64,000 nt of DNA, taken from positions 1 to 64,000 of the IMG/VR virus record IMGVR_UViG_3300038415_000014; one strand, 5' to 3'. Made by a program: the position numbers and the translations under genes. This document shows positions 1 to 64,000 of this stretch, one piece after another. This DNA is from a virus. How positions within the stretch are numbered: position 1 is the stretch's first letter; each line of letters begins with the position of its first letter. Under the pieces are notes generated by a model. The model was not told the DNA's origin. It saw only the letters and a program-made list of their open reading frames with translations, and searched no databases.

Positions 1-300
1 TAAAGAGGACAACTCGGAAACCGGCATCTTCCCCCTTGGACCCGTGATCACCCCTCGTTCGATGGGCCAAGACTTCGGAGTCGCGAGAAGATTGATATCA
101 CGCCCGCGAACAAAGGCATCCGCGATGGCCAAGGAGACACCCTTTTGCAGGCCGGTTGCATCTTGGATGCTGTCACCAACCCGCTCCGCCTTATGCTGTT
201 TGGTCTCTTTTGGCTTGTACTTGAACGACATGAGGTCTGAAGACACCGCTTGGTATCTGCTGGATACTCTTCGGATAAGGGCTAGATGATCACCGAGCAT
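1..300 (-). CDS. Hypothetical protein (partial, runs off left edge) with N-terminal RVxxRY tag
   Basis: Not in the ORF track. Manual translation from ATG at 300 gives MLGDHLALIRRVSSRYQAVSSDLMSFKYKPKETKQHKAERVGDSIQDATGLQKGVSLAIADAFVRGRD..., open to position 1. It starts 2 nt after the stop of 303..617. Confidence 0.8.
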   Translation of the reverse strand, partial: MLGDHLALIRRVSSRYQAVSSDLMSFKYKPKETKQHKAERVGDSIQDATGLQKGVSLAIADAFVRGRDINLLATPKSWPIERGVITGPRGKMPVSELSSL

Positions 301-302
301 AC

Positions 303-617
303 TCAGATCACGACCCCTAGTTCTCCGAAGTCCTCAATCACTTTCATCAAGGTGTCAGCATCCTGCACATCAGGTCTGATGATCTGCCTCAGATCTCGGT
401 CGTGAACAACGTTACGCTCAATAACCTTGAAGTCGCGAAGCAAGTCATCTACCCCAGCCAAGTCATCAGATACAGCCTGAAGGAGGTTATCCTTCTCACG
501 CCTCCAAGCTATCAACTTCGACTCGATGTCCTCCGGAAGAGACATCGCGACCTTGTACCTGGAGGCTATTCGACTTACGACCAAGGCGTTTTCAAACTCT
601 TGCAGTAGGTTTGTCAT
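303..617 (-). CDS. Hypothetical protein, 104 aa, N-terminal tag (QEFENALVVSRIASRY)
   Basis: Tiles with neighbours (4-nt overlap with 614..856) and carries the shared motif. Confidence 0.8.
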   Translation of the reverse strand: MTNLLQEFENALVVSRIASRYKVAMSLPEDIESKLIAWRREKDNLLQAVSDDLAGVDDLLRDFKVIERNVVHDRDLRQIIRPDVQDADTLMKVIEDFGELGVVI

Positions 618-856
618 CGTTCACTCACAAATCTAGAAGCAATCCTCTGAACCATCAAAGCATTGTAAAATCCGAATATTGGACGAGCTGCCGCTTCCCT
701 TTTAAGGTACTCATCAGTCGGCTTATGACAACTCGGAGATCCAGGGTTCTTGTACTTACAGTAAATACTCCAAGCTGTTGCCCATGCCTGCTCGTCAGAG
801 TAGGTGGGGTTACTGTCTTTCACCTCTCTATAGTACTTATCCACTGGACTGGGCAT
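614..856 (-). CDS. Hypothetical protein, 80 aa, weakly ChaB-like, C-terminal tag (FYNALMVQRIASRF)
   Basis: ATG at 856 (MPSPVDKYY) preferred over the track's GTG at 880. YYREVKDSNPTYSDEQAWATAWSIY resembles the ChaB 'Y...EE.A...AW' pattern (weak). Confidence 0.7.
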   Translation of the reverse strand: MPSPVDKYYREVKDSNPTYSDEQAWATAWSIYCKYKNPGSPSCHKPTDEYLKREAAARPIFGFYNALMVQRIASRFVSER

Positions 857-1352
857 AATTAACTCCTGACCCTGTACCAACTATAAGAGCTTTCTTACGA
901 GCCCTCCACTCCTTCATATACTTACGGAAAGCCACCCGACAAGGTTCACAAGGAGCCTCTTTTCTCTCCCGGTGTCTGGCATAACCAGAATAGGTACCAG
1001 CACCGCATTCTGGGGATGTGGGTAGTCGGTTCTTTACTTTACAATCACGGAGCACGGTTTCAAATTGCTTCAATCTTCGAGGACTTAGCCTAGACTTGAA
1101 TAACTCAAGTAACCTCTCTATATTCCTCCGATCCCCAGATCTCCATCTCCACTTTTTCTTCCAAGTTGGATGGCTCTTAGGTGGGGGAAACGGTCCGTCC
1201 AAACTCCCAAACCCAATAATCTGGTGGAAAGCTCTAACGGGCTCCGGATCGGTCATTGTTATACATGCAAAAGCGTGTTTTCTAGGGTTAAGAAATACAG
1301 ACCCCTCACCCTCAAATAAACCACAAGCCCATGCAATATCCGATTCGGTCAT
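837..1352 (-). mobile_element. Free-standing single-motif LAGLIDADG homing endonuclease with C-terminal Cys/His (Zn-finger-like) extension
   Basis: IAWACGLFEGEGS LAGLIDADG helix, ITMTD strand, and C-terminal CGAGTYSGYARH...PCEPC. Confidence 0.8.
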
Positions 1353-1401
1353 GCTATGGGTGTACTACAAGTAAGTTATTGAGTAGCGCTAACGAGTACA
1401 A

Positions 1402-1479
1402 TCACCTAATGGACTTAGCACGAGCGGCAACCCTTGAGGCAAGTACTGCGTCTTCGAACTCTTGAATAGGATCTCTCAT
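1402..1479 (-). CDS. 25-aa micro-protein MRDPIQEFEDAVLASRVAARAKSIR (tag-only peptide)
   Basis: Manual translation: ATG at 1479 (2 nt after the TAG of 1482..2786), TGA at 1402-1404. Aligns with the N-terminus of 303..617. Confidence 0.65.
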   Translation of the reverse strand: MRDPIQEFEDAVLASRVAARAKSIR

Positions 1480-1481
1480 GG

Positions 1482-2786
1482 CTAACCTCTGTACCTCTTG
1501 ACCACTCGCGAGATGATATCGAGTGAGGCAACCTTCTCAGATCCCTCCCCGTCTTTCTTCTTGACGAACCAGATCTCATCGACTTCGGACAAGTCGACCT
1601 TCACTACATTGCCGTCACCCTCTACAGATCCATCGTCAGAAGGCTCTTCCTCTTCGTCGTCTTCAGAGGGCTCCTCATCAGTAGACCATTCGTCTTCGTC
1701 GTCCTCTTCATCCAAGTAACCTAACGAGCTTTCGAGGGCATCGTCATCGAAGTTATCCAGCTCCTTGGCTACCGAGGCCGTGATGAAGTTTCCAAACACC
1801 TCATCAGTATCTGGGTCACCACCCTCGGACGCTTCCTCGGCGTAACGGAACAACATGACCTGAGCGTTACCAGTTGACGCCAAGTGTGACATCAACCCCT
1901 CAACCCCATGACCAATGTGACCAAGCTCATCTAGAACATGAAGGTGACCCATAGCCCGAGAAACAGCCTTCAAAGCCACGTGACGTGACATTCCTTTGAC
2001 GAGGGCTCCTGCAGCTGCTAGGGGTCCGCTAGATGTGAGGGCGGCTGCCGTGATGCCAATAGCTAGGTGGACTGCAACAGACTTGACAGCCTTCTTCTGC
2101 TCGGAGGTCATCTTATTACCCCGAATAGCAGAAGCTATCCCTTTGCTAGCCGTCTTGTACTCATGAACCTCGTGCTTGACGGTATTAACCACTCCCTTAG
2201 CGAGTTTTTCCGGGGCTTTGACTAAAGCCTCATGGACCCCCATGAGTGTCTTGCGTCGGAACCCTTCATCCTCGATGAATCTCTTGACCTCTTTTGGGGC
2301 CTTTGCTACGAAGTCCTGGGCTTTCTTTCCGAGCCCCTTCAGGCGGTCCGCCCAACTCTTCTTTGGCGGCCCCCCCTCAGCAGGCTTCCCCCCCTTGGGC
2401 TCCTCTCTCTTGCCCTCTGGTGCAGACTCAGCAGGCTTCTCCCCCTTGGGAGCGCCAGACCCCTTCTCTTTTTCTTGGGTCTTGGACATCCACTGATTAA
2501 ACGCCTCGAAGGCCTTGTCTCTAAAGTGGGGGTTCTTGAGGGCAGTGCTGAATGAGACTTGGGGATGACGTTGCCGCGACAGAGGATCGGGATTCGGATT
2601 GGGGACCATCTTCTTCCCGCCATCTTGAGTAGTGTCAAGCCACTCCTTCCAACGAGGCGGGGGTCTCCCAGGGCGTTGCTTCTCTTCAGATTCGTCGCTT
2701 AAAGCAACTTTCTGGAACCGTGTGGCTACACGGAGGCTCAGTACTTGGTCACTGGCCGAGTTCGCGTTGTGGATTCTGTATGACAT
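1482..2786 (-). CDS. Hypothetical protein, 434 aa, tags at both termini, acidic C-terminal tract (possible internal virion protein)
   Basis: LSLRVATRF near the N-terminus and IISRVVKRYRG at the C-terminus. K/E/G/P-rich linker, hydrophobic Ala-rich segment and D/E tract. Confidence 0.85.
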   Translation of the reverse strand: MSYRIHNANSASDQVLSLRVATRFQKVALSDESEEKQRPGRPPPRWKEWLDTTQDGGKKMVPNPNPDPLSRQRHPQVSFSTALKNPHFRDKAFEAFNQWMSKTQEKEKGSGAPKGEKPAESAPEGKREEPKGGKPAEGGPPKKSWADRLKGLGKKAQDFVAKAPKEVKRFIEDEGFRRKTLMGVHEALVKAPEKLAKGVVNTVKHEVHEYKTASKGIASAIRGNKMTSEQKKAVKSVAVHLAIGITAAALTSSGPLAAAGALVKGMSRHVALKAVSRAMGHLHVLDELGHIGHGVEGLMSHLASTGNAQVMLFRYAEEASEGGDPDTDEVFGNFITASVAKELDNFDDDALESSLGYLDEEDDEDEWSTDEEPSEDDEEEEPSDDGSVEGDGNVVKVDLSEVDEIWFVKKKDGEGSEKVASLDIISRVVKRYRG

Positions 2787-2812
2787 CCAGCCATACGCGA
2801 GCTATCAAAGGA

Positions 2813-4066
2813 TCAAGCTGATGCCTGCTCCTCGCGTAGGGTCAGCAACCCAATACCAGTAGTTACAGTTTCTTCAGTGATTGTGATTGCCTCAAGTGAG
2901 GTATTACTAGGTGCGTCGAATGACAGTTGTTTCAAAGCACCTTCCACAATTGACCTCAGCGCCCGCGCTCCGGTTGGGCGCTTCTTGGCTTCCACAGCAA
3001 TTTTTCGCAAAGCTCCCTCAGTGAAGTCCAACCTGAAGTGGTCAATCTCGAATAGACGCTTCACTTGGCGGATGATACTATTCTTGGGTTCTGTTAGAAC
3101 TCGAATCATCTCATCCTCAGTCAATTCCAAGGTACTTGTCAGGATCGGCATACGCCCCAACATCTCTGGGATGATCCCAAATTCAAGAACATCATCCTCA
3201 GTCACTGCCTTATAGGCATCTGTTAGGTTGAACTTCTGTTTGGCCTCAGCACCAAAGCCAATTGATGATAACTTGTTGATACGCCTCTCGACGAGAGGCT
3301 TGATACCATCAAAAGATCCAGCTCCTACAAACAGGATGTTCGTAGTATCAACGAGGTCAATGGCTTGCACCAAACCCCCACCCATCTTGTTGATCCCCCG
3401 CGGGACCCGCGCTCTGGTCCCTTCGAGTAGCTTTAGAAGAGCTTGCTGAACCCCTTCACCGGATACATCACGATAGCCGGCGCGGTCGCGCCCACTACCG
3501 CGAGCGATCTTGTCAATCTCGTCAATGAGACAAATCCCCCATTGAGCCCGATCGACATCACCATCAGCATCGAGTATGAGCCCTTGGATCAAGCTCTCGA
3601 CGTCATCCCCAACATACCCAGCCTGGGTCAGAGTCGTGGCATCCCCAACATGGAAGGGGACCCTCAACATCTTGGCTAACGTGCGGAATATATGGGTCTT
3701 TCCCGTACCAGATGGCCCCAACAACAGGATATTACTCTTGTCTAGTTCGATCTCATCCGGGAAGTCCTCTTTCTTGAGCCCCCTCCTCTTATAGTGGTTG
3801 TAAACCGCCGTAGATATTGCTATCTTGGCTGACTCTTGTCCAATCACATATTCATCGAGATGGGTCTTGATCTCGTGGGGTTTTGGAATTACCTCGGGCT
3901 CTAGCTCTTTGATTACGCCAGCTTCCTTTGCCTCATCAAAGGAGTTGTTGCACCGGTCAGTGCACGCACGACAAATAAAAGGCCCATCATCCGTGGCAGC
4001 TATCAGATGGCCAACGATGTTGGTTGGCTTATCGCAAAAGCTGCAACGGTTAAATTCTGCTGGCAT
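2813..4066 (-). CDS. clpX: ATP-dependent Clp protease ATP-binding subunit ClpX
   Basis: C4 zinc-binding domain (CSFC...ICRAC), Walker [13 protein letters not shown] pore loop, Walker [29 protein letters not shown] loop (SIGFG), [10 protein letters not shown]. Confidence 0.97.
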
Positions 4067-4373
4067 AGAGGCGAGATACTACACCAGGGAGAGCCACTAA
4101 ATCAAGGATGGCTCTCAGATCCACAATAAATCTGTGCGCTACTCTGACTTCGATCCCTTGACCTGTCGGTTGAAAAGCCGCACTCTTGTGCTTGAAGTAC
4201 TCAACCTGGCGGAGGCGCTCCTCGGCCTTCTCCTTGGAAGGGTAACACCCGCCATTCCAATCAGGGTTGTCTGGGCTTCGAACGCAATACTCGCCCTTCT
4301 CTTTGCGGATGACCGCAGTCACCTCGTTCGAGAAGATGTAGCGCTCCATTACCCTGAGTACGATTGGGTCCAT
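4050..4373 (-). CDS. Hypothetical protein, 107 aa, two tags flanking a small Cys-containing domain
   Basis: IVLRVMERY (N-terminal) and IEVRVAHRF (C-terminal part). Core is [12 protein letters not shown]...[23 protein letters not shown]. Confidence 0.75.
4080..4085 (-). promoter_or_regulatory. GGTGTA upstream element (clpX)
   Basis: CTGGTGTAGTATC, 13 nt before the ATG. Confidence 0.5.
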
Positions 4374-4374
4374 A

Positions 4375-4647
4375 CTACTTTTTCTGACTTAGGTATTCGT
4401 CACCTGCTGAAGTCCTATGATAAGTAGGGTTACTGTATGTAACGACCTTACTTTGGCTCTCTGCAAAACCAAGCTCTACAAGCTTCTTAATGGGTGCTAG
4501 ATCAGGATTAACCCTAGCTGGTAGCTCTTTTAGGAGAGAAAGTTGTGCTGGAGTTAGTTTAACCCTTGTGGATCCAGTTAGGTACCTATTGACCAGTTCT
4601 TGGCGGAACAAGTACCGGGCAACAACGTTCTTCGTGATTTGGTCCAT
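4375..4647 (-). CDS. Hypothetical protein, about 90 aa, N-terminal tag, winged-helix-like C-terminus
   Basis: ITKNVVARY tag. LVELGFAE...YHRTSAGDEYL resembles a wHTH wing (weak). Confidence 0.7.
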   Translation of the reverse strand: MDQITKNVVARYLFRQELVNRYLTGSTRVKLTPAQLSLLKELPARVNPDLAPIKKLVELGFAESQSKVVTYSNPTYHRTSAGDEYLSQKK

Positions 4648-4649
4648 GA

Positions 4650-5411
4650 TCAAACCTCAGCGTAAACGATGCAGTCCTCGTTCCACTTGAGTCCTTTACA
4701 GTGGACCTTGCCCGTCTTCTCGATGATGCAAACCCCACCTTCACCAAAGTCATTCGGGCATTCATACCCATGTCGGTTGGACACAATGAGGGTAACCTTG
4801 TTGTCCTCAACGAAGTCCATCCAACTGGTAGCTGGGAACCCACTATCACCCCAGTTAGCACTCAGGGCTACGATGTCCGCGTCCCCAGGCTCGTAGAAGC
4901 TAGTCCACTTGTCGTCCTTCTTATCTCTGACATCGCGACAGATGAGAAGCCCCACCCGCTTGTCCTCGAACTGACACTTGATGATCGGTGGGTTGGACAT
5001 CCCATGAGAGGCCCACAGGTAATCGTTACCGAAGAAGTTGATCTTGCGATAACTAGTGTAGTACCCACTGGGCTCAATATAGAGTTGTGCGTTATAGAGC
5101 TTGTTGGTCCCCGTGTCCAACTCAACGAACCCAGCTACGATGCAGACATCAAGCTGGCGTGACAGCGTACTATACACGTAGAGATCTGACTCAGTGTCAA
5201 TCCCATCCATGTCATCCAGCCAATGAGGGCTCTCAGCAAATGGGCGAGCTTCGTCCTCATCCATGAGTGTGTAGCCCACCGAGGCTAGCTCTGGAAGAAC
5301 AATCAGCTTGGCCCCATTGTGAGCCGCCTCAATGACAAGCTTCGCCAACCGCATGAGGTTGTTGCGCTTGTCCTTTAGTACTGGACAGAACTGGACAGCC
5401 GCGACCTTCAT
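4650..5411 (-). CDS. Carbon-nitrogen hydrolase (nitrilase superfamily)
   Basis: MKVAAVQF start and Glu-Lys-Cys triad in LIVLPEL / YRKINF / GLLICRD, plus IVSNRHG and GGVCII. Confidence 0.93.
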   Translation of the reverse strand: MKVAAVQFCPVLKDKRNNLMRLAKLVIEAAHNGAKLIVLPELASVGYTLMDEDEARPFAESPHWLDDMDGIDTESDLYVYSTLSRQLDVCIVAGFVELDTGTNKLYNAQLYIEPSGYYTSYRKINFFGNDYLWASHGMSNPPIIKCQFEDKRVGLLICRDVRDKKDDKWTSFYEPGDADIVALSANWGDSGFPATSWMDFVEDNKVTLIVSNRHGYECPNDFGEGGVCIIEKTGKVHCKGLKWNEDCIVYAEV

Positions 5412-5995
5412 CAGCCGAAAGCTCCTAACTCAATAGGCTTACTACCATCAAAGGGGATCAGAGTATCCTTGAGCCGAAGTCGGTCAGCACCCCACCTACG
5501 AGTGGCAATCTTCACAGCCCCAGTCTTGAGCTTTGACTCGATGGAGTCCGGGATCTTGACAGAGAACTTAGTCTCAATCCAACGAAGCTCTGAGGCTATT
5601 GTGCTCTGAAGGGTTTCGTTAAACCCAGTCACCATTTTCACCATATGATTGGCTAATTTTGGGTCACTATCAGGGTAGGTCTTGTTGTTAACAGGATGCC
5701 AGTTCGGATGAATGATGATACCTTCTGGAGTTGTGTCAGTTGCTGCTCGATAAGCCCTCTTGGCCGGGTTGAAGGGCAGGATGGCGAACGACCACAGGTT
5801 GATTCCCATTAGTGAGCTGTTGAGGGCAATGTTCTTAGGAGGGTCCCACCAACCATTGCGCTTCGGGAACTTGGTCAGCTCTCTATCCAGCACACTAAAC
5901 ACAGACTCGATGTCTGCCTTCTTGGCGTAGGCATACCGATAAGTTACGTTCTGAGTGATCAGAGCGTCTTCATACTCAATCAACAGATCATCCAT
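5411..5995 (-). CDS. Hypothetical protein, about 194 aa, N-terminal tag (IEYEDALITQNVTYRY)
   Basis: ATG at 5995 follows a GAGGT SD. The N-terminus aligns with 303..617 and 1402..1479. Confidence 0.8.
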   Translation of the reverse strand: MDDLLIEYEDALITQNVTYRYAYAKKADIESVFSVLDRELTKFPKRNGWWDPPKNIALNSSLMGINLWSFAILPFNPAKRAYRAATDTTPEGIIIHPNWHPVNNKTYPDSDPKLANHMVKMVTGFNETLQSTIASELRWIETKFSVKIPDSIESKLKTGAVKIATRRWGADRLRLKDTLIPFDGSKPIELGAFG

Positions 5996-6007
5996 GGCAT
6001 ACCTCAC

Positions 6008-7723
6008 CTAAACAATTGAGAACTTGGCAGACAACTCAGACTTCAAGTCAGCCCACATCGAGTTCTGAACCTCTCCGCGCCGACCCATCATCTTCTTTCG
6101 GATGTTACTCAACTGAGTTGGGGCAAGGCTTCGAATCCTACCTTCCTTCCAACGAGTAAAGATGTCCAAACAGAAGTCTTTTTCTAGGCCGTTTTTGCTG
6201 GAGTACAGCTTGAAGGTCGCTTGGACATCAAAGTCCAAGTCCTGACTCATCTTCTCGAAGACACGCATACCACTAGTGGCCCTGACTAAAGCGGCGACCT
6301 CGTCGACCTCTTCTTCAACCAGGGCTAGGACCCTCTTGTCCTTGACAGATACTAGTCTCCCAAACTCGTCTACCGTGTCCTTGCCAAGCAAATCAGAGTC
6401 TAAGATGGAATCATCCGCGGCTCGTAGCATGGATACCTTGACGCCAGCGATGTCCCGTATGGAATTCAACTTGTAAAGTTCTTCAATTATGGTGGGTACC
6501 CTACGAATGTCCCCAGTAGCTACCTGATTTACGAATGCACAGACCTGGGCTGCCGCATGCTGGTCAGCATCATCTGAGTTGGTCAGGTCTGGGTAAAAGT
6601 CTAGGTTCAGAGCATTGGCCAGAGCCGAGGACCCGTCCTGAATCAATTCAATGAAGTGATCACCCTCAAGTGCATCCCGTACAATGGTGACCTGAGAATC
6701 GAAAAATCCCTTCTGCTTCTCGATACCAGTCTCGATGATGCCCCTTAAGTGACGATAGGGGCTTGCTGTCTCAAGCTCAAAACGATAGTCCGCATTGATC
6801 TGAGCTTTGCCAGCGTCACACTTCTTAACTACGATAGCCAATAGGCTATCGCGCTTCTGGGACGCGGACTCCCAAGAACGAGAGATAACCTCCTTGGCTG
6901 GACCAAATTGAGCTACCTTGTTGAGAAGCCCAAGATACTTGTCCAGAACCTTGAACCTATCCTCCGTCTTGCGCTTGGCCATGATGGCCGACACGACTGC
7001 TGCCAAGCCCTTGCCTGCCACCTGCTGCTTTGCCTGGATGGGCTTTAGAAACTTGATGACCTCGTAAATAGCAATGAGGGCTTGCTGAGAGGCTTGGATG
7101 GTGGCGTTCTTCACCCCAAGGTGGCTACAGATATGGAGCACCTCTTTCAAGGATTCCATGTAGTCCTTCGGGTCGAGGTCTGATTCACCACCAGCAATAC
7201 TGGTAATGATCCTTCTAACTTTGCTCTCAGTCTGGAAGACACCCTCAACACTCTCTAGGGTTTCTCCCTCTGATACCTCGCCGCGCTCTTTCTTCTTGAG
7301 GAGATTGAGCTGGGCTACCAGCTTCTTTCTTAGGATCTCAGGCCCTTCGTAGCCATCAATCTGCAAGTAGTTGTAGATACACTCGCTTCCAACCGTTAAT
7401 GGCTTGCCCGTGATTCGATTCTTGATTGGGAAACGATACTTGATAGGAGTCTTGTCACAAAGCTCGCAGGAACCACCCTCACACTTGTAGGGGAGGCCGT
7501 TGTCCTCCCACTCCATCATCGCTTCTTCGATGTCCGGGGACGAGGAGTTCTTTAGGAGGCGCTCTCTGATCTTAGGCCAGTAGGCGCTACTTCGACCCCT
7601 ACTCCCAATCGCTTGCCCGTTGTCTAAGTCCTTTATTGCATCAAGAACCTCAGACTCATCGTCAAGGCCTTCGACGTCGATAGGCGCCTTCCTTCTTTTG
7701 GAAACTGCATAAATCCAAAACAC
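6008..7723 (-). CDS. Hypothetical protein, about 571 aa, with N-terminal Zn-binding motif (CELC...VGSEC)
   Basis: GTG at 7723 lies 7 nt after AAGGAG. Contains CEGGSCELCDKTPIKYRFPIKNRITGKPLTVGSECIYNY; the remainder looks helical. Confidence 0.8.
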   Translation of the reverse strand: MFWIYAVSKRRKAPIDVEGLDDESEVLDAIKDLDNGQAIGSRGRSSAYWPKIRERLLKNSSSPDIEEAMMEWEDNGLPYKCEGGSCELCDKTPIKYRFPIKNRITGKPLTVGSECIYNYLQIDGYEGPEILRKKLVAQLNLLKKKERGEVSEGETLESVEGVFQTESKVRRIITSIAGGESDLDPKDYMESLKEVLHICSHLGVKNATIQASQQALIAIYEVIKFLKPIQAKQQVAGKGLAAVVSAIMAKRKTEDRFKVLDKYLGLLNKVAQFGPAKEVISRSWESASQKRDSLLAIVVKKCDAGKAQINADYRFELETASPYRHLRGIIETGIEKQKGFFDSQVTIVRDALEGDHFIELIQDGSSALANALNLDFYPDLTNSDDADQHAAAQVCAFVNQVATGDIRRVPTIIEELYKLNSIRDIAGVKVSMLRAADDSILDSDLLGKDTVDEFGRLVSVKDKRVLALVEEEVDEVAALVRATSGMRVFEKMSQDLDFDVQATFKLYSSKNGLEKDFCLDIFTRWKEGRIRSLAPTQLSNIRKKMMGRRGEVQNSMWADLKSELSAKFSIV

Positions 7724-7797
7724 GAGGACTCTCCTTGGACCCGTTACCCCTGACCAGCGAGCGCCAGAGATTACTACCAAGGACAGCCAATAAGAGA

Positions 7798-8151
7798 TTA
7801 CTCAAACTGACGAGCCCAATAGGGATCTTTGTTCCCTCTGAACATCCTCTGTGTTCTTGGCGCAGCTTGCATGAGAGAGATTGGTACCTTGGCGGTCTTA
7901 TTCGGCATTCGAACCAAGAAACCATCTTGATGCTTGCCAACTACGCCACGCCCACTCACGAGTAGTGCATCAAGCAATGGAGAGACATCCTTGTTGATGT
8001 TGAAGCGGCAAAACTCAATAATCCCAAGTTGGAACCTATCGAATACCTCGATATTCGAGAACATGAAGTCAATCAAAGTTGCTACCTCGATGACGTCCTT
8101 GATTAAATAGCGATCAGACTGCCCCTGAGTACCCACTGCGAAGTAGCCCAT
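7798..8151 (-). CDS. Hypothetical protein, about 117 aa
   Basis: ATG at 8151, 2 nt after the TAA of the upstream gene; fills the gap between neighbours. Confidence 0.65.
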   Translation of the reverse strand: MGYFAVGTQGQSDRYLIKDVIEVATLIDFMFSNIEVFDRFQLGIIEFCRFNINKDVSPLLDALLVSGRGVVGKHQDGFLVRMPNKTAKVPISLMQAAPRTQRMFRGNKDPYWARQFE

Positions 8152-8153
8152 AA

Positions 8154-8588
8154 TTATCCCCGACAGTTGGCCATGATCCGTTCGTACCGGCTTGGTACAT
8201 ATATGGGATCTCGTACCAACGAAGTACCGGAATGCCACTCAAGTGGGATGTCAATGGGGAACATGCCCTTGGCTACAATCTCGGCTCGAATCTCTTCCAC
8301 TGGAACCAATGTAAATAGAGTGTCAAAGTAGCGGTCATCTTCTGAGAAGAAGCACGAGAAGAAGACCTCACCTTGATTTCGAAACCTAGCAGCCCACCCG
8401 GGGCCGCTAGATTCGTGGGTGCAATACTTGGGCTCGTCATACAAGAGCCAGTTGGTGGCCACGCCCTCAAGTAGCTGCTTGGCCATCTGCTCACTAGTAC
8501 CGAGGTCAGGGCAAGACATTATGACCTTCTGGCCCTTGATCGCCAGTTGGATGGCTTCGTGCAGTACTCTGGCTCGGTTCAGGCCCAT
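8154..8588 (-). CDS. Hypothetical protein, 144 aa, C-terminal PSRYERIM motif
   Basis: Tiles with neighbours with 2-nt gaps on both sides. Confidence 0.7.
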   Translation of the reverse strand: MGLNRARVLHEAIQLAIKGQKVIMSCPDLGTSEQMAKQLLEGVATNWLLYDEPKYCTHESSGPGWAARFRNQGEVFFSCFFSEDDRYFDTLFTLVPVEEIRAEIVAKGMFPIDIPLEWHSGTSLVRDPIYVPSRYERIMANCRG

Positions 8589-8590
8589 GG

Positions 8591-9067
8591 CTACTTACCC
8601 AATATGGCTGACTTGATTGTGTTTCGGAAGATGTCAGATAGTTCAGGAGGGATGTTGAACCGCTTCTCGTTCAAGGTGATGCTACGAAAGATGTCCCCAT
8701 CCGCGTGACGCTGGGTGGCAGCCCACCAGTCAAAGAGCATCTCAACTAGGTCTACCAAAGTCATCCCCCGGATGCCGTTTTCGAAGTGCTCTGGGTGGTG
8801 AAAATTATAGGAGTAATGATGATCAAGAGCGGGCTTCATCTCAACTAAGTACTGCTTGTATTCCTCGCTCCCGTAGGTGGTTCCTTTGAGCTTAGATGTA
8901 TACTCGGTGAATATTTTTACCTCTTCCTCAGAGAACTTCGACTGGTCATGAACATCACCACGCTTTAGTAGCTCAGTAGCAAACTGTCTAAGAAGCACTC
9001 GAACTAGATTGATGTGCTTCTGAGTCTCGGCGTTGGTCTTTAGCTCTTCGATAGTAAGTTCAGGCAT
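8591..9067 (-). CDS. HD-like phosphohydrolase, DUF5662-like
   Basis: KHI...RGDVHDQSKFS...LDHHYSYNFHHPEHF...DLVEMLFDWWAA is the His/Asp pattern I associate with DUF5662 phage proteins. Confidence 0.7.
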   Translation of the reverse strand: MPELTIEELKTNAETQKHINLVRVLLRQFATELLKRGDVHDQSKFSEEEVKIFTEYTSKLKGTTYGSEEYKQYLVEMKPALDHHYSYNFHHPEHFENGIRGMTLVDLVEMLFDWWAATQRHADGDIFRSITLNEKRFNIPPELSDIFRNTIKSAILGK

Positions 9068-9800
9068 GCTTCAACCTACTGCTTCCCTTTACCCAATTAC
9101 AATTGAAACACATTACTGAATAGCCAGGGGGGTACCCTAACCCCTTCAGATATTCATACAAGCGCCAACCGCTATACGGACAGTTCCTACCTAGCTTACA
9201 CGGTTCAGTGTGATCCAGAGTCAGAACATCCAAGTCCCCTTCACACTTATGGCAGAAAGAGCATGAGGCTCCTCCGTAGTGGTTGAAGGTCTCAAGTTTT
9301 AGGAGCCCCCTACGTTCACGCTCTCGTGCAGCTCTACCACCAACCAAACCCTGTTGGCGACGCCTAACAAACTGATCCCTCATGTTGCAATTGCGGCATA
9401 AAATTCGATAAGTACTCGGAAACCCCTCAGCCACAATAATATTAAAAACACTTCGTCCTGTTTCCCTACGCTGAATGTTACCCCACCCGCCAACATGATC
9501 AATTGTTAGAACATCCAAGTTTGGCTCTCTACAGATACAACAATGGTCCCCGTAAGCTTCAAGTACACGTGTTTTCAACTTTTGCATACTTGCTCTTGTA
9601 GCAAGTTTATGATATTCTGGTTTTTCAGCATAACTACGTGCAGATCTAGCTCTAACCTTATCTGGATTCCTATCCTTCCAAGCGTCACTATTACTACGTT
9701 GTTTGTTTCGATGGGCCTCCGGGTCACGCTTTTTTCTTTCATAGTAGAAGCGTTTGCATTTCTCTCTGTTGTACTCAGAAGTTGAAGAGATATAAGTCAT
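9060..9800 (-). mobile_element. HNH homing endonuclease with two tandem HNH domains
   Basis: CCIC..LTIDH...LCRNCN and CSFC..LTLDH...MCFNCNW. AT-rich (24/60 GC in the spot-checked line at 9421). Confidence 0.85.
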
Positions 9801-9811
9801 CTTTTACACAC

Positions 9812-10822
9812 TTAGGCATGGTTCACATCGATCTTGGGTACGGCGGCTTGCGCGTCTTCTAGGAAGAACTCGAAGGACTTGGGCTCAGGGAGCACAAATG
9901 AGGTCTTCAAGTACTTGCTCTCATCGAAGGACCCGAGTAGCTCATCAGCTTCCCGTTTGGTCATCCCGAACTCGGTTTGCATCTGTTCTACAGATATACC
10001 CGAGGTTATACCATTTGACCCCATCCCAATAGGTGTGATCCCAGTGGTTGTTTTGGTTAACATCTTGCAGAGAACCAGCATCTCTTGCCGGCTGAAGGTG
10101 TGAGCCTTGAAGTCGTAGTCAGCCCAAGCCGAGAACAAGGCTGGCCACCCGCGCTCCAAGATACCGGCGATGACATTGGCGAAGACCCGGATCTCCCACT
10201 GGGCATGGGGGTCGCACCGGAGCGACAAGAAGTGCATCAGGTTGTGTCCGTCGATCTTCCAGCGCCACTGGGTGTACGTCGACAACGGAAGGTCGATTCT
10301 AGCCAGCTCGCGCGCCACATCCTCGGCAATGAGCCACTCATAGGTCTCTTGAACCCGGTCCCGTACATCGCCCCAACGATGTACAGCCTGGCTATGAAGT
10401 GCTAGATCTTCACTTTCAGATCTCCCCTGCTTGTTGCTCTGGGATTGCTTGGAGAAGTGCTCAGCTTCAGGGGTGTGGAAGAGCATCGGAAGGATGCTGT
10501 ATCGGCCACTCACCTCATTGATTGAGGCCGTTCGGTGGCGGACCCACTGGCGCGCGACGAAGATCGGCATAGAACAGTGGAAGTGGAACTCCACGAACTC
10601 GAATGGGCTCGTATGCTTGTGGCGCCGGAGGTACCGAATCAGCCCAGTGTCATTACTGGTAGCCTTGGTCCCATGCCCGTAGCTGGTCCGCGCGCAGGTG
10701 GGGACAGTAGGATCGGTCCCCATGTAGTCCATCAAGGCAACGAACCCGTGGTCAAGAACTGGGAAGTAATCGCCCAAAAGGGCTTCAGCGGTCTCGGAAG
10801 TAGGGCGTTTAGTCTCTGCCAC
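9812..10822 (-). CDS. thyX: Flavin-dependent thymidylate synthase ThyX
   Basis: RHKHTSPFEF, ThyX motif RHR-x7-S (RHRTASINEVS), ARELARIDLP, DPHAQWEIR. GTG at 10822 after AAGGA is preferred over the track start at 10915. Confidence 0.96.
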   Translation of the reverse strand: MAETKRPTSETAEALLGDYFPVLDHGFVALMDYMGTDPTVPTCARTSYGHGTKATSNDTGLIRYLRRHKHTSPFEFVEFHFHCSMPIFVARQWVRHRTASINEVSGRYSILPMLFHTPEAEHFSKQSQSNKQGRSESEDLALHSQAVHRWGDVRDRVQETYEWLIAEDVARELARIDLPLSTYTQWRWKIDGHNLMHFLSLRCDPHAQWEIRVFANVIAGILERGWPALFSAWADYDFKAHTFSRQEMLVLCKMLTKTTTGITPIGMGSNGITSGISVEQMQTEFGMTKREADELLGSFDESKYLKTSFVLPEPKSFEFFLEDAQAAVPKIDVNHA

Positions 10823-11462
10823 GGAGTATCCTTTCGTATCTGGTTGGGATCTTTGACCTATCATAGTCTTCCATGTCGATAGGTCGTATCTCGCAGGATA
10901 CACCGGGAACTCCATATCTTGACTTGATCAATTCTACTCGATAGCTTTGGTCCAGCTTTGAGATCCCTAGTGCAATGCTAGACCTCTGGTGTGTTGAATC
11001 AGAAGAAGTCAGGCTGGGACCCATCCTCCTTGACTGATAAGTACCCACTACAGCAGTTTGACCGAAGTCCAGTCTGAACATTCCCTCTAACTGGCGCGCT
11101 TGAGCCGCTACCTCATCGCTCCTGAAGTCTGGGGTCATATGAGTTAGAGAGTCTAAGACCAACAAGTCTGTCTTGTCCCGCTTACCAGGGTGCAATAAGT
11201 TCGCAACACGCCTTGTCACATCTTCCAAAGAGGTTACTTCTCGTACAGGGTAATCAGATCTGAACTCCCCCTCTGTGGTGAAGTACACGACCTTGAGCCC
11301 TTTCTTGTGAGCCCTTTCACAGCACTTTCTCAAGACCTGAGTCTTTCCACTACCAGGAGCCCCAGAGAGCAAAGTTAATGCCCCACGTGGGAACCCCCTA
11401 CAATCATGGCCCGAGGCTAGCATACTGTCTAGAACTGGAAACCCAGTGGTTACGAAGGACAT
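10809..11462 (-). CDS. Short RecA/RadA/KaiC-fold ATPase, C-terminal PTRYERIL motif
   Basis: TTGFPVLDSML..GFPRGALTLLSGAPGSGKT, VVYFTTEG, LLVLDSLT, RVELIKSR. Confidence 0.85.
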   Translation of the reverse strand: MSFVTTGFPVLDSMLASGHDCRGFPRGALTLLSGAPGSGKTQVLRKCCERAHKKGLKVVYFTTEGEFRSDYPVREVTSLEDVTRRVANLLHPGKRDKTDLLVLDSLTHMTPDFRSDEVAAQARQLEGMFRLDFGQTAVVGTYQSRRMGPSLTSSDSTHQRSSIALGISKLDQSYRVELIKSRYGVPGVSCEIRPIDMEDYDRSKIPTRYERILRGRD

Positions 11463-12027
11463 CACAGACCCGACTTGACCCGTTCAATGACTTCACCCCA
11501 TGAGTGAACTCTCAAGTCGTCGTACCCAAAGCCTCTCGTAGCCCTGGTGTTCCACAGCATGGGGTTCATACCGGGATTACCTTCAGACCAGCTCAGAACG
11601 TTGTCCAGGTTGTCATCCAAGAACCACTTACCGGCTACTGCATACTTTGAACTGGCGAAGTGGACATCCCCTTCGGCATTTCAAACTCCCGCTCAAGCCA
11701 AGCGTACCTCTCATCGAACCACCCACTATGGAATGGCCAGGTCACCGCCAACACCTTGACCAAGCCCTGCAGCTCACGAATTGCTTCTTTGGCCCCTGGT
11801 AATACTTGAAGGGATGAGCAGAACCCAGGGGTGCTCAGTATCTGAAAAGCCCGCTTCTTTTGCTCCTCATCCAACACACAGAAGTAATCCCAGACCTTAA
11901 AGTCATCGGGTGTGTACTCTTTCCCAGAGACGTAGTTGATGATGTTCAGGACTTGTGGCCTAAGGTCAGCCAGAACGTCACCTACATCAACAAGGAATCT
12001 CCGATTCACTAGCGGTACCGATGGCAT
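11462..12027 (-). pseudogene. 5'(3')-deoxyribonucleotidase (NT5C/HAD family) split by a -1 frameshift at 11668-11671
   Basis: The N-terminus has LVDVGDVLAD (HAD motif I) and LAVT. Frame 0 stops at 11635. The -1 frame continues GDVHFASSKYAVAGKWFLDDNLDNVLSW...VHSWGEVIERVKSGL* to a TGA at 11462-11464 that overlaps the next ATG (TGATG). Confidence 0.85.
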
Positions 12028-12035
12028 TCCCCTCT

Positions 12036-12041
12036 TACACC
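12036..12041 (-). promoter_or_regulatory. GGTGTA upstream element (nucleotidase)
   Basis: CCGGTGTAAGAG, 8 nt before the ATG at 12027. Confidence 0.5.
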
Positions 12042-12047
12042 GGGAAA

Positions 12048-12431
12048 TCAGTCCCTGTCACGCGCTTCAGCAATATTCTGCATCACTCTGGAGTAACGAT
12101 CCGTTCCGGTCTTCCACCCGTCGATCCGGTGTTCGATGGCCGCTCGAATCTGATCCTGCTCTCCCAAAGTCCGAGCGCGCTTGTAAAGCATGCGGAACCC
12201 ATCCGCCTCTTGCTTGTTGAGTAAACCAGACCTCTCGTAAGCAGAAACCGCGATAACGTAGCTATTCTTCCGTTTCCGAAGGATGCTGCTCACTATCCGA
12301 TGGTAGCGTAAGTCCGTAGAGGGGTCCACCCCCAAACATAGCTTGATCCGGAGGAATTGCTTCGAGTTCGTCCAACCGGTGGTACTCAAGGACCTTGACT
12401 TCCAGGCGTTCAAGCTCGCTAAGGAACCCAT
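12048..12431 (-). CDS. Hypothetical protein (true start uncertain, probably an internal GTG), C-terminal TDRYSRVM motif
   Basis: Open frame overlapping the end of 12262..12543; the C-terminal half looks protein-like. Confidence 0.55.
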   Translation of the reverse strand: MGSLASLNAWKSRSLSTTGWTNSKQFLRIKLCLGVDPSTDLRYHRIVSSILRKRKNSYVIAVSAYERSGLLNKQEADGFRMLYKRARTLGEQDQIRAAIEHRIDGWKTGTDRYSRVMQNIAEARDRD

Positions 12432-12543
12432 CTAAGTCGTCAATGACCCTGCTGAAAACATCGGTCCCTTCACCAATGGTCAGTGAGCGCGAGGGGAGGA
12501 TCACCTCATCCTTGGATTGGACTTTGAAAGAAAAAAACGGCAT
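12262..12543 (-). CDS. Hypothetical acidic protein, 93 aa
   Basis: TGATG coupling with the upstream gene at 12543. Confidence 0.7.
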   Translation of the reverse strand: MPFFSFKVQSKDEVILPSRSLTIGEGTDVFSRVIDDLDGFLSELERLEVKVLEYHRLDELEAIPPDQAMFGGGPLYGLTLPSDSEQHPSETEE

Positions 12544-13715
12544 CAGATCACCTCAACGCTGACTCCGGAAGTGAAATCCCCCGTGATTGGGACAATGTCA
12601 ATGTAATCCCAGCAAGCGTGCAAGATTACCTCTGCGGCCGACTCGACCGTCCACCGGTCGTGTACCTCTCGGTGGTTTGTCCCGATCTTCTCATCATCGA
12701 GTTCCAAGTACCCGGATTGACGGAACAAGTGAATAGCCAAGTTGGATGGGCCAGGAGCCGCGAATACTCGACAACCCTGGTCCAACATAGCTCGCGCGAG
12801 GTTGGGCTCACAGAACCACATCCCACCCACCCCGTGGTCTTCCAGGGCTTCATCCAAGGTCATTGCTGGCCCTGCTGTCTCCCGTGAAGTGGCTTCCTGC
12901 AAGAGGGTGCTGACTATCGACTTAGTCCAAGAAGACGTCACAGCAGCCAATGTGGCAGTCAGATGGTCATACTTTGGGTTGGTCGAGAGCATGTCCGAGA
13001 TCATTCTACGGACTCGGCTCCAGAGGATGATCTTGATGGGAGTGCAAGACTCACTCATTGATCCCCCTACTGGGAAATAACTTAGCAAAGACAGTGACTT
13101 ACCAGCTGAGTTTCTAAAAGCCGAGCCTATCAAGTTTTGGACCGCTTGCGAGATATCCCTTCGACCTACCCTCGACAACACCTGGGTTCTTCGGTCACCA
13201 TCCTCCCGTTGAAGCTCAGTCTGGTTCAGCCGCGCAAGGACCTGATGGCGGACCCTCTTCTCTCGGTCATTCTCAAAGGCCCAGTAGGTCAAGAAGGCCT
13301 CGACATCAGGTCTGATCCTCCATCCTCGCTCGACCAGGCTACCGCTCTCGCGCGGTATGGAGCCGGCTTGGTAAAGGCTATCCTCAGAGATCTTGGCTAT
13401 AGCTTTTCCGGTATCCGTGGATACCAATAAGATTCCGTCACCCAGTTGCTCGAACTCGTCAGCGAGGTATTCAGCCACCTCCCCAATCTCATCGTGTGGG
13501 TAGATCTCGTGGAGTACGCTTTGCAGCCGTTGTCGGTCAACCTTGACTGACCTATCCAACTCGGGTTCCGCCTGGGCATCGAGGAAGACCTGGCGTATCT
13601 GCTCACTATCAGGGATAAGCAGACGAATCGACTTCAGCAAGCTTGAGTCTGGTCTAGCTGAACTAAGAACCTCGACTTCAAGACTTGCTGAATCTGATAG
13701 GACTAGATTGGGCAT
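12543..13715 (-). CDS. Hypothetical protein, 390 aa
   Basis: Long ORF tiling the strand, preceded by the GGTGTA element. Confidence 0.85.
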   Translation of the reverse strand: MPNLVLSDSASLEVEVLSSARPDSSLLKSIRLLIPDSEQIRQVFLDAQAEPELDRSVKVDRQRLQSVLHEIYPHDEIGEVAEYLADEFEQLGDGILLVSTDTGKAIAKISEDSLYQAGSIPRESGSLVERGWRIRPDVEAFLTYWAFENDREKRVRHQVLARLNQTELQREDGDRRTQVLSRVGRRDISQAVQNLIGSAFRNSAGKSLSLLSYFPVGGSMSESCTPIKIILWSRVRRMISDMLSTNPKYDHLTATLAAVTSSWTKSIVSTLLQEATSRETAGPAMTLDEALEDHGVGGMWFCEPNLARAMLDQGCRVFAAPGPSNLAIHLFRQSGYLELDDEKIGTNHREVHDRWTVESAAEVILHACWDYIDIVPITGDFTSGVSVEVI

Positions 13716-13723
13716 GCAGACTA

Positions 13724-15304
13724 CTACACCCGAGCCGCGGTACCCACTACCTTGAATGACTTCCCACGTCGTCTGGGGGCAGCCAACTTGGCCTTGACTC
13801 CGTCATCAGTGTCAGGATCATAACCAACCCACTCGGTTAGCTCGTTGATCTCATCCTTCATGGTAGTGATAATCCTGGACTTGGTCTTGAGCTCGTGATG
13901 TAGGATCTCCTCATCCAACTGTGATTTCTTGGCATTGAAGCTAGAAATCATGGCTGATGCAACAGCCTGTTCGATCTCACGACCAACCAAGCCTATAGCG
14001 GATTTGGCGAGTTCAGCAAGTTGGAACCCTGAGATGTCTTGGTTGAACTCCTCTGTATGGATCTTTAGGATGTCAATGACGGATGCCTCGTCAGGTACAT
14101 CGAAGAAGAAGCGATCAGGTAGTCGGTTGACCATCTCGGGTGGAAGATTACGCAGAGAGTTTGCAGTCAGGATCAGGCTTACCGGTGACTCAAGTTCTTG
14201 AGCCCACGTAGAAAGGATGCCCAACATACGACTTGTGGTACCTGCATCCGATTGCGCCGAAGAAGCGCCACCAGCCAAAGACTTCTCAGCCTCATCGATC
14301 CAGACTGCACAGGGGGAAACCGTCTCGATGATCTTGAGAGCTTGAATCAAGTTGTTCTCGGACCTACCAACCGCCGGGTTCCTAAGTCGACCCAGTTCCA
14401 GTTGGACGAGTGGTAGCCCCCACTCTGTGGCTAGGGCTTTGGCGCTCAATGACTTGCCACACCCATAAACCCCCATCAGCAGAACACCTCGGGGGACCTG
14501 AAGTCCAAACTTCCTACCCTCAGGAGTCCAGCAAGACTTGGTAGCTAGAGCCCATTCCTTGAAGCGCTCAACCCCACCCACAGATTTGAAGGTAAACCTA
14601 TGGGTATCGATGATCTGTACCAGGTCGGTCTTACGTATTTGCTTGCGGCGATACTCTGAAACGAAGTTAGGGTCAATTCGTTTACTTGCGCGCGGGTCAG
14701 CCATCACGGAGACCATGGCCTGGGTAATGACCTGGTCAATCTCGTAGCTTGTGAATCCACGAAATAGGTTGGCATAGTCAGCTGGGGGTTCCATCTTGAA
14801 GTTGGAGCAGCTATCAGTCACGGACTTCAAGAGATCTTCTGGATCCAATCCATGCATCTCGACCACCTCGATGTACCGAGCCAGCTTCGGGGGGATGAAC
14901 CTTGAACTCCCAACGAAGATGAGACACTTGACGATCTGAGGGTCGTTGTGCAATTGGTGGATAATGTTGGTAACCTCGCGTACAGAGAAGTCATCATCCA
15001 AGATAACATCAGGATCCGTGAGGATATAGAAGTGCTCGAACTCACGAGGATCATCAGTGTAGATCCTCTTCAGGGCCGCTGGGATATCGCTACCCTCACG
15101 AGTATGGGTCCTGTTCTGCCAATCATTGACCAGGTCATCAATCTTCAGCATGCCGAAAGCTCGATTGAAGACGAATGTCCTCTCCGTGTACTTTGGCATT
15201 TGCTTACGAAACTCTTGGATGAAGGTGTCCTCTTCCTCTGTTACGACATAGATCACTCTAGTCAATGCCCGCAGGTGATGAACCAACTCTGAACTGAAAG
15301 GCAT
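13724..15304 (-). CDS. AAA+ ATPase, Ycf46-like (inactive N-terminal AAA domain plus active AAA domain)
   Basis: N-terminal 'IYVVTEEE' Ycf46-type start, KSVGG.ERFKEW, Walker A GVYGCGKS, Walker B WIDEAEK, TANS..NLPPE, DRFFFDVP. Confidence 0.9.
   Translation of the reverse strand: MPFSSELVHHLRALTRVIYVVTEEEDTFIQEFRKQMPKYTERTFVFNRAFGMLKIDDLVNDWQNRTHTREGSDIPAALKRIYTDDPREFEHFYILTDPDVILDDDFSVREVTNIIHQLHNDPQIVKCLIFVGSSRFIPPKLARYIEVVEMHGLDPEDLLKSVTDSCSNFKMEPPADYANLFRGFTSYEIDQVITQAMVSVMADPRASKRIDPNFVSEYRRKQIRKTDLVQIIDTHRFTFKSVGGVERFKEWALATKSCWTPEGRKFGLQVPRGVLLMGVYGCGKSLSAKALATEWGLPLVQLELGRLRNPAVGRSENNLIQALKIIETVSPCAVWIDEAEKSLAGGASSAQSDAGTTSRMLGILSTWAQELESPVSLILTANSLRNLPPEMVNRLPDRFFFDVPDEASVIDILKIHTEEFNQDISGFQLAELAKSAIGLVGREIEQAVASAMISSFNAKKSQLDEEILHHELKTKSRIITTMKDEINELTEWVGYDPDTDDGVKAKLAAPRRRGKSFKVVGTAARV
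13725..13730 (-). promoter_or_regulatory. GGTGTA upstream element (390-aa gene)
   Basis: CGGGTGTAGTAG, 9 nt before the ATG at 13715. Confidence 0.5.
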
Positions 15305-15357
15305 ACTTAGTACTCCGATTAACTACGGGTAATGTCAAAACTGAATTCGAGGGATAT

Positions 15358-15363
15358 TACACC
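15358..15363 (-). promoter_or_regulatory. GGTGTA upstream element (AAA ATPase)
   Basis: TCGGTGTAATAT immediately after the terminator hairpin, 53 nt before the ATG. Confidence 0.5.
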
Positions 15364-15413
15364 GAAGAAACACGAAAGCCCACATCTTTTTCAAGAAATG
15401 TGGGCCATTCGTG
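15364..15413 (-). terminator. Rho-independent terminator-like hairpin
   Basis: Nested inverted repeat CACGAA/TTCGTG and GCCCACAT/ATGTGGGC (15371-15413), followed on the minus strand by TTTCTTC. Confidence 0.65.
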
Positions 15414-15439
15414 GCGACGGTCCCAAGGGGTCTTAAAGG

Positions 15440-15787
15440 TCAGGCTTCCTTGGAACAACAAAGAACGACAACCTGCTGATTGCCCTTCATCCTAGTGTAC
15501 TGATTGGTGACCGATGTCCCGACCCGGAAATGCATGTCCAAACGCTCCTCGACGGAGTACATCTGGCGCAATGAGCCAATGGCGGTATCACTGGCAGAAG
15601 CGTTTCGATCAACGTCTGCGCCTGTGACATAGCCGCTCTTGGTGTCGATCACAGTATCCCTGAAGGCTCCGGTCTGGAGGATCAGGCGCTCACCTTCCTC
15701 GCGAAAAGCGATGTTGTTCTTGGCCAACGCCCTCTTGGCGATGTCCTTGTCCTTGATTTGAGTTTCGAACCTAGCTCGGTGTGACAT
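15440..15787 (-). CDS. DUF1257 / Ycf35-like protein
   Basis: MSHRARFETQIKDKDIAKRAL start, ...GSLRQMYS, and gene order next to the Ycf46-like AAA. ATG at 15787 preferred. Confidence 0.7.
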   Translation of the reverse strand: MSHRARFETQIKDKDIAKRALAKNNIAFREEGERLILQTGAFRDTVIDTKSGYVTGADVDRNASASDTAIGSLRQMYSVEERLDMHFRVGTSVTNQYTRMKGNQQVVVLCCSKEA

Positions 15788-15830
15788 AACGATTAACCCT
15801 TTCAAAGGTCACTATCAAAAAGTAGAAAAA

Positions 15831-16022
15831 TCAGGAGTGAGTCTCGTGGACCTCATCTTTGAAGGCGTCCGGTGATACTGTCTCATCAGCAACCATGTTA
15901 CCCATAGTAGCATACAGGTTATTGGTTGCATCGCACTGTTGGCGTGTAGCACCCTTGATGTGACCTCTCTCCACATGCCCGTCCGGGTAGACTTCTTCTT
16001 CCCATTGCATCTTGTTGGCCAT
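15831..16022 (-). CDS. DUF2997-like small protein
   Basis: 63 aa with YPDGHVE..IKGATRQQC pattern, located before the DUF1257 and AAA genes. Confidence 0.6.
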   Translation of the reverse strand: MANKMQWEEEVYPDGHVERGHIKGATRQQCDATNNLYATMGNMVADETVSPDAFKDEVHETHS

Positions 16023-16034
16023 CTTTAACTACTC

Positions 16035-16658
16035 CTACTTTGATACACCGGAACCAGATCCGAACCGGACCGTAGCGCCGGCAGTGACAATTACTTCAGA
16101 AGGCGCACTTTGCTCTGGCGCACCCCAGGAGTCAACATTTTTCTTGGTGCTACGAACGGGTACTGATTGCTTCTGCGCCCCAGGTAAGTACTGCTCGATT
16201 ACCACAGGAGTGTTCATTAGCAAAGTATCTCTGGAAATGGAAGTGGTAGATTCATCCGGTTGTGGGTACACCGGAAGTGGCTCGATAATCGCTGGGCTCT
16301 CTTCTGTTACGGCTTTTTGAACCGGTTCAGGAATGAAAGCCATCGGGGGCTCGGGTTCCCCTTCCGTACCCCAACCATGAACGATTAAAGACTCCTGAAC
16401 CGGAGAGAACTCCTGTCCTGCAATACTCTCGAACCGAGGGTCGCCCGGATCCATCCGAGGTACCTTCAAAAAGAGTCGGTCTTCCCATGAGGTAACCCGC
16501 TGGTCAAACTTGGTTTTTCCATGACTACTCCGTGTGCACTCCGGCTGAAGGCATCGAGTGCAGAAAGACTCCGAGAACAGCTCGAAAGTCAGTGGCTCTT
16601 TGACCTTTCCAGCAACTTGTGAGTGACACTCTTTGAGGAAGTCTCGTCGCGTAGACAT
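16035..16658 (-). CDS. Hypothetical protein, 207 aa, Cys-containing N-domain and Pro/Glu-rich tail
   Basis: TAATG coupling with polA; FCTRCLQPECTRS motif. Confidence 0.8.
   Translation of the reverse strand: MSTRRDFLKECHSQVAGKVKEPLTFELFSESFCTRCLQPECTRSSHGKTKFDQRVTSWEDRLFLKVPRMDPGDPRFESIAGQEFSPVQESLIVHGWGTEGEPEPPMAFIPEPVQKAVTEESPAIIEPLPVYPQPDESTTSISRDTLLMNTPVVIEQYLPGAQKQSVPVRSTKKNVDSWGAPEQSAPSEVIVTAGATVRFGSGSGVSK
16044..16049 (-). promoter_or_regulatory. GGTGTA upstream element (DUF2997-like)
   Basis: CCGGTGTATCAA, upstream of a separate AGGAG SD, 21 nt before the ATG. Confidence 0.5.
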
Positions 16659-19651
16659 TAGGTGGCCCTCTGAACATACCCCAGGTTGTACAGGTCCATG
16701 TCTCTCTCAAACCACCATTGGTTTACTGTCACCTTCATCTCCGGACCAATGAGAACCTCTCCAGACCCACTATCCACTAGCTGCAAGACTGGACCCGTTG
16801 GGTCAAAGCACTTCTGGCAAAGGCCGGTCACTTCTCTGACTGTTCTTCTGGTCAGGTTGTAACTCATCAGGTAGACCGTAAGCACCTCGGTTTTACCATT
16901 GATTTTCCCATTAGTTGGTGGGACCGACGCGCGAGGGGGTTGGGTACTAGGCTGAGTTTCTTTTTTAGGCTCGACCTTCTGAGTTTCTTTCTGAGGTGGT
17001 TCCTTCTGAGGCTCGACCTTCGGGGGTGGTGGCGGGTCGCCCGCAGGCGGTGACCCCTTGGGTTCATCAGGCTTAGTCCCAGCCTTCATGTAGTCTGGTA
17101 CCAAAATATCCTTAAGCCAAGGGGGTGGCGCTTGATAATACCGGTCACCGACTTTGATGTCAGTTTCCTTGGGCTTCTTACCTGACTCTGGAACATACCC
17201 CTTCATGATCTTGTGGTAGTCATACTTCGGGTCCCAATGAGCATCAATCAGAGGCTCGACCTCTAGCTGTACCTTCCACTTCATCATCCTACCGGGATCA
17301 GTCATAATGCGCTCGATAGCGGGCATGACCTCCATGAGCATCTCGTGTTTGACCTCGAACACAATTTCATCGTGCACGGTCAACATAAAGCGAGCCTTAG
17401 GATCATCTCCTTGAATCCACCCTTGCTTGGAGAATTCCTTGTAGAGCATCACCATGGCCATCTTCATGATGTCTGCGCCACTACCTTGGATCGGGTAGTT
17501 CAGAGAGTAACGCTCGCACGCGGCTACTACAGCCTTGTCAGGTGAGTCTACATCAGGGACGGCCATCCACCGACCAAAGGCTGTGTAGACACCCTTGTGC
17601 TTCCTGACTGAAGCCTTCTGCTTCTTGACCCACTCCGAGAAGACAGGCATAGCCTTGTCGAAGTTGGCTTTCCTTCGAGCGGCTTCCTGCTGGCTACACT
17701 TGGTGGCTCTCATGATCGCCATGGTACCGCCGCCATACACGAGGGAGAAGTTAGCCATCTTGCCCTGTTGGCGCTGCTGCTTCGTGATCTCATTGCCAAA
17801 GAAGGCCTTGGCAGTAATCGTGTGCAGGTCCCCAGAGCCTTCGTTGAACTCCTTGATCCATACCGGTTCACCAGAGAGGTTGGTGACGATGCGAAGCTCC
17901 TCGCCAGCGAAGTCCACCTTGACCATCGTGTAACCCGGTCGAGCTACGAAGGCCTTGCGCAAAGCCGTCGCTACCTTTGGCTTCTTGTCGTCGTAAGTAG
18001 ACGGTATCCCATGGATTGGTATCCCACCATACCCGTGAGCCGGATCCCCCGACGGGGCAGTGAAGCGCCCAGTAGGAGCCCCAGTCTGCTTGAACTGATA
18101 TCGAAGTTCGGAATTAGCATCACAGTTGTTGAGCATCCCTGTTAGGTAGGTTCCGATGACCTTCTCTACCTGACGGAACTTCACAATGGTGATGAGGATT
18201 GGGTTGATGTCTGGGTTGTTCTCGACCAACTTCTCCAGGGTATCAGCGTCGGTCTTGTATTGATTCCTGAGCTCGTTCTTGGTCTTTTCTGGCTTGGGGG
18301 TGATGTTGAGCCCCGCGGGACTAGCAAACAAGAAGTCACTGAGCTGCTGGGTTGATTGAGGATCAAAGTTGTTGAACCCTTTCTGCACAGCTAGAGCGAC
18401 AATCTGAGTGCGGTATTCATCTGCTTCTTTTCTAGCATCATCGAATAGCTTTCGAACGTAGTCATGATCGATCTTGATACGATTGCGCTCCATCCATCGA
18501 AGCACCTGCACGACTTGTTTCTCGATTCGATAGACCCCGGCATACTTTGGGTCCTTGATGGCTGATTGAATGGCTGGGTCCTCACAATGCAAATAGGTGC
18601 AAATAGCATCCGAGCATGCATAGTACCGAGCCTCTTCGGGGTCCAAGGAGGCAAAGTCGATAGGACGACCTCGCATGAACAACTCCTTCAGCTCAATCAT
18701 CTCATAGGCAATTGGAACCCCCGTTGGTGATTCCCTCACGAGCTCATGTTTTGCGTTCTTGGGGTCACGTTCGATGACCCCAAGAACAAGGTTCCCATCC
18801 CGCTTGACGGTTAGCTTCTTGTAGCTCTTGTCCTTGAGCCCAAGGTTCTTGTCATTCGTGTAGATGCAGTAGTAAACAAGCATTCCATCTTCGAATGACT
18901 CAGGATGCCAAAAGTCGATCCCGGTGACTGGTAGCAGGAATTCCTGGTCAAACTTGGCATGCCAGAAGAATAGCTTGACCTTGGCCTTTTCAATCAAAGG
19001 GCTCGCCAGAGGGTCGATAACCATCCCCTCTGGCTTGATGACTGGTTGGGCCGCTTTACACAGCCTCTTGATGATCTTACCAACAGCGATGGGGTCTACA
19101 TTCTTCGAAACTTCATTGTGACGTACTGGGACATAGTATCCAGTATGCCCATCTGGGCTCAAGCAGTAGCCTACGATCTTGTGGACGGTTTGGGCTACCC
19201 TAGCCGGGCGGGGGCCATCCCAGTACTCCTCAATTGGCCCCCGAATGGTACTAGGATCTCTCATGTAGATTCGGTTATCTAGCCCTTGGGTTTCCAAGTC
19301 TAGGGAGCACATGCCAGTCTTGAACGCTTGCTTGACAACCTCTTCGAGTTCCTCAACTGTCTTGATGATCACGAATTCGTGATAGTGCATCCACGCTTTG
19401 AAGATGTCCGTGAGTTGGGGCTCGACGGTAGTCCCCATGCTATCCATGATCGCCTCAGGATCTAGGTACTCCTCCCCATCGTCATTCTCATCAAGGTTGA
19501 ACCTTGTCGTAGGTGCTGCAGGAGATTCGCTCGGTAACTCAGGGGGGGTATCGTCCTCTTCCTCGACGACGGGCTTGGACACAGGCTTAGGTGGTCCTTC
19601 TAGATCAGATAGGATCTCACTTAGATCAAGGTCAGTATCAATGTCTGGCAT
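16658..19651 (-). CDS. polA: Family A DNA polymerase (3'-5' exonuclease plus polymerase; no 5' nuclease domain)
   Basis: ExoI SLDLETQG, ExoII HAKFDQEFL, ExoIII YACSDA; motif A VKVDFAGEELRI, motif B RQQGKMANFSLVYG, motif C LTVHDEIVFE. ATG at 19651 preferred. Confidence 0.97.
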   Translation of the reverse strand: MPDIDTDLDLSEILSDLEGPPKPVSKPVVEEEDDTPPELPSESPAAPTTRFNLDENDDGEEYLDPEAIMDSMGTTVEPQLTDIFKAWMHYHEFVIIKTVEELEEVVKQAFKTGMCSLDLETQGLDNRIYMRDPSTIRGPIEEYWDGPRPARVAQTVHKIVGYCLSPDGHTGYYVPVRHNEVSKNVDPIAVGKIIKRLCKAAQPVIKPEGMVIDPLASPLIEKAKVKLFFWHAKFDQEFLLPVTGIDFWHPESFEDGMLVYYCIYTNDKNLGLKDKSYKKLTVKRDGNLVLGVIERDPKNAKHELVRESPTGVPIAYEMIELKELFMRGRPIDFASLDPEEARYYACSDAICTYLHCEDPAIQSAIKDPKYAGVYRIEKQVVQVLRWMERNRIKIDHDYVRKLFDDARKEADEYRTQIVALAVQKGFNNFDPQSTQQLSDFLFASPAGLNITPKPEKTKNELRNQYKTDADTLEKLVENNPDINPILITIVKFRQVEKVIGTYLTGMLNNCDANSELRYQFKQTGAPTGRFTAPSGDPAHGYGGIPIHGIPSTYDDKKPKVATALRKAFVARPGYTMVKVDFAGEELRIVTNLSGEPVWIKEFNEGSGDLHTITAKAFFGNEITKQQRQQGKMANFSLVYGGGTMAIMRATKCSQQEAARRKANFDKAMPVFSEWVKKQKASVRKHKGVYTAFGRWMAVPDVDSPDKAVVAACERYSLNYPIQGSGADIMKMAMVMLYKEFSKQGWIQGDDPKARFMLTVHDEIVFEVKHEMLMEVMPAIERIMTDPGRMMKWKVQLEVEPLIDAHWDPKYDYHKIMKGYVPESGKKPKETDIKVGDRYYQAPPPWLKDILVPDYMKAGTKPDEPKGSPPAGDPPPPPKVEPQKEPPQKETQKVEPKKETQPSTQPPRASVPPTNGKINGKTEVLTVYLMSYNLTRRTVREVTGLCQKCFDPTGPVLQLVDSGSGEVLIGPEMKVTVNQWWFERDMDLYNLGYVQRAT

Positions 19652-19653
19652 AA

Positions 19654-20085
19654 CTACTCCGCCTCTGGGTGAACGACCACAACTAGATACACCCCCTCGC
19701 GCCACATCCGGACGAGCAACCCAGCAAGTCTCCGTGCTTCGAGATCTTCAATACCCGCTGGTTCAAAGCAGATAGGCATCTTCTTTACCAAGGGTAAACA
19801 CTCCTTCTTACGATAGAAGGGACAGATAACTCGCTTGTCGCAAAGGGAGTTAGGTAGCTTTCGCAGAGCCCCCTCAGGAGGGAGTCCCAACGACTTGATG
19901 AAGGGTCGCGTGAGCCCCTTGAGTGCATGATCCATCATCTCCTGGGTAACTACTGTCAACAATGAGGTGATGGTCTCCCCTTGCAGGGGCTTCCATTCCT
20001 CTTCCCACTCACTCCCGTACTGGTAAATCAAGTAAAGTTCTAGGTCACCCATCTCGTGGGTCTTGAGCTTAAGCTGGCGTGACAC
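19654..20085 (-). CDS. Hypothetical protein, 143 aa, Cys cluster
   Basis: CDKRVICPFYRKKEC...MPICF; tiles between the Zn-finger gene and polA. Confidence 0.75.
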   Translation of the reverse strand: MSRQLKLKTHEMGDLELYLIYQYGSEWEEEWKPLQGETITSLLTVVTQEMMDHALKGLTRPFIKSLGLPPEGALRKLPNSLCDKRVICPFYRKKECLPLVKKMPICFEPAGIEDLEARRLAGLLVRMWREGVYLVVVVHPEAE

Positions 20086-20755
20086 GTACCTTTTCGCCGA
20101 TCTTGTCGAGGATCTTCCTGATTACAGACTTGGCCTCTGAAGCCTTATATTCTTGGCTTCCTGGAAATATGGGCAGCCTTTTCTCGATCCGATAGTACAC
20201 TCGATCTAGGCATTGACACACAATCAAAAAACCATCCAACTTGAAGTATGGCTTAGAGTCATGGATCCGTCGCTCACACACTCCTAGTAAGTCCTGAATT
20301 TCTAGATCTTCCTCTGAGGGGCCGCGAGGTGCTTGGTCGAAATCAAAGTCCTCCACTCTGTAAGGTGGCTCCAGTGACTCCAAACCAAAGGTCTCTTCCA
20401 AACCACGAAGTACCTGACCGAACCTCATCTCTGGGTTACCCTGGAATAGCTTGTAGAGTTCAAAAATGTCCCATCCCTTTCCACCACAAGCAAAGCAATA
20501 GAGGTGGGACGGCCTTCGACTGCTGGCGGGGTACACCTTTGCTGACGGGTTTGAGTCATTGTGAAACGGGCATGGAAACTGCTCTTCCCGATCAGATCCA
20601 CCAAACTTCAGACTAACCCCAAAGTGTCGCAAGACATCATGTGCGCTGACCTTATCAGTCAGCGCTTCTTTTCGCTTGTTTAGCCAATCAAGGACAGCTG
20701 GATTGAGGTTAGTCCCTAGTTTACGAGCACCGGGCGGGTCAGAAGATCTTGGCAT
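20069..20755 (-). CDS. Stand-alone CHC2 zinc-finger protein (DnaG primase Zn-binding domain-like)
   Basis: CPFHNDSNPS...YCFACGGKGWDIF; no TOPRIM motifs in the remainder. Confidence 0.85.
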   Translation of the reverse strand: MPRSSDPPGARKLGTNLNPAVLDWLNKRKEALTDKVSAHDVLRHFGVSLKFGGSDREEQFPCPFHNDSNPSAKVYPASSRRPSHLYCFACGGKGWDIFELYKLFQGNPEMRFGQVLRGLEETFGLESLEPPYRVEDFDFDQAPRGPSEEDLEIQDLLGVCERRIHDSKPYFKLDGFLIVCQCLDRVYYRIEKRLPIFPGSQEYKASEAKSVIRKILDKIGEKVRVTPA

Positions 20756-20757
20756 AA

Positions 20758-22227
20758 TTACACCTGGAACATTGAATCGGTACCAATACCTTGGGCTAAG
20801 GCTAGGTCATCAATTGAAATACCTTGGTCACTAGCCCCATGGAATGTCTCAAAGTTAGTGATCCGCTTAGTACCCCAATTCACATTTGCCTTGAAAGGTT
20901 GGAATGGTTTGCCATCCCGTCTCTTGAGGCAGTCGAATAGCACGGTTCCTTCCTTCCGATATTCCTCGTTCAAGTACGTAGTGGTCACCACGTCGGCGGA
21001 CCGCTCACACTCGTTGGCATAGCTCAAGGCTCTGAGCTTGTAGCGACCCTCATTCTTGTCCGCATTATCCTTGCCGTCACGGTTGATCTGGAAGAGCACC
21101 AAGACTGGGATCTTCTCCCCATGATTGAAGTGGAGGGCTAGCTTCTTGGTATCTCGCAGGACTGAGTTCAATTCAATTGTGTAGTCCTTGTTGCGCTTCC
21201 TCCGACGAGGTTCCACAAGACCACCGTGGTCAATGATCAAGAGGTGGATCTCCTCGTCTTGATGCTTCAACTCGGCGTATTGTTGAATGTCATCCGTGGT
21301 GACATCTTCTTCTGGGCTCCAGGTAAGGAAGTTCCCATAGGTCTCATTCTCGTTGAAATCCTTGATGACTAGCTGGTAGAAGTCCTCTTCCTCTTTGGTG
21401 AGGTCGCCAGACTTGACCTTGTCATAGTCAAGGGGCTTGTAGCCTTGGGCCTTCCAAATACCATTGGAAGAATGCATCACGTAGATCATCTTCCGGAGTT
21501 GCTCATAAGGCATCTCAAGAGTCACATAGAGAACACTGCTCTTGTACCGAGTAACCAAGTTATAGGCCCAGTTCAGAGCAAAGGTGGTTTTGAGTTCACC
21601 TACGAAAGCAGCGTGAACCCACATCTCACCTTTCTTGATGCCTTTGACTTCTGCGTCGATGCCATTGATACCACTGAACTTGCCCCAGACGTTACCCTTG
21701 TTCATCTTGGCATCGAGGTACTCATCCCAAACCTCTTGCCCATCGTTTCGAATGTCACCATCGATTCTAGAGTTGTGTTCGTAGACTAGCAGACGATGAG
21801 TGTTGCGCGCGAAGTGCAACACTCCGTCTCGAAGCCCGCGCAAGGTCTCTTCCTCGATGATGAGCCCCTTGGTTATGATCTCCTGAGACTCCTTGAGAAT
21901 CGTGATAGCTCGAACCCGGTTCTGCTCTTCAAGGGTCTCGTGAAGCAGGTGAGTGAAGTTCGTGCGGCTGTAGGGAGATACTACCTCATGGTCACTAACT
22001 CGTTCGATACACTCTTGATCCTTGCGGGCCTCAAAGTGGTCAACAATGGTCTGCTTCGAAGGAAGCTCCATCCGTTGGTGGAAGTACTCCCTCAGAAAAG
22101 TGTAGATTCGCTTGTCCGCCGGATGCGGCCACTCAAGACGGGACTGAGTGAGCTTCTGGAAGTTAGCAATCAGGTTTTCCTGAGTGATCCCACCATAATC
22201 GATGACCGATCTGAGTAGGCCCTTCAT
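20758..22227 (-). CDS. dnaB: DnaB-like replicative helicase with atypical P-loop
   Basis: H1 AAFVGELKTT, H1a LYVTLEM, H2 LLIIDHGGL, H3 LFQINR, H4 LSYANECERSAD, arginine finger KRRDG. Confidence 0.85.
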   Translation of the reverse strand: MKGLLRSVIDYGGITQENLIANFQKLTQSRLEWPHPADKRIYTFLREYFHQRMELPSKQTIVDHFEARKDQECIERVSDHEVVSPYSRTNFTHLLHETLEEQNRVRAITILKESQEIITKGLIIEEETLRGLRDGVLHFARNTHRLLVYEHNSRIDGDIRNDGQEVWDEYLDAKMNKGNVWGKFSGINGIDAEVKGIKKGEMWVHAAFVGELKTTFALNWAYNLVTRYKSSVLYVTLEMPYEQLRKMIYVMHSSNGIWKAQGYKPLDYDKVKSGDLTKEEEDFYQLVIKDFNENETYGNFLTWSPEEDVTTDDIQQYAELKHQDEEIHLLIIDHGGLVEPRRRKRNKDYTIELNSVLRDTKKLALHFNHGEKIPVLVLFQINRDGKDNADKNEGRYKLRALSYANECERSADVVTTTYLNEEYRKEGTVLFDCLKRRDGKPFQPFKANVNWGTKRITNFETFHGASDQGISIDDLALAQGIGTDSMFQV

Positions 22228-23078
22228 CGGAAGTTACCTCTTCCGCGACGTGGACGATTTGAGTCTGTTACTAGGTTCATGTTCACTGATGAGCTTGCAG
22301 TTGCTTGAATAGCTGGCTCTGGCATTACAAATGGTCTAGGATTTCTAGGAGCGGGGGCTTCGTCCAAACTAATCCCCTCCTCTTCTTCTTGTGGAGCCCC
22401 TTCGATCCCTCGGGGGACTATGGGTCGAGTGTCATGTGGATCAATGAGGTCTACGACCTGGTAATGGTCCCGAATCTCCCTTGCTGACTCAGGACTGTAT
22501 GAGAAATGACCCTCACCAAAGATACTGTTGGGCTCCTCTACAATCCAGGTAGGCTTACTTGCCATCCTTCTCAGAACCAAAGATTCAAGAAGGATCCCGG
22601 GCATAGCTCTGTTTCGGTGGCCCAATCCACCCAAACGAATGACCACTAACTCGCGATCTCCACCTATAAAGTCAGCTAATCCATTGTAGGTAGGGATCTC
22701 ATCCCTGCGCTGCCGGCTTCTCGCGTTATACGCCCGAGACCCGACATACACATCCCGTAGCTCAGCATCGTTGGTAACCCGAAACGGAAACATCAGGTTC
22801 TGAAGCATCCGATAGGTCAGAACTAAGAGCAGGTGCGGTGCTAAGTCCCCCCACCTGCTCTTGATGAACAGATTCTCGGTGGTAAGGTCAACCACCACCT
22901 CGCCAGGCTTACCTATGTGAAGTAATGGAGAGGTCAGAATAGGCTCTGCCCCAGCAATATCCGGGGGTAGCCTCTTTTGGCAATCAGCCCTGAAGCTACA
23001 AGCACATTGTCTAGTGCTCCCGTGCTCGTCAGTCTCTATTTTACCGTCAGGGTTATTGCAAATGGAGCAACCGGGCAT
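22224..23078 (-). CDS. DnaC/IstB-like helicase-loader homolog, apparently catalytically degenerate
   Basis: N-terminal CSIC...QCAC Zn ribbon. ELVVIRLGG...ILLESLVLRRMASKPTWIV matches the loader C-terminal layout, but there is no GKT and no Walker B Asp residues. Directly upstream of dnaB. Confidence 0.55.
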   Translation of the reverse strand: MPGCSICNNPDGKIETDEHGSTRQCACSFRADCQKRLPPDIAGAEPILTSPLLHIGKPGEVVVDLTTENLFIKSRWGDLAPHLLLVLTYRMLQNLMFPFRVTNDAELRDVYVGSRAYNARSRQRRDEIPTYNGLADFIGGDRELVVIRLGGLGHRNRAMPGILLESLVLRRMASKPTWIVEEPNSIFGEGHFSYSPESAREIRDHYQVVDLIDPHDTRPIVPRGIEGAPQEEEEGISLDEAPAPRNPRPFVMPEPAIQATASSSVNMNLVTDSNRPRRGRGNFR

Positions 23079-23090
23079 CGTCCAGGGTAC

Positions 23091-23096
23091 TACACC
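23091..23096 (-). promoter_or_regulatory. GGTGTA upstream element (loader-like gene)
   Basis: GCGGTGTAGTAC, 12 nt before the ATG at 23078. Confidence 0.5.
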
Positions 23097-23103
23097 GCTG
23101 GGG

Positions 23104-24837
23104 TCACTTATTCACACTTTCGCGTAGAGCATTGATTAATTCGCGAACATCATCCTCGTGGCGGTCGAACTTGAGAGCGCCCACGGCTGCCTCACCAATC
23201 ACTTGGTCAATCAAACCCTTCTTTTTTCGTAGTTTTTGAATTACCTTGTGATCAATGGTCTCAGTCTTCTTGCCCTGACCTGGGCGCTTAGCCAGTAAAT
23301 GAATGGCCAAAACGGCTTGGTGCGGGGATCCAATTCGAATCATTCTACCCAGGAGTTGAACATATCTACCCCACGACCACGGGGTATCGAAGAATACCAT
23401 TGCTGCAGCAGCTTGAAGGTTGATGGACTCGCTGCCAGCATCCGTGATGATTATCACCTTGATGTTGCTCTCTGGGTCTTGGAACTTGTCCTGAGCAGCC
23501 TTGCGTGCACTCGCTTTGGTTACATCCCCCGAGATAACTACGCTCTTGACCCCTTCTTTGGTCAAGATTGCTTGTAATCTTGGTATGTGGCTCTTGAACC
23601 TCGTGTAAACAATGACCTTCTCATCATTGAGTTCCTCAGTCAAGAGAGAGACTAAGGCTGTCTCTTTAGAGCTTCGACCCTCCGTGGCAGTCACTGGTTT
23701 ATCGAATGCATCCTCACCAAACTTCACGAGACTGAGGGAGTTGCAGACTTCTTGCATGTAGATCAAGGAGGTCATCTGCTTGGTCTCTTCGTAGTTCTTG
23801 ATCTCTCCGGTACCAAGCTCAAATACCCCGCTAAGAGCCTCAGAATACTTACGGTCTTCAGCACTAGAGAGCTCGCAGATGATCTCTCGTGTTGTCAACG
23901 CTGGAAGTTCATTCGAGACCAGGTGCTTTGGGCGCCCATAGAAAAATGGGTCGATGGTCTCTCGGAAGTGAGCAAGATTCTTGTAGCCTACGATGATTGG
24001 GATCTTCCCGCCACCCTTGACCCTCTGCAGCTCAGTCACACAGTATGTGTTGAGGAATGAGTTCTTCGTCCCGAACGTCTGGGACCGAATGACCTTGTAG
24101 ATCCCGAACCCTTCAATCAGATGATTCTGAAGGAGGGTAGCAGTCAAGCCCCACACTCTCTTGGCGCGGTCAGCCAGAAACTTGCAAGTCTGATGGGTCT
24201 TTGTAGTTGGGTTCTTGCACGCCTGAATCTCATCGAAGATCACTGAGAGCTTGGAGATCTTCGATGTCAACTCGTCAAGGTAGCCTCGGCCGGCGATGAC
24301 CACGGTCCCCTTCTTTGCCCCTGGGGGTGGGTCAGCCTTGGTCACTCCCTGATCCCAATCTCGAACTACCCCATGGTAATTGACTATGAGTACCGAGGGT
24401 CCAACATGTTTGGACCAATTGTTGTAGGCAGCCTTACGTTGGGTGTAGTCCCCTACCGCTTGGAACGTATTAACACCTAGGGCAAACCTGTCGAACTCCG
24501 ATGCCCATTGCCCTATAGAGGACTTCGGGCAGATGACTATGACCTTGACCTCGGGGTCTCGTTCCCAGATGTAGCAGAGGGCTCCAATGGCCTGCAACGT
24601 CTTGCCCAACCCGGTACCGTCACCGAGAACCATCCGGTTCATGGTCAACAGGTGATAGATCCCCTGGACCTGATAATACCGAATCTTCAGGGGTTCCATA
24701 GTTCCATCGAACCCACGGATCTCTTCGCGCAATAGAGCTGTAGGCTTGATCTCGACAGTCGTACTTGCCCTGACCTTCTTCAGGTGCTCATACGTTCTAT
24801 CGTACTTCTCTTTCTCAGCCGTGGACTCTTTGGGCAT
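23104..24837 (-). CDS. SNF2-family helicase/translocase
   Basis: RYYQVQG, GDGTGLGKT, IFDEIQACKN, WGLTATLLQN, AGSESINLQAA, QLLGRMIRIG. Confidence 0.93.
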   Translation of the reverse strand: MPKESTAEKEKYDRTYEHLKKVRASTTVEIKPTALLREEIRGFDGTMEPLKIRYYQVQGIYHLLTMNRMVLGDGTGLGKTLQAIGALCYIWERDPEVKVIVICPKSSIGQWASEFDRFALGVNTFQAVGDYTQRKAAYNNWSKHVGPSVLIVNYHGVVRDWDQGVTKADPPPGAKKGTVVIAGRGYLDELTSKISKLSVIFDEIQACKNPTTKTHQTCKFLADRAKRVWGLTATLLQNHLIEGFGIYKVIRSQTFGTKNSFLNTYCVTELQRVKGGGKIPIIVGYKNLAHFRETIDPFFYGRPKHLVSNELPALTTREIICELSSAEDRKYSEALSGVFELGTGEIKNYEETKQMTSLIYMQEVCNSLSLVKFGEDAFDKPVTATEGRSSKETALVSLLTEELNDEKVIVYTRFKSHIPRLQAILTKEGVKSVVISGDVTKASARKAAQDKFQDPESNIKVIIITDAGSESINLQAAAAMVFFDTPWSWGRYVQLLGRMIRIGSPHQAVLAIHLLAKRPGQGKKTETIDHKVIQKLRKKKGLIDQVIGEAAVGALKFDRHEDDVRELINALRESVNK

Positions 24838-24847
24838 CGATGCTTAG

Positions 24848-24853
24848 TACACC
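24848..24853 (-). promoter_or_regulatory. GGTGTA upstream element (SNF2)
   Basis: CCGGTGTACTAA, 10 nt before the ATG at 24837. Confidence 0.5.
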
Positions 24854-24866
24854 GGAGTCACACCTA

Positions 24867-25772
24867 TTAGGTGGCCCGAGCAAATAGTGACTTCTGGCCA
24901 GTCCACTTGGCTTGAAGCTTGGCTCGATAGTCACCCCACTTCTTGCCAAATTCAAGATGAAGCTTGAGAAGTTCATCGACTGACTTAGCCATGGTGTTCA
25001 CACACAAGTCTATGTCGACACAGTCTTCAAAACCATCGGGGGCCAGGTCTAGTCCAATAGCATTGTGACGGATCAGATCCGTTAGGTCATGAGATTGCTT
25101 GGAAAACTCCCTCTGAGCTTTAGCATAGGTCTCATACTCGGGAGTTGTGCTGAAGCCACTGGAGAATGGCTCAGCACTGATCCATCCACCGTCACGCACA
25201 TGCGACTCTATTTTGAGGCAATCATCTGCTACTGCCTCACGCCAGTCATCACAGGCGGAACGAACTGCCTCCAGGGAGGGTGCAACTACCCTCGTTATGT
25301 ACTGCTGTACTAGCGCCGGCTTAAGAATCGCCGTTCCAGCCCCTGAGGATCTAAGAGCCTTCGCACCCAAACTGACTAGGACTTTTCCAGCCTTACCCAT
25401 CGGAGTTGACAACTCTTTGACCGCGCAATAGGCTCGCAGAGGGTGACCCTTCTGAGCAACCTTAACCAAGTTGCTGAGCTGAGTATGAAACCCCTTGATC
25501 CCCTTGATGTCCACACCAAAGGCTTCTAGTTTCCCTGGGATCTCAGCAACCGTAGCGGCAAAGTCACTCAAGGCAGACCGAGCCAAAGATGTGCTCCTTG
25601 TGGAAACCGTCTTCAAGCCACCTACGAGGGCATCCGCCGACTTGATTGACTGAATAGCCTCAGGGTATTCGTTTACGTCTGCTTTCCTGGAATGAGAAGC
25701 AAAACGAACTTTGACACGAGCGGCTATGAGCTGATCAAGAGGGCTCAGGTTTGGATCCATAGCTACATGCAA
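24867..25772 (-). CDS. Hypothetical protein, about 300 aa, N-terminal tag (IAARVKVRF)
   Basis: Long ORF whose tag is followed by RKA. Confidence 0.8.
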   Translation of the reverse strand: MHVAMDPNLSPLDQLIAARVKVRFASHSRKADVNEYPEAIQSIKSADALVGGLKTVSTRSTSLARSALSDFAATVAEIPGKLEAFGVDIKGIKGFHTQLSNLVKVAQKGHPLRAYCAVKELSTPMGKAGKVLVSLGAKALRSSGAGTAILKPALVQQYITRVVAPSLEAVRSACDDWREAVADDCLKIESHVRDGGWISAEPFSSGFSTTPEYETYAKAQREFSKQSHDLTDLIRHNAIGLDLAPDGFEDCVDIDLCVNTMAKSVDELLKLHLEFGKKWGDYRAKLQAKWTGQKSLFARAT

Positions 25773-25791
25773 ACCATTAGAACATTATGCA

Positions 25792-25823
25792 AGGGGTAAC
25801 CCAGACTCATCCGAGTTACCCCT
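25792..25823 (-). terminator. Intergenic hairpin (possible terminator or RNA-processing site)
   Basis: AGGGGTAAC / GTTACCCCT inverted repeat, extendable with G-U pairs on the minus strand, 11 nt after the stop at 25835. No clear U-tract. Confidence 0.4.
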
Positions 25824-25834
25824 CACAAGCCAAA

Positions 25835-26245
25835 CTACTTTTTGGCTGGGACGGCTGCCGGAGCCGGTGCTGCTGAAGTTACAGGAGCCGGTGGTGGGGC
25901 AGCCTGGGCTGCCGGTGGGACCACTGCTTCGACTGCCGGAGCCGGTGCTGCAGGAGCCGGAAGCTTAACTGAGGCCATACTCGTAATACGAGACTCGGTC
26001 TTGGCCTTCGCTTGCTCCGTGGGCAAGGACTGGAAGTCATTCACTACAGCCGGGATGGCGCAGATGAGGGACACCACATCACTGATGGCTTGGCCCCAAC
26101 CAGGGACCAGCGCACTGATGATTGGGTCAGCGGTCATTGCCGTGACACAAGCGTCATGGGCTACGTCGGAGGGGGTAGTCGAACCCTTGCAACCATTAAG
26201 CAGCAGGAGGGGGAGGAGTGATAGGGTCAGTAACTTTCTCATCAA
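25835..26245 (-). CDS. Putative lipoprotein with Pro/Ala-rich tail
   Basis: Signal peptide MMRKLLTLSLLPLLL and lipobox LNGC. Confidence 0.75.
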   Translation of the reverse strand: MMRKLLTLSLLPLLLLNGCKGSTTPSDVAHDACVTAMTADPIISALVPGWGQAISDVVSLICAIPAVVNDFQSLPTEQAKAKTESRITSMASVKLPAPAAPAPAVEAVVPPAAQAAPPPAPVTSAAPAPAAVPAKK

Positions 26246-26441
26246 CTTTCTCTTCTTTCTTAGCCTGTGTGGCTAACTGAGGCAGTGGTTCCTTTGGTAC
26301 ACCGGCAAGGACTGCCCGAACAATAATCCAGAGCCATTTAGTCTGGGGTAGCTTGCGAATTAGCGGGGTCCAAGCCGAGGACACCAACAATGTGATAACA
26401 GAAGCAACATAGGCTTGATGCTGAATAATCCAGGAACCCAT
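26196..26441 (-). CDS. Small membrane protein (holin-like, tentative)
   Basis: Two hydrophobic segments (YVASVITLLVSSAW; WLWIIVRAVLAGV) and a charged C-terminus. Confidence 0.5.
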   Translation of the reverse strand: MGSWIIQHQAYVASVITLLVSSAWTPLIRKLPQTKWLWIIVRAVLAGVPKEPLPQLATQAKKEEKVDEKVTDPITPPPPAA

Positions 26442-26584
26442 TGGTACACCTCATTAACACCGAGCTGATAAGGTAACTAGCTACCCCTTGTTCCGGCCCC
26501 CTATAGTCAGAACCGACCTAGTGTACGGATGTATACTTCTCACCTACTCCTGTGCACAATAACGCGGTAAGTTCAGTATTCTTG

Positions 26585-26614
26585 TTGAGAATTAGGCCTC
26601 TCAGACGTAATAAT
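26585..26614 (+). promoter_or_regulatory. Possible sigma70-like promoter for the plus-strand RCC1 gene
   Basis: TTGAGA-18 nt-AATAAT, with a TGAGA...TCTCA inverted repeat over the -35/spacer. The implied leader would be very short. Confidence 0.3.
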
Positions 26615-26628
26615 GAATGAGGCAGAAG

Positions 26629-28395
26629 ATGTCCAAAATTAGAACCCTAATCGCATTAGCTCTCGTAGTTACCGCTTGTGGAAGCAACGACAGCGTAACT
26701 CCAGAGACCGCAAGCACTATTGAGACCACGGGTGGCGAGGCGGGTATCCTCATGACCAGCACTACTCAAGTGGTTGGATCGACGGGCGGTTCATCATCAT
26801 TGATGACGATCACCGGCGGATCCTCATCCAATGTAGCTGGAACCACCTCAGTGATTGGTACAAGCGAGACCGGTGGTTCAGCTCCCCAAGGAACCACCTC
26901 GACTGGCGGCTACAGCTCGACCAGCACGACTAAGCCCATGACTACCGGCGGTCACTCGTCAACAGGTGGATCGAACCCGGGTACTGGTGGAAGTGCTCCG
27001 AAGACGACCGGTGGCAGTCCAGGTACCGGAGGCAGCTCTTCAAAAGCAACAGGTGGATCGAACCCAGGTACTGGTGGAAGCGCTCCGAAGGTAACCGGAG
27101 GTAGCCCCTCAACTGGCGGGTCCTCGACCGTGACGACCACAGGCGGCTCTACTCCTATGGTAACCGGAGGTAGCCCCTCAACTGGTGGTTCCTCATCAGT
27201 GTCGGCAACCGGCGGATCAGCTCCTCAAGCCACGGGCGGTAGCCCCTCAACTGGTGGCAGTCCTTCAACAGGCGGTAGCTCAGCTCAGGCCACTGGTGGT
27301 ACCTCTGCTATCAACCCACCAGTTCCAAATCAGGTTTCGGTTGGATCAACTCAGACTTGTGTAGTTGTGAGCGACGGCCACGTCAAATGCTGGGGCTCGA
27401 ACACCTACGGTCAGCTTGGAAACGGTACAACAACCAGCAGCGCGACCCCTGTCCTAGTCAATGGGATCTCGAATGCAATCAAGGTCTCGACACTCCTCAC
27501 TCATACTTGCGCGGTACTGAATGACGGAACTGTAAATTGCTGGGGTACCAATGCTGATGGTGAGCTTGGAAACGGAAAATCCTCCAACGGTTCTCTGAAC
27601 CCACCCAACCCTAACCCGGTTCAATTCCTTGGTGTTTCGAATGCGGTTGATGTCGTAGTTGGGTCACTCTACACCTGCGTCCTTCTTGCCGATCACACCG
27701 TGAAATGTGTCGGCCTCCGAAGGTTCGGAACCTTGGGTGATGGAATCGATGATACTTCAATCATCTACTCAGTAACCCCAGTTCAGGTGGTAGGCATCAG
27801 CAACGCGATAGCCATAGGAGCCAACCCGAACTACGCTTGCGCCTTATTGAGCGACAAGACCATCAAGTGCTGGGGGCGCCCGCTCAATGGGGAGTTCCCA
27901 ACTGGGTCTAGCGGGTCATCAACCCCAGTAATTATCCCGAACGTTTCGAACGCAATTACACTTTCAGTAGGCAGTTACAACATCTGCTACCTTGTGGGTG
28001 ACGGGACCGCCTACTGCTGGGGAACTCAGAATGGTGCTCAGACTCCAACCGGCAGCTACGGAATGGTAGCTTACCAGCAGATCAGCTTGTTCGGTACCGA
28101 GATAGCAATAGGTTCGACTCATGGTTGCGGGGTCTACAGTAGACCAGCACTCACCCCTGACTCAGTAGCTTTCTGCTGGGGCTCGAATGATTCTGGTCAA
28201 CTAGGTGATGGAACAACGACGACCAGCACTGGCGTAGTGGTCCCTGGGATCACAGATGCAATCGATGTTGAAGTTGGCGCCAATGGATCAACCTGCGCCA
28301 TCCAACGCAGTGGTACCATGAAGTGCTGGGGCAAACTGACGGGTAACTCTGGCTCACCCACTAGCTCAAGCCCAGTCACCCCGGACGGGTTCTGA
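26629..28395 (+). CDS. RCC1/BLIP-II repeat beta-propeller lipoprotein with Ser/Thr/Gly-rich linker
   Basis: MSKIRTLIALALVVTAC lipobox, about 210-aa TGGS linker, repeated VKCWGSNTYGQLGNG / VNCWGTNADGELGNG / AFCWGSNDSGQLGDG units. Only credible plus-strand gene. Confidence 0.93.
   Translation: MSKIRTLIALALVVTACGSNDSVTPETASTIETTGGEAGILMTSTTQVVGSTGGSSSLMTITGGSSSNVAGTTSVIGTSETGGSAPQGTTSTGGYSSTSTTKPMTTGGHSSTGGSNPGTGGSAPKTTGGSPGTGGSSSKATGGSNPGTGGSAPKVTGGSPSTGGSSTVTTTGGSTPMVTGGSPSTGGSSSVSATGGSAPQATGGSPSTGGSPSTGGSSAQATGGTSAINPPVPNQVSVGSTQTCVVVSDGHVKCWGSNTYGQLGNGTTTSSATPVLVNGISNAIKVSTLLTHTCAVLNDGTVNCWGTNADGELGNGKSSNGSLNPPNPNPVQFLGVSNAVDVVVGSLYTCVLLADHTVKCVGLRRFGTLGDGIDDTSIIYSVTPVQVVGISNAIAIGANPNYACALLSDKTIKCWGRPLNGEFPTGSSGSSTPVIIPNVSNAITLSVGSYNICYLVGDGTAYCWGTQNGAQTPTGSYGMVAYQQISLFGTEIAIGSTHGCGVYSRPALTPDSVAFCWGSNDSGQLGDGTTTTSTGVVVPGITDAIDVEVGANGSTCAIQRSGTMKCWGKLTGNSGSPTSSSPVTPDGF
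26960..27290 (+). repeat. Imperfect coding tandem repeats (TGGSNPGTGGSAPK x2; VTGGSPSTGG x3-4)
   Basis: ACAGGTGGATCGAACCC(G/A)GGTACTGGTGGAAG repeated at about 26963 and 27050; GGTAGCCCCTCAACTGG repeated at about 27100, 27170 and 27238. Confidence 0.85.
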
Positions 28396-28415
28396 TAGCT
28401 CTGGGTAGGGAACAC

Positions 28416-28452
28416 CAAGGGGCTCACTGGCGCGCAGCCGATGAGCCCCTTG
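28416..28452. terminator. Hairpin between convergent RCC1 and tail-fibre genes (probable bidirectional terminator)
   Basis: Perfect 11-bp inverted repeat CAAGGGGCTCA / TGAGCCCCTTG. Confidence 0.7.
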
Positions 28453-28456
28453 AGCT

Positions 28457-31400
28457 TTATGGCCTGGTCTGCTTTGAGAACAACCACTTGCCGGTTGAGC
28501 CGATTGCCGAGACATAGATACCTGTCGTACCATCACTGCTGGCAGCTTCGGGCCTGATCCCCACGGTGGCAGTCGTTGACGGACCCGCTGTATATGAGAA
28601 CGGGATCGTTACGATGGTGTCTATAGCTGCATTCATGCTGAAAGAGTACTGGTAGATATCGAGGGTGCTACCATCCTTGAGTATCAGGTAGATGGTTCCG
28701 ACGTTTCCAGTAGATGCAGCTGCTACAACGTGAAAGCAAGCTGAACCTTCAATGATGTCCCCCTCCAAGACCCCAGTGAAGGTGGGGAAGCTGGCCATCA
28801 GAGCAGTCGGAGACGATGCTGTTACTGGGCTCGCTGTGAATGAACTAGTGTCAACAATCCGATTGACAGTTCCGTTTAGGGTAATCACACCCCTGCTATT
28901 GGATGACCTAACATCTCCAAATGAGTTGACATACAGAACGGTGTCAACGCTACCTGGATGAACTGGCGGGTCGTTGCTACTAGTGTCGAGCCCGAGCCCG
29001 CAATTTGTACCTGCCAGCTCGGTATGGGCTATGCCTATACCATTTTCATCGACAATCGCTCGCGGATAACTGTGGTTACCAAGTTGGATCTCAATGACCC
29101 CATTAGATCCACCGCTAGGTCCATGAGCACCTGAGATTAGTATCAGGTTACCACCACTGTGTGATGACCCAGCGGTTTGGTCACCCTTTTGCGCTTGAAC
29201 TTTGAGGTTGCTGCCGTCAGCACCCGTTGCATCTTGCTGAGCTACAAGGGGGGCATTAACTGCAGGGTCAAATACTAGGTCGTTAACATCTACGATAACC
29301 GCTGACTGAGTGATGGTAGCCACAGTCACGGGTGCGGGTGACATCGTGGTACCGGTTTCGACCTGTACAAACACCTGACCACTGCGGTCAAATGACCCCT
29401 TCCCAGTTTTCAGGTAGATGTCACCACCTGGTTTCGGATGGGATACATCACCCGCTGCGTTACCAGCGAACAGAGCTAGATCTGCCCCCTTACCTAAAAA
29501 GGCGGTAGCAATATCAGCAGCCTTAATGGTGAGTGTGTAATCGTAGACGTCACCATTAGTTGCCTTCTGCCCTATCTTGGGAGCGATTACCCTTGAGCTG
29601 AAGACGGAGCTGAAGATATCGAACGCATTCGTGTCACCCACCTCAACAATATTGGTTCCGAAGTATGTGCTCTCAGTGTCAGTACCACTTATTCTAAGGT
29701 TATTACGGAACCCATTGGAAAAACTAAACCCCCCAGCGCCACCAGTACCAAGTCCAATTCCAGTTGTGAAGTATATGCTACCACCAGAATTGTTTGTTGA
29801 TCCAGCACTCTGTGAGCTGATACTGAGGTTGTTGCCGGGGCCGGTACCAGTAGCTTGACTGATTGATGGATTTGTGACCCCAGCCGTGAACTGGATACCA
29901 TAGTTACCGGTACCACTCGTTAAACCAAGAATGAGGTCTACATTATTGAAGCTTGCTACAGTGACAAGGGGCCCTATCTTAACGATTACTGAGCCATTAG
30001 TGACGGTACCAAGCCCTGAGGCTATAGTAACACTACCTCCATTGCCGGAGACACCCGCGGTACCGCCTCGTACAGTGACATTACCACCATTTCCGTTGAA
30101 GGTGGTACCACCTGCTACAATAACATTACCGCCATTACCTGAAGATCCTGTGGATGAACCACCGTTTAGGACCAGGCCACCGGCAGCACCTGAACCACTT
30201 GAGGTACCAGGGGTAACTGTAAGGTTACCCGTGCTAGCAGTTCCAGAACCGTCTCCAGTACTGACAAGCAATGAACTCGTGGTCCCAGAGGATAGATTAG
30301 TGGTACCAATGCGAGTGGCATTGGTGAATGTGAGTGCACTAGATGTGGCTAGTAAGTTTCCAGAAACGCTAGCAGTCCCACTAACAACCAAGTTTCCAAC
30401 GATGTCCAACCCAGTCAGCGTTGGGATGTTTGTCCAGAAGTTGCGAGTCCCGTCACTAGCATAGACTGTGCTGGCTGCACCAATCGGAATGGCTGGCGTG
30501 GGAGAGGGGGCTGTGATCTGAGCGATAGTCTTCCCGAGAGGAAGCTGGATTGTACTAGGGTCCACATCGTAAAAGGTGTGGTTAGTGATGATCGGATGGC
30601 CCTCAATTCGATAGAGGTCAGCCGCTGCATACCCCTCACTCGACCCATTGGTTCCCAACAGGATCATGGCTTCGATGGGGGTTGTCCCAAGCTCCATGAC
30701 CTGGGTGGTGATGGCCATCATCAGCTCGTCACCCCCGGAGACCTCAACGGACCCCGCGGAGGTAGGTGCATTCCGGACTAGGAATGCTCGCCCAACGAGA
30801 ACTCGACTCCCCTTCCCGGAGCCCAATAACCTAGAGTAGGTAGCGAACACCTCACCACCAGGTCGGTCTCCAGAGCCGACGAAGACCGAACCCCCTCGGT
30901 TAACCCTGTAGTTGAGCAGCTGAGTGTAGTCAGCTGGTGACCCGTCTACCATCACCAGAACGTCACCAGGGACGCCAGCAGAGACCGAGGCTGGCATCAT
31001 CAAGGCTTCGGTTTGATCAAGCTCTGAGGTCCTTGCAAGACCTGCTACGCCTGAACCAACACCAGCCGTGTCCAAGTAGACTAGGGGCGATGACAACTCA
31101 TCCGAGAACCTAGACCCGTGGAAGTCCTTGTCTCGGTACAGAGCACCCAAGGGGAGCCTTTCAGTACATCCCAGATACTCAGGATTGGCTTCCAGATCCC
31201 CGTAGTTGGCGAGGCTACCAAGCGCCCCAGACTTGACGAGAGGACGAGGTCCACCACTTGTGTGGGGAGGATAAGGAGCACTCGGGTCTGTAGGATCCTC
31301 GTACCCTACGTTACGAATGTCATAGGCGTTCGCCAGAGAAAAGTCACCAGAGAGACGGCCAGTACCCAATGTGGTGATGAACCCGACGGAAGCCAGAACC

Positions 31401-34400
31401 TCTAGAGGTTTCTGGTTGGGGCGCGTCAGCATGTTGGGGATCAACGAGGTCGAGGCCAACTGATAGGCATCTGCACTCAGCAACGGACCCTGAGTGTGTC
31501 CCTTGTCCGAGAATGATGTCTCGGTCCCCCAAGCATCCCCTTGGTAGGGGGTCCTGCTGTAGTTGATGAGAGCTGTATCCGTAGTGGTGAGGGGTCCTGG
31601 CAGAATAGTGTTAGGCCCATTCACCAGGCTCGAACTAGCCGTAAGGGATATAGCCATCTTGAATGGCTGACTGAGATCAAAAGCTCCCCGGTCAAAACCA
31701 AACACACAAGCTTCAATGATGTAGTTTCCGGAAGCAAATGTAGATATCGGGTTGGGGGACTTAGTTAGATCAATGGTATCCGCGTTCAGGATGAAAGTAC
31801 TATCACCATTGACATCCTTCTCTATCCAGAAAGTCGGACCAATGAAGTCACCGCGCAATAGGTTGGTGGCTCCTGTACCAGTGAAGGTTCGATCCCCTCC
31901 AGCTCCAACGTTGAAAGATGATCCATGAATCTTGTAGTCTTGAGCCTCATAGACCGCAAACAACCTTGCGATACCGTAGTAGGGTGGTAGCTCAAGCCCT
32001 TGCCTCCCCAAACCTCGCGCGGTTGAAAGTGCTCCAATCACCGTTGGGTCATCATTGAATAGCCTCATCCCAGCATAGCTAATGATGAAGCTGTCCCCTG
32101 TCGCGGTATTGTAGGTTAGTGGTAGTGAAGTCTGCAGATTTAGAGTAGAGAAGATAGCACAGGTAAGCTGTCCACCTGCTATCGAGTAGTTGATGTACTC
32201 GGTGTTGAAGAGGGTAGTGTTTGTGGCAACCCTCTCTTGAGACATCAGCATGAAGTTGATGCCCCGATGGAAGTTCCCTCCACTTGTAACCGGAATAATC
32301 GGTACCTCTACAGCACCCCAACCTGGAACTAGATGGCGGGGTAGGAGAGCATATCTTGTGTGATCAAACAAAGCCAGCGGATCAGACCCACTTGGTGTCA
32401 TGATGCTACCAGTGATGGGACTTGGAACGGGGAACTGTATTGCCTGGAACGGGGTAATGGCTACAGTTTTTGACCCAAGATCTGCATAGGATTCTGCTGT
32501 TACTGGCAGAAGACTCTTGTAGGTGTCGCCCCTGAACTTGCTCCAGAGCGCTGTCCAAGCTGTACGAAGTTGGAAGGTATTAGCTTGACTGTACTCCACC
32601 TGATGGAGTAGTTGAGCGTTAGGGTTGAGTAGTGCAATGTTATGAATGGAGTCAGGTCGCCTTGATAGCCCACGACCACTACCATATTGAATATGCGTAG
32701 TAGCATATAGGTTCAATACATTTGCAGGGGATAGAGGAGAATAAGTACCCGCAACTAGAGTAATGACTAGGTTATCAGTTGGACTGGGATTTGGAGGAGT
32801 TACAGTGAAATAGTGCTGTGGTAAAGATGTTGCTTGACCCTCAACGCGGATCTGAACCGCTCCAGTACCTTTCCGAATGACATATGGAGTCAGGGTGGCC
32901 GCAGGAATAGTCGTGGATACCGTCAATACTGTGGTGGTTACCTGAATGATGGTGTACGACCCAGCAGCAATAGGAGAATCATTAACGGTTATGACAAGAG
33001 TATCCCCAATCTCAACTCCGCTAGCTACATAGTCGTTGGTAGCGTCAATGAACTGGTCGGTACCTGAAGAAGTACCTGTCCCTGAGGCTGGCTGGTCATT
33101 GAGGAATCTGATCTGGTCAGCATCAGATACTGAGACTCCGGTCTTGAACTGATCTACCGGGATACTGAGTTGATCCCCTATAGTCCAAATTGCTGTGGTA
33201 GCTTGAGCTACAATGTTTGCATTCACATGCAAACCCCAAGGTTGTACAACCGCAACTGGGAAAGTTGGTGAGGGTCCTGACCAAGTTGTTGGCTTGAAGA
33301 TTACCTCTACGGGTTGTTGAACCGCCGCATCCGAGAAGATCATGCGAATGTGGTCAGGCCCATCAAGCTGAGTGACCCCCAAACTGATTGGTGGGGTCAA
33401 GCTGATCTTGTCTTCGTAGAGAAGATAAATCCCACGCGGGTCAGTTCCGGTTCTCTTCCAGTTGGCTCGTAGTTGCCCCTTGAGCAACTTGTCTAAGTTC
33501 GACCGAAGAGTGCTGTGGTAGTTGAAACCAGCTGGGTTGACTGCATGCCTAAGATCTAGAACGTCAGTCCCAGTGATCTGGTCTGAGTACAGTCCGTCGG
33601 GTCGAGTAGAGACAACCGTGATGGTTGCCCCAGCCTTATGAACAGCGGCCGCTGTACCATTAGCCCCCCTACCAGTAGTCGGGGTGATAGTAAGTATGGT
33701 ACCAGAAATACCAGAATAAGTGATAAGTTCTTCGTCGATCTTAATCGTCACCGACGACGCTGGGGTCAACGGAAGAGGGATATTTGAGGATGAGACCAGA
33801 GTTGCACTGAAAGAAGATGCACTAAGATCAGCGGCGAGAGTTGGTACCGTTGAGAATGTAAGAGTCCCAGTTCGGTCTACCGCGGTTGGATTGCGGTTGA
33901 ACCCACCATTCAGGTTCTGAGATGGCTCGCCTGCCCACAAGATGGCATTGCGACGGAAGACAATACAGATCGGGATTGCGTAGACATAACCATCCACTGT
34001 CCCAAGAACGTTCTGAGTCCCGTCTCCAGCCCTCCAGAGACCGGGGTCGCCCAGGGTCTCACGCATGTTGGCGAAGGTGTACCCGCCGACTGATGGAGGG
34101 GTTGCCTGTGCGCCTTGGGCCTTGACCACTGTTGGATCGAAGCCGTCAGGGTTGGTACTCAGATTGATGAGCCCCTTGACTACTCGAATGCGGTACTGTA
34201 GCTGTACACGCTCGGTGGTCTCTTCCCCGATAGCTGGGTCGAGGATATCATCGGGGAGGTAGCTAAACCCACCTTCGACATTGCCTAACTTAAAAATTGC
34301 GGACCCATTCGGCTTGTTGATGGTCGAGGGGTATGGAGCAATACGAGCTTTCCAGACTTCGAGGAACACGAAATCCGCTCGGGCGTCCCCCGCCGATCCT

Positions 34401-34795
34401 GGAGGAGGTTCGAGGGTAACCTTATTCCAAGTGTCAGTATCATCAGGGCTTCCTGGGGGGTCCCCTGTTTGAGTCCCCGCAACAGGAACTAACCAACCAT
34501 TGACGACCGCCCACATGATGGACTGCTTATCGCCGGAGCGCTGCCTGCCAAACTTGAACCAATTAGACCAAGTTGGGTCGGTTTGATAGTCCTTCGATGG
34601 GTTGATGTCGTTCCCGAACCAACCAGATGGGGTTCCAAGGAGAGACCTCTGGCGATCAAACCCAGCTGCGAGGTCACCAACGAGGTTCCACTCGGAGTCG
34701 AGTGGGCAGAGACCCGCTTGCCAGATTACACTCAGAAATTGAGTGGTCGCTGGATCAAGAACTCTGCTAACGCCTTCTCCTAGGTTATCAGTCAT
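28457..34795 (-). CDS. Large tail fibre / baseplate-attached structural protein, about 2112 aa
   Basis: N-terminal VIWQAGLCPLDSEWNL (DUF4815/DUF6519-like start) and C-terminal Gly-rich GG.V.I..G repeats. Located at the end of the baseplate operon. ATG at 34795 is coupled with the HNH stop. Confidence 0.8.
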   Translation of the reverse strand: MTDNLGEGVSRVLDPATTQFLSVIWQAGLCPLDSEWNLVGDLAAGFDRQRSLLGTPSGWFGNDINPSKDYQTDPTWSNWFKFGRQRSGDKQSIMWAVVNGWLVPVAGTQTGDPPGSPDDTDTWNKVTLEPPPGSAGDARADFVFLEVWKARIAPYPSTINKPNGSAIFKLGNVEGGFSYLPDDILDPAIGEETTERVQLQYRIRVVKGLINLSTNPDGFDPTVVKAQGAQATPPSVGGYTFANMRETLGDPGLWRAGDGTQNVLGTVDGYVYAIPICIVFRRNAILWAGEPSQNLNGGFNRNPTAVDRTGTLTFSTVPTLAADLSASSFSATLVSSSNIPLPLTPASSVTIKIDEELITYSGISGTILTITPTTGRGANGTAAAVHKAGATITVVSTRPDGLYSDQITGTDVLDLRHAVNPAGFNYHSTLRSNLDKLLKGQLRANWKRTGTDPRGIYLLYEDKISLTPPISLGVTQLDGPDHIRMIFSDAAVQQPVEVIFKPTTWSGPSPTFPVAVVQPWGLHVNANIVAQATTAIWTIGDQLSIPVDQFKTGVSVSDADQIRFLNDQPASGTGTSSGTDQFIDATNDYVASGVEIGDTLVITVNDSPIAAGSYTIIQVTTTVLTVSTTIPAATLTPYVIRKGTGAVQIRVEGQATSLPQHYFTVTPPNPSPTDNLVITLVAGTYSPLSPANVLNLYATTHIQYGSGRGLSRRPDSIHNIALLNPNAQLLHQVEYSQANTFQLRTAWTALWSKFRGDTYKSLLPVTAESYADLGSKTVAITPFQAIQFPVPSPITGSIMTPSGSDPLALFDHTRYALLPRHLVPGWGAVEVPIIPVTSGGNFHRGINFMLMSQERVATNTTLFNTEYINYSIAGGQLTCAIFSTLNLQTSLPLTYNTATGDSFIISYAGMRLFNDDPTVIGALSTARGLGRQGLELPPYYGIARLFAVYEAQDYKIHGSSFNVGAGGDRTFTGTGATNLLRGDFIGPTFWIEKDVNGDSTFILNADTIDLTKSPNPISTFASGNYIIEACVFGFDRGAFDLSQPFKMAISLTASSSLVNGPNTILPGPLTTTDTALINYSRTPYQGDAWGTETSFSDKGHTQGPLLSADAYQLASTSLIPNMLTRPNQKPLEVLASVGFITTLGTGRLSGDFSLANAYDIRNVGYEDPTDPSAPYPPHTSGGPRPLVKSGALGSLANYGDLEANPEYLGCTERLPLGALYRDKDFHGSRFSDELSSPLVYLDTAGVGSGVAGLARTSELDQTEALMMPASVSAGVPGDVLVMVDGSPADYTQLLNYRVNRGGSVFVGSGDRPGGEVFATYSRLLGSGKGSRVLVGRAFLVRNAPTSAGSVEVSGGDELMMAITTQVMELGTTPIEAMILLGTNGSSEGYAAADLYRIEGHPIITNHTFYDVDPSTIQLPLGKTIAQITAPSPTPAIPIGAASTVYASDGTRNFWTNIPTLTGLDIVGNLVVSGTASVSGNLLATSSALTFTNATRIGTTNLSSGTTSSLLVSTGDGSGTASTGNLTVTPGTSSGSGAAGGLVLNGGSSTGSSGNGGNVIVAGGTTFNGNGGNVTVRGGTAGVSGNGGSVTIASGLGTVTNGSVIVKIGPLVTVASFNNVDLILGLTSGTGNYGIQFTAGVTNPSISQATGTGPGNNLSISSQSAGSTNNSGGSIYFTTGIGLGTGGAGGFSFSNGFRNNLRISGTDTESTYFGTNIVEVGDTNAFDIFSSVFSSRVIAPKIGQKATNGDVYDYTLTIKAADIATAFLGKGADLALFAGNAAGDVSHPKPGGDIYLKTGKGSFDRSGQVFVQVETGTTMSPAPVTVATITQSAVIVDVNDLVFDPAVNAPLVAQQDATGADGSNLKVQAQKGDQTAGSSHSGGNLILISGAHGPSGGSNGVIEIQLGNHSYPRAIVDENGIGIAHTELAGTNCGLGLDTSSNDPPVHPGSVDTVLYVNSFGDVRSSNSRGVITLNGTVNRIVDTSSFTASPVTASSPTALMASFPTFTGVLEGDIIEGSACFHVVAAASTGNVGTIYLILKDGSTLDIYQYSFSMNAAIDTIVTIPFSYTAGPSTTATVGIRPEAASSDGTTGIYVSAIGSTGKWLFSKQTRP

Positions 34796-35708
34796 TTGTG
34801 GTCTCCATACAGATCTGCTTCTGCATGGAAGACCTGAAAGAAGGAATACCGACTTTCTTTCGGTAGGTGCACACATTGACAGGTGAGGTACTAAATCTAG
34901 TTGCTACCTCACGATCTGTTAGTTTTCCTGCGAACTTATGCCATGGTCTTATTGCTGGAGTTAGTACCCTACGAGTGGGAGCCCTCACTGAGGTTTGAAC
35001 CTCACCAGAACTGTTTCGCTCCCATACCATAGGGATCTCACTTATACCAGTACGTAGAGCCCCTTTTGCTTGAACCTGAGTTCTCTCTCGATGACAGTTT
35101 GCGCAGACTACCTCACATTTAGCCACTTCAGCAAGAATGGCCTTACAAGACTTCATCTGAGAAACAGATCCAACTTTAACACCACGTACATGGTCAAAAT
35201 CCATCTGACAGTAATGGAATGACCTCCCACAATCAGCACATGGCTTATCCTTGAGCTGAAGGATAAGTTCTCTCCTACTATCTATAACCTTTGGTGGTCT
35301 CCAAGTCCTCATACGATGACAGCGCACACAAACCACATCACATTTAGCTATTTCGCCTAAGATCCTAGCCCAAGGAGCTGTAGTCTTGTTCAGAAGATGA
35401 TTGATCTCATTTTCCTTGCAAGTAGGGTCTCGATGATCAAAATCCATGACATAGGGTGGGTAGGATAGACCGCAATCCTTACATGGAACACTCTTTAACC
35501 TGTCTACCGCTATATGCCGCTCAGCCTTCTTACGACGACAGATCTCAACATTCTTACGTCGATAGTGCTTCCGATTGAACTCTCTGTAGGCTTGAAAATC
35601 AGCCTTCTTCAAGGAATAGCGCTCCCTACCGTAGGCTCGCTCACACTCTCGACACTGGCGATGACCCTTTCGGAAATCACCTGGCCTACTGCACTTAGAA
35701 CAGATCAC
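34788..35708 (-). mobile_element. HNH homing endonuclease: N-terminal Zn ribbon, two HNH domains, C-terminal HTH
   Basis: CKDC..VMDFDH..CDVVCVRCHR and CADC..QMDFDH..CEVVCANCHR; LTDREVATRFSTSPVNVCTYRKKVGI HTH. Confidence 0.88.
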
Positions 35709-35717
35709 ACCTTCAAT

Positions 35718-35723
35718 TACACC
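35718..35723 (-). promoter_or_regulatory. GGTGTA upstream element (dual HNH)
   Basis: TCGGTGTAATTG, 9 nt before the GTG at 35708. Confidence 0.45.
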
Positions 35724-35729
35724 GACAGG

Positions 35730-36377
35730 TCAAAAAGTCAACCTCCAGACAATAGTTAAGGTCGACGTAGCTGGTTTGGTCTGCACAGCGAAGGTAAGGT
35801 AGTTGGCCATCGTTTCCTTGGTGGTCAGGTCAACCGTCGGGTCATACGGGCCATTTGGAGGAGAAACAGGATTCTTAATAGCTAGGTTAGTAGAAATGGT
35901 ACCACCTAGGATACCCATCTCAACGAGTGGCCCTACTGCCTCTGATTCTGTAAATGTAGTTACGAAGTCAACAACATTTGTAGGAATAGCTGTTGGATTA
36001 CCTAACGAGTCGATGAAAGTCGATGATGCAAAGACCTTGCGCGTCAACTCAGCAAATAGGGCTCGTTGGGTAAGCGTAGGAGCTGGTGGCGCCAGGGGGT
36101 TCCAACCGGTATCACCAGTACCTATAGCGAGGCAGAAACCCCCGTGAAGTCCGGTCTCAGCATTGTTTTTGAAGAGGCGCGCGACTAGTATCGAGGCGTC
36201 ACGGACTACAAGGTTGTCAAAGTGGCGTTGTTCTTGGATCTCCCCGGTCTTGCCATCTCGAAGGGTCATAAAGACCTCACCCTTCTTGATGCAAGTCATC
36301 CGATCCTCATAGCGGTTTACCCAAGCCATGCTGATGGCATCTCTGATTCGATTGAATGTATCGCTAACCTTGAACAT
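35730..36377 (-). CDS. Tail-collar / fibre-attachment protein (P2 gpH N-domain/DUF3751-like)
   Basis: NLVV....LVARL..LAIGTG...Q.AL..EL.RK...F.TTF..SEAVGPLVEMGILGG pattern; located between the wedge genes and the tail fibre. Confidence 0.65.
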   Translation of the reverse strand: MFKVSDTFNRIRDAISMAWVNRYEDRMTCIKKGEVFMTLRDGKTGEIQEQRHFDNLVVRDASILVARLFKNNAETGLHGGFCLAIGTGDTGWNPLAPPAPTLTQRALFAELTRKVFASSTFIDSLGNPTAIPTNVVDFVTTFTESEAVGPLVEMGILGGTISTNLAIKNPVSPPNGPYDPTVDLTTKETMANYLTFAVQTKPATSTLTIVWRLTF

Positions 36378-36408
36378 TACCTACTCCAATCTATAGAAGG
36401 GTCACCGC

Positions 36409-39400
36409 CTACCCTTCGTTAGCTTCCATTCCAGAGTCGCCTGAAAAGGTAATCGATAGGGAGACCACAGGTGGATCAAACACCATCGAGACCTGGTCAT
36501 CCGAGAAGGCAGACAACAAATCAGACTTCCCCGAAGTTTTCTCTATGACTTCGAGTCTATTGTACAGAACACCATCTGGGATGATGAATCTAACTTTGAG
36601 TGATGGGACGTTCCCTAATGGTCCGAACCCAAAGCCATCGACCCCCATGGCTGCCCCACCAAAACCGGTAGCACTGTAGGGTGCAAAGGGCGGTATGGTC
36701 TTCTTGCGAACATCATAGGTCTGAGTAGAAGGAACTAAGGGGGTCCCATCATTCAACTTGGTGAAGGCATGAACATTGGGGTTATTGACGTATGCCTCCC
36801 AAAGATACGGGACCCCAGTTGAAGCCGACGAGTACTGAGTATGGTTGTGCGCCACCCGCCCCAAGAGGTGCTCAGGGGAGCTCATGACGTTACGCTGATT
36901 CGATACTTGGTGCGGGGGGACCGCCTTGACTTCAATTGGAGCCCGAGTGATCCCATACTGCAGGAAGGGCCATGCACTCTGAGACAAGTTGGTTGGGTCA
37001 AACGCTCCCCAGGTGATCGAAGGCAAGCCCCGATTGAATTGATTGGGAAGACCAACAGAACTAGAAGGCAGTGTCGTGTTGTTGTACTCAACCTGGATGA
37101 TAGGGGTCGTACTAGAGTCGACAAACAAGGCTATGAACCCAGCAGGATCTCTAAGTAGCTGGTAGGTATGATTCATCGCCCACTCGAACTGGGCTGGGAT
37201 TCGGTACTCAACTACGGTATGCCCAGGTTGCGGGAGCAAGTTGACAAAGGTGATCGTGTTGGTACTTACAGTGAATACCGAGTAAACCCCTCGATTGTCC
37301 CCGAAATCGATGATGAGGTCATCTCCGATTTGGACCCCAGCACCTATGAAGTCAGCCAACAAGTCTGTGAGTTGGTTGCCTGAGGTACGCGCCTGACCCT
37401 TCGCCTTGAGAGGCAGGTAGTACCCAAGGAGGCTGCTCTGGTCCACACCCTTCCAGATACCAACGTAGTGGCTAACTCCGGAGACCGGTTGAGCCCTCCA
37501 ACCATTTACGTAATGCCAATCAATCACTGAGAGTGCTTGACCGCTGCTGGCCGTCGAAGAGCCAAAGGAGAACGTAGGAACCGAGACTGGTGAAACCGTG
37601 GTAAACCCAGAGTAGGCAAAGGACCCAATGAGAACCCCATCGATGTATAGAATCACCAAGTCAGCTGCAGTATTCTTAGCAACTCGATAGATGTGGGTCT
37701 TTCCATCTGCCCAGTTGAAGGCAAAGGCTTGAAGTACTAGACCATCTGAGTGGAAAGCCACCTGCGGGTTTACAGGATCTCTCCTGAGCATGACCCCAAT
37801 GGTCTTAGTCCCATCATAGACATCCACTGTTGCCCCACAGAAGTAATCAGTTGGGTCAGGAGTCGAGGATACTACCTCACACTTGAACTCGAAGTAATAG
37901 TCGATTGAGACGTAAAAGATCCTGTTGAGCGATGAACTTGACTCAAGATCCTCGATAGCAAAGACACGTCCGTCAGTTAGGCTTGAGTCTTGGATCTGGA
38001 GAATCCGACCCACCATGACCGCAGGTTGGCCCCCAAGAGAGGTCCAAGGGCGAGGGGTGGCTTCTTGAGGCAAGGAGCGCCCTGGGTAGCTGACCTTCGG
38101 TTGTGGAGTGGTGGGGAAGAAGCAGACCTGGACCAGCCGGTTACCATCGTCCACGGCTGCCATGATGGCGTTCGGAGTGATCCCGTGGGTGAGCGTTCGT
38201 AATGTAACCTCAAAGTCCAGTACGGTATTGGTCGATGCACTCAGTAAAGGTTCAATCCTGGTGAACCCCTTGAAGTCACCGCCAACAAGACCCACTTCTT
38301 CCGAAGTCGCTAAGTCAGTCGCTGAAGTCGAATCCAGTACTAGGACCCCACCCACAAGAGTCTCGTTCCCATGATAGCCAACCGGTGTCCAAGGGTTGGT
38401 GGCGTTCTCCGGCAAGACCGTCGGAGTGTAGGACACGAACGAAGACGGAATGCTCTGCTGGGGGTTGGTGGGGAGTACTAGATAGTGAACGAAGTCCCAT
38501 ACACTGGTACTCGTTGCTCCTCTGCTCAAAGATCCAAAGAAAATATTCTGGATCTCGTTGAATGAGTCGTTCAGCTCTTCCAAGAACGGAAGCTGGGCCT
38601 CGGAGATTGATAGGCTAGGTACAACCTCACCATCGACATAGAAGTTGACCGTACCGCTTGTATCTCTGAATAGTCGATAGGAGTGGATCGTAGACCAATC
38701 AAAGTCAAAGGTTGTCCACCCAGAGATCTTGGATGGGTCATCCCCATTGCCTCGTAGGAGGAAGCCGATCTTGCGAGTGCTACCGTCCAACAAGTAACCT
38801 AGGATTACTGCTCGAATACTATCGGACCAGCCCGTGCAAACCCCAGTAAAGACTCCATCAGGGGTCGTGGCGGTTATCTTCAAGCGCCAGGTGGTGGCGT
38901 AGGCATGCGGGAAAGTCAGATCGATCCCACGACTCCAATAGAAGGGCTGACCCTCAGGGAATGGGCCTATCGTGTTACTGGTGATTGTGAGAAGGCCCCC
39001 ACTTACTGTAGCGGTACCAGTACCCTTGCGATCCCAAGGGGTGGTAGGATCCGATTCAGGTAGGGTATTGGCATCATAGGCTACTGATACCTGAGAGATC
39101 TGACGGGAGAGGGGTGGGAATGCAACCCTATTCTTCGGAGTGTTCAGCAACAACGAGGTTGGGTCATTCGAGAGCGAGGTGTAAGCCCTCTCGTAGGCGC
39201 GGTAGAACACCTCGCGTAGAAGAGGCTGAGGCTGAGGGGCTCGAATATCATCAATGGGGATTCTACTGAGAGCTCCATTTGTAGATTGGATTGCATTCCG
39301 ATAGGGGAATACCCTCTCACCAGTGACCCCAGTTGACCGGTTCCACCTATTCGAAACGAACTCTAACGAGTTGAGCCGTCTGAATTCAACCGCTGGGTCA

Positions 39401-40332
39401 TTGATCCACGAATAATCAATCGAGATACTAGAACCAGGCGCCGGAGGGGTTGCAAGAACAATCTGACCCAGTAGCCCTACCACATGATCAACAGCAACAG
39501 GGGTGCTATTAACTCGCACTACTACATCTGATGGGCTATCAGCGATGAACCCAGTGTTGGGGTTGATGATTGCCCAATAGTTAGTGGCGACATTATCAGT
39601 TGGATCGGAGGTGGGTGCTCTGAAACTAGCTTGAACCCTGGCTCGGGTTGGGTTGATGACTGCTAGGATCTTGTAATCACCACCATTTACCGAGTCTACC
39701 AGCACGTTCGAGGCTTTGAGCCTCAGGTACAAACCAACGTGATTTGAACTCAAGCTTGCGCCCGTGAGTACCACATCACTAGTAGTGACGTTTCCGAAGA
39801 ATCTTGTTGGGGTCGTCTGAACCGACCATTGGTTGCCTGTCTGTACGACAGCTTCAGGTTTTACTATCGGACCCTTATTCGTAAAGAGGGACCGATCCGT
39901 ATAGGGGATCTGGGCCAGGAATTGTGCTGTGTTCCCACTAAGCATCAGCGGGTCGAGATCACTAGCATGCACCCCAGTTACTATCACCGTGTAGGTACCA
40001 GCTATTACTCCAGACACATGCAGTGCTACAACCGTTGCATTGACCGTGAACACTTCAAGAACTGTTACAGCAGAGGGGCCAGTGACGGAGTAAGAAGCTG
40101 GGTCGAGGAGAACCGAATCGATCATCAAAGGCTTGTTGAAAGTGACTAGTAGAATGCTACTGCTAAGAAGGAACTCTGCAGAGGCTACTGAAAACCCAGA
40201 GGATATTGAATTAGCGATCAGGGCAGAAGTCCCATTGAACGTTATCGCTAGGTCAACAGCTGCGCTACCAGCCCCCAGTAGGATATTTCCTGGCTGGCTG
40301 TTAGAAGTTCCGAGTATTCCTGTAAAGGCCAT
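36409..40332 (-). CDS. Large structural protein, 1307 aa, with tandem ConA/LamG-like beta-sandwich repeats
   Basis: Repeats LP....PW...G....GG.L.I and H.YRL.RD..G.V..YVDG, three copies each; baseplate context. Confidence 0.75.
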   Translation of the reverse strand: MAFTGILGTSNSQPGNILLGAGSAAVDLAITFNGTSALIANSISSGFSVASAEFLLSSSILLVTFNKPLMIDSVLLDPASYSVTGPSAVTVLEVFTVNATVVALHVSGVIAGTYTVIVTGVHASDLDPLMLSGNTAQFLAQIPYTDRSLFTNKGPIVKPEAVVQTGNQWSVQTTPTRFFGNVTTSDVVLTGASLSSNHVGLYLRLKASNVLVDSVNGGDYKILAVINPTRARVQASFRAPTSDPTDNVATNYWAIINPNTGFIADSPSDVVVRVNSTPVAVDHVVGLLGQIVLATPPAPGSSISIDYSWINDPAVEFRRLNSLEFVSNRWNRSTGVTGERVFPYRNAIQSTNGALSRIPIDDIRAPQPQPLLREVFYRAYERAYTSLSNDPTSLLLNTPKNRVAFPPLSRQISQVSVAYDANTLPESDPTTPWDRKGTGTATVSGGLLTITSNTIGPFPEGQPFYWSRGIDLTFPHAYATTWRLKITATTPDGVFTGVCTGWSDSIRAVILGYLLDGSTRKIGFLLRGNGDDPSKISGWTTFDFDWSTIHSYRLFRDTSGTVNFYVDGEVVPSLSISEAQLPFLEELNDSFNEIQNIFFGSLSRGATSTSVWDFVHYLVLPTNPQQSIPSSFVSYTPTVLPENATNPWTPVGYHGNETLVGGVLVLDSTSATDLATSEEVGLVGGDFKGFTRIEPLLSASTNTVLDFEVTLRTLTHGITPNAIMAAVDDGNRLVQVCFFPTTPQPKVSYPGRSLPQEATPRPWTSLGGQPAVMVGRILQIQDSSLTDGRVFAIEDLESSSSLNRIFYVSIDYYFEFKCEVVSSTPDPTDYFCGATVDVYDGTKTIGVMLRRDPVNPQVAFHSDGLVLQAFAFNWADGKTHIYRVAKNTAADLVILYIDGVLIGSFAYSGFTTVSPVSVPTFSFGSSTASSGQALSVIDWHYVNGWRAQPVSGVSHYVGIWKGVDQSSLLGYYLPLKAKGQARTSGNQLTDLLADFIGAGVQIGDDLIIDFGDNRGVYSVFTVSTNTITFVNLLPQPGHTVVEYRIPAQFEWAMNHTYQLLRDPAGFIALFVDSSTTPIIQVEYNNTTLPSSSVGLPNQFNRGLPSITWGAFDPTNLSQSAWPFLQYGITRAPIEVKAVPPHQVSNQRNVMSSPEHLLGRVAHNHTQYSSASTGVPYLWEAYVNNPNVHAFTKLNDGTPLVPSTQTYDVRKKTIPPFAPYSATGFGGAAMGVDGFGFGPLGNVPSLKVRFIIPDGVLYNRLEVIEKTSGKSDLLSAFSDDQVSMVFDPPVVSLSITFSGDSGMEANEG

Positions 40333-40339
40333 CAGATCC

Positions 40340-41152
40340 TCAGAAGTCCCCAGTGTGGTCTTCGCCTATGACAAGTTGATTGACCTTACGACCCATTCGG
40401 TCTTGGTCTAGTAACCCATGCTCATACACCCTGAAGTCCTCGTAGTAGTAACTCGATAGGCTGCTTCTTGATGCATCCAAGATCCCCAACCCACCATTCG
40501 GGTTGTATTGATCCGTGAATATGTACCTGATCTTGAACAGAGTGTGCGCGGGACGTATGATGTTCAGAATTAGACGAACATTAGCCTCAAGAGTGAAGGT
40601 ATCCGTGGGGAACCCAGTCGCTGTATCCGTGACATCTATTTGGAACCCAAACTCATCAGAGATATCGAGCCCTGAGTTGGGCATCCGAGCTTGTAGGAAA
40701 TCCTCAGTGAAGGTCAGGGCTCCTGTAAAGAAGAGCTGAACTCCCTGGATCATTGCCTTTGGAATCGAACCCTCGAAGTAGATCCCAATCACACTGAGGA
40801 GAAATTGTCTGAACTGCTCATCATCATAGTCAGTCGTCGGCAACTGGCCATTCATGAAGACCATGTAGCCAATCAAAGTGTATAGGAAATCAGTGCGAGT
40901 TGTCTCAAAGTCTATGTCGAATTTGACATCTTCGAGTGCTAGCTCCAACCGAGACAACTCCAGAGCCACCGCTTTAATTTCGACTGAATATGCTGGGCCT
41001 TCGATTGTGCTGATATAATTACTCGGGAGTAAGTCAAGTAAGTTCTTGAATATGCTCTGAGTCCTCTGGATCAGGCGTAAGTTGTATTCCTTCCCAGATT
41101 GGGGTATCGTGTGATTCAATCGATCTGGGTCGTTTACGAATCGATCAGCCAT
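40340..41152 (-). CDS. Baseplate wedge protein, P2 gpI-like
   Basis: Follows baseplate J; helical N-terminal half and C-terminal IIRPAHTLFKIRY motif. Confidence 0.75.
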   Translation of the reverse strand: MADRFVNDPDRLNHTIPQSGKEYNLRLIQRTQSIFKNLLDLLPSNYISTIEGPAYSVEIKAVALELSRLELALEDVKFDIDFETTRTDFLYTLIGYMVFMNGQLPTTDYDDEQFRQFLLSVIGIYFEGSIPKAMIQGVQLFFTGALTFTEDFLQARMPNSGLDISDEFGFQIDVTDTATGFPTDTFTLEANVRLILNIIRPAHTLFKIRYIFTDQYNPNGGLGILDASRSSLSSYYYEDFRVYEHGLLDQDRMGRKVNQLVIGEDHTGDF

Positions 41153-42002
41153 TGGCCCTTCTCTCCCTGAGTCTAAGGATAATCAAAGAACGAGATATGC
41201 CCAACTCCTTTGCTACTTGTTCTTGAGTCTTACTGCTCAGGAGGTCGAGAATTTGATCTGTTGTAACGCGACTTGGCTTTACAGGCGCCAACGGGTTCCC
41301 GAGTCTTCTTGCTAACTCAACCCTTCTATTTACAAGTCTCACAGAAATTCCCAACTCATCAGCAACCTGAGCTCTAGGTATTCCACTATTTATCCTACTT
41401 AGAATGTAGTCAGTTGAAAGGTCGTGTCTGTAATTAGGGTGCTTGGACCCAGCGAATAAATCCTTACGAGATTCGCTCATTCTTTTCCTAGCCTCAAGTG
41501 ACGGGCGAATCCCCTTATGGCATTCGATGTACTTGAGGATAGTCTCTTGAGAGTGCTTGTAACCCTTGAGCTTAGATGGTCTTCCCTTATTGGCTCTAGA
41601 TATCTTGGAGCGAGATTCTGCACTCACTGCATGACCAGTCATCTTAACACGCATTTTTAGCTTAGTCTCAGGTGATACCTTGTACCCACTTCTACCCCCA
41701 CCACCTTCAACGATATTCGTGAGCAAAGCCCCCTGTTCTCTAGATTCTTGAATCAAACGAACCTCAAGTCGATCAAGCTCCTCGCGAGTATAAGCCTCAC
41801 CTAACTGTCGAACACTAGGTTCCAAGTTTAGACTCAGCAAGATCCGTAACCATCGTGTGACGTATCTTGAATCTTTGAGGTTGTGGGGGTTAAGGTGCGC
41901 CTGAAGTCGAACCTTTAGCATTCTGACGGTTTGACCAATATACCTAAGAGCCCCATCTCTCGGGTCGTATAGTCCGTAAACTATGCCGAACCTGTCAGCC
42001 AT
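41145..42002 (-). mobile_element. GIY-YIG homing endonuclease with NUMOD3-like repeats and two C-terminal HTHs
   Basis: GIVYGLYDPRDGALRYIGQT..R...H, LDRLE...I, LTNIVEGGGG; SPETKLKM / SAESRSKIS / SLEARKRMS; QVADELGIS / QVAKELGIS. Confidence 0.92.
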
Positions 42003-45000
42003 TACGAAGCCCCTGCTGCTAGTGAGTAAGTAATCGTGAAGTTGCCCAGGGTGATGAACTCGACGCTCGTCGCCGGGATATCATGGGAGCCGGAGTCCCC
42101 ACGGATAACATAGGACACCGTGTAGGTGTGATCTGTTGGCAGATCTTGGATAATCCCGAATCCAGCAATCGAGATGACAACGTGGTTCGCAGTCCTTCTT
42201 AGGAGTTCTGCTTGTTGTGCTGCTGCGGTAGTAAATCCAGCAGCAACCAAGGTCGCTGTGTCCGTGTAGCCATTGATGACAGCTCCGCCGGAGCCAATGA
42301 TGAAGGCTTGATCAGCAGCTAATGCCACGTTAGCAAGAACACTCACCAAGGCCATGGCCTCATCGTCTTGGAAGACCCCCTTGTGCTCCGTAACCAGCCC
42401 GCCACCATCCGTCGTCGGGAAGGCTAAGGGGTTGGTCAGTAGGTAAGCAACGTTGCTCCCATGGTCCAAAGAACTCAGGTGCAAGTAAGCCGACGTGAGA
42501 GCTTCACGAAGCTTCCTGGACCCATCCGCATAGGCCATCCGAGCCAAAGGAACAACTGGGAAGTCAACACCCTGAGACTCATCAATTGCATGGATGACAT
42601 CACCTTGGGCAAGCCCGCGCCCAATGAGCCTCTGATCAGTTTCGAGGCTGGTATTGGTCCTGATATCAGGATCTGCCTTGTCCTTCGTAGCCCCAGGAAG
42701 AAGCTGTACGGTTGTCTCAAGGACAATTGAGTTCTCAATGGACTGCTTGATGACCACATCGGCTGTCGTGTGGCGCTTGCTATTCACCGTCCGTTGAAGC
42801 TGCTGCAGTAGGTCATTGATGACATAGTTGACCGTGAAGTTCTCGTCGTGCGAATAGTCCACAGATACTGTTGCCCCATTGACAATAGCTGAAGTAGAGG
42901 TACGGATGATCTTGGCTGGCGTAGTTGCCCCACCCTCAACAACCTCATAATCCGGAATAGTCGCATCAGGACCGTTGAACTCAATGGTCCTGTCCTCGCT
43001 GAATACTCGGATGCTCTTAGTGTTGATGCCGATGCTCCCGAGAGGCTCAGGTTGAGCACCAATCAAAACATGAGTTTCGTCGTTGACCTGGATACTAGCA
43101 CCAGAAGGGATACCACCAACTTGATTGATAGATAGGTAATCTGTGGAGATTGTGCTCTCCCCTTCGAGCAAAGGATCCGCCGTCTTGTAAAGGTTGTACC
43201 CAAGAGTGCTATTCAAGGCCCCAGATACCTCACCCACTACAGAGACTACTCGTCGTACAGGTTGGAAAGTGAACGTGAACTGGTTGACGCTGCGGAATCG
43301 ATAGTCAGCTGTCACCACATCATCAAAGTTCGTTACTACCTGACCTGGTAAGCTCGCATTGACTTGGAATGTCTGGTAATCCAGGATAGTCACCCCAGTC
43401 AGCAAGTAGTCCAAGCCCTGAGTGACATTCCGTACACCAAAACCAAGAGTGAGGTTATCCAAAATCTCGGTAATGGGTGTAGTTTGCGTGACCCTGCTGT
43501 CTTCTACTCGGAAGATGAGATTGACTGCATCTAGGATGATGCAGCTAATGTTCTGGGCAATGTCATAGGTGAACGCGAATCTCTCGGATACCTGACGTTC
43601 TTGAGTCCCTTGGATCCAGATATCGACTTTGCCACCAATGTGCTTGTGTCGAACCTCGTCGTAGTCACGCATCATCAAGTCGTCGCCGCTCTTGACGATC
43701 TTGGACTTCACAATTCCAACCTGCTCTGCGGACGTAGAGGCATACCCACCAGCAGTCCCCGTATCTACGGAGTACCCAAGCAAGCAACGAGTAGCCAAGT
43801 CCGAGTTACTCTCACGGTCGGACCCAAAAACTGTAGCATCTCGATTGACTACCTGGAAACCAGAGACACCTTGAACATTGGTGATCTGCCCCGCGGGTCT
43901 GTTGCCATCTGAGCCAACCTGCTCTGCGACGATGTCTACTGTGATCTCGTACTGCTTGGTATCGAAGTTGTAGTAGGTGTCCGCGATAGCGGATTGCATC
44001 ACGTATGATCCACCAACTCTGAACCTTACTGAGGGGATACCAAGAGACGAATCAGCACTTGTAGATACAATCGTCCCACTGGGTACGGGCTTATCGAAGG
44101 ATGGCCGAGCTGTAGTGTAGAATACCTCTTGTCCGAAAGCTGGTCGACCTGGCAAGCGGGTCTTATTGATGTTCCCAGCTAGCTTATCAAAGGCGGCATC
44201 AATGAGGCTCTGAACCGCGTCGTTCGTGGTGTACCCAAGAGCAGCCTTGAGCGCTGTCTTGTATGCGCTTCCGTCTACTGGGTCTGATACTCCGTCTCCG
44301 TTAGCATCATCGATCTGAAGAAGAGTCGGAAAGCTCTGAGTCCTATTGACGAAGTCTACTAGGAAGTATATACGCTCAGCTTCTGAGCTAAATGGATCAA
44401 TCGAGACGTCCCTTGTGGTGGACCCAGGAAGGAGGCCTATCTCAGTGTTAACCCGTTGGATGGCGCTGACATAGTCTGTGACCACCTGAAACTGAGTTCG
44501 ACCAGGCAATGAACGGATTGAGGTGTCAATGATTAGAGGTGAACCGAGAACTTCTTGAGAGAAAGCGCTCTCGACCTCTGAACTTGTCAGAGGATCATAG
44601 TACACTCCAGTCACGACGTAGTAGAGCGGATCAGTATCAGCTACCCCAGCCCATTGGTCATCGTTGATGCTGTCCACGCTACCTGATCGAACATGGTCGA
44701 ACTCGATGAACTCAGTTAGAGAGTAATCCTCGAAGCTAGAGGTGAAGCGGATCTTGTTACTGTAGACCGACGTGTTGTAGGTGCTACTCATCTTAGTCGC
44801 AAGGGTGTTTCCAAACTCATCCTTGCTTACTACGTTAACTTGAAGGAACTCGTCACCCGCATCGAAGATAGTCTGGTCTGCTGCAAACTGAGTGGCATTT
44901 TCCTCGAAGATGGTGGACTTTGCAGAGACTGTGGTAGCGTTGATCTTGTAATACCCAGTTGTACCACCCGCTGCTGTCGAGGCGTAAAAGTTGAACCCTA

Positions 45001-45457
45001 CGAAGTTGGTCGGAAGTGGGACTCCAGCGGTACTGAAGCGTTGAACTGGGAGGGCAGACAGGATTCGAACTGACCCCCGAAGTCTCCTCATTCTGATCCC
45101 AGATGGGGTTTCCACCTGAAGGATATCAGACTGACTGATGAGGGTCACAGAAACCGTTGACGGGACACTAACCCCACCCACGATGTCAATGGTGCGAATC
45201 TGGATTGTGTTAGCACCAGGGCTAAGCGCCAACCCATCTGGGTAGCTGCTCAGATTTGGGATAGTGAAGTTTGGGAGGTTGAAGTCAACGAGAGTCGAGT
45301 CCGAGACAAAGGCAGCACCGTTGATCGACACCTGAATGTCAGAGGTTGAGCTATCAACTGTACCTTGAATCACAATCGATTCTTGGTTTGTCGTGAAAAC
45401 AAGGTTCGTAGTGTAACCAGAACCATCCCTGAGCAAGATCTGTGGTGCGGTAGCCAT
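42002..45457 (-). CDS. Baseplate J-like wedge protein, 1151 aa
   Basis: LLPGSTTRDVSIDP, FDKLAGNINKTRLPG, GSDRESNSDLATR, IGGKVDIWI; lies between the gp25-like and gpI-like genes. Confidence 0.85.
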   Translation of the reverse strand: MATAPQILLRDGSGYTTNLVFTTNQESIVIQGTVDSSTSDIQVSINGAAFVSDSTLVDFNLPNFTIPNLSSYPDGLALSPGANTIQIRTIDIVGGVSVPSTVSVTLISQSDILQVETPSGIRMRRLRGSVRILSALPVQRFSTAGVPLPTNFVGFNFYASTAAGGTTGYYKINATTVSAKSTIFEENATQFAADQTIFDAGDEFLQVNVVSKDEFGNTLATKMSSTYNTSVYSNKIRFTSSFEDYSLTEFIEFDHVRSGSVDSINDDQWAGVADTDPLYYVVTGVYYDPLTSSEVESAFSQEVLGSPLIIDTSIRSLPGRTQFQVVTDYVSAIQRVNTEIGLLPGSTTRDVSIDPFSSEAERIYFLVDFVNRTQSFPTLLQIDDANGDGVSDPVDGSAYKTALKAALGYTTNDAVQSLIDAAFDKLAGNINKTRLPGRPAFGQEVFYTTARPSFDKPVPSGTIVSTSADSSLGIPSVRFRVGGSYVMQSAIADTYYNFDTKQYEITVDIVAEQVGSDGNRPAGQITNVQGVSGFQVVNRDATVFGSDRESNSDLATRCLLGYSVDTGTAGGYASTSAEQVGIVKSKIVKSGDDLMMRDYDEVRHKHIGGKVDIWIQGTQERQVSERFAFTYDIAQNISCIILDAVNLIFRVEDSRVTQTTPITEILDNLTLGFGVRNVTQGLDYLLTGVTILDYQTFQVNASLPGQVVTNFDDVVTADYRFRSVNQFTFTFQPVRRVVSVVGEVSGALNSTLGYNLYKTADPLLEGESTISTDYLSINQVGGIPSGASIQVNDETHVLIGAQPEPLGSIGINTKSIRVFSEDRTIEFNGPDATIPDYEVVEGGATTPAKIIRTSTSAIVNGATVSVDYSHDENFTVNYVINDLLQQLQRTVNSKRHTTADVVIKQSIENSIVLETTVQLLPGATKDKADPDIRTNTSLETDQRLIGRGLAQGDVIHAIDESQGVDFPVVPLARMAYADGSRKLREALTSAYLHLSSLDHGSNVAYLLTNPLAFPTTDGGGLVTEHKGVFQDDEAMALVSVLANVALAADQAFIIGSGGAVINGYTDTATLVAAGFTTAAAQQAELLRRTANHVVISIAGFGIIQDLPTDHTYTVSYVIRGDSGSHDIPATSVEFITLGNFTITYSLAAGAS

Positions 45458-45465
45458 ACTACGCC

Positions 45466-46602
45466 TTATTGAATCAATGAGTAGTTTTGCAAGTTGCTAA
45501 CGATCTCTTGTTGCTGTGTCGCCCCTAGCAGGTTATTTGGGTATGGGAGCCGCAACCCACGTGTCAATTGAATTGGTTTCAGGGATCTATTTGCAACGGT
45601 AACTGTGATGAATAGAACGGTAGGGTCATTCTGACTCTGCTCCAAGGTCACCCCTTGCAGCTGGAATGGGAACTCCTCATCAGAAACAGCTTGACCTACG
45701 GTCTCTTCCTGCTGCTTCTTGATGGATTGCCATCGCCCAAAGGCAGTGTAGATGTCAGATGTGATCCTATTCTGAAGGATTCCGCCTACTACAAGCTTCT
45801 CTCCAATTTGGTCTATGATTCTAGTACCGTACCAAGTATGAAATGAGTTAGTCCCTGCAACAGTGTAGATGATCTTCTGCACCTCTTGGATCAGAAGGAT
45901 CTCATCTCTGACTTGGATTACCTCACCAGTAACCCCATAGACCCAATCGTTTTCTATGCCAAGACCGCCGCACCTACGACACTCCTCACGGATTGTCGTG
46001 TAGTTAACCTCTAGATAGTTGAGATCGGCCCTGAGGGGCTCATCGAATACAATCTGACGAAGTGGGCGATCTGATAGAGTCCCGGGCTTGTTGACTAATG
46101 CCCATCCAGGGAACACGTTCTTGCCACTAAAGTGGCGGTTGACTGGGATTCCAAGTAGAGTAGCGAGGGTACTGACAGAATCAATGAAGACAGTGGCAGT
46201 TGGGCCCAGCAGATTGCTCCGAAAGAGCATCTTGTTGTTGTCAGTATAGAATTGGACCCCATTCACTCTTGTATTGATCAACAAGGCTAGCTGATCTGGT
46301 TGGATCCGATACCCACTTGGGATCCTGACATCTTGCCAAGGATCATTACCAACTTTTAGCCTCAGCCTGTCATTGACCCCAGTAGTGAGGGTGAACGGGC
46401 CTGAGCGAGATCCACCTGACTGCGCGGGAGTTTGAACCCCATAGGACGGGACCTCTGCAACCCCATTGGCTCGAACTATCACCGAGCTGAGGGATGCTAT
46501 CGGCCGCAAAGGGGTGGCTATCTGCCTGTCCCCTTGCATGAGCAGGTATTCCTCAGCTACCAGGTGAGTACACACTTGTTCTAGCTGACGATCATAACTC
46601 AT
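45466..46602 (-). CDS. Baseplate wedge protein with C-terminal gp25/GPW-like domain
   Basis: LLIQEVQKIIYT..G.NSFHTWYGT.I...IG and DPTVLFITVTVANRS. Confidence 0.8.
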   Translation of the reverse strand: MSYDRQLEQVCTHLVAEEYLLMQGDRQIATPLRPIASLSSVIVRANGVAEVPSYGVQTPAQSGGSRSGPFTLTTGVNDRLRLKVGNDPWQDVRIPSGYRIQPDQLALLINTRVNGVQFYTDNNKMLFRSNLLGPTATVFIDSVSTLATLLGIPVNRHFSGKNVFPGWALVNKPGTLSDRPLRQIVFDEPLRADLNYLEVNYTTIREECRRCGGLGIENDWVYGVTGEVIQVRDEILLIQEVQKIIYTVAGTNSFHTWYGTRIIDQIGEKLVVGGILQNRITSDIYTAFGRWQSIKKQQEETVGQAVSDEEFPFQLQGVTLEQSQNDPTVLFITVTVANRSLKPIQLTRGLRLPYPNNLLGATQQQEIVSNLQNYSLIQ

Positions 46603-47348
46603 GAGCTCGACCCTCCACCTGAAGCGGTATACCCATCCGAGCCACGCTCAATCGCTGGACCATCTTGTGGAGCGCGGGTCCCACCCTGGTCGTACGACGA
46701 CATAGGAGCATAAGTGTACTTACCAAATGGGTCTTGCCCCTTGTCATCAGCGATTGCACGGTAACTAGGATCAATGAACAACTGGTTTACCAATGCTATG
46801 AGATTCTCAAGTGAGCCGTCGACATCGACTGACTTTTTGATGGTCTTGAGTTCGTTGATCTCGTCTTGTAGCTGGTCTGAGTAGTCGATCGCTCGTCGAA
46901 TCTTGCGCTCAAGTTTTTCGAGTCTGTCTAGGTTCCCCTCCGTCCAAGACCTCATCGAACGAACCGCATTCCCCGAGTCACCATCGGATAACCCTGGAAG
47001 CGGTAAGGGCTCACCGTTGGAAAGTATCTTAGAGGTAGCTGTCTCGGAACCCTTCAAGTAGTATACTGGCTGATTGAAGGACCTGACTTGAAGATCGTAG
47101 AATGGGTCCCCCCCTAACACTTCATACGCAGCTACCAATTTGCCTATAAAAGTTATGATTCCAGGTGACCCAGTCGATAGAGAGGTAGGCCTACCACCAG
47201 AGTCGTAATCAAATTTAAGGAATCCAATCCTTTGCTGCTCAATAGTGAGATGCTTGATCCTAGAATCAATATAAACAAGCTGGCTTCTAACATAAGCTAC
47301 GAAGCGAGTGAACTGTGACTTGTTAAATGTACCCAAGAAGTCCATCAT
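46599..47348 (-). CDS. Hypothetical virion protein, about 249 aa, coiled-coil
   Basis: ATG at 47348 (MMDFLGTF) just after the endonuclease stop; the track's extension to 47477 overlaps the endonuclease. Confidence 0.75.
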   Translation of the reverse strand: MMDFLGTFNKSQFTRFVAYVRSQLVYIDSRIKHLTIEQQRIGFLKFDYDSGGRPTSLSTGSPGIITFIGKLVAAYEVLGGDPFYDLQVRSFNQPVYYLKGSETATSKILSNGEPLPLPGLSDGDSGNAVRSMRSWTEGNLDRLEKLERKIRRAIDYSDQLQDEINELKTIKKSVDVDGSLENLIALVNQLFIDPSYRAIADDKGQDPFGKYTYAPMSSYDQGGTRAPQDGPAIERGSDGYTASGGGSSS

Positions 47349-47352
47349 GGTT

Positions 47353-48228
47353 CTAGCCAGCCTTCTTCTTGAGGGTATCGGAGTACTTGAGTAAGTAATT
47401 GACTGCTGAATAAAGGAGATCGGTGGAGTCCCTGAACATCCCAATACCCGCATTACACTTACTACACAAGAAACCACGCGGTTCGTTGGTTACATGGTCA
47501 TGGTCGACTACGGCCCCTCCCTGCCCTACTCGAAGGGGTTCACCGCAAATCTCACAAGGCTTTGCATAGTCAATTACGGTACCGTACTTGTTCTTAGATC
47601 TGTAGCAACTTCTGCATAACCCTGAATTACTAACCCTAGGCTTATCAGGGTGACACACTGAAGGTGGTTGCTCCTCAAAGCGCTTTCTACCGTAGCATGA
47701 CTTACAGACCCCAGACCCAATGACATGTTCAGGTTTATTTGGGTGACACTTCGATGGGTTATGCTTACTCTCTTTTTTAGGAAAGCATGAGAAGCAAATA
47801 CCAGAACCGACTATGTACTCAGGCCTACCAGGATGACACTTTGAAGGGCTTCTTGTCATCCTAACTTGTTCTGAGCGGCACGACTTACACAAACCTGAAC
47901 CGACTATGTACTCAGGTTTGTCAGGGTGGCACTTTGATGGGGAGTGCTTACTTATTCGTTGTGAGTCGCAGCAGGACTTGCATAACCCAGAGCCAACCAC
48001 AAATTCAGGCTTATCGGGGTGACACTTTGATGGCGAGTGGGTAGCTACTCTTTTAGAATCATAGCAAGCAGAACACAAACCAGAACCAATCACAATCTCT
48101 GGCTTATCTGGGTGGCACTTAGATGGAGAATGCTTACTTACTAGCAAGGCATGATAGCAAGAATTACACAAGCCACTAGCCTTCTCAGGTCTATCCGGAT
48201 GGCAAGTAGCCTTCTTTTCCGATTTCAT
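47353..48228 (-). mobile_element. Endonuclease VII-family (His-Me finger) homing endonuclease with 7 N-terminal Zn-finger repeats
   Basis: C-terminal CEICGE..VVDHDHVTNEPRGFLCSKCNAGIGMFRDS..AVNYL. Confidence 0.9.
47581..48207 (-). repeat. Seven tandem 27-31-aa repeats CHP[DGN][KR]P-x(3-6)-SG[LIV]CxxC
   Basis: Counted directly in the translation; DNA-level repeat of about 93 bp (e.g. GGGTG(G/A)CACTT(T/C)GATGG on the plus strand). Confidence 0.95.
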
Positions 48229-48237
48229 TTGAATCTC

Positions 48238-48243
48238 TACACC
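48238..48243 (-). promoter_or_regulatory. GGTGTA upstream element (EndoVII nuclease)
   Basis: AAGGTGTAGAGA, 9 nt before the ATG at 48228. Confidence 0.45.
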
Positions 48244-48255
48244 TTACTAGGTCAA

Positions 48256-50400
48256 TCAAAAGATCAAACTGAAGGCTGACACGAAAGAGCTGACATCAGT
48301 CCCTGCATATGCCAGGGCAACTCCAGCCGAGTACCCACCAGGACCTGAGGGGGGCTTCGTACCTCCAGCACCATCGATGGCTTTGATCCAACCTGGGATA
48401 CCCCCAGTCGTAGTAGGTACATTCAAGAAGTAGAAACCAGCTGTGAAACTATCCAAGAAGTTCAAGATCTCAATCAGGTACTTGATGAATCGTTCCAGGA
48501 CATCAATCTTGCGGGATACTGCATCAATGTAGGCTTTGATCTCGTCGATAGCTGACCTGAAGGCATCGGCGAGAGCATCAATGCGATTGAGTAAGTCATA
48601 GATGAATTGACCACTCCATGGGATGATGTCTCTTAGCAAACTGATGGATACCCAGTCAGGTGGCGTACCACCAAGCGTGAACGACTTGATGAAGTTGACT
48701 GCATCCAATAGATTCAGCCTAACATTCACATTTGTGTAAGCTGCTTCAGTTGTAGCATAGACAGCTGGGTAACAAACCTGGTCACCGGGGAAACCCTCAG
48801 GGATATTGTTGTAGGCCGTTACCATGGCCTCAATGGTTGTGTTGTGGCCATTGAAGTTACCATCTGAGGGGATTGGTCTCGGGATAGCCCCTTGGAACAA
48901 GTCCCGAAGAGGTATCAGCATGGCGCTATTCTCTAGGAGGGAAGATCCAACGGTCTGGGCCAACTGCGCTGATTGAAGCTTCACTGACAGGTAGTTCTGA
49001 GTAACATCCGGATAGTCACCGGTAGTTGGGTCCGCCGAGATGTTCCCTCCAAAGGATAGAGGCTCGATTTGAGATAGGGCGCCACCGATGTTGGTGAGAG
49101 ATCCACAGCCTACCTGGCTCGCGGGGGTACCATTGATGGGGAGCCCATTCTTGTCGAACTGTGAGTCCTTAGCCAACGGCTGTTGAAACCCAAGGGCGAA
49201 AGCCATCCTGAAGGTGTCTTCGAGGACCGTAATCACATCAAAGTCGGGCGGAATATTAGGAAGCCGACAAGTGAGAATTGGACTTGGGCGACCCATGACC
49301 ACAGGGTCGTTTGGGTCAGAGGAGGGCCACCTCTGAATCATCTCTTTGGTAGTGGCATCCACCTCGGGGGCAGGGAAGGTGATTTCATTCTCAGAGTCGA
49401 CATCGAGAGCCCCACTGAAGGCTCGAATGCGGTAGTAGTAGGTTGTGTCCTTGTTGACAGCGCTATCTATGTACCGGAACTTACCGAGTTGAAGCAGGGA
49501 GAATATCGAGGTCGCTGAAGTCGGGTCAAGCACGAAGTACTTCTGGAACTGACGGAAGACGTCCCCTTGCTCGTCCCTTACGACTACTTTGCGACTGATG
49601 GCCTTGCCAGTCTTATCCTCGAAGTTGGTCTGCGAGGTTGTGGTCATCGGGGTTGGACCCCCAGAGAGACTCGTTCTCTCAATGAGCCAACTCTTAGGGA
49701 TCAGTTCACTGGATACACTGGCGACCAAGTCGTTGAAGCCTGGGTCAGGCGGGTACTGATTGGTCGCCAGAGTCCACTCAAGGGCAAACCCCTTCAAAGT
49801 TGCTCCGAAGACTGATGCCACCTGCAGAATCGGGTCAATACTTGGGGTAGCATTGGTCCCGCTAGAAGTCCCGGGCTTGGTCCCCGCCGGAAAGATTCGA
49901 GCATTGGCCGGAGCAACATACTTGGCTGCAGTGATCTCTTTACCGAAGAATCGGAGGAGAATCTTCATCAGGCGCAACAAGGAATAGATGTTCGTAGCAT
50001 CAGCTACAATGAGTACGAACCCACTCTGCATACTCCCCGCGAGAGGCTGAGGTCGATAGGGGTCCTTAGCGTCAAACAGGGAGGCCTTGAAGCGCCCAGT
50101 GAACGCTTGATATCCTCCCTTATAGAGATCGAAGTTTGGGTCCCTCGTCGGATTCGGTATATCGAAGTACCCGTACAACCCTGTCCGCTTCAAGCTCTCG
50201 AATAGCTGCTGAAGGACAGCTAAGAGGGCCGTTACAATAGCTCGGATTGGGTTCCCAAAATCGATGAGGAACAAGCTGATCGTATTGAGAAGAGCCTTGA
50301 TGACCTCCAAGAAGGTAACGAGAACTTCAAGGGTTGAACGAACACTTTCGAGTTCATCCTTACCCGGGATCTTGATTTCTAATGCCTTCCAATCAGACAT
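48256..50400 (-). CDS. Hypothetical virion structural protein, 714 aa, with FN3-like segment
   Basis: FRYIDSAVNKDTTYYYRIRAF; amphipathic helical termini; tail operon context. Confidence 0.75.
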   Translation of the reverse strand: MSDWKALEIKIPGKDELESVRSTLEVLVTFLEVIKALLNTISLFLIDFGNPIRAIVTALLAVLQQLFESLKRTGLYGYFDIPNPTRDPNFDLYKGGYQAFTGRFKASLFDAKDPYRPQPLAGSMQSGFVLIVADATNIYSLLRLMKILLRFFGKEITAAKYVAPANARIFPAGTKPGTSSGTNATPSIDPILQVASVFGATLKGFALEWTLATNQYPPDPGFNDLVASVSSELIPKSWLIERTSLSGGPTPMTTTSQTNFEDKTGKAISRKVVVRDEQGDVFRQFQKYFVLDPTSATSIFSLLQLGKFRYIDSAVNKDTTYYYRIRAFSGALDVDSENEITFPAPEVDATTKEMIQRWPSSDPNDPVVMGRPSPILTCRLPNIPPDFDVITVLEDTFRMAFALGFQQPLAKDSQFDKNGLPINGTPASQVGCGSLTNIGGALSQIEPLSFGGNISADPTTGDYPDVTQNYLSVKLQSAQLAQTVGSSLLENSAMLIPLRDLFQGAIPRPIPSDGNFNGHNTTIEAMVTAYNNIPEGFPGDQVCYPAVYATTEAAYTNVNVRLNLLDAVNFIKSFTLGGTPPDWVSISLLRDIIPWSGQFIYDLLNRIDALADAFRSAIDEIKAYIDAVSRKIDVLERFIKYLIEILNFLDSFTAGFYFLNVPTTTGGIPGWIKAIDGAGGTKPPSGPGGYSAGVALAYAGTDVSSFVSAFSLIF

Positions 50401-50402
50401 AA

Positions 50403-50561
50403 TCAGCTTCCATAGGTGAGCCGCTCCAACTTTCGCCTCAAATCAGCTAGTTCTTTCTCTGAAGCAACTTGGGTGGCCTTCACGACTTCTCTGAGTTTGG
50501 AGACAATCCCAAACTCTTCCTTGTATTCCCATGCTGGTGGGGTCTGGTTGTCTTCTGGCAT
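50403..50561 (-). CDS. Small 52-aa protein (below track cutoff)
   Basis: Manual translation: MPEDNQTPPAWEYKEEFGIVSKLREVVKATQVASEKELADLRRKLERLTYGS*. TGATG coupling upstream and a 2-nt gap downstream. Confidence 0.75.
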   Translation of the reverse strand: MPEDNQTPPAWEYKEEFGIVSKLREVVKATQVASEKELADLRRKLERLTYGS

Positions 50562-53500
50562 CACTGCACCGCCAATAGCTTGATCATTGCGTTGAGGGCG
50601 TCTTGTTGAGCCTTGATCCGATTGGTTACAGCCCGTTGTTGCTGCACGAGGATACCAGTCTGGAAGTTGATTCGTTCGTCAATCCATGCATATCTTGAGT
50701 CATAGAGCTTGTCTGTGTCTGCAAGGACGGACTGAATAAACGAGACGGCATTCGCAACCTGAGTCTGACGAGCAGTATCAAGAGCTGGCCGAGAAGCGAT
50801 TAGTGTTGGATCAAGTTCGTTGGCATACGCTGATATATCTGGGTCCACTGTAACAGAAGAAATAGTATTGTTGTACCAAGTGGCTAAAGGTCCACCAAAG
50901 GTCACGCACTGTTGTAGAATTGTGAAGATCCCTTGAAGGGCTGGTTTTGAAGCTCCAAAGACATGGGCTACCCTAAAACTGATTGACCCAGCACTAGGTG
51001 ACCCATCGACCAACAGGTTATGGGCATTGATCACCTGAGTGACTTGGAAGATCCCCTCACTAGCTTGTGAGATCGGCGCGTAGATATAGTCCCCGACAAT
51101 CACTCCAGAAGCTATAAAGTCCACCGAGTTATCGGTGATGGTGTTCCCTGTCACTGTACCACTAGCTGTTGCCGGGCTGAGTCTATCGGTGAAAACACTG
51201 TCGAAGTAGCTCTGAAGTGATGGAATCTCCAGGTTGTTAACAATATTCCAGAGCCCATATGCAGCATTTTGCAGAGGCCCTAGGTCACTGAAGGTGTTCA
51301 ATGTGTTGCAGATTCTGTATGAACCAGAATCCAAGTCAGCGGTGAAACCAGAGTCCAAGGTAAGTTGGGTTTCAGAATCCACCGACACTATCTGACGTCT
51401 TTGATAGGTCCCACTTGCCTGAACCGCAACTACCGTGTACCCAGGGATCACTCCAGAGGATATGAAGGTAGCTGTTGGATCGATAAGGATAGTCCCAGTC
51501 GTGGATGCTGTTGATCCAGAAACAACGTTATTGGAGGTAGTGATCTCGAAGCTAAAGTTGGTGTCATTAGCTGCAAAAGCTGTTTCAGTAATCAAGTAGT
51601 TCGGGAAGACATACCTGATCACATGGAATCTCGGGTCTACTGAAGGGATACTACCTGTCAGGACCCGAACCAGATCCCCAGGTTGGGGTATGGGGCTCGG
51701 GAATGTCCCAGAGCTCAAGTAAAGAAGGGCATTACTGATGTCAAGGGATCCAATACCGATGAGTGGGTCAGAAACTATAGGAGGGTTGAGAAGCCCCCCG
51801 GACTGCACATAGCTTAGCTCAGTGGTCAAGTAGTCCGAGCTCAATGAGTTGCTCTCACAATTCAACGAAGGGTTGATCAATGGATAGCGTTGATCCCCAC
51901 TATCGTCCAAGGTCTGACCATAGAGCGCTGGGAACTTCTTAGGTGAGGTCGAGATGTTGCCAAAGAAAACCGTCCCCTGAAGCATGTCACCGCCAACAGG
52001 AGCTTGACCAATCACCGGGATAGGAACCACATACAGCAGATACCCATTTGTGGTGTCAAGAGTGACGTTTATTCCGACTCTATAGCTCATTGGAGGATAG
52101 GTTATATCCTGAACGCTCAAGTAAACTGTAGACCCAGCCGGGATGTCCACTGGAAGTGATGACACCCCAAGAGCTGTTGGGGAGACTGAGGTGATCGTTA
52201 GGGGTGAGGCGTCTGAGACATAAACCGTTGTAGGGTCAGCGACATCAACTAGCATCCCAGTTTCGAAGGCTGGTCGAAGCGGCGAGCTCGTAACTTCAGC
52301 CGTATTATCCACAAATAGTACCAGATCCCCTGTCTTGGCATCTTCAATCACCAAGGCCCGCTGAAGTCTCTTGAAGAACGTTGGACTTGACCCTGTGATA
52401 GGCTTGATCCCAAAGTTCATGATGGGATCACCCGTGTGGACCCCCTGTAGAATGACTTGGGCCACCGATGACACGGTCGGGTAAAACCGACTCTGAGTCC
52501 CTGACTGGTAGGCTCGAATAACATCCCCAAAAGCCAGGCTTATGACGTCATCGATCTGGTTGTTGGCTGTACTGATACTGACAGCTGGATTGCCTGTTGT
52601 TCCATCAAACTTGAAGCGCCCATCCCAATCACCTACAACACGCCCATCCATCTCCTGAAGCACATCTTCGAGATGGTTGATAGTATCGTTGTAGAAAAGA
52701 AGAGTAGCCCTCGCGACAATGTCTTCGTTGGCATACTCACCCTCATCGTAGAAGGCCGACTTATTACCTTGCTCGAACAACTGGGGCTGAGATGCATTTG
52801 CTACACGTGGACCACTTGACGGAACTGAAGCCGAGGCATCAGCCTGAAAAGCCGTCGCCATCTGACCTCGGAAGTTGGTCATTGTCTCTACACGAATGTA
52901 AAAGGAATCCGGAATGTAAGTAGACGCCGAGTAGACTAAGACCTGATTCAGGAGCCCATTGTTCTGGGTTGGAACAATCGTATGCGTGTAGGAAGAGAGG
53001 AGAGTACCCGGTTGGACAATCCGATACTTCGTGTAAAGTATTGATATTGCTTCATTTTGTTGTAGCGGTACGACAAGAGTAACCTTCCCAGTTTCGTCGA
53101 TCTTGAAGTCAGCCGGGGAGGAAAGTATCTGCCCAACCTGCCCTGTGACCTTTCGATACAAGAGGACAGTGTCCAATAGCGTGGTTGGTGGGGTCGTGAT
53201 GGGGATCGCCGGTGTCCCACTGGTCTGAAGATTGACCGTGGTTGCCTCATAGACGGGCCTCACGGAACGATACAACGTCGAGGTGGCATACCGGTACTCT
53301 CGGACTGTCGGGACCGTCAGAGTGACCGTGGTGGCATTCGAAGTAGCATCGTAACTCGAACCAGAGACCAAGTAGAACTCGTTTGCCACCCCTCCGGTGA
53401 GATACAAGATCTCGCCGGTGACATAGGTTCCAGAGAGGTCCTCGCCGGGGAAGATCACCTGATTCATCCCGCGCGAGATGTCATTGAAAGCTGAGGACTC

Positions 53501-56176
53501 CAAGACGAAGTAGACCGGTTGCGTCGACGGGATGTTGACCGGCCCTGACGAGATGTAGATCTTCGGGTTCGTCGCCGAGTCGCTGAAAACTTGTGGACTC
53601 AACAAGTTAATGGTGGTGATATCCGTGGTCGGATCGTACGACGGCGTGGCTAGGTAATAGACTGCTTCGGTTTCAATCCTGATCAGATAGTTGGCTGGGA
53701 ACTCCGCCGTCTTGTCACCACGAACCGTGAATAACGAGGACCCCGAGTTGATCTGTACTGGAGTGAGAATCAAATCAGGCTTGAGGATGACAACGGTGTT
53801 CTCCCCACCAAGTGCTTCGTAGGTGTTGTAGTCTATGTATACGTTTTCATTGGGATTTACAACAGGACCGTGAGGGAGAGTATTATCAACCGCATTGAAT
53901 CCTGATGGGGTTGGGAAAACATCCGGGAGGAAAGTGATTGTCGAGTGGGTAGTGTCGATTTGAACCTGAGTGGAGTCCTGCGGGCGACCGCCTCTAAAGA
54001 CTACAGGGGTTGGGTTCGAGGCCACCGTCAAACCGGTTGGGTTGAAGGTCATCAACGGAGTGGTATGGGCTGCAAGCTCTTTCCGATGAAGGAAAGTTCC
54101 ACGCTCATTCGTGAGAATTGGGTTCAGAACTGTGGAGTCTGGATTATCCTGGCTTGACGGATAGGTCAAGTTAATCTGGTCCCCGCTTAACAGGCGGAAC
54201 GTAGTCTGGAACGTTCCCAAACCACCACTCACTATGTAGTCCTTGCCTTGGACCAGTGTCGTCGTGACGTTGTTTCGAACCAGCTGAACCACTACATGAG
54301 GATCGATGAACTGGACCAGTTGGAAGTAGCGGTCAGCTAGAACCTCGGAACCTCGACGGACTTGATAGGCTAGGTTAGTGGGAGACCCAGAGATCTGGGC
54401 ATCTATTGTGAGATGGTGCTGGTCAGTGACTCCCGTGATGTTGTACACACCCTCATGCGCCCCAGTCACAATCACAAGGAGATCTCCAGCTAGTACTGAA
54501 CTGAAGTCTCCTGCGCTATCAAAGAAGACCAGAGGGTTTGGGGCTGCGCCCGTGGTACCGCTAGTGATGACTTCACCATACTGAGTGATGAAGGAGACAA
54601 CACCTGCATTGGAATCAAGAAGGACATCATCCCCAATAACTTGCGGAGTTCCATTCAATGTGAATGAGGCATTCGAGGGATCTATGAAGGGGTCTAGAGT
54701 CAGTGCTCCGGTCGGATGTAGAATTGAGGTGATCTGAGAATTAACTCTAGAGGCAAAAAAGAATTGCTTTTGGTCAAAGTCTAAGGTATAGCCAATACCT
54801 GTTGGGGGCGACGAGACATCCAAGCGTGGGAGCGGTCCGATGAACGACCCTGTTCCCTGCTCGACCAAGAAGGTCATTGGGTGATTGACATCATCCACCG
54901 GTAACACTGGTAGGAAGACCATCGGAGCGCCGATGATGGGGCTCGCCAAGCTTGCATTCGTGATTGAGTAGAATGCGGTAACATCCTTGACGTTAGGGTC
55001 TGATCCATCCAAGTCAACTGGGGATCTGAAGAGACGCAGAGAGATCCCATTCTCGATGAGAAGGTCCCCGAACACAATCTTCAGTGTGTAGCTAGAGTAG
55101 TTCAGGAAGTCAGCTGAGTAGAACCTGATCTGACCCGTATCAGCGGTGATCTGGACTTGGCCCGCCTTGTCTGCAACGAAGTGGGCATTGTCTTGAACCA
55201 GTACAAAGTTAGGGAACTGGTGGACAATGGCCGATCCGTTCATCACAAGGATGGCCAGGTCCTCTCCCGCGAGTGGTATGGGGTTCACATACAAGGTACC
55301 AGAACCAATAGTCGCCCCCGAGCTCCAACTGGAAAGAGCTTGGACTTCAAAAAGGATCCCATCATAGTAGACGGGAAACCCACTATAAGTATTAGAATCA
55401 ATTGAGTTAAAGTTCACTAAGCCCGTGTTTTGCGCCCACTGGAAGCTACCAGATGGTGGGTCAGTGAAACTAGCCTCGTTCGGTACAGGGATAGGGGTCA
55501 GGTAACCGCCGAACCCAAACTTGAGAAGTGGATGTTGGCTCGACCCAGGGATTGGGTTCAAGAGGACCTGGTCAGCCCCAACAAGTCCAATTTTACCGGT
55601 TGATTCCTTCAGTGAGAGGGGGGCCTGCTGTTGGAATAGGACGGTTTGACCTTCGTAGCTGGTAAGATCTCCGGTGTTCCAATTCAAGTTCCCAGTGGAC
55701 AAGCTGACTTCCACGGATCTGCTCGCCGGTGAGCCAAAGGAGGCATCATCTGGGACTGTACCGATTGAGAATGTGATCCCGCTACCAAGATACCCAAGGG
55801 CAATTCGGTAAGGAGCTGATCCCACAGGGATCAAGATCTTCAGCCGAGTAGTGTTGGAGTCAGGCCCAAGGACTCCAACCACCGTCCGCGCGCCACCTGG
55901 TAGCGGCTTGAAGTTCCCCACGGTTCCGTCGTAGTCAAACCTTTGGTTCCCAGTCTCGTTCTTCGTCCACCCGAACTCTGCAACAGGTAGGTTCCCATCT
56001 TGTAGGGCAATGACTAAGTACTCAGTTCGCCCAGGGGTTGTCTCGTTGCCTGGTGGAAAAGCACTATTGAATGCACCAAGGTCAGAGACTAAGTCATCAG
56101 GGCTCGCAGTGAAGGGGCTGTTGGCAGAGCCAACGCGAGGCTTCTCTAGTAAATATCCCTGCAGACTGAATGGCAT
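50561..56176 (-). CDS. Very large baseplate/tail structural protein, 1871 aa
   Basis: Beta-rich, repeated D..F..GV..GD modules, C-terminal coiled coil; tail operon. Confidence 0.8.
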   Translation of the reverse strand: MPFSLQGYLLEKPRVGSANSPFTASPDDLVSDLGAFNSAFPPGNETTPGRTEYLVIALQDGNLPVAEFGWTKNETGNQRFDYDGTVGNFKPLPGGARTVVGVLGPDSNTTRLKILIPVGSAPYRIALGYLGSGITFSIGTVPDDASFGSPASRSVEVSLSTGNLNWNTGDLTSYEGQTVLFQQQAPLSLKESTGKIGLVGADQVLLNPIPGSSQHPLLKFGFGGYLTPIPVPNEASFTDPPSGSFQWAQNTGLVNFNSIDSNTYSGFPVYYDGILFEVQALSSWSSGATIGSGTLYVNPIPLAGEDLAILVMNGSAIVHQFPNFVLVQDNAHFVADKAGQVQITADTGQIRFYSADFLNYSSYTLKIVFGDLLIENGISLRLFRSPVDLDGSDPNVKDVTAFYSITNASLASPIIGAPMVFLPVLPVDDVNHPMTFLVEQGTGSFIGPLPRLDVSSPPTGIGYTLDFDQKQFFFASRVNSQITSILHPTGALTLDPFIDPSNASFTLNGTPQVIGDDVLLDSNAGVVSFITQYGEVITSGTTGAAPNPLVFFDSAGDFSSVLAGDLLVIVTGAHEGVYNITGVTDQHHLTIDAQISGSPTNLAYQVRRGSEVLADRYFQLVQFIDPHVVVQLVRNNVTTTLVQGKDYIVSGGLGTFQTTFRLLSGDQINLTYPSSQDNPDSTVLNPILTNERGTFLHRKELAAHTTPLMTFNPTGLTVASNPTPVVFRGGRPQDSTQVQIDTTHSTITFLPDVFPTPSGFNAVDNTLPHGPVVNPNENVYIDYNTYEALGGENTVVILKPDLILTPVQINSGSSLFTVRGDKTAEFPANYLIRIETEAVYYLATPSYDPTTDITTINLLSPQVFSDSATNPKIYISSGPVNIPSTQPVYFVLESSAFNDISRGMNQVIFPGEDLSGTYVTGEILYLTGGVANEFYLVSGSSYDATSNATTVTLTVPTVREYRYATSTLYRSVRPVYEATTVNLQTSGTPAIPITTPPTTLLDTVLLYRKVTGQVGQILSSPADFKIDETGKVTLVVPLQQNEAISILYTKYRIVQPGTLLSSYTHTIVPTQNNGLLNQVLVYSASTYIPDSFYIRVETMTNFRGQMATAFQADASASVPSSGPRVANASQPQLFEQGNKSAFYDEGEYANEDIVARATLLFYNDTINHLEDVLQEMDGRVVGDWDGRFKFDGTTGNPAVSISTANNQIDDVISLAFGDVIRAYQSGTQSRFYPTVSSVAQVILQGVHTGDPIMNFGIKPITGSSPTFFKRLQRALVIEDAKTGDLVLFVDNTAEVTSSPLRPAFETGMLVDVADPTTVYVSDASPLTITSVSPTALGVSSLPVDIPAGSTVYLSVQDITYPPMSYRVGINVTLDTTNGYLLYVVPIPVIGQAPVGGDMLQGTVFFGNISTSPKKFPALYGQTLDDSGDQRYPLINPSLNCESNSLSSDYLTTELSYVQSGGLLNPPIVSDPLIGIGSLDISNALLYLSSGTFPSPIPQPGDLVRVLTGSIPSVDPRFHVIRYVFPNYLITETAFAANDTNFSFEITTSNNVVSGSTASTTGTILIDPTATFISSGVIPGYTVVAVQASGTYQRRQIVSVDSETQLTLDSGFTADLDSGSYRICNTLNTFSDLGPLQNAAYGLWNIVNNLEIPSLQSYFDSVFTDRLSPATASGTVTGNTITDNSVDFIASGVIVGDYIYAPISQASEGIFQVTQVINAHNLLVDGSPSAGSISFRVAHVFGASKPALQGIFTILQQCVTFGGPLATWYNNTISSVTVDPDISAYANELDPTLIASRPALDTARQTQVANAVSFIQSVLADTDKLYDSRYAWIDERINFQTGILVQQQRAVTNRIKAQQDALNAMIKLLAVQ

Positions 56177-56194
56177 CTGATCCTCATCTGAAAT

Positions 56195-56764
56195 CTAGAT
56201 TATCGAGCCGAAGCCTTTACCCGATGAGGGGGATGGGCCTCCTGCTCCTACAATGACAACTGGCAAAACAAGAGTCTGAAGAACCACCATGAGTGCAGAG
56301 GAGATCGCATTTGCCTTGGCAGAAGCCCCCTGGCCCGTGATACCAACGCTGGAAAACCCTTGCATAATCGAGGATACTGCGGGTGGTCCGCTGATCCTGG
56401 CTATCGCTCCTCCAGCCCCTACCGAAGGGTGAGTGGTATTCAAGATCCCTTGAGCCAAACCAATCGTGATCCCATTGGCTAACCCAACAGCCTCCAATGG
56501 AGCCATTGGCCCCAAGTGACCGTTAGCGGCATAGGCCACTAGAAGAGCCCCCATCAGAATCGGTTGAGGGACTAGGAACGGGAATAAGCCCTTACCAGTA
56601 CCAACAGCCCCGGTATCGACTGTAGATACCTTCAGTTTTTTGACCCAAAGAGTAAGCCCAAGACCTAACCCAGATGCTAACTTGGGCGTCGCCAGACCTA
56701 ACATCCCGCTACCGAGGAGAGCGGTTGTAATCGTGGCGCTGAGGACTGGGGCGACCAACGGCAT
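56195..56764 (-). CDS. Gly/Ala-rich hypothetical protein downstream of the spike
   Basis: Tiles with a 1-nt gap after the spike gene; hydrophobic. Confidence 0.75.
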   Translation of the reverse strand: MPLVAPVLSATITTALLGSGMLGLATPKLASGLGLGLTLWVKKLKVSTVDTGAVGTGKGLFPFLVPQPILMGALLVAYAANGHLGPMAPLEAVGLANGITIGLAQGILNTTHPSVGAGGAIARISGPPAVSSIMQGFSSVGITGQGASAKANAISSALMVVLQTLVLPVVIVGAGGPSPSSGKGFGSII

Positions 56765-56765
56765 G

Positions 56766-58958
56766 TCAATTCGACCCCACCATCAAGGCTCCTTGGAGCG
56801 GCAAACCAGTGATCCAGTCCAGGGATGGGGATCCTGGCGGCATCATCGGCGTTCCACGTGAAACACCGAGGACTGCCGTTGGTCCCCCAATCTGGACCCG
56901 AGGAGCAGTCAGCATGATGATGGTCGATGCTGTCAAGTTCATCGCCAACCCGGCTGTAATCGCAACCGCTCCGAGTCCGGCCGTCATCGAGATGGCGCCT
57001 GCGCCGGTGGAAAGGGTCACAGCTCCAACCCCAGTGGTAACAGAAATGGCGCCAGTACCAACCGTGACTGAGTATGCTCCCGCGGGACAGTTTACGGCTA
57101 TGGCTCCGGCGGCTACCGTAGTGGTCTTTGCGCCCGCGACGATGTTCTCGATATGGCCGCCCGCGAGGATCGTACAGAGCTTTCCGCCTAAGGCCACCGT
57201 CTCTTGGTAGATGAGGGCATAGTAGTTCTGAGTCTTCCCCGAGATAGTGGCGTTCCACCCGCCCACATTGACATTCAGACCGTTCAACCCGTGGAGGTTG
57301 ATGGTACTTGCCTTGGTCGTGTGACTACCATCTACGGTCTTCTGGTAGCTCCCCTGGACCACCTGGATGTCGGTTCCCGAGATGTTGACCTCGTTGTTCC
57401 CCTGGACGTCGACACTGTGGGCGACATCATCAACAGAGTTCGATCCCCCTCGGAAGATGTTCTTGATGGCCCCTCGATAGTTCGTCGTAATGCATTGGCC
57501 ATTGGCATCGGACCCGACGTCGAGGAAGATCCCACCGTCGCAGGTGAGATGAATCGAGTACTTCTCCGGTGTGTTGGCGCCTATCCGAGCCTTGAGGCAG
57601 CCTTCTAGGTTGGCCTCAACCGAGATGTTCTTCGACGAGTAGTTCTCGTTGGAAGAAGCCGGGATGTTTGCGAACAACTTCCCCTGCTTCGAGACCGCAA
57701 TCGCGAATGGGCTCCTTGATACGCCCCTCGGGGGAGAGATCTTGAATAGGTAGGCCGCAGCCATCGTCAGGGCCTCGTCCACCGTGGTGCTCGGCGGGCG
57801 GAGACACTCCTCCATCACGAACCCGGCCCCTGGAACGCCTATCTGGTCAAAGGACTCAAAGATCTTTGGTTTCAGGACCTTACCGTACTGGCGCTGACCC
57901 AGCGTAGAGAACGGGTCATTCCCAACTACGGTCCCAAGGACATACTCGATGTACGCGCGAGGGCGGTCCATGCCGAACCCATCGATCTCCTCAAGCACCT
58001 CTTGAGTCAGGTCCGTGTCGTGTCGAACCTCTATCCGGCGCTCAGTAAAAGCCCTGAGAGATCCACCGTTTAGTGGGTCCTCAAAGTTGATAGCCGCGTT
58101 GCCTGAGGCATAGAAGACTTGGCGCCCATTGGAGAAGGTCAGTGACGGGAACTCGGTCTCGTCATTGATACGGTCGAGAGCCTTGTGGGTAGTCGGGTCG
58201 ACGAAGGTTGACCCAGTAACACCAGCCGCAGACAGATCATCTCGACCAAAGTATCGAGAGTCTTGTCCTCGAACTACGTTGGTGATCGCCCCGTTGGCAT
58301 CCGTCTGGAAGATCTCCAGGGGCAGGTTCATGGCCCCTCGCCGGACAGCCCCAGAGAACATGTAGGCAGCCGAGTCTGACTCCGCTCGATGAAGGGCCTG
58401 AGTGACTAGGGTTCGGTCAACATCCCGCAGCTCGAAGCTGTCACCCCCACGGTTGAAGAAGCGAACATCCTGGGACAGCTGCATCTCGGCCCCGTCCGAC
58501 GACATCCCAATGATGTCCCCAGAGCGCCCCTTGATGCGCTTGTACCTGGTGGTCGGGCCGTAGACCTTGGTAACATCGTCCACGTCCTCAGCATCAAGCT
58601 CACCAGGAGGGACCGGGGCAAAGGGGTCGAACTTCAGTCCAAGCTTGTTCCCTACCGGGATATACCCAAGAATTACTGCATCATAGAGCTGCTTGGTGCG
58701 CCGCCGATATCCGATGATGACCACAGAACCGACTTCAGGAATCCCACCAAGGAAGCTACGCGGGCCTGCCATGGGTTGGGTCAAGTCCAACTCGAAGCGG
58801 TTCCCGGACCCGGTGATGATCTTAACGTCAGCTTTGAGGTTCAGCTCATCTACTCGCGTGATGATCCCAACCTTCAGCGTGGCATGAGGGTTGTCATTGC
58901 TGGCAAAGTCACTGTTCGGGACTTTGCCATAGGGGATGTTGGGACCTAGATGGGGCAT
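56766..58958 (-). CDS. Baseplate central spike, gp5/VgrG/gpV-like
   Basis: N-terminal OB-fold (VGIITRVDE...IPEVGSVVIIGY) and C-terminal beta-helix repeats (VDVQGNNEVNISGTDIQVVQGSYQKTVDG). Confidence 0.85.
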   Translation of the reverse strand: MPHLGPNIPYGKVPNSDFASNDNPHATLKVGIITRVDELNLKADVKIITGSGNRFELDLTQPMAGPRSFLGGIPEVGSVVIIGYRRRTKQLYDAVILGYIPVGNKLGLKFDPFAPVPPGELDAEDVDDVTKVYGPTTRYKRIKGRSGDIIGMSSDGAEMQLSQDVRFFNRGGDSFELRDVDRTLVTQALHRAESDSAAYMFSGAVRRGAMNLPLEIFQTDANGAITNVVRGQDSRYFGRDDLSAAGVTGSTFVDPTTHKALDRINDETEFPSLTFSNGRQVFYASGNAAINFEDPLNGGSLRAFTERRIEVRHDTDLTQEVLEEIDGFGMDRPRAYIEYVLGTVVGNDPFSTLGQRQYGKVLKPKIFESFDQIGVPGAGFVMEECLRPPSTTVDEALTMAAAYLFKISPPRGVSRSPFAIAVSKQGKLFANIPASSNENYSSKNISVEANLEGCLKARIGANTPEKYSIHLTCDGGIFLDVGSDANGQCITTNYRGAIKNIFRGGSNSVDDVAHSVDVQGNNEVNISGTDIQVVQGSYQKTVDGSHTTKASTINLHGLNGLNVNVGGWNATISGKTQNYYALIYQETVALGGKLCTILAGGHIENIVAGAKTTTVAAGAIAVNCPAGAYSVTVGTGAISVTTGVGAVTLSTGAGAISMTAGLGAVAITAGLAMNLTASTIIMLTAPRVQIGGPTAVLGVSRGTPMMPPGSPSLDWITGLPLQGALMVGSN
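56850..56865. promoter_or_regulatory. parS-like palindrome inside the spike gene
   Basis: CGTTCCACGTGAAACA matches the bacterial parS consensus TGTTNCACGTGAAACA at all but the first position. Confidence 0.35.
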
Positions 58959-58960
58959 GA

Positions 58961-61900
58961 TTATCCAAGCTGATTCAATTGAAGCTGTAGATTGGCTATG
59001 GTCTGAGGATCACCCTTGTTGGCTTGTAGGTTGGCTATCTGCTGAGATAACTGAGCTTTCTTTTGGTTCTTCTGTAGGTTGGACCCAAAACTTGAGAACG
59101 CCTGTGACAGGTTGTTTCTAGATGACACCGCCTGTTGAGCTGTAGCTACAGGATCCCCCAAGGCTGCTCTATTAGGAGAAGAGAACGGTGGTGCAAAGTT
59201 CCCGTATGCTTGATCCTGAGCAGAGGTAGTGAACAGGTCAGGTTGTTTTCGAACATCTGGGGTTACCCCAGATGGGTCACCTCGTAGGGAGTTCTCCAGT
59301 TGCTGGTGAGGACCATCCAAAGCCTTGTAGAGAGTAGCCAAGTACTGTTCGACTCTTTGAAACACATCACTGGACTTGGCTATTGAGGGCAGGGGCTGGG
59401 TAAGATCTTCTTCAGCCAGTAGCGAGAACGAGGTGCTAGAGCCACCTGCCGTACTACTACCTTGAAGTGACTCACCAGCTGCTGAGGATGACTGGCTGAT
59501 AGAGCTAACTTGATAGCCCACATTGATGAAGGCCAAGTCGTCCCGTCCTGTTTGACAGCTACACTGAGGATCGCCAGGTACTAGGTCAGAACGAATCGTC
59601 ATCTCAGCCAGAGTTAGGGCGCGCGAGAGGGTCGAGGCCTCTACACTTGCGGGTACCCCTTGAGCTTCAGGAGACCCAAGAGGGGCGATGTCCACGAAGT
59701 TGTTCGAGGTTGATGTGAACTGAGGAGTCTTCAAACCATCCTGCCCAGTAACCAGGGCTGCAGCTGTCTGCACATCATCGGGAGTGAGCCGAGCTACGGT
59801 GTCAGCTGGGTTGGTATAGGCAGTCGTGACCGCCGTAATGCCCTGGGATTGAGCATTGAGCGTGGACAAGAGGTCACCCGCGAGAGCCAACTGAACCCCC
59901 ACTTGCACAGAAGTGTTCTTGCCCCCTGGGTTGTAAATCAGAGACCCGTCACTTAGAGAGACTCCACGTCCGTACCTAAAGTGTCCGATAACCTCAAAAC
60001 CCCTCTCGTCAGAAACTGGACGAACCATGGTATTCGGGTTGTCGAGCTTAATCGTGGTATCCTTGAACGTAACGTTCGAAGTGTCCCCTGATACCGTGAT
60101 GTTCTTTGATGGCATCAAGGCAAACTGAGTGACGGACTTGTTCACATCATAGGCATAGACGTAGACACCTGCAGAATTGAGGCCATATGAGTACCTGTTG
60201 TGAGAATACTTGTTCTGGATGTTGGCCCACTTGTCTAGTGAAACTCTAACTTCGTCCAAGGCTTGTTGCTGTTCTTGTCGTTGCGCTACCTTGCTCTTGT
60301 TGGACTTACTCACTACGGTGTTGGTACCAGGATTCTTTTGACCGGCGACATTGGTATATGCTGAACGAGGGTCATAGGGTCTGGAGTAGACCATCACCAC
60401 ATTGGGGTACCCGACGATCTTGCCCGTTTTTGGGTGACGAAGAATCAGTGGTTGGTAGGGGTCAAGCGTCTTCGGGTCATCCGGATTGACATTGATAGGC
60501 GGCAAGGTTGCCGCATCCCCTAGATCCAACTTGAAGGAGGTTTGAGCTAGCTGACGGGTGGTGAGGGGCGATGTGGTAGCATCAGTCTGGGTAGTCACTA
60601 CCTTGGAATTCTGGTTGGTAGCAGACTTGGACTTAAGGGCCCCAGTGTTCAACGTGGAAATCCCTTTGGGTGCAACGAACTTCTGCCTACGCGCAGTGAG
60701 GGATAGTGATGTTGTTGTCCTACCCCCAAATTGAATGTTGTGGTTTAACCCACGGATGTACCAGATCTCGTCGAGAGGGGCGATGTAGACTGGGAACCCA
60801 AGACGAAGCTCAGGTCGATGAGGGATAGTGATAGTAGCCTGGTTGCGCTTGCTATTGATCCTATCGAGGATGTCCAACCCATGGTAGAACATCCGCATGG
60901 TATCGCCCATGAACTCAGACGGATAGGTGTGAGATCTCCAACCATACTTTCTAAGCAGGTGGTAGTCCGTGACGCTGGTGAACGGGGTGACCTCAGCTCC
61001 TAACCCATAGTCGATGCTACCTCCGAAGTTACCTTCGATGGTCAGCTGAGTGACTACCTCGGACTCAGAGTCCGTAAAGTCCCAATCGAGAATATCGATG
61101 TCCTGAATCCAAGAGATTGGCTTGTTGGATAGGATATCCAGATTGTAGAAGGGGGGCTTAAAGACGATGTCCCCAGTGACATCCATGTAGAACTCGAACC
61201 CTACTGCCTCCTTGCAGAGATTAGCAATTTCAAGCTTGGTCTGGTACTCTGACTGCCAGAAGTTGACCTCACCTGCTGAAGGAAATTGGGTCCTAAATGC
61301 AGTAACTCCTGGGTCAGTCGGGTCGAAGATCAGCTGAGCTGCCGCGGCCCCTCCGTTAGCATTTCTAACTGCATTGGCAATTGTTTGCTGTCCAGGAGTG
61401 GCCTTTCCTGACTTGTAGGCATGCGCAAGAGAGTCACCTCGGATGGCAATCCCATTGACCCCATAGAGCAGCAGGTTGGAGCGGATCTTAGTGAACCTGC
61501 TCTCCCAATACTGCATAATGTCGCCCATCGCCGCCCTGAAAGTGGCCTTCTGAGCTTGCTCCTTGGTCAAGCTTGTGAGCGACCCTGTGGCGACGATGGC
61601 ATCACCAAAAGCCATGTTGGACAGTGAGAAGATCGTATCATAGACGTTGGTCCCGTAGAGCGTGTTTCCAAAGATAGATCGGCCCAACTGAGGGTTGGCC
61701 CCGGTAAATGCCGGGTTGATATTCATCCTGCAGAGTTCCCACCACTTCAGGATGTCCGCACATTGAATGGTTACTGTATGCTCTCCGCCGGAGAAACTAC
61801 TCCCGACTTCGGTTACTAAACCCCAGAATAAGGGGTAATACTGGGGTAACCCCTCCAGTGTGTAGTAGCCTTTGGAGTAAATCTCGACCTCCATCATCGT

Positions 61901-62167
61901 CGTGATGACGGGGTTACCGTTGAAATAGAAGTCATCGAGCGTGTGGCGAGGAACACTCAGGCTGATGCTGGCGCTACCAGGGACGCTATCAATGTCGAGG
62001 TTCACCTGGATGCTCGTGATGTACTTGCCTAGGTCGAATTTTCTTTTACAGCTCGGGCAGCCAATTAGATCGGTCTCTCCATTGATGAAGACCATAGCAT
62101 CTGGCGCAATGGCTATTGTAGGCCTCAGATTAGGCTGGTAATTACCTTGGAATGGTCCGCGCGGCAT
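58961..62167 (-). CDS. Baseplate hub / tail protein (gp27 / Mu gp44 / P2 gpD-like), 1068 aa
   Basis: YITSIQVNLDIDSVPGSASISL, VTIQCADILKWW, FEFYMDVTGDIVFKPPFYN, IPHRPELRLGFPVYI; directly upstream of the spike. Confidence 0.8.
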   Translation of the reverse strand: MPRGPFQGNYQPNLRPTIAIAPDAMVFINGETDLIGCPSCKRKFDLGKYITSIQVNLDIDSVPGSASISLSVPRHTLDDFYFNGNPVITTMMEVEIYSKGYYTLEGLPQYYPLFWGLVTEVGSSFSGGEHTVTIQCADILKWWELCRMNINPAFTGANPQLGRSIFGNTLYGTNVYDTIFSLSNMAFGDAIVATGSLTSLTKEQAQKATFRAAMGDIMQYWESRFTKIRSNLLLYGVNGIAIRGDSLAHAYKSGKATPGQQTIANAVRNANGGAAAAQLIFDPTDPGVTAFRTQFPSAGEVNFWQSEYQTKLEIANLCKEAVGFEFYMDVTGDIVFKPPFYNLDILSNKPISWIQDIDILDWDFTDSESEVVTQLTIEGNFGGSIDYGLGAEVTPFTSVTDYHLLRKYGWRSHTYPSEFMGDTMRMFYHGLDILDRINSKRNQATITIPHRPELRLGFPVYIAPLDEIWYIRGLNHNIQFGGRTTTSLSLTARRQKFVAPKGISTLNTGALKSKSATNQNSKVVTTQTDATTSPLTTRQLAQTSFKLDLGDAATLPPINVNPDDPKTLDPYQPLILRHPKTGKIVGYPNVVMVYSRPYDPRSAYTNVAGQKNPGTNTVVSKSNKSKVAQRQEQQQALDEVRVSLDKWANIQNKYSHNRYSYGLNSAGVYVYAYDVNKSVTQFALMPSKNITVSGDTSNVTFKDTTIKLDNPNTMVRPVSDERGFEVIGHFRYGRGVSLSDGSLIYNPGGKNTSVQVGVQLALAGDLLSTLNAQSQGITAVTTAYTNPADTVARLTPDDVQTAAALVTGQDGLKTPQFTSTSNNFVDIAPLGSPEAQGVPASVEASTLSRALTLAEMTIRSDLVPGDPQCSCQTGRDDLAFINVGYQVSSISQSSSAAGESLQGSSTAGGSSTSFSLLAEEDLTQPLPSIAKSSDVFQRVEQYLATLYKALDGPHQQLENSLRGDPSGVTPDVRKQPDLFTTSAQDQAYGNFAPPFSSPNRAALGDPVATAQQAVSSRNNLSQAFSSFGSNLQKNQKKAQLSQQIANLQANKGDPQTIANLQLQLNQLG

Positions 62168-62170
62168 GAG

Positions 62171-63979
62171 TTAGGTACCACCTGTTGAGGGGTTACGAGC
62201 ATCGAAGCTTGCAGCTTCAGTAGCATTGAGGGAGGCGTAGACCGAAGGATCTAGCCCTGGTGGTAGAGCTACTTGACCCCCTCCAGTGTTTGAAACCAAA
62301 CTCTGATTGGAAGTTGTCGGTAGTGGCTGCACATTCTGCGCCGACTTGAGGACATTGAAGTCAGTTTCTGTAGGCCCATCCAGAAGGAATGTAGCCCTTA
62401 CAGTGAATTCAATGTTGTATTCCAACGAGTATGGGGTAGTGTCCGCCTCGGTGACATTGAAACTATCAAACGATCCAATGTACAAGGTGTTGTCATAGTA
62501 GATGTAGATCGACCCAACGAGTGACAATCTTGCCAGTAGGTTGTTCTTGATGGTTGTATCGTTGAAGGTGTTCACGAACAACCCACCGTTGTTCCTATAA
62601 AGTAGGTACAAGCTCAAGAAGTTCTGGTAACTAGCTGAGTACTGACGAGCCACGCGCGTTAGACCAGGGCCACCACCTAGATTGTTTGGGTCCTTGCTAG
62701 GTTGTGAGTCGATGGCAAAGAAGGCCGCGATCTTGCCCGAGAGGCTCATCTTGTCTTGTTGCTCACCCCAGTGTTCAATGATAGGGCCTTCTCGCGTGAA
62801 GTTCCCATCCGAGACAACCCTCTCAGAGCTGATCTTGAAGCTAGCTGGGTTGACTAGGAGACGCAACGGAGGTGTAGTCCGCATGATGTCCAGGGCCAGA
62901 GCAGTCATAGCCGCTTCAGCTTTCTGGGCATTCTGATATTGTTGACCGAGCTCGGTCTTGTTCAGGTCAACCCTATCGGCGGTCTTGTCGTCATTCTTCC
63001 GAGCTGCACTCGCGTTAGGTGAACCGTCGGTGTTCCAATCCCCATTGGAACCATCTTGAGGTTGGACCGCCTGGGCTAGCAATGGACAGTTAGCCCCATA
63101 GACAGAGCCAGAGTTGAACCGGTATTTATTCTGTGGAGTTAGACCCCTTCCACCATTGGTGCTAGACCCTGGAGACGTCATATCCATGTACTGAAACTGA
63201 GTCTGATTAAAGGCGCAACAATCAGGAGCACCTTTTGGGATGCCACTAGCATCACTTAGACTTACCCCTGTACCTTTCATACCATTCGCAACCTGGGACA
63301 AGTTAGCAGGGAACCCATCGTAATAACCCCTAACAGAAGCGGTGAAATACCCTGCTTGAGCCAAAGAGGTGATATACCCAAGGGCGTCCCCACTCTGAGC
63401 TGCAGTTACTGTATTTGGGCTATTAGTTACATGCCTGATGAAGGCCTGTGCTCCAGCTTGTGTGTTATCAAACGCCTTGTAGTAGTTGCCATCGGATGCC
63501 AAGTAACTAGGAGTGTTTGCTGGTGGGGTATTCCCATAATTGACCATATTCCCGAAGTTATTACTGTATGAGTTACCACTAGTCTCCCTGAGACACTGAG
63601 CAGTATAGAACTGAATCTCAGTTGGGGTAGGCTCAGTACCAGTCACAGCTCGATAAGCATCAGTCATAGTGCTGTAGAGTTGGGGTACAGAGAAGTGCGT
63701 CAGTCGGGCATCAGTGCTCTTAGGGTCTATAGGCGCTCCTGCTGGTGACTTGATACCCCCATTCAAGGCCCCAGATCCTTGATCTATTGAGTATCCAGCT
63801 GAAGTAATATATGGCCCACCTGCTGAACCACCAGGCCCCAAAGTCCCTCCAGCTGCTGTAGACTTGGGACCATTGAAGTCCAACTCCTGAGTTGGATACC
63901 CCTGAGTCGCGCCTATCGAGGCCGACCTGTCCAAAGTCTTTCCAGTGATATTCGCTGTAGGAGGGATGAGCCCAACCAC
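62171..63979 (-). CDS. Fusion: GH73-like peptidoglycan hydrolase plus tail-tube-initiator-like domain
   Basis: AQCLRETSG..NNFGNM..KAFDN..LAQAGYFTA (FlgJ/GH73-like); LRLLVNPASFKISSE..IEHWGEQQDKMSLSG (tube-fold-like). Confidence 0.7.
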   Translation of the reverse strand: MVGLIPPTANITGKTLDRSASIGATQGYPTQELDFNGPKSTAAGGTLGPGGSAGGPYITSAGYSIDQGSGALNGGIKSPAGAPIDPKSTDARLTHFSVPQLYSTMTDAYRAVTGTEPTPTEIQFYTAQCLRETSGNSYSNNFGNMVNYGNTPPANTPSYLASDGNYYKAFDNTQAGAQAFIRHVTNSPNTVTAAQSGDALGYITSLAQAGYFTASVRGYYDGFPANLSQVANGMKGTGVSLSDASGIPKGAPDCCAFNQTQFQYMDMTSPGSSTNGGRGLTPQNKYRFNSGSVYGANCPLLAQAVQPQDGSNGDWNTDGSPNASAARKNDDKTADRVDLNKTELGQQYQNAQKAEAAMTALALDIMRTTPPLRLLVNPASFKISSERVVSDGNFTREGPIIEHWGEQQDKMSLSGKIAAFFAIDSQPSKDPNNLGGGPGLTRVARQYSASYQNFLSLYLLYRNNGGLFVNTFNDTTIKNNLLARLSLVGSIYIYYDNTLYIGSFDSFNVTEADTTPYSLEYNIEFTVRATFLLDGPTETDFNVLKSAQNVQPLPTTSNQSLVSNTGGGQVALPPGLDPSVYASLNATEAASFDARNPSTGGT

Positions 63980-64000
63980 GAATAGCTTTGGATTAGCTTT

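Follow-up and report, generated by a model that had tools for sequence, protein, structure and literature searches.

One end of this contig raises the question of whether a short peptide that recurs near the ends of otherwise dissimilar proteins is a true address and, if so, which machine reads it. We scanned the whole 183,533-bp contig (183.5 kb) of an uncultured huge phage, of which the 64,000-nt stretch analysed here (the window) represents positions 1–64,000. The first-pass annotation had claimed ten strict copies of the peptide and one near copy (LASRVAARA); a six-frame regex scan recovered all ten at their places, on the minus strand and inside long ORFs, and the near copy was also present (Table 1). 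The core of this tag consists of nine residues, [ILVM]-x-x-[RNK]-[VI]-x-x-R-[YFW], and in about half of the copies it is extended upstream by an acidic turn (e.g. QEFENAL), the full peptide being nine to sixteen residues long.

Table 1. Tag copies, their reading frames and the candidate reader in the window
Feature	Position	Strand	Remarks
Tag LIRRVSSRY, N-terminal	253..279	-	ORF 1..300, domain "B"; C end runs off the contig
Tag VVSRIASRY with extension QEFENAL, N-terminal	555..581	-	104-aa ORF 303..617
Tag MVQRIASRF, four residues before C end	629..655	-	ORF 614..856/880, domain "A"
Near copy LASRVAARA, Ala for Tyr/Phe	1417..1443	-	25-codon ORF 1402..1479; 23.2 bits
434-aa gene, directly downstream of ClpX	1482..2786	-	Tag at each end
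Tag LSLRVATRF, N-terminal in 434-aa gene	2715-2741	-	
Tag IISRVVKRY, two residues before stop of 434-aa gene	1491-1517	-	
107-aa gene	4050..4373	-	Two tags; stop overlaps ClpX start by 17 nt
Tag IVLRVMERY, residue 4 of 107-aa gene	4338-4364	-	
Tag IEVRVAHRF, 25 residues from C end of 107-aa gene	4128-4154	-	
Tag ITKNVVARY, N-terminal	4612..4638	-	90–92-aa ORF 4375..4647/4653
Tag ITQNVTYRY with extension IEYEDAL, N-terminal	5933..5959	-	ORF 5411..5995/6007
Tag IAARVKVRF, N-terminal	25701..25727	-	301-aa ORF 24867..25772
Phage ClpX, 417 aa, candidate tag reader	2813..4066	-	Pfam zf-C4_ClpX and AAA_2

The contig as a whole carries 18 copies in 16 reading frames, against a chance expectation of about 1. 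A position-weight scan of the contig was bimodal, with the 18 real copies at 23–31 bits and the best unrelated site at 14.8; a weak copy at contig position 175425 reached 14.7 bits. A crude gene set gave 13 strict matches, whereas 2000 per-protein shuffles led to an expectation of 0.64 and never exceeded 4; when all contig frames of at least 80 codons were taken, the count was 15 and the expectation 1.0. The first-pass observation holds. An apparent match at contig position 179157 was dropped as a translated tRNA-Arg gene, while strict matches at window positions 17724 and 42842, in ORFs of only 18 and 26 codons, were attributed to chance.

Every copy on the contig lies within 41 residues of the N end of its ORF or within 25 residues of the C end (C-terminal copies occur at 629, 1491 and contig position 178286). 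This terminal zone holds 24% of residues, and the probability of finding all copies there by chance is 0.236^19, about 1e-12, where the exponent of 19 includes the tRNA match dropped later. Terminal enrichment across the proteome, rather than background frequency, was therefore found, and the terminal placement described previously holds for this contig; in relatives, on the other hand, the tag is sometimes internal, at the joint between two domains. The invariant Arg at position 8 is encoded by CGC (3), AGA (4), AGG (3), CGA (1), CGT (5) and CGG (3), and the tag Val by five codons. The full set of six Arg codons thus occurs at this one residue, so that it is the peptide, rather than its DNA, that is under selection. 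Positions 1, 2, 5, 6 and 9 are hydrophobic or small, Arg occupies 4 and 8, and 3 and 7 are free; as judged from the sequence, the conserved positions map to one face of a putative helix. The tag is thus real, portable and under protein-level selection. It had not been recognised as a described motif in the first pass, and no description of it was found in the papers searched or among solved structures.

Among the carriers in the window, the 104-aa protein showed no Pfam or PHROG family, and the 25-codon ORF consists of little beyond the tag. Its near copy may be a remnant beside a homing-endonuclease gene (837..1352); intron RNA was looked for near this gene and was not found.

The carriers were confirmed to be otherwise dissimilar, and the tag is retained on their orthologues throughout a clade of 230–530 kb phages. 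The domain-B orthologue of genome G003 likewise begins with the tag. G002 joins domain B to the end of domain A through the tag, where this genome has separate A-tag and tag-B genes, and the domain-A homologues of G001 and G002 are organised as A, tag and second domain in a single chain. The tag is kept both in the G002 orthologue of the 301-aa ORF (58% identical) and in a 91-aa neighbour, and it is missing from the G001 orthologue (10229–10921) of ORF 5411..6007. The earlier statement that no enzyme carries a match is correct within the window and fails genome-wide, as a type IB topoisomerase (TopoIB) and a HAD phosphatase are tagged. Within both enzyme families the tag was gained and lost: it stands at the N end of 75 of 120 TopoIB homologues, at the C end of some too, while close homologues of the HAD_SAK_1 protein end in the tag and distant ones are without it, the tag being appended beyond the end of the HAD domain. 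In the predicted TopoIB model (mean pLDDT 83), residues 1–15 score below 50; most of the tag, which covers residues 9–17, falls in this stretch, so that the tag is a disordered, flexible appendage of an otherwise confident model. Tandem tags, spaced by 10, 12 or 14 residues, were detected in proteins of G001 and G006; two tagged relatives have J domains, and others are a second TopoIB and a LigT/2H phosphoesterase. Taken together, retention on orthologues, gain and loss within families, domain joints, tandem copies and disorder point to a short docking motif, which probably lacks structure on its own and becomes a helix once bound.

The A-tag and tag-B genes, two here and one chain in G002, could also suggest that the helices pair with each other, the acidic extension lying on the Arg face, to give dimers, mixed assemblies or reassembled split proteins with no separate reader. 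The acidic N-terminal extension of about half of the copies might lie antiparallel against the pair of Arg residues, and mutual compatibility would explain the strong conservation over all carriers. However, many copies begin 3–5 residues from the Met without an acidic extension, tandem copies at these spacings cannot fold back on each other, and nine residues are short for a stable helix pair. We consider such self-association the least probable of the readings discussed here.

If the tag docks on a separate reader, the phage ClpX is the best candidate. No more than 3 kb separates it from 10 of the 18 copies. The protein aligns with E. coli ClpX over the full length (E = 1e-103), matches zf-C4_ClpX (E = 7.5e-9) and has the C4 zinc finger, Walker A/B, the GYVG pore loop and the IGF ClpP-docking loop, while the RKH loop is replaced. 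GYVG, Walker A/B and an IGF-type loop were present in every clade ClpX checked, and the four zinc-finger Cys residues are invariant across 20 clade ClpX proteins. These features suggest an active phage ClpX that is capable of docking on ClpP; no ClpP gene was found in G000–G003. The N-domain of ClpX docks adaptors and some substrates (PMC5415555). On the other hand, the zinc-finger domain is only 24–39% identical within the clade while the tag barely changes, and the zinc finger of this genome is without the clade-conserved RPRNEVK stretch. No natural chain combining zinc finger and tag was found.

The neighbourhood recurs in relatives with different genes. In G000–G003, ClpX is bordered by tagged genes that belong to different families; non-homologous tagged genes occupy the place of the 107-aa gene upstream of ClpX in G001 and G002, and the 434-aa gene is homologous to the tagged post-ClpX gene of G003. 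In G001, the gene that follows ClpX carries a tandem pair of tags at its N end and is one of the two relatives with a J domain. Tags were found within about 1.5 kb of ClpX in 11–12 of 20 further clade genomes and within 6 kb in 10 of 11 clade loci, and the 3-kb surroundings of ClpX account for 10 of 76 HMM-level tags (1.5 expected). This clustering could nevertheless reflect a mere accessory-gene island that happens to hold ClpX.

Of the 27 large records searched, seven are complete genomes, and all seven encode ClpX, as does the complete G002. Every complete genome that was seen to bear tags also had ClpX; the only tag-bearing records in which it was not found, G008 and G029, are both 49%-complete fragments, and the sizeable records that lack tags as well as ClpX are all distant or incomplete. 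The tag was absent from all 69 other ClpX-encoding phage loci, and so it is not a general feature of ClpX. The match between the two is imperfect in the clade as well: G007 is complete and encodes ClpX, yet tags are not enriched in it (7 strict matches over all its frames, where the expectation of about 3.8 covers the first 300 kb alone), and in a 485-kb phage without ClpX the TopoIB still starts with a degenerate copy, NVAAKY.

Cases such as G007, with no phage gene perfectly tracking the tag, would be explained if a host protein reads it, e.g. host Hsp70 (DnaK), host ClpX or another conserved hub. The phages encode J-domain proteins and no Hsp70, so that they evidently engage host DnaK, and a hydrophobic core between basic residues, as in the tag, is the general DnaK-binding pattern. 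Against this, the position-specific conservation of R, V, R and Y/F is far tighter than in chaperone-binding patterns, and the tag is nearly constant even though the clade, spanning 51–65% GC, probably infects different hosts. A host reader thus seems improbable to us.

The annotation had named the prohead beside ClpX as the likely destination, and the best-conserved carriers do lie elsewhere. The carriers that most genomes of the clade have conserved adjoin the terminase, not ClpX: a 135-aa gene upstream of TerS/TerL is tagged in 22 of 22 orthologues from the clade (over 23 orthologues of the protein, the tag columns are nearly invariant and the flanks vary), and the TopoIB gene is just downstream of TerL. 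Of 76 HMM-level tags, 18 lie within 3 kb of TerL, where 1.6 were expected. Basic proteins are also over-represented among the tagged ones: in G000 they make up 9 of 13, compared with 34% (p = 0.016), and in G002 5 of 6, compared with 39%. These conserved terminase-side carriers and the basic skew keep alive a reading in which the cargo docks on the prohead interior, scaffold, portal or packaging motor and is loaded in the head, perhaps to be ejected with the DNA; this cargo would be largely basic and would include some DNA enzymes. The T4 capsid-targeting sequence has such a role, and the QEFxxA form of the extension also resembles that sequence, MKTYQEFIAE. However, the TerL enrichment is due to only two orthologous genes, most tagged genes stand in accessory or tRNA regions and beside ClpX rather than in the head module, and J-domain proteins and a HAD phosphatase would be odd head cargo; moreover, C-terminal, joint and tandem tags do not resemble the strictly N-terminal, cleaved T4 sequence. 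A packaging address is thus an unlikely reading, and between the prohead and ClpX the genomic evidence leans to ClpX. Mass spectrometry detected ClpX and ClpP in particles of phage G (PMC12484599), and it has been proposed that the ClpX of jumbo phages aids virion assembly (PMC7824862); under the packaging reading, ClpX could even serve as the loader.

A DNA-replication or repair hub, either a divergent beta-clamp-like protein (contig 143055–144311) or another DNA-bound platform, was also considered. Clamp-binding, PIP and APIM motifs are found at the ends of many unrelated DNA enzymes, and terminal placement, about 10–20 carriers per genome, occasional double copies and a TopoIB carrier give the tag the same distribution. 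Orthologous ORFs of about 420 aa in G000, G001 and G002 show weak DNA_pol3_beta matches below the Pfam cut-off (E = 3e-4 to 8e-3). In the replication module, the tagged 301-aa ORF comes directly after a helicase gene; the second TopoIB and the LigT/2H phosphoesterase are tagged, and the R-[VI]-[AV]-x-R core resembles APIM, whose consensus is [KR]-[FYW]-[LIVA]-[LIVA]-[KR]. However, no copy was found on the DNA polymerase (16658–19705), the DnaB-like helicase, the SNF2-type helicase or the NAD ligase, no tags cluster near the sub-threshold clamp gene, the motif does not fit QL[SD]LF, and J-domain proteins and the many tiny ORFs of the tRNA array are unsuited to such a hub. We regard this reading as quite unlikely.

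We therefore tentatively favour, as the leading explanation, a portable short docking peptide that is most probably read by the ClpX of the phage itself, via the N-terminal zinc-finger domain. We infer ClpX binding, its zinc-finger site and the outcome after binding as follows. Recombination would have put the tag at the N end, C end or a domain joint of about 3% of the clade's proteins, and the tag would tether its carrier, or whatever the carrier holds, to the unfoldase in the manner of the SspB tail, after which a nearby free chain end would enter the ClpX pore. Since the IGF-type loop is kept and the phage has no ClpP, the outcome would be timed degradation with host ClpP or ClpP-free remodelling. 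Proteins with two tags, tandem tags or a tag and a J domain may act as multivalent adaptors. More tentative still is the wider reading of a clade-private addressing system, in which a re-wired ClpX, with host ClpP or alone, would read a helix label on about 3% of proteins. A topoisomerase, enzymes of the RNA-repair type and J-domain co-chaperones are among the labelled proteins.

In cells and viruses alike, portable address peptides connect many proteins with a single machine, degrons, capsid-targeting sequences and clamp-binding motifs being examples, and a label on about 1 in 30 proteins across a 230–530 kb phage clade points to an unrecognised hub. Its binding partner would define the common thread of dozens of genes of unknown function. 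If ClpX is the reader, the phage would possess a virus-encoded orthogonal code for proteolysis or remodelling, with which it would schedule when its own proteins are removed, remodelled or delivered, whatever the host degron code, and the tag and its reader would be a ready-made pair for synthetic biology; if the prohead is, the tag would direct the loading of cargo into very large capsids.

Among known systems, the ClpX degrons (ssrA-type C-motif 1, MuA-type C-motif 2 and N-motifs 1–3) are likewise short signals near either chain end, by which a protein is committed to ClpX. They differ in being read by the pore at the very end of the chain, whereas the tag is set back by 2–17 variable residues and can be internal, and to our knowledge it fits none of the published ClpX degron consensus patterns. 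Because of this variable distance and the internal and tandem copies, a simple pore-engaged degron is unlikely and docking (tethering) fits better. Clamp-binding motifs (QL[SD]LF, PIP box, APIM) share with the tag a length of four to nine residues, a place at the extreme ends of many unrelated proteins that meet at one hub, disorder until bound and occasional duplication, and TopoIB carries the tag; the bacterial consensus (QL[SD]LF or QLxLxL), on the other hand, is not matched, and the replicative polymerase, ligase and helicases of this phage are untagged. The T4 capsid-targeting sequence of IPI–III and Alt is similarly a portable N-terminal peptide of about ten residues on unrelated, mostly basic proteins, with the QEF-type resemblance to the extended tag; it is strictly N-terminal and cut off by the prohead protease just behind the sequence, and its carriers are found inside the head, in contrast to the tag, which is also C-terminal, internal and tandem.

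The nearest parallel to the favoured, putative ClpX reading would be the XB tail of E. coli SspB, a C-terminal ...ALRVVK that tethers the adaptor to the zinc-binding N-domain of ClpX, together with other peptides that tether adaptors or substrates there. XB ends in L-R-V-V-K-COOH at the extreme C end, whereas the tag reads R-V-x-x-R-Y/F with a hydrophobic residue three positions upstream and is mostly N-terminal; RVVK occurs in one tag copy only, IISRVVKRY. XB reportedly binds as a strand, while the tag positions fit a helix, and XB is found on one adaptor, the tag on about 16 proteins per genome, enzymes included. In both cases a short peptide stands at a flexible end of otherwise unrelated proteins, beside a ClpX with an intact zinc finger that is here encoded next door. 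Just as SspB has two XB copies per particle, giving bivalent tethering, the 434-aa and 107-aa proteins each have two tags.

The virus contig is a single sequence of 183,533 bp, the window being its first 64 kb, and nearly all of its genes lie on the minus strand. Its completeness is ~38% (CheckV) and a terminal overlap is absent, which rules out a circular contig uniting both tag clusters. A six-frame scan with the pattern of the first-pass annotation, which had listed the tag on nine proteins, recovered every listed copy at its position and inside long minus-strand ORFs; two further matches were dismissed as chance, their ORFs having only 18 and 26 codons. When a position-weight matrix made from the pattern was run over the whole contig, a bimodal distribution with 18 real copies in 16 ORFs (23–31 bits) was obtained; one weak copy scored 14.7 bits, the best unrelated site reaching at most 14.8. 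An apparent copy at contig position 179157 was discarded as it lies inside a translated tRNA-Arg gene, and a degenerate copy was found on the plus-strand ORF 183014–183325. Strict matches numbered 13 against 0.64 expected by per-protein shuffling of a crude gene set, and 15 against 1.0 when all frames of at least 80 codons were used. All copies lie at most 41 residues from the N end or 25 from the C end of their chains. Nucleotide search of positions 1–6000 against deposited phages returned zero matches.

The conserved element is a peptide. Its invariant Arg is encoded by all six Arg codons, and the third base is equally varied at the Val/Ile and the remaining tag positions. Reading it as a DNA or RNA motif was rejected on the many synonymous codons at every conserved residue; since the codons vary and copies are present at both gene ends, the tag cannot be a promoter, a ribosome-binding site or an RNA element. 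The core, [ILVM]-x-x-[RNK]-[VI]-[A/V/S]-x-R-[YFW], has hydrophobic or small residues at positions 1, 2, 5, 6 and 9, basic ones at 4 and 8, and free positions at 3 and 7, a spacing that would put the conserved residues on one helix face. By a simple hydrophobic-moment test, helix and strand could not be told apart. About half of the copies have an acidic turn upstream (e.g. QEFENAL, QEFEDAV, IEYEDAL, FQDAL), and many N-terminal ones start with M-D-P.

In the AlphaFold model of the tagged type IB topoisomerase (TopoIB; 52 sequences, mean pLDDT 83), residues 1–15 fall below 50; the tag (residues 9–17) lies mostly within this stretch, whose columns are among the best conserved. Such low pLDDT together with strong conservation is typical of a linear motif, which may fold on its partner. 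The AF2 model of a tagged 135-aa family had a pLDDT of 50 and gave no information beyond a helix predicted over the tag. With this protein as query, the ESM Atlas gave a best score of 0.79, which is the chance level, the tag profile retrieved only chance matches from PDB sequences (E at least 0.17), and no description of this motif was found by literature search.

Three relatives were fetched whole, namely G001 (286 kb), G002 (407 kb, complete) and G003 (363 kb), each with 9–12 clear copies. The tag is kept in the TopoIB orthologues of G001 and G002, in the G002 orthologue of the 301-aa protein at 25 kb and in the G003 orthologue of the post-ClpX protein; the G001 orthologue of ORF 5411–6007 has none. 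The 135-aa protein, encoded upstream of terminase, has it in 22 of 22 orthologues obtained from the clade; R, V, A and R of the tag are near-invariant there, and the residues preceding the tag vary. Nearly all homologues of the HAD phosphatase with at least 40% identity have the tag at their end, and those with 35–40% stop without it. The N end is tagged in 75 of 120 TopoIB database homologues, several of which have a further copy at the C end. Both ends are tagged in the 434-aa and 107-aa proteins, and tandem tags, 10–14 residues apart, occur in proteins of G001 and of a further relative, G006. Domains A and B, which in the contig are separate genes on either side of a third tagged gene, form a single A-tag-B chain in G002, and A-tag is followed by another domain in G001. 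The original observation holds and goes further: this huge-phage clade has a real and portable docking label at the protein level.

The carriers in the window are small and match no Pfam or PHROG family. Beyond it, TopoIB and the HAD phosphatase are tagged, and several small tagged ORFs are spread through the 26-gene tRNA array. In G001–G003 the tag is also found on two J-domain proteins, on a second topoisomerase and on a LigT/Acb1-like 2H phosphoesterase. Tagged proteins skew basic (9/13 versus 34% in this contig, p = 0.016).

Coordinates of tagged genes, their neighbours and related features (the window and the contig share their numbering)
Feature	Sequence	Position	Strand	Description
Domain B gene	window	1–300		tagged
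Domain A gene	window	614–880		tagged
Homing-endonuclease-like gene	window	837–1352	−	free-standing; weak LAGLIDADG_3 match; PHROG family annotated 'HNH endonuclease'
Mini-ORF	window	1402–1479		tag only
Phage ClpX	window	2813–4066	−	full; C4 zinc finger, Walker motifs, GYVG pore loop, IGF ClpP-docking loop
Carbon-nitrogen-hydrolase-like gene	window	4650–5411	−	untagged; PHROG family annotated 'NAD synthetase' (N-terminal part)
RCC1-repeat protein	window	26617–28395	+	592 aa; regulator of chromosome condensation type; replication module
Tandem paralogues	contig	~126.0–127.3 kb (L010 265–1325 and 1–258)		three, ~175 aa, W-x-GGQGV-x-W; downstream of TopoIB
Type IB topoisomerase	contig	127325–128374		tagged
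Clamp-like ORF	contig, outside window	143055–144311	−	core ORF, ~418 aa; possibly divergent phage clamp
tRNA array (L009)	contig	172001–183533	−	26 tRNA genes, all on this strand; small protein genes interspersed
HAD phosphatase	contig	178271–178825		HAD_SAK_1 family; C-end tag
TopoIB C-terminal domain gene	G003	228829–229080		separate small gene adjoining terminase
Long ClpX ORF	G002	280061–282388		775–795 codons, as in G015 and G023 (loci L004, L150, L145)

Five small protein genes within the tRNA array are tagged, including that of the HAD_SAK_1 'RNA repair' phosphatase. The homing-endonuclease-like gene lies between the mini-ORF and the domain A gene, whose start it overlaps; the C-terminal part of its product is WhiB-like and Cys-rich, and no Rfam match indicating a group I intron or intron RNA was found around it in 1–8000. 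The carbon-nitrogen-hydrolase-like gene is kept in the ClpX module of this contig, G002 and G003, flanked by tagged genes. The RCC1-repeat gene is on the plus strand, where genes are few. The C-terminal 80-odd residues of TopoIB exist as a separate terminase-side gene in G003 and also in a distant tag-less clade (L255–L259), so in the contig a conserved domain from the terminase neighbourhood is fused to TopoIB.

By terminase alignment, 65 related loci were retrieved. Twenty-seven large records had 0–10 tag copies each by the tag profile (E ≤ 0.02), a method that undercounts. The four most distant records (TerL 45–48% identical, all incomplete) showed no tags, ClpX or 135-aa protein. In search of a dedicated reader, we screened the 77 families common to G001–G003 for gene loss and found nothing convincing: 5 of the 77 are absent from the tag-poor G007, namely the A-tag family itself, an NAD ligase and three small unknowns.

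ClpX, one of the two destinations suggested by the first-pass annotation, is a possible reader of the tag, and we tentatively favour it as a candidate. In the contig, 10 of 18 copies lie less than 3 kb from its gene, whose start codon is overlapped by 17 nt by the 107-aa two-tag gene. Both ClpX-flanking genes are tagged in this contig and in G001–G003, with families that differ between genomes. A tag was found within 1.5 kb of ClpX in 11–12 of 20 further clade genomes and an independent scan of 11 clade loci placed one within 6 kb in 10 of them. The 76 profile-level tags of 20 genomes include 10 at up to 3 kb from ClpX, versus 1.5 expected, a figure which gives no clean probability because the genomes are related. 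Among the 27 large records, 7 are complete genomes and all of these have ClpX, as does the complete G002. In two tag-bearing records (G008 and G029) ClpX was not found, but both are 49%-complete fragments, so no complete tag-bearing genome lacking ClpX was found.

Every clade ClpX that was compared has the IGF-type loop. The RKH region is not conserved, and in the window ClpX the RKH loop is replaced. ClpP and Hsp70 genes were found neither in this contig nor in G001–G003. The long ClpX ORFs of three relatives have ~300 extra residues near Walker A, which look like an intein or in-frame mobile insertion. Co-variation of zinc finger and tag gave no consistent switch: the invariant Arg is replaced by Leu in the G007 135-aa orthologue and by Glu in its ClpX neighbour, but the G007 TopoIB keeps RVAARY. 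A second zinc-finger protein in G003 carries no tag. In an unrelated AT-rich phage group (L007, L008), clpP adjoins a clpX split into two reading frames, with a LAGLIDADG-like gene upstream of the second half in L007 and ~220 nt between the halves in L008. A search for terminal 8-mers shared near ClpX in 69 other ClpX-encoding phage loci gave none, by a method too blunt even for this tag.

Several observations stand against ClpX as the reader. Its zinc-finger domain is only 24–39% identical clade-wide, while the tag barely changes, and the zinc finger of the window ClpX is without the clade's RPRNEVK stretch. G007 (complete, 435 kb) is counter-evidence, as it has ClpX and its tags are not enriched; only weakened copies persist, in TopoIB, the 135-aa protein and the ClpX neighbour. 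LR745208.1 likewise counts against ClpX: this 485-kb deposited phage has neither ClpX nor tag enrichment, and its TopoIB nonetheless starts with a degenerate NVAAKY. Such a tag was found in 0 of 69 other ClpX-encoding phage loci.

Also against ClpX, the best-conserved carriers are neighbours of terminase, and TerL has 18 of the 76 tags within 3 kb. Terminase-neighbour and basic carriers would suit a packaging or capsid address, the prohead being the other suggested destination, as would the ClpX and ClpP reported in particles of phage G (PMC12484599) and the suggestion that ClpX of jumbo phages may help to assemble virions (PMC7824862). Such an address, which we regard as unlikely, is hard to square with copies that are C-terminal, internal or in tandem, and with carriage by J-domain proteins. 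Carriage by TopoIB and the terminal distribution would fit a DNA-hub motif read by the clamp-like ORF, whose resemblance to the bacterial beta sliding clamp (N-terminal domain) was below threshold in this contig, G001 and G002; the tag is, however, missing from polymerase, helicases and ligase, and we find this reading quite improbable. That a host factor reads the tag seems very unlikely, and the tag helices pairing with each other has perhaps the slightest chance. The remaining weight goes to some other partner.

As for ClpX itself as the candidate reader, adaptors, and certain substrates too, are known to dock on its N-domain (PMC5415555), and the bivalent tags and tagged J-domain proteins match an adaptor-like role.
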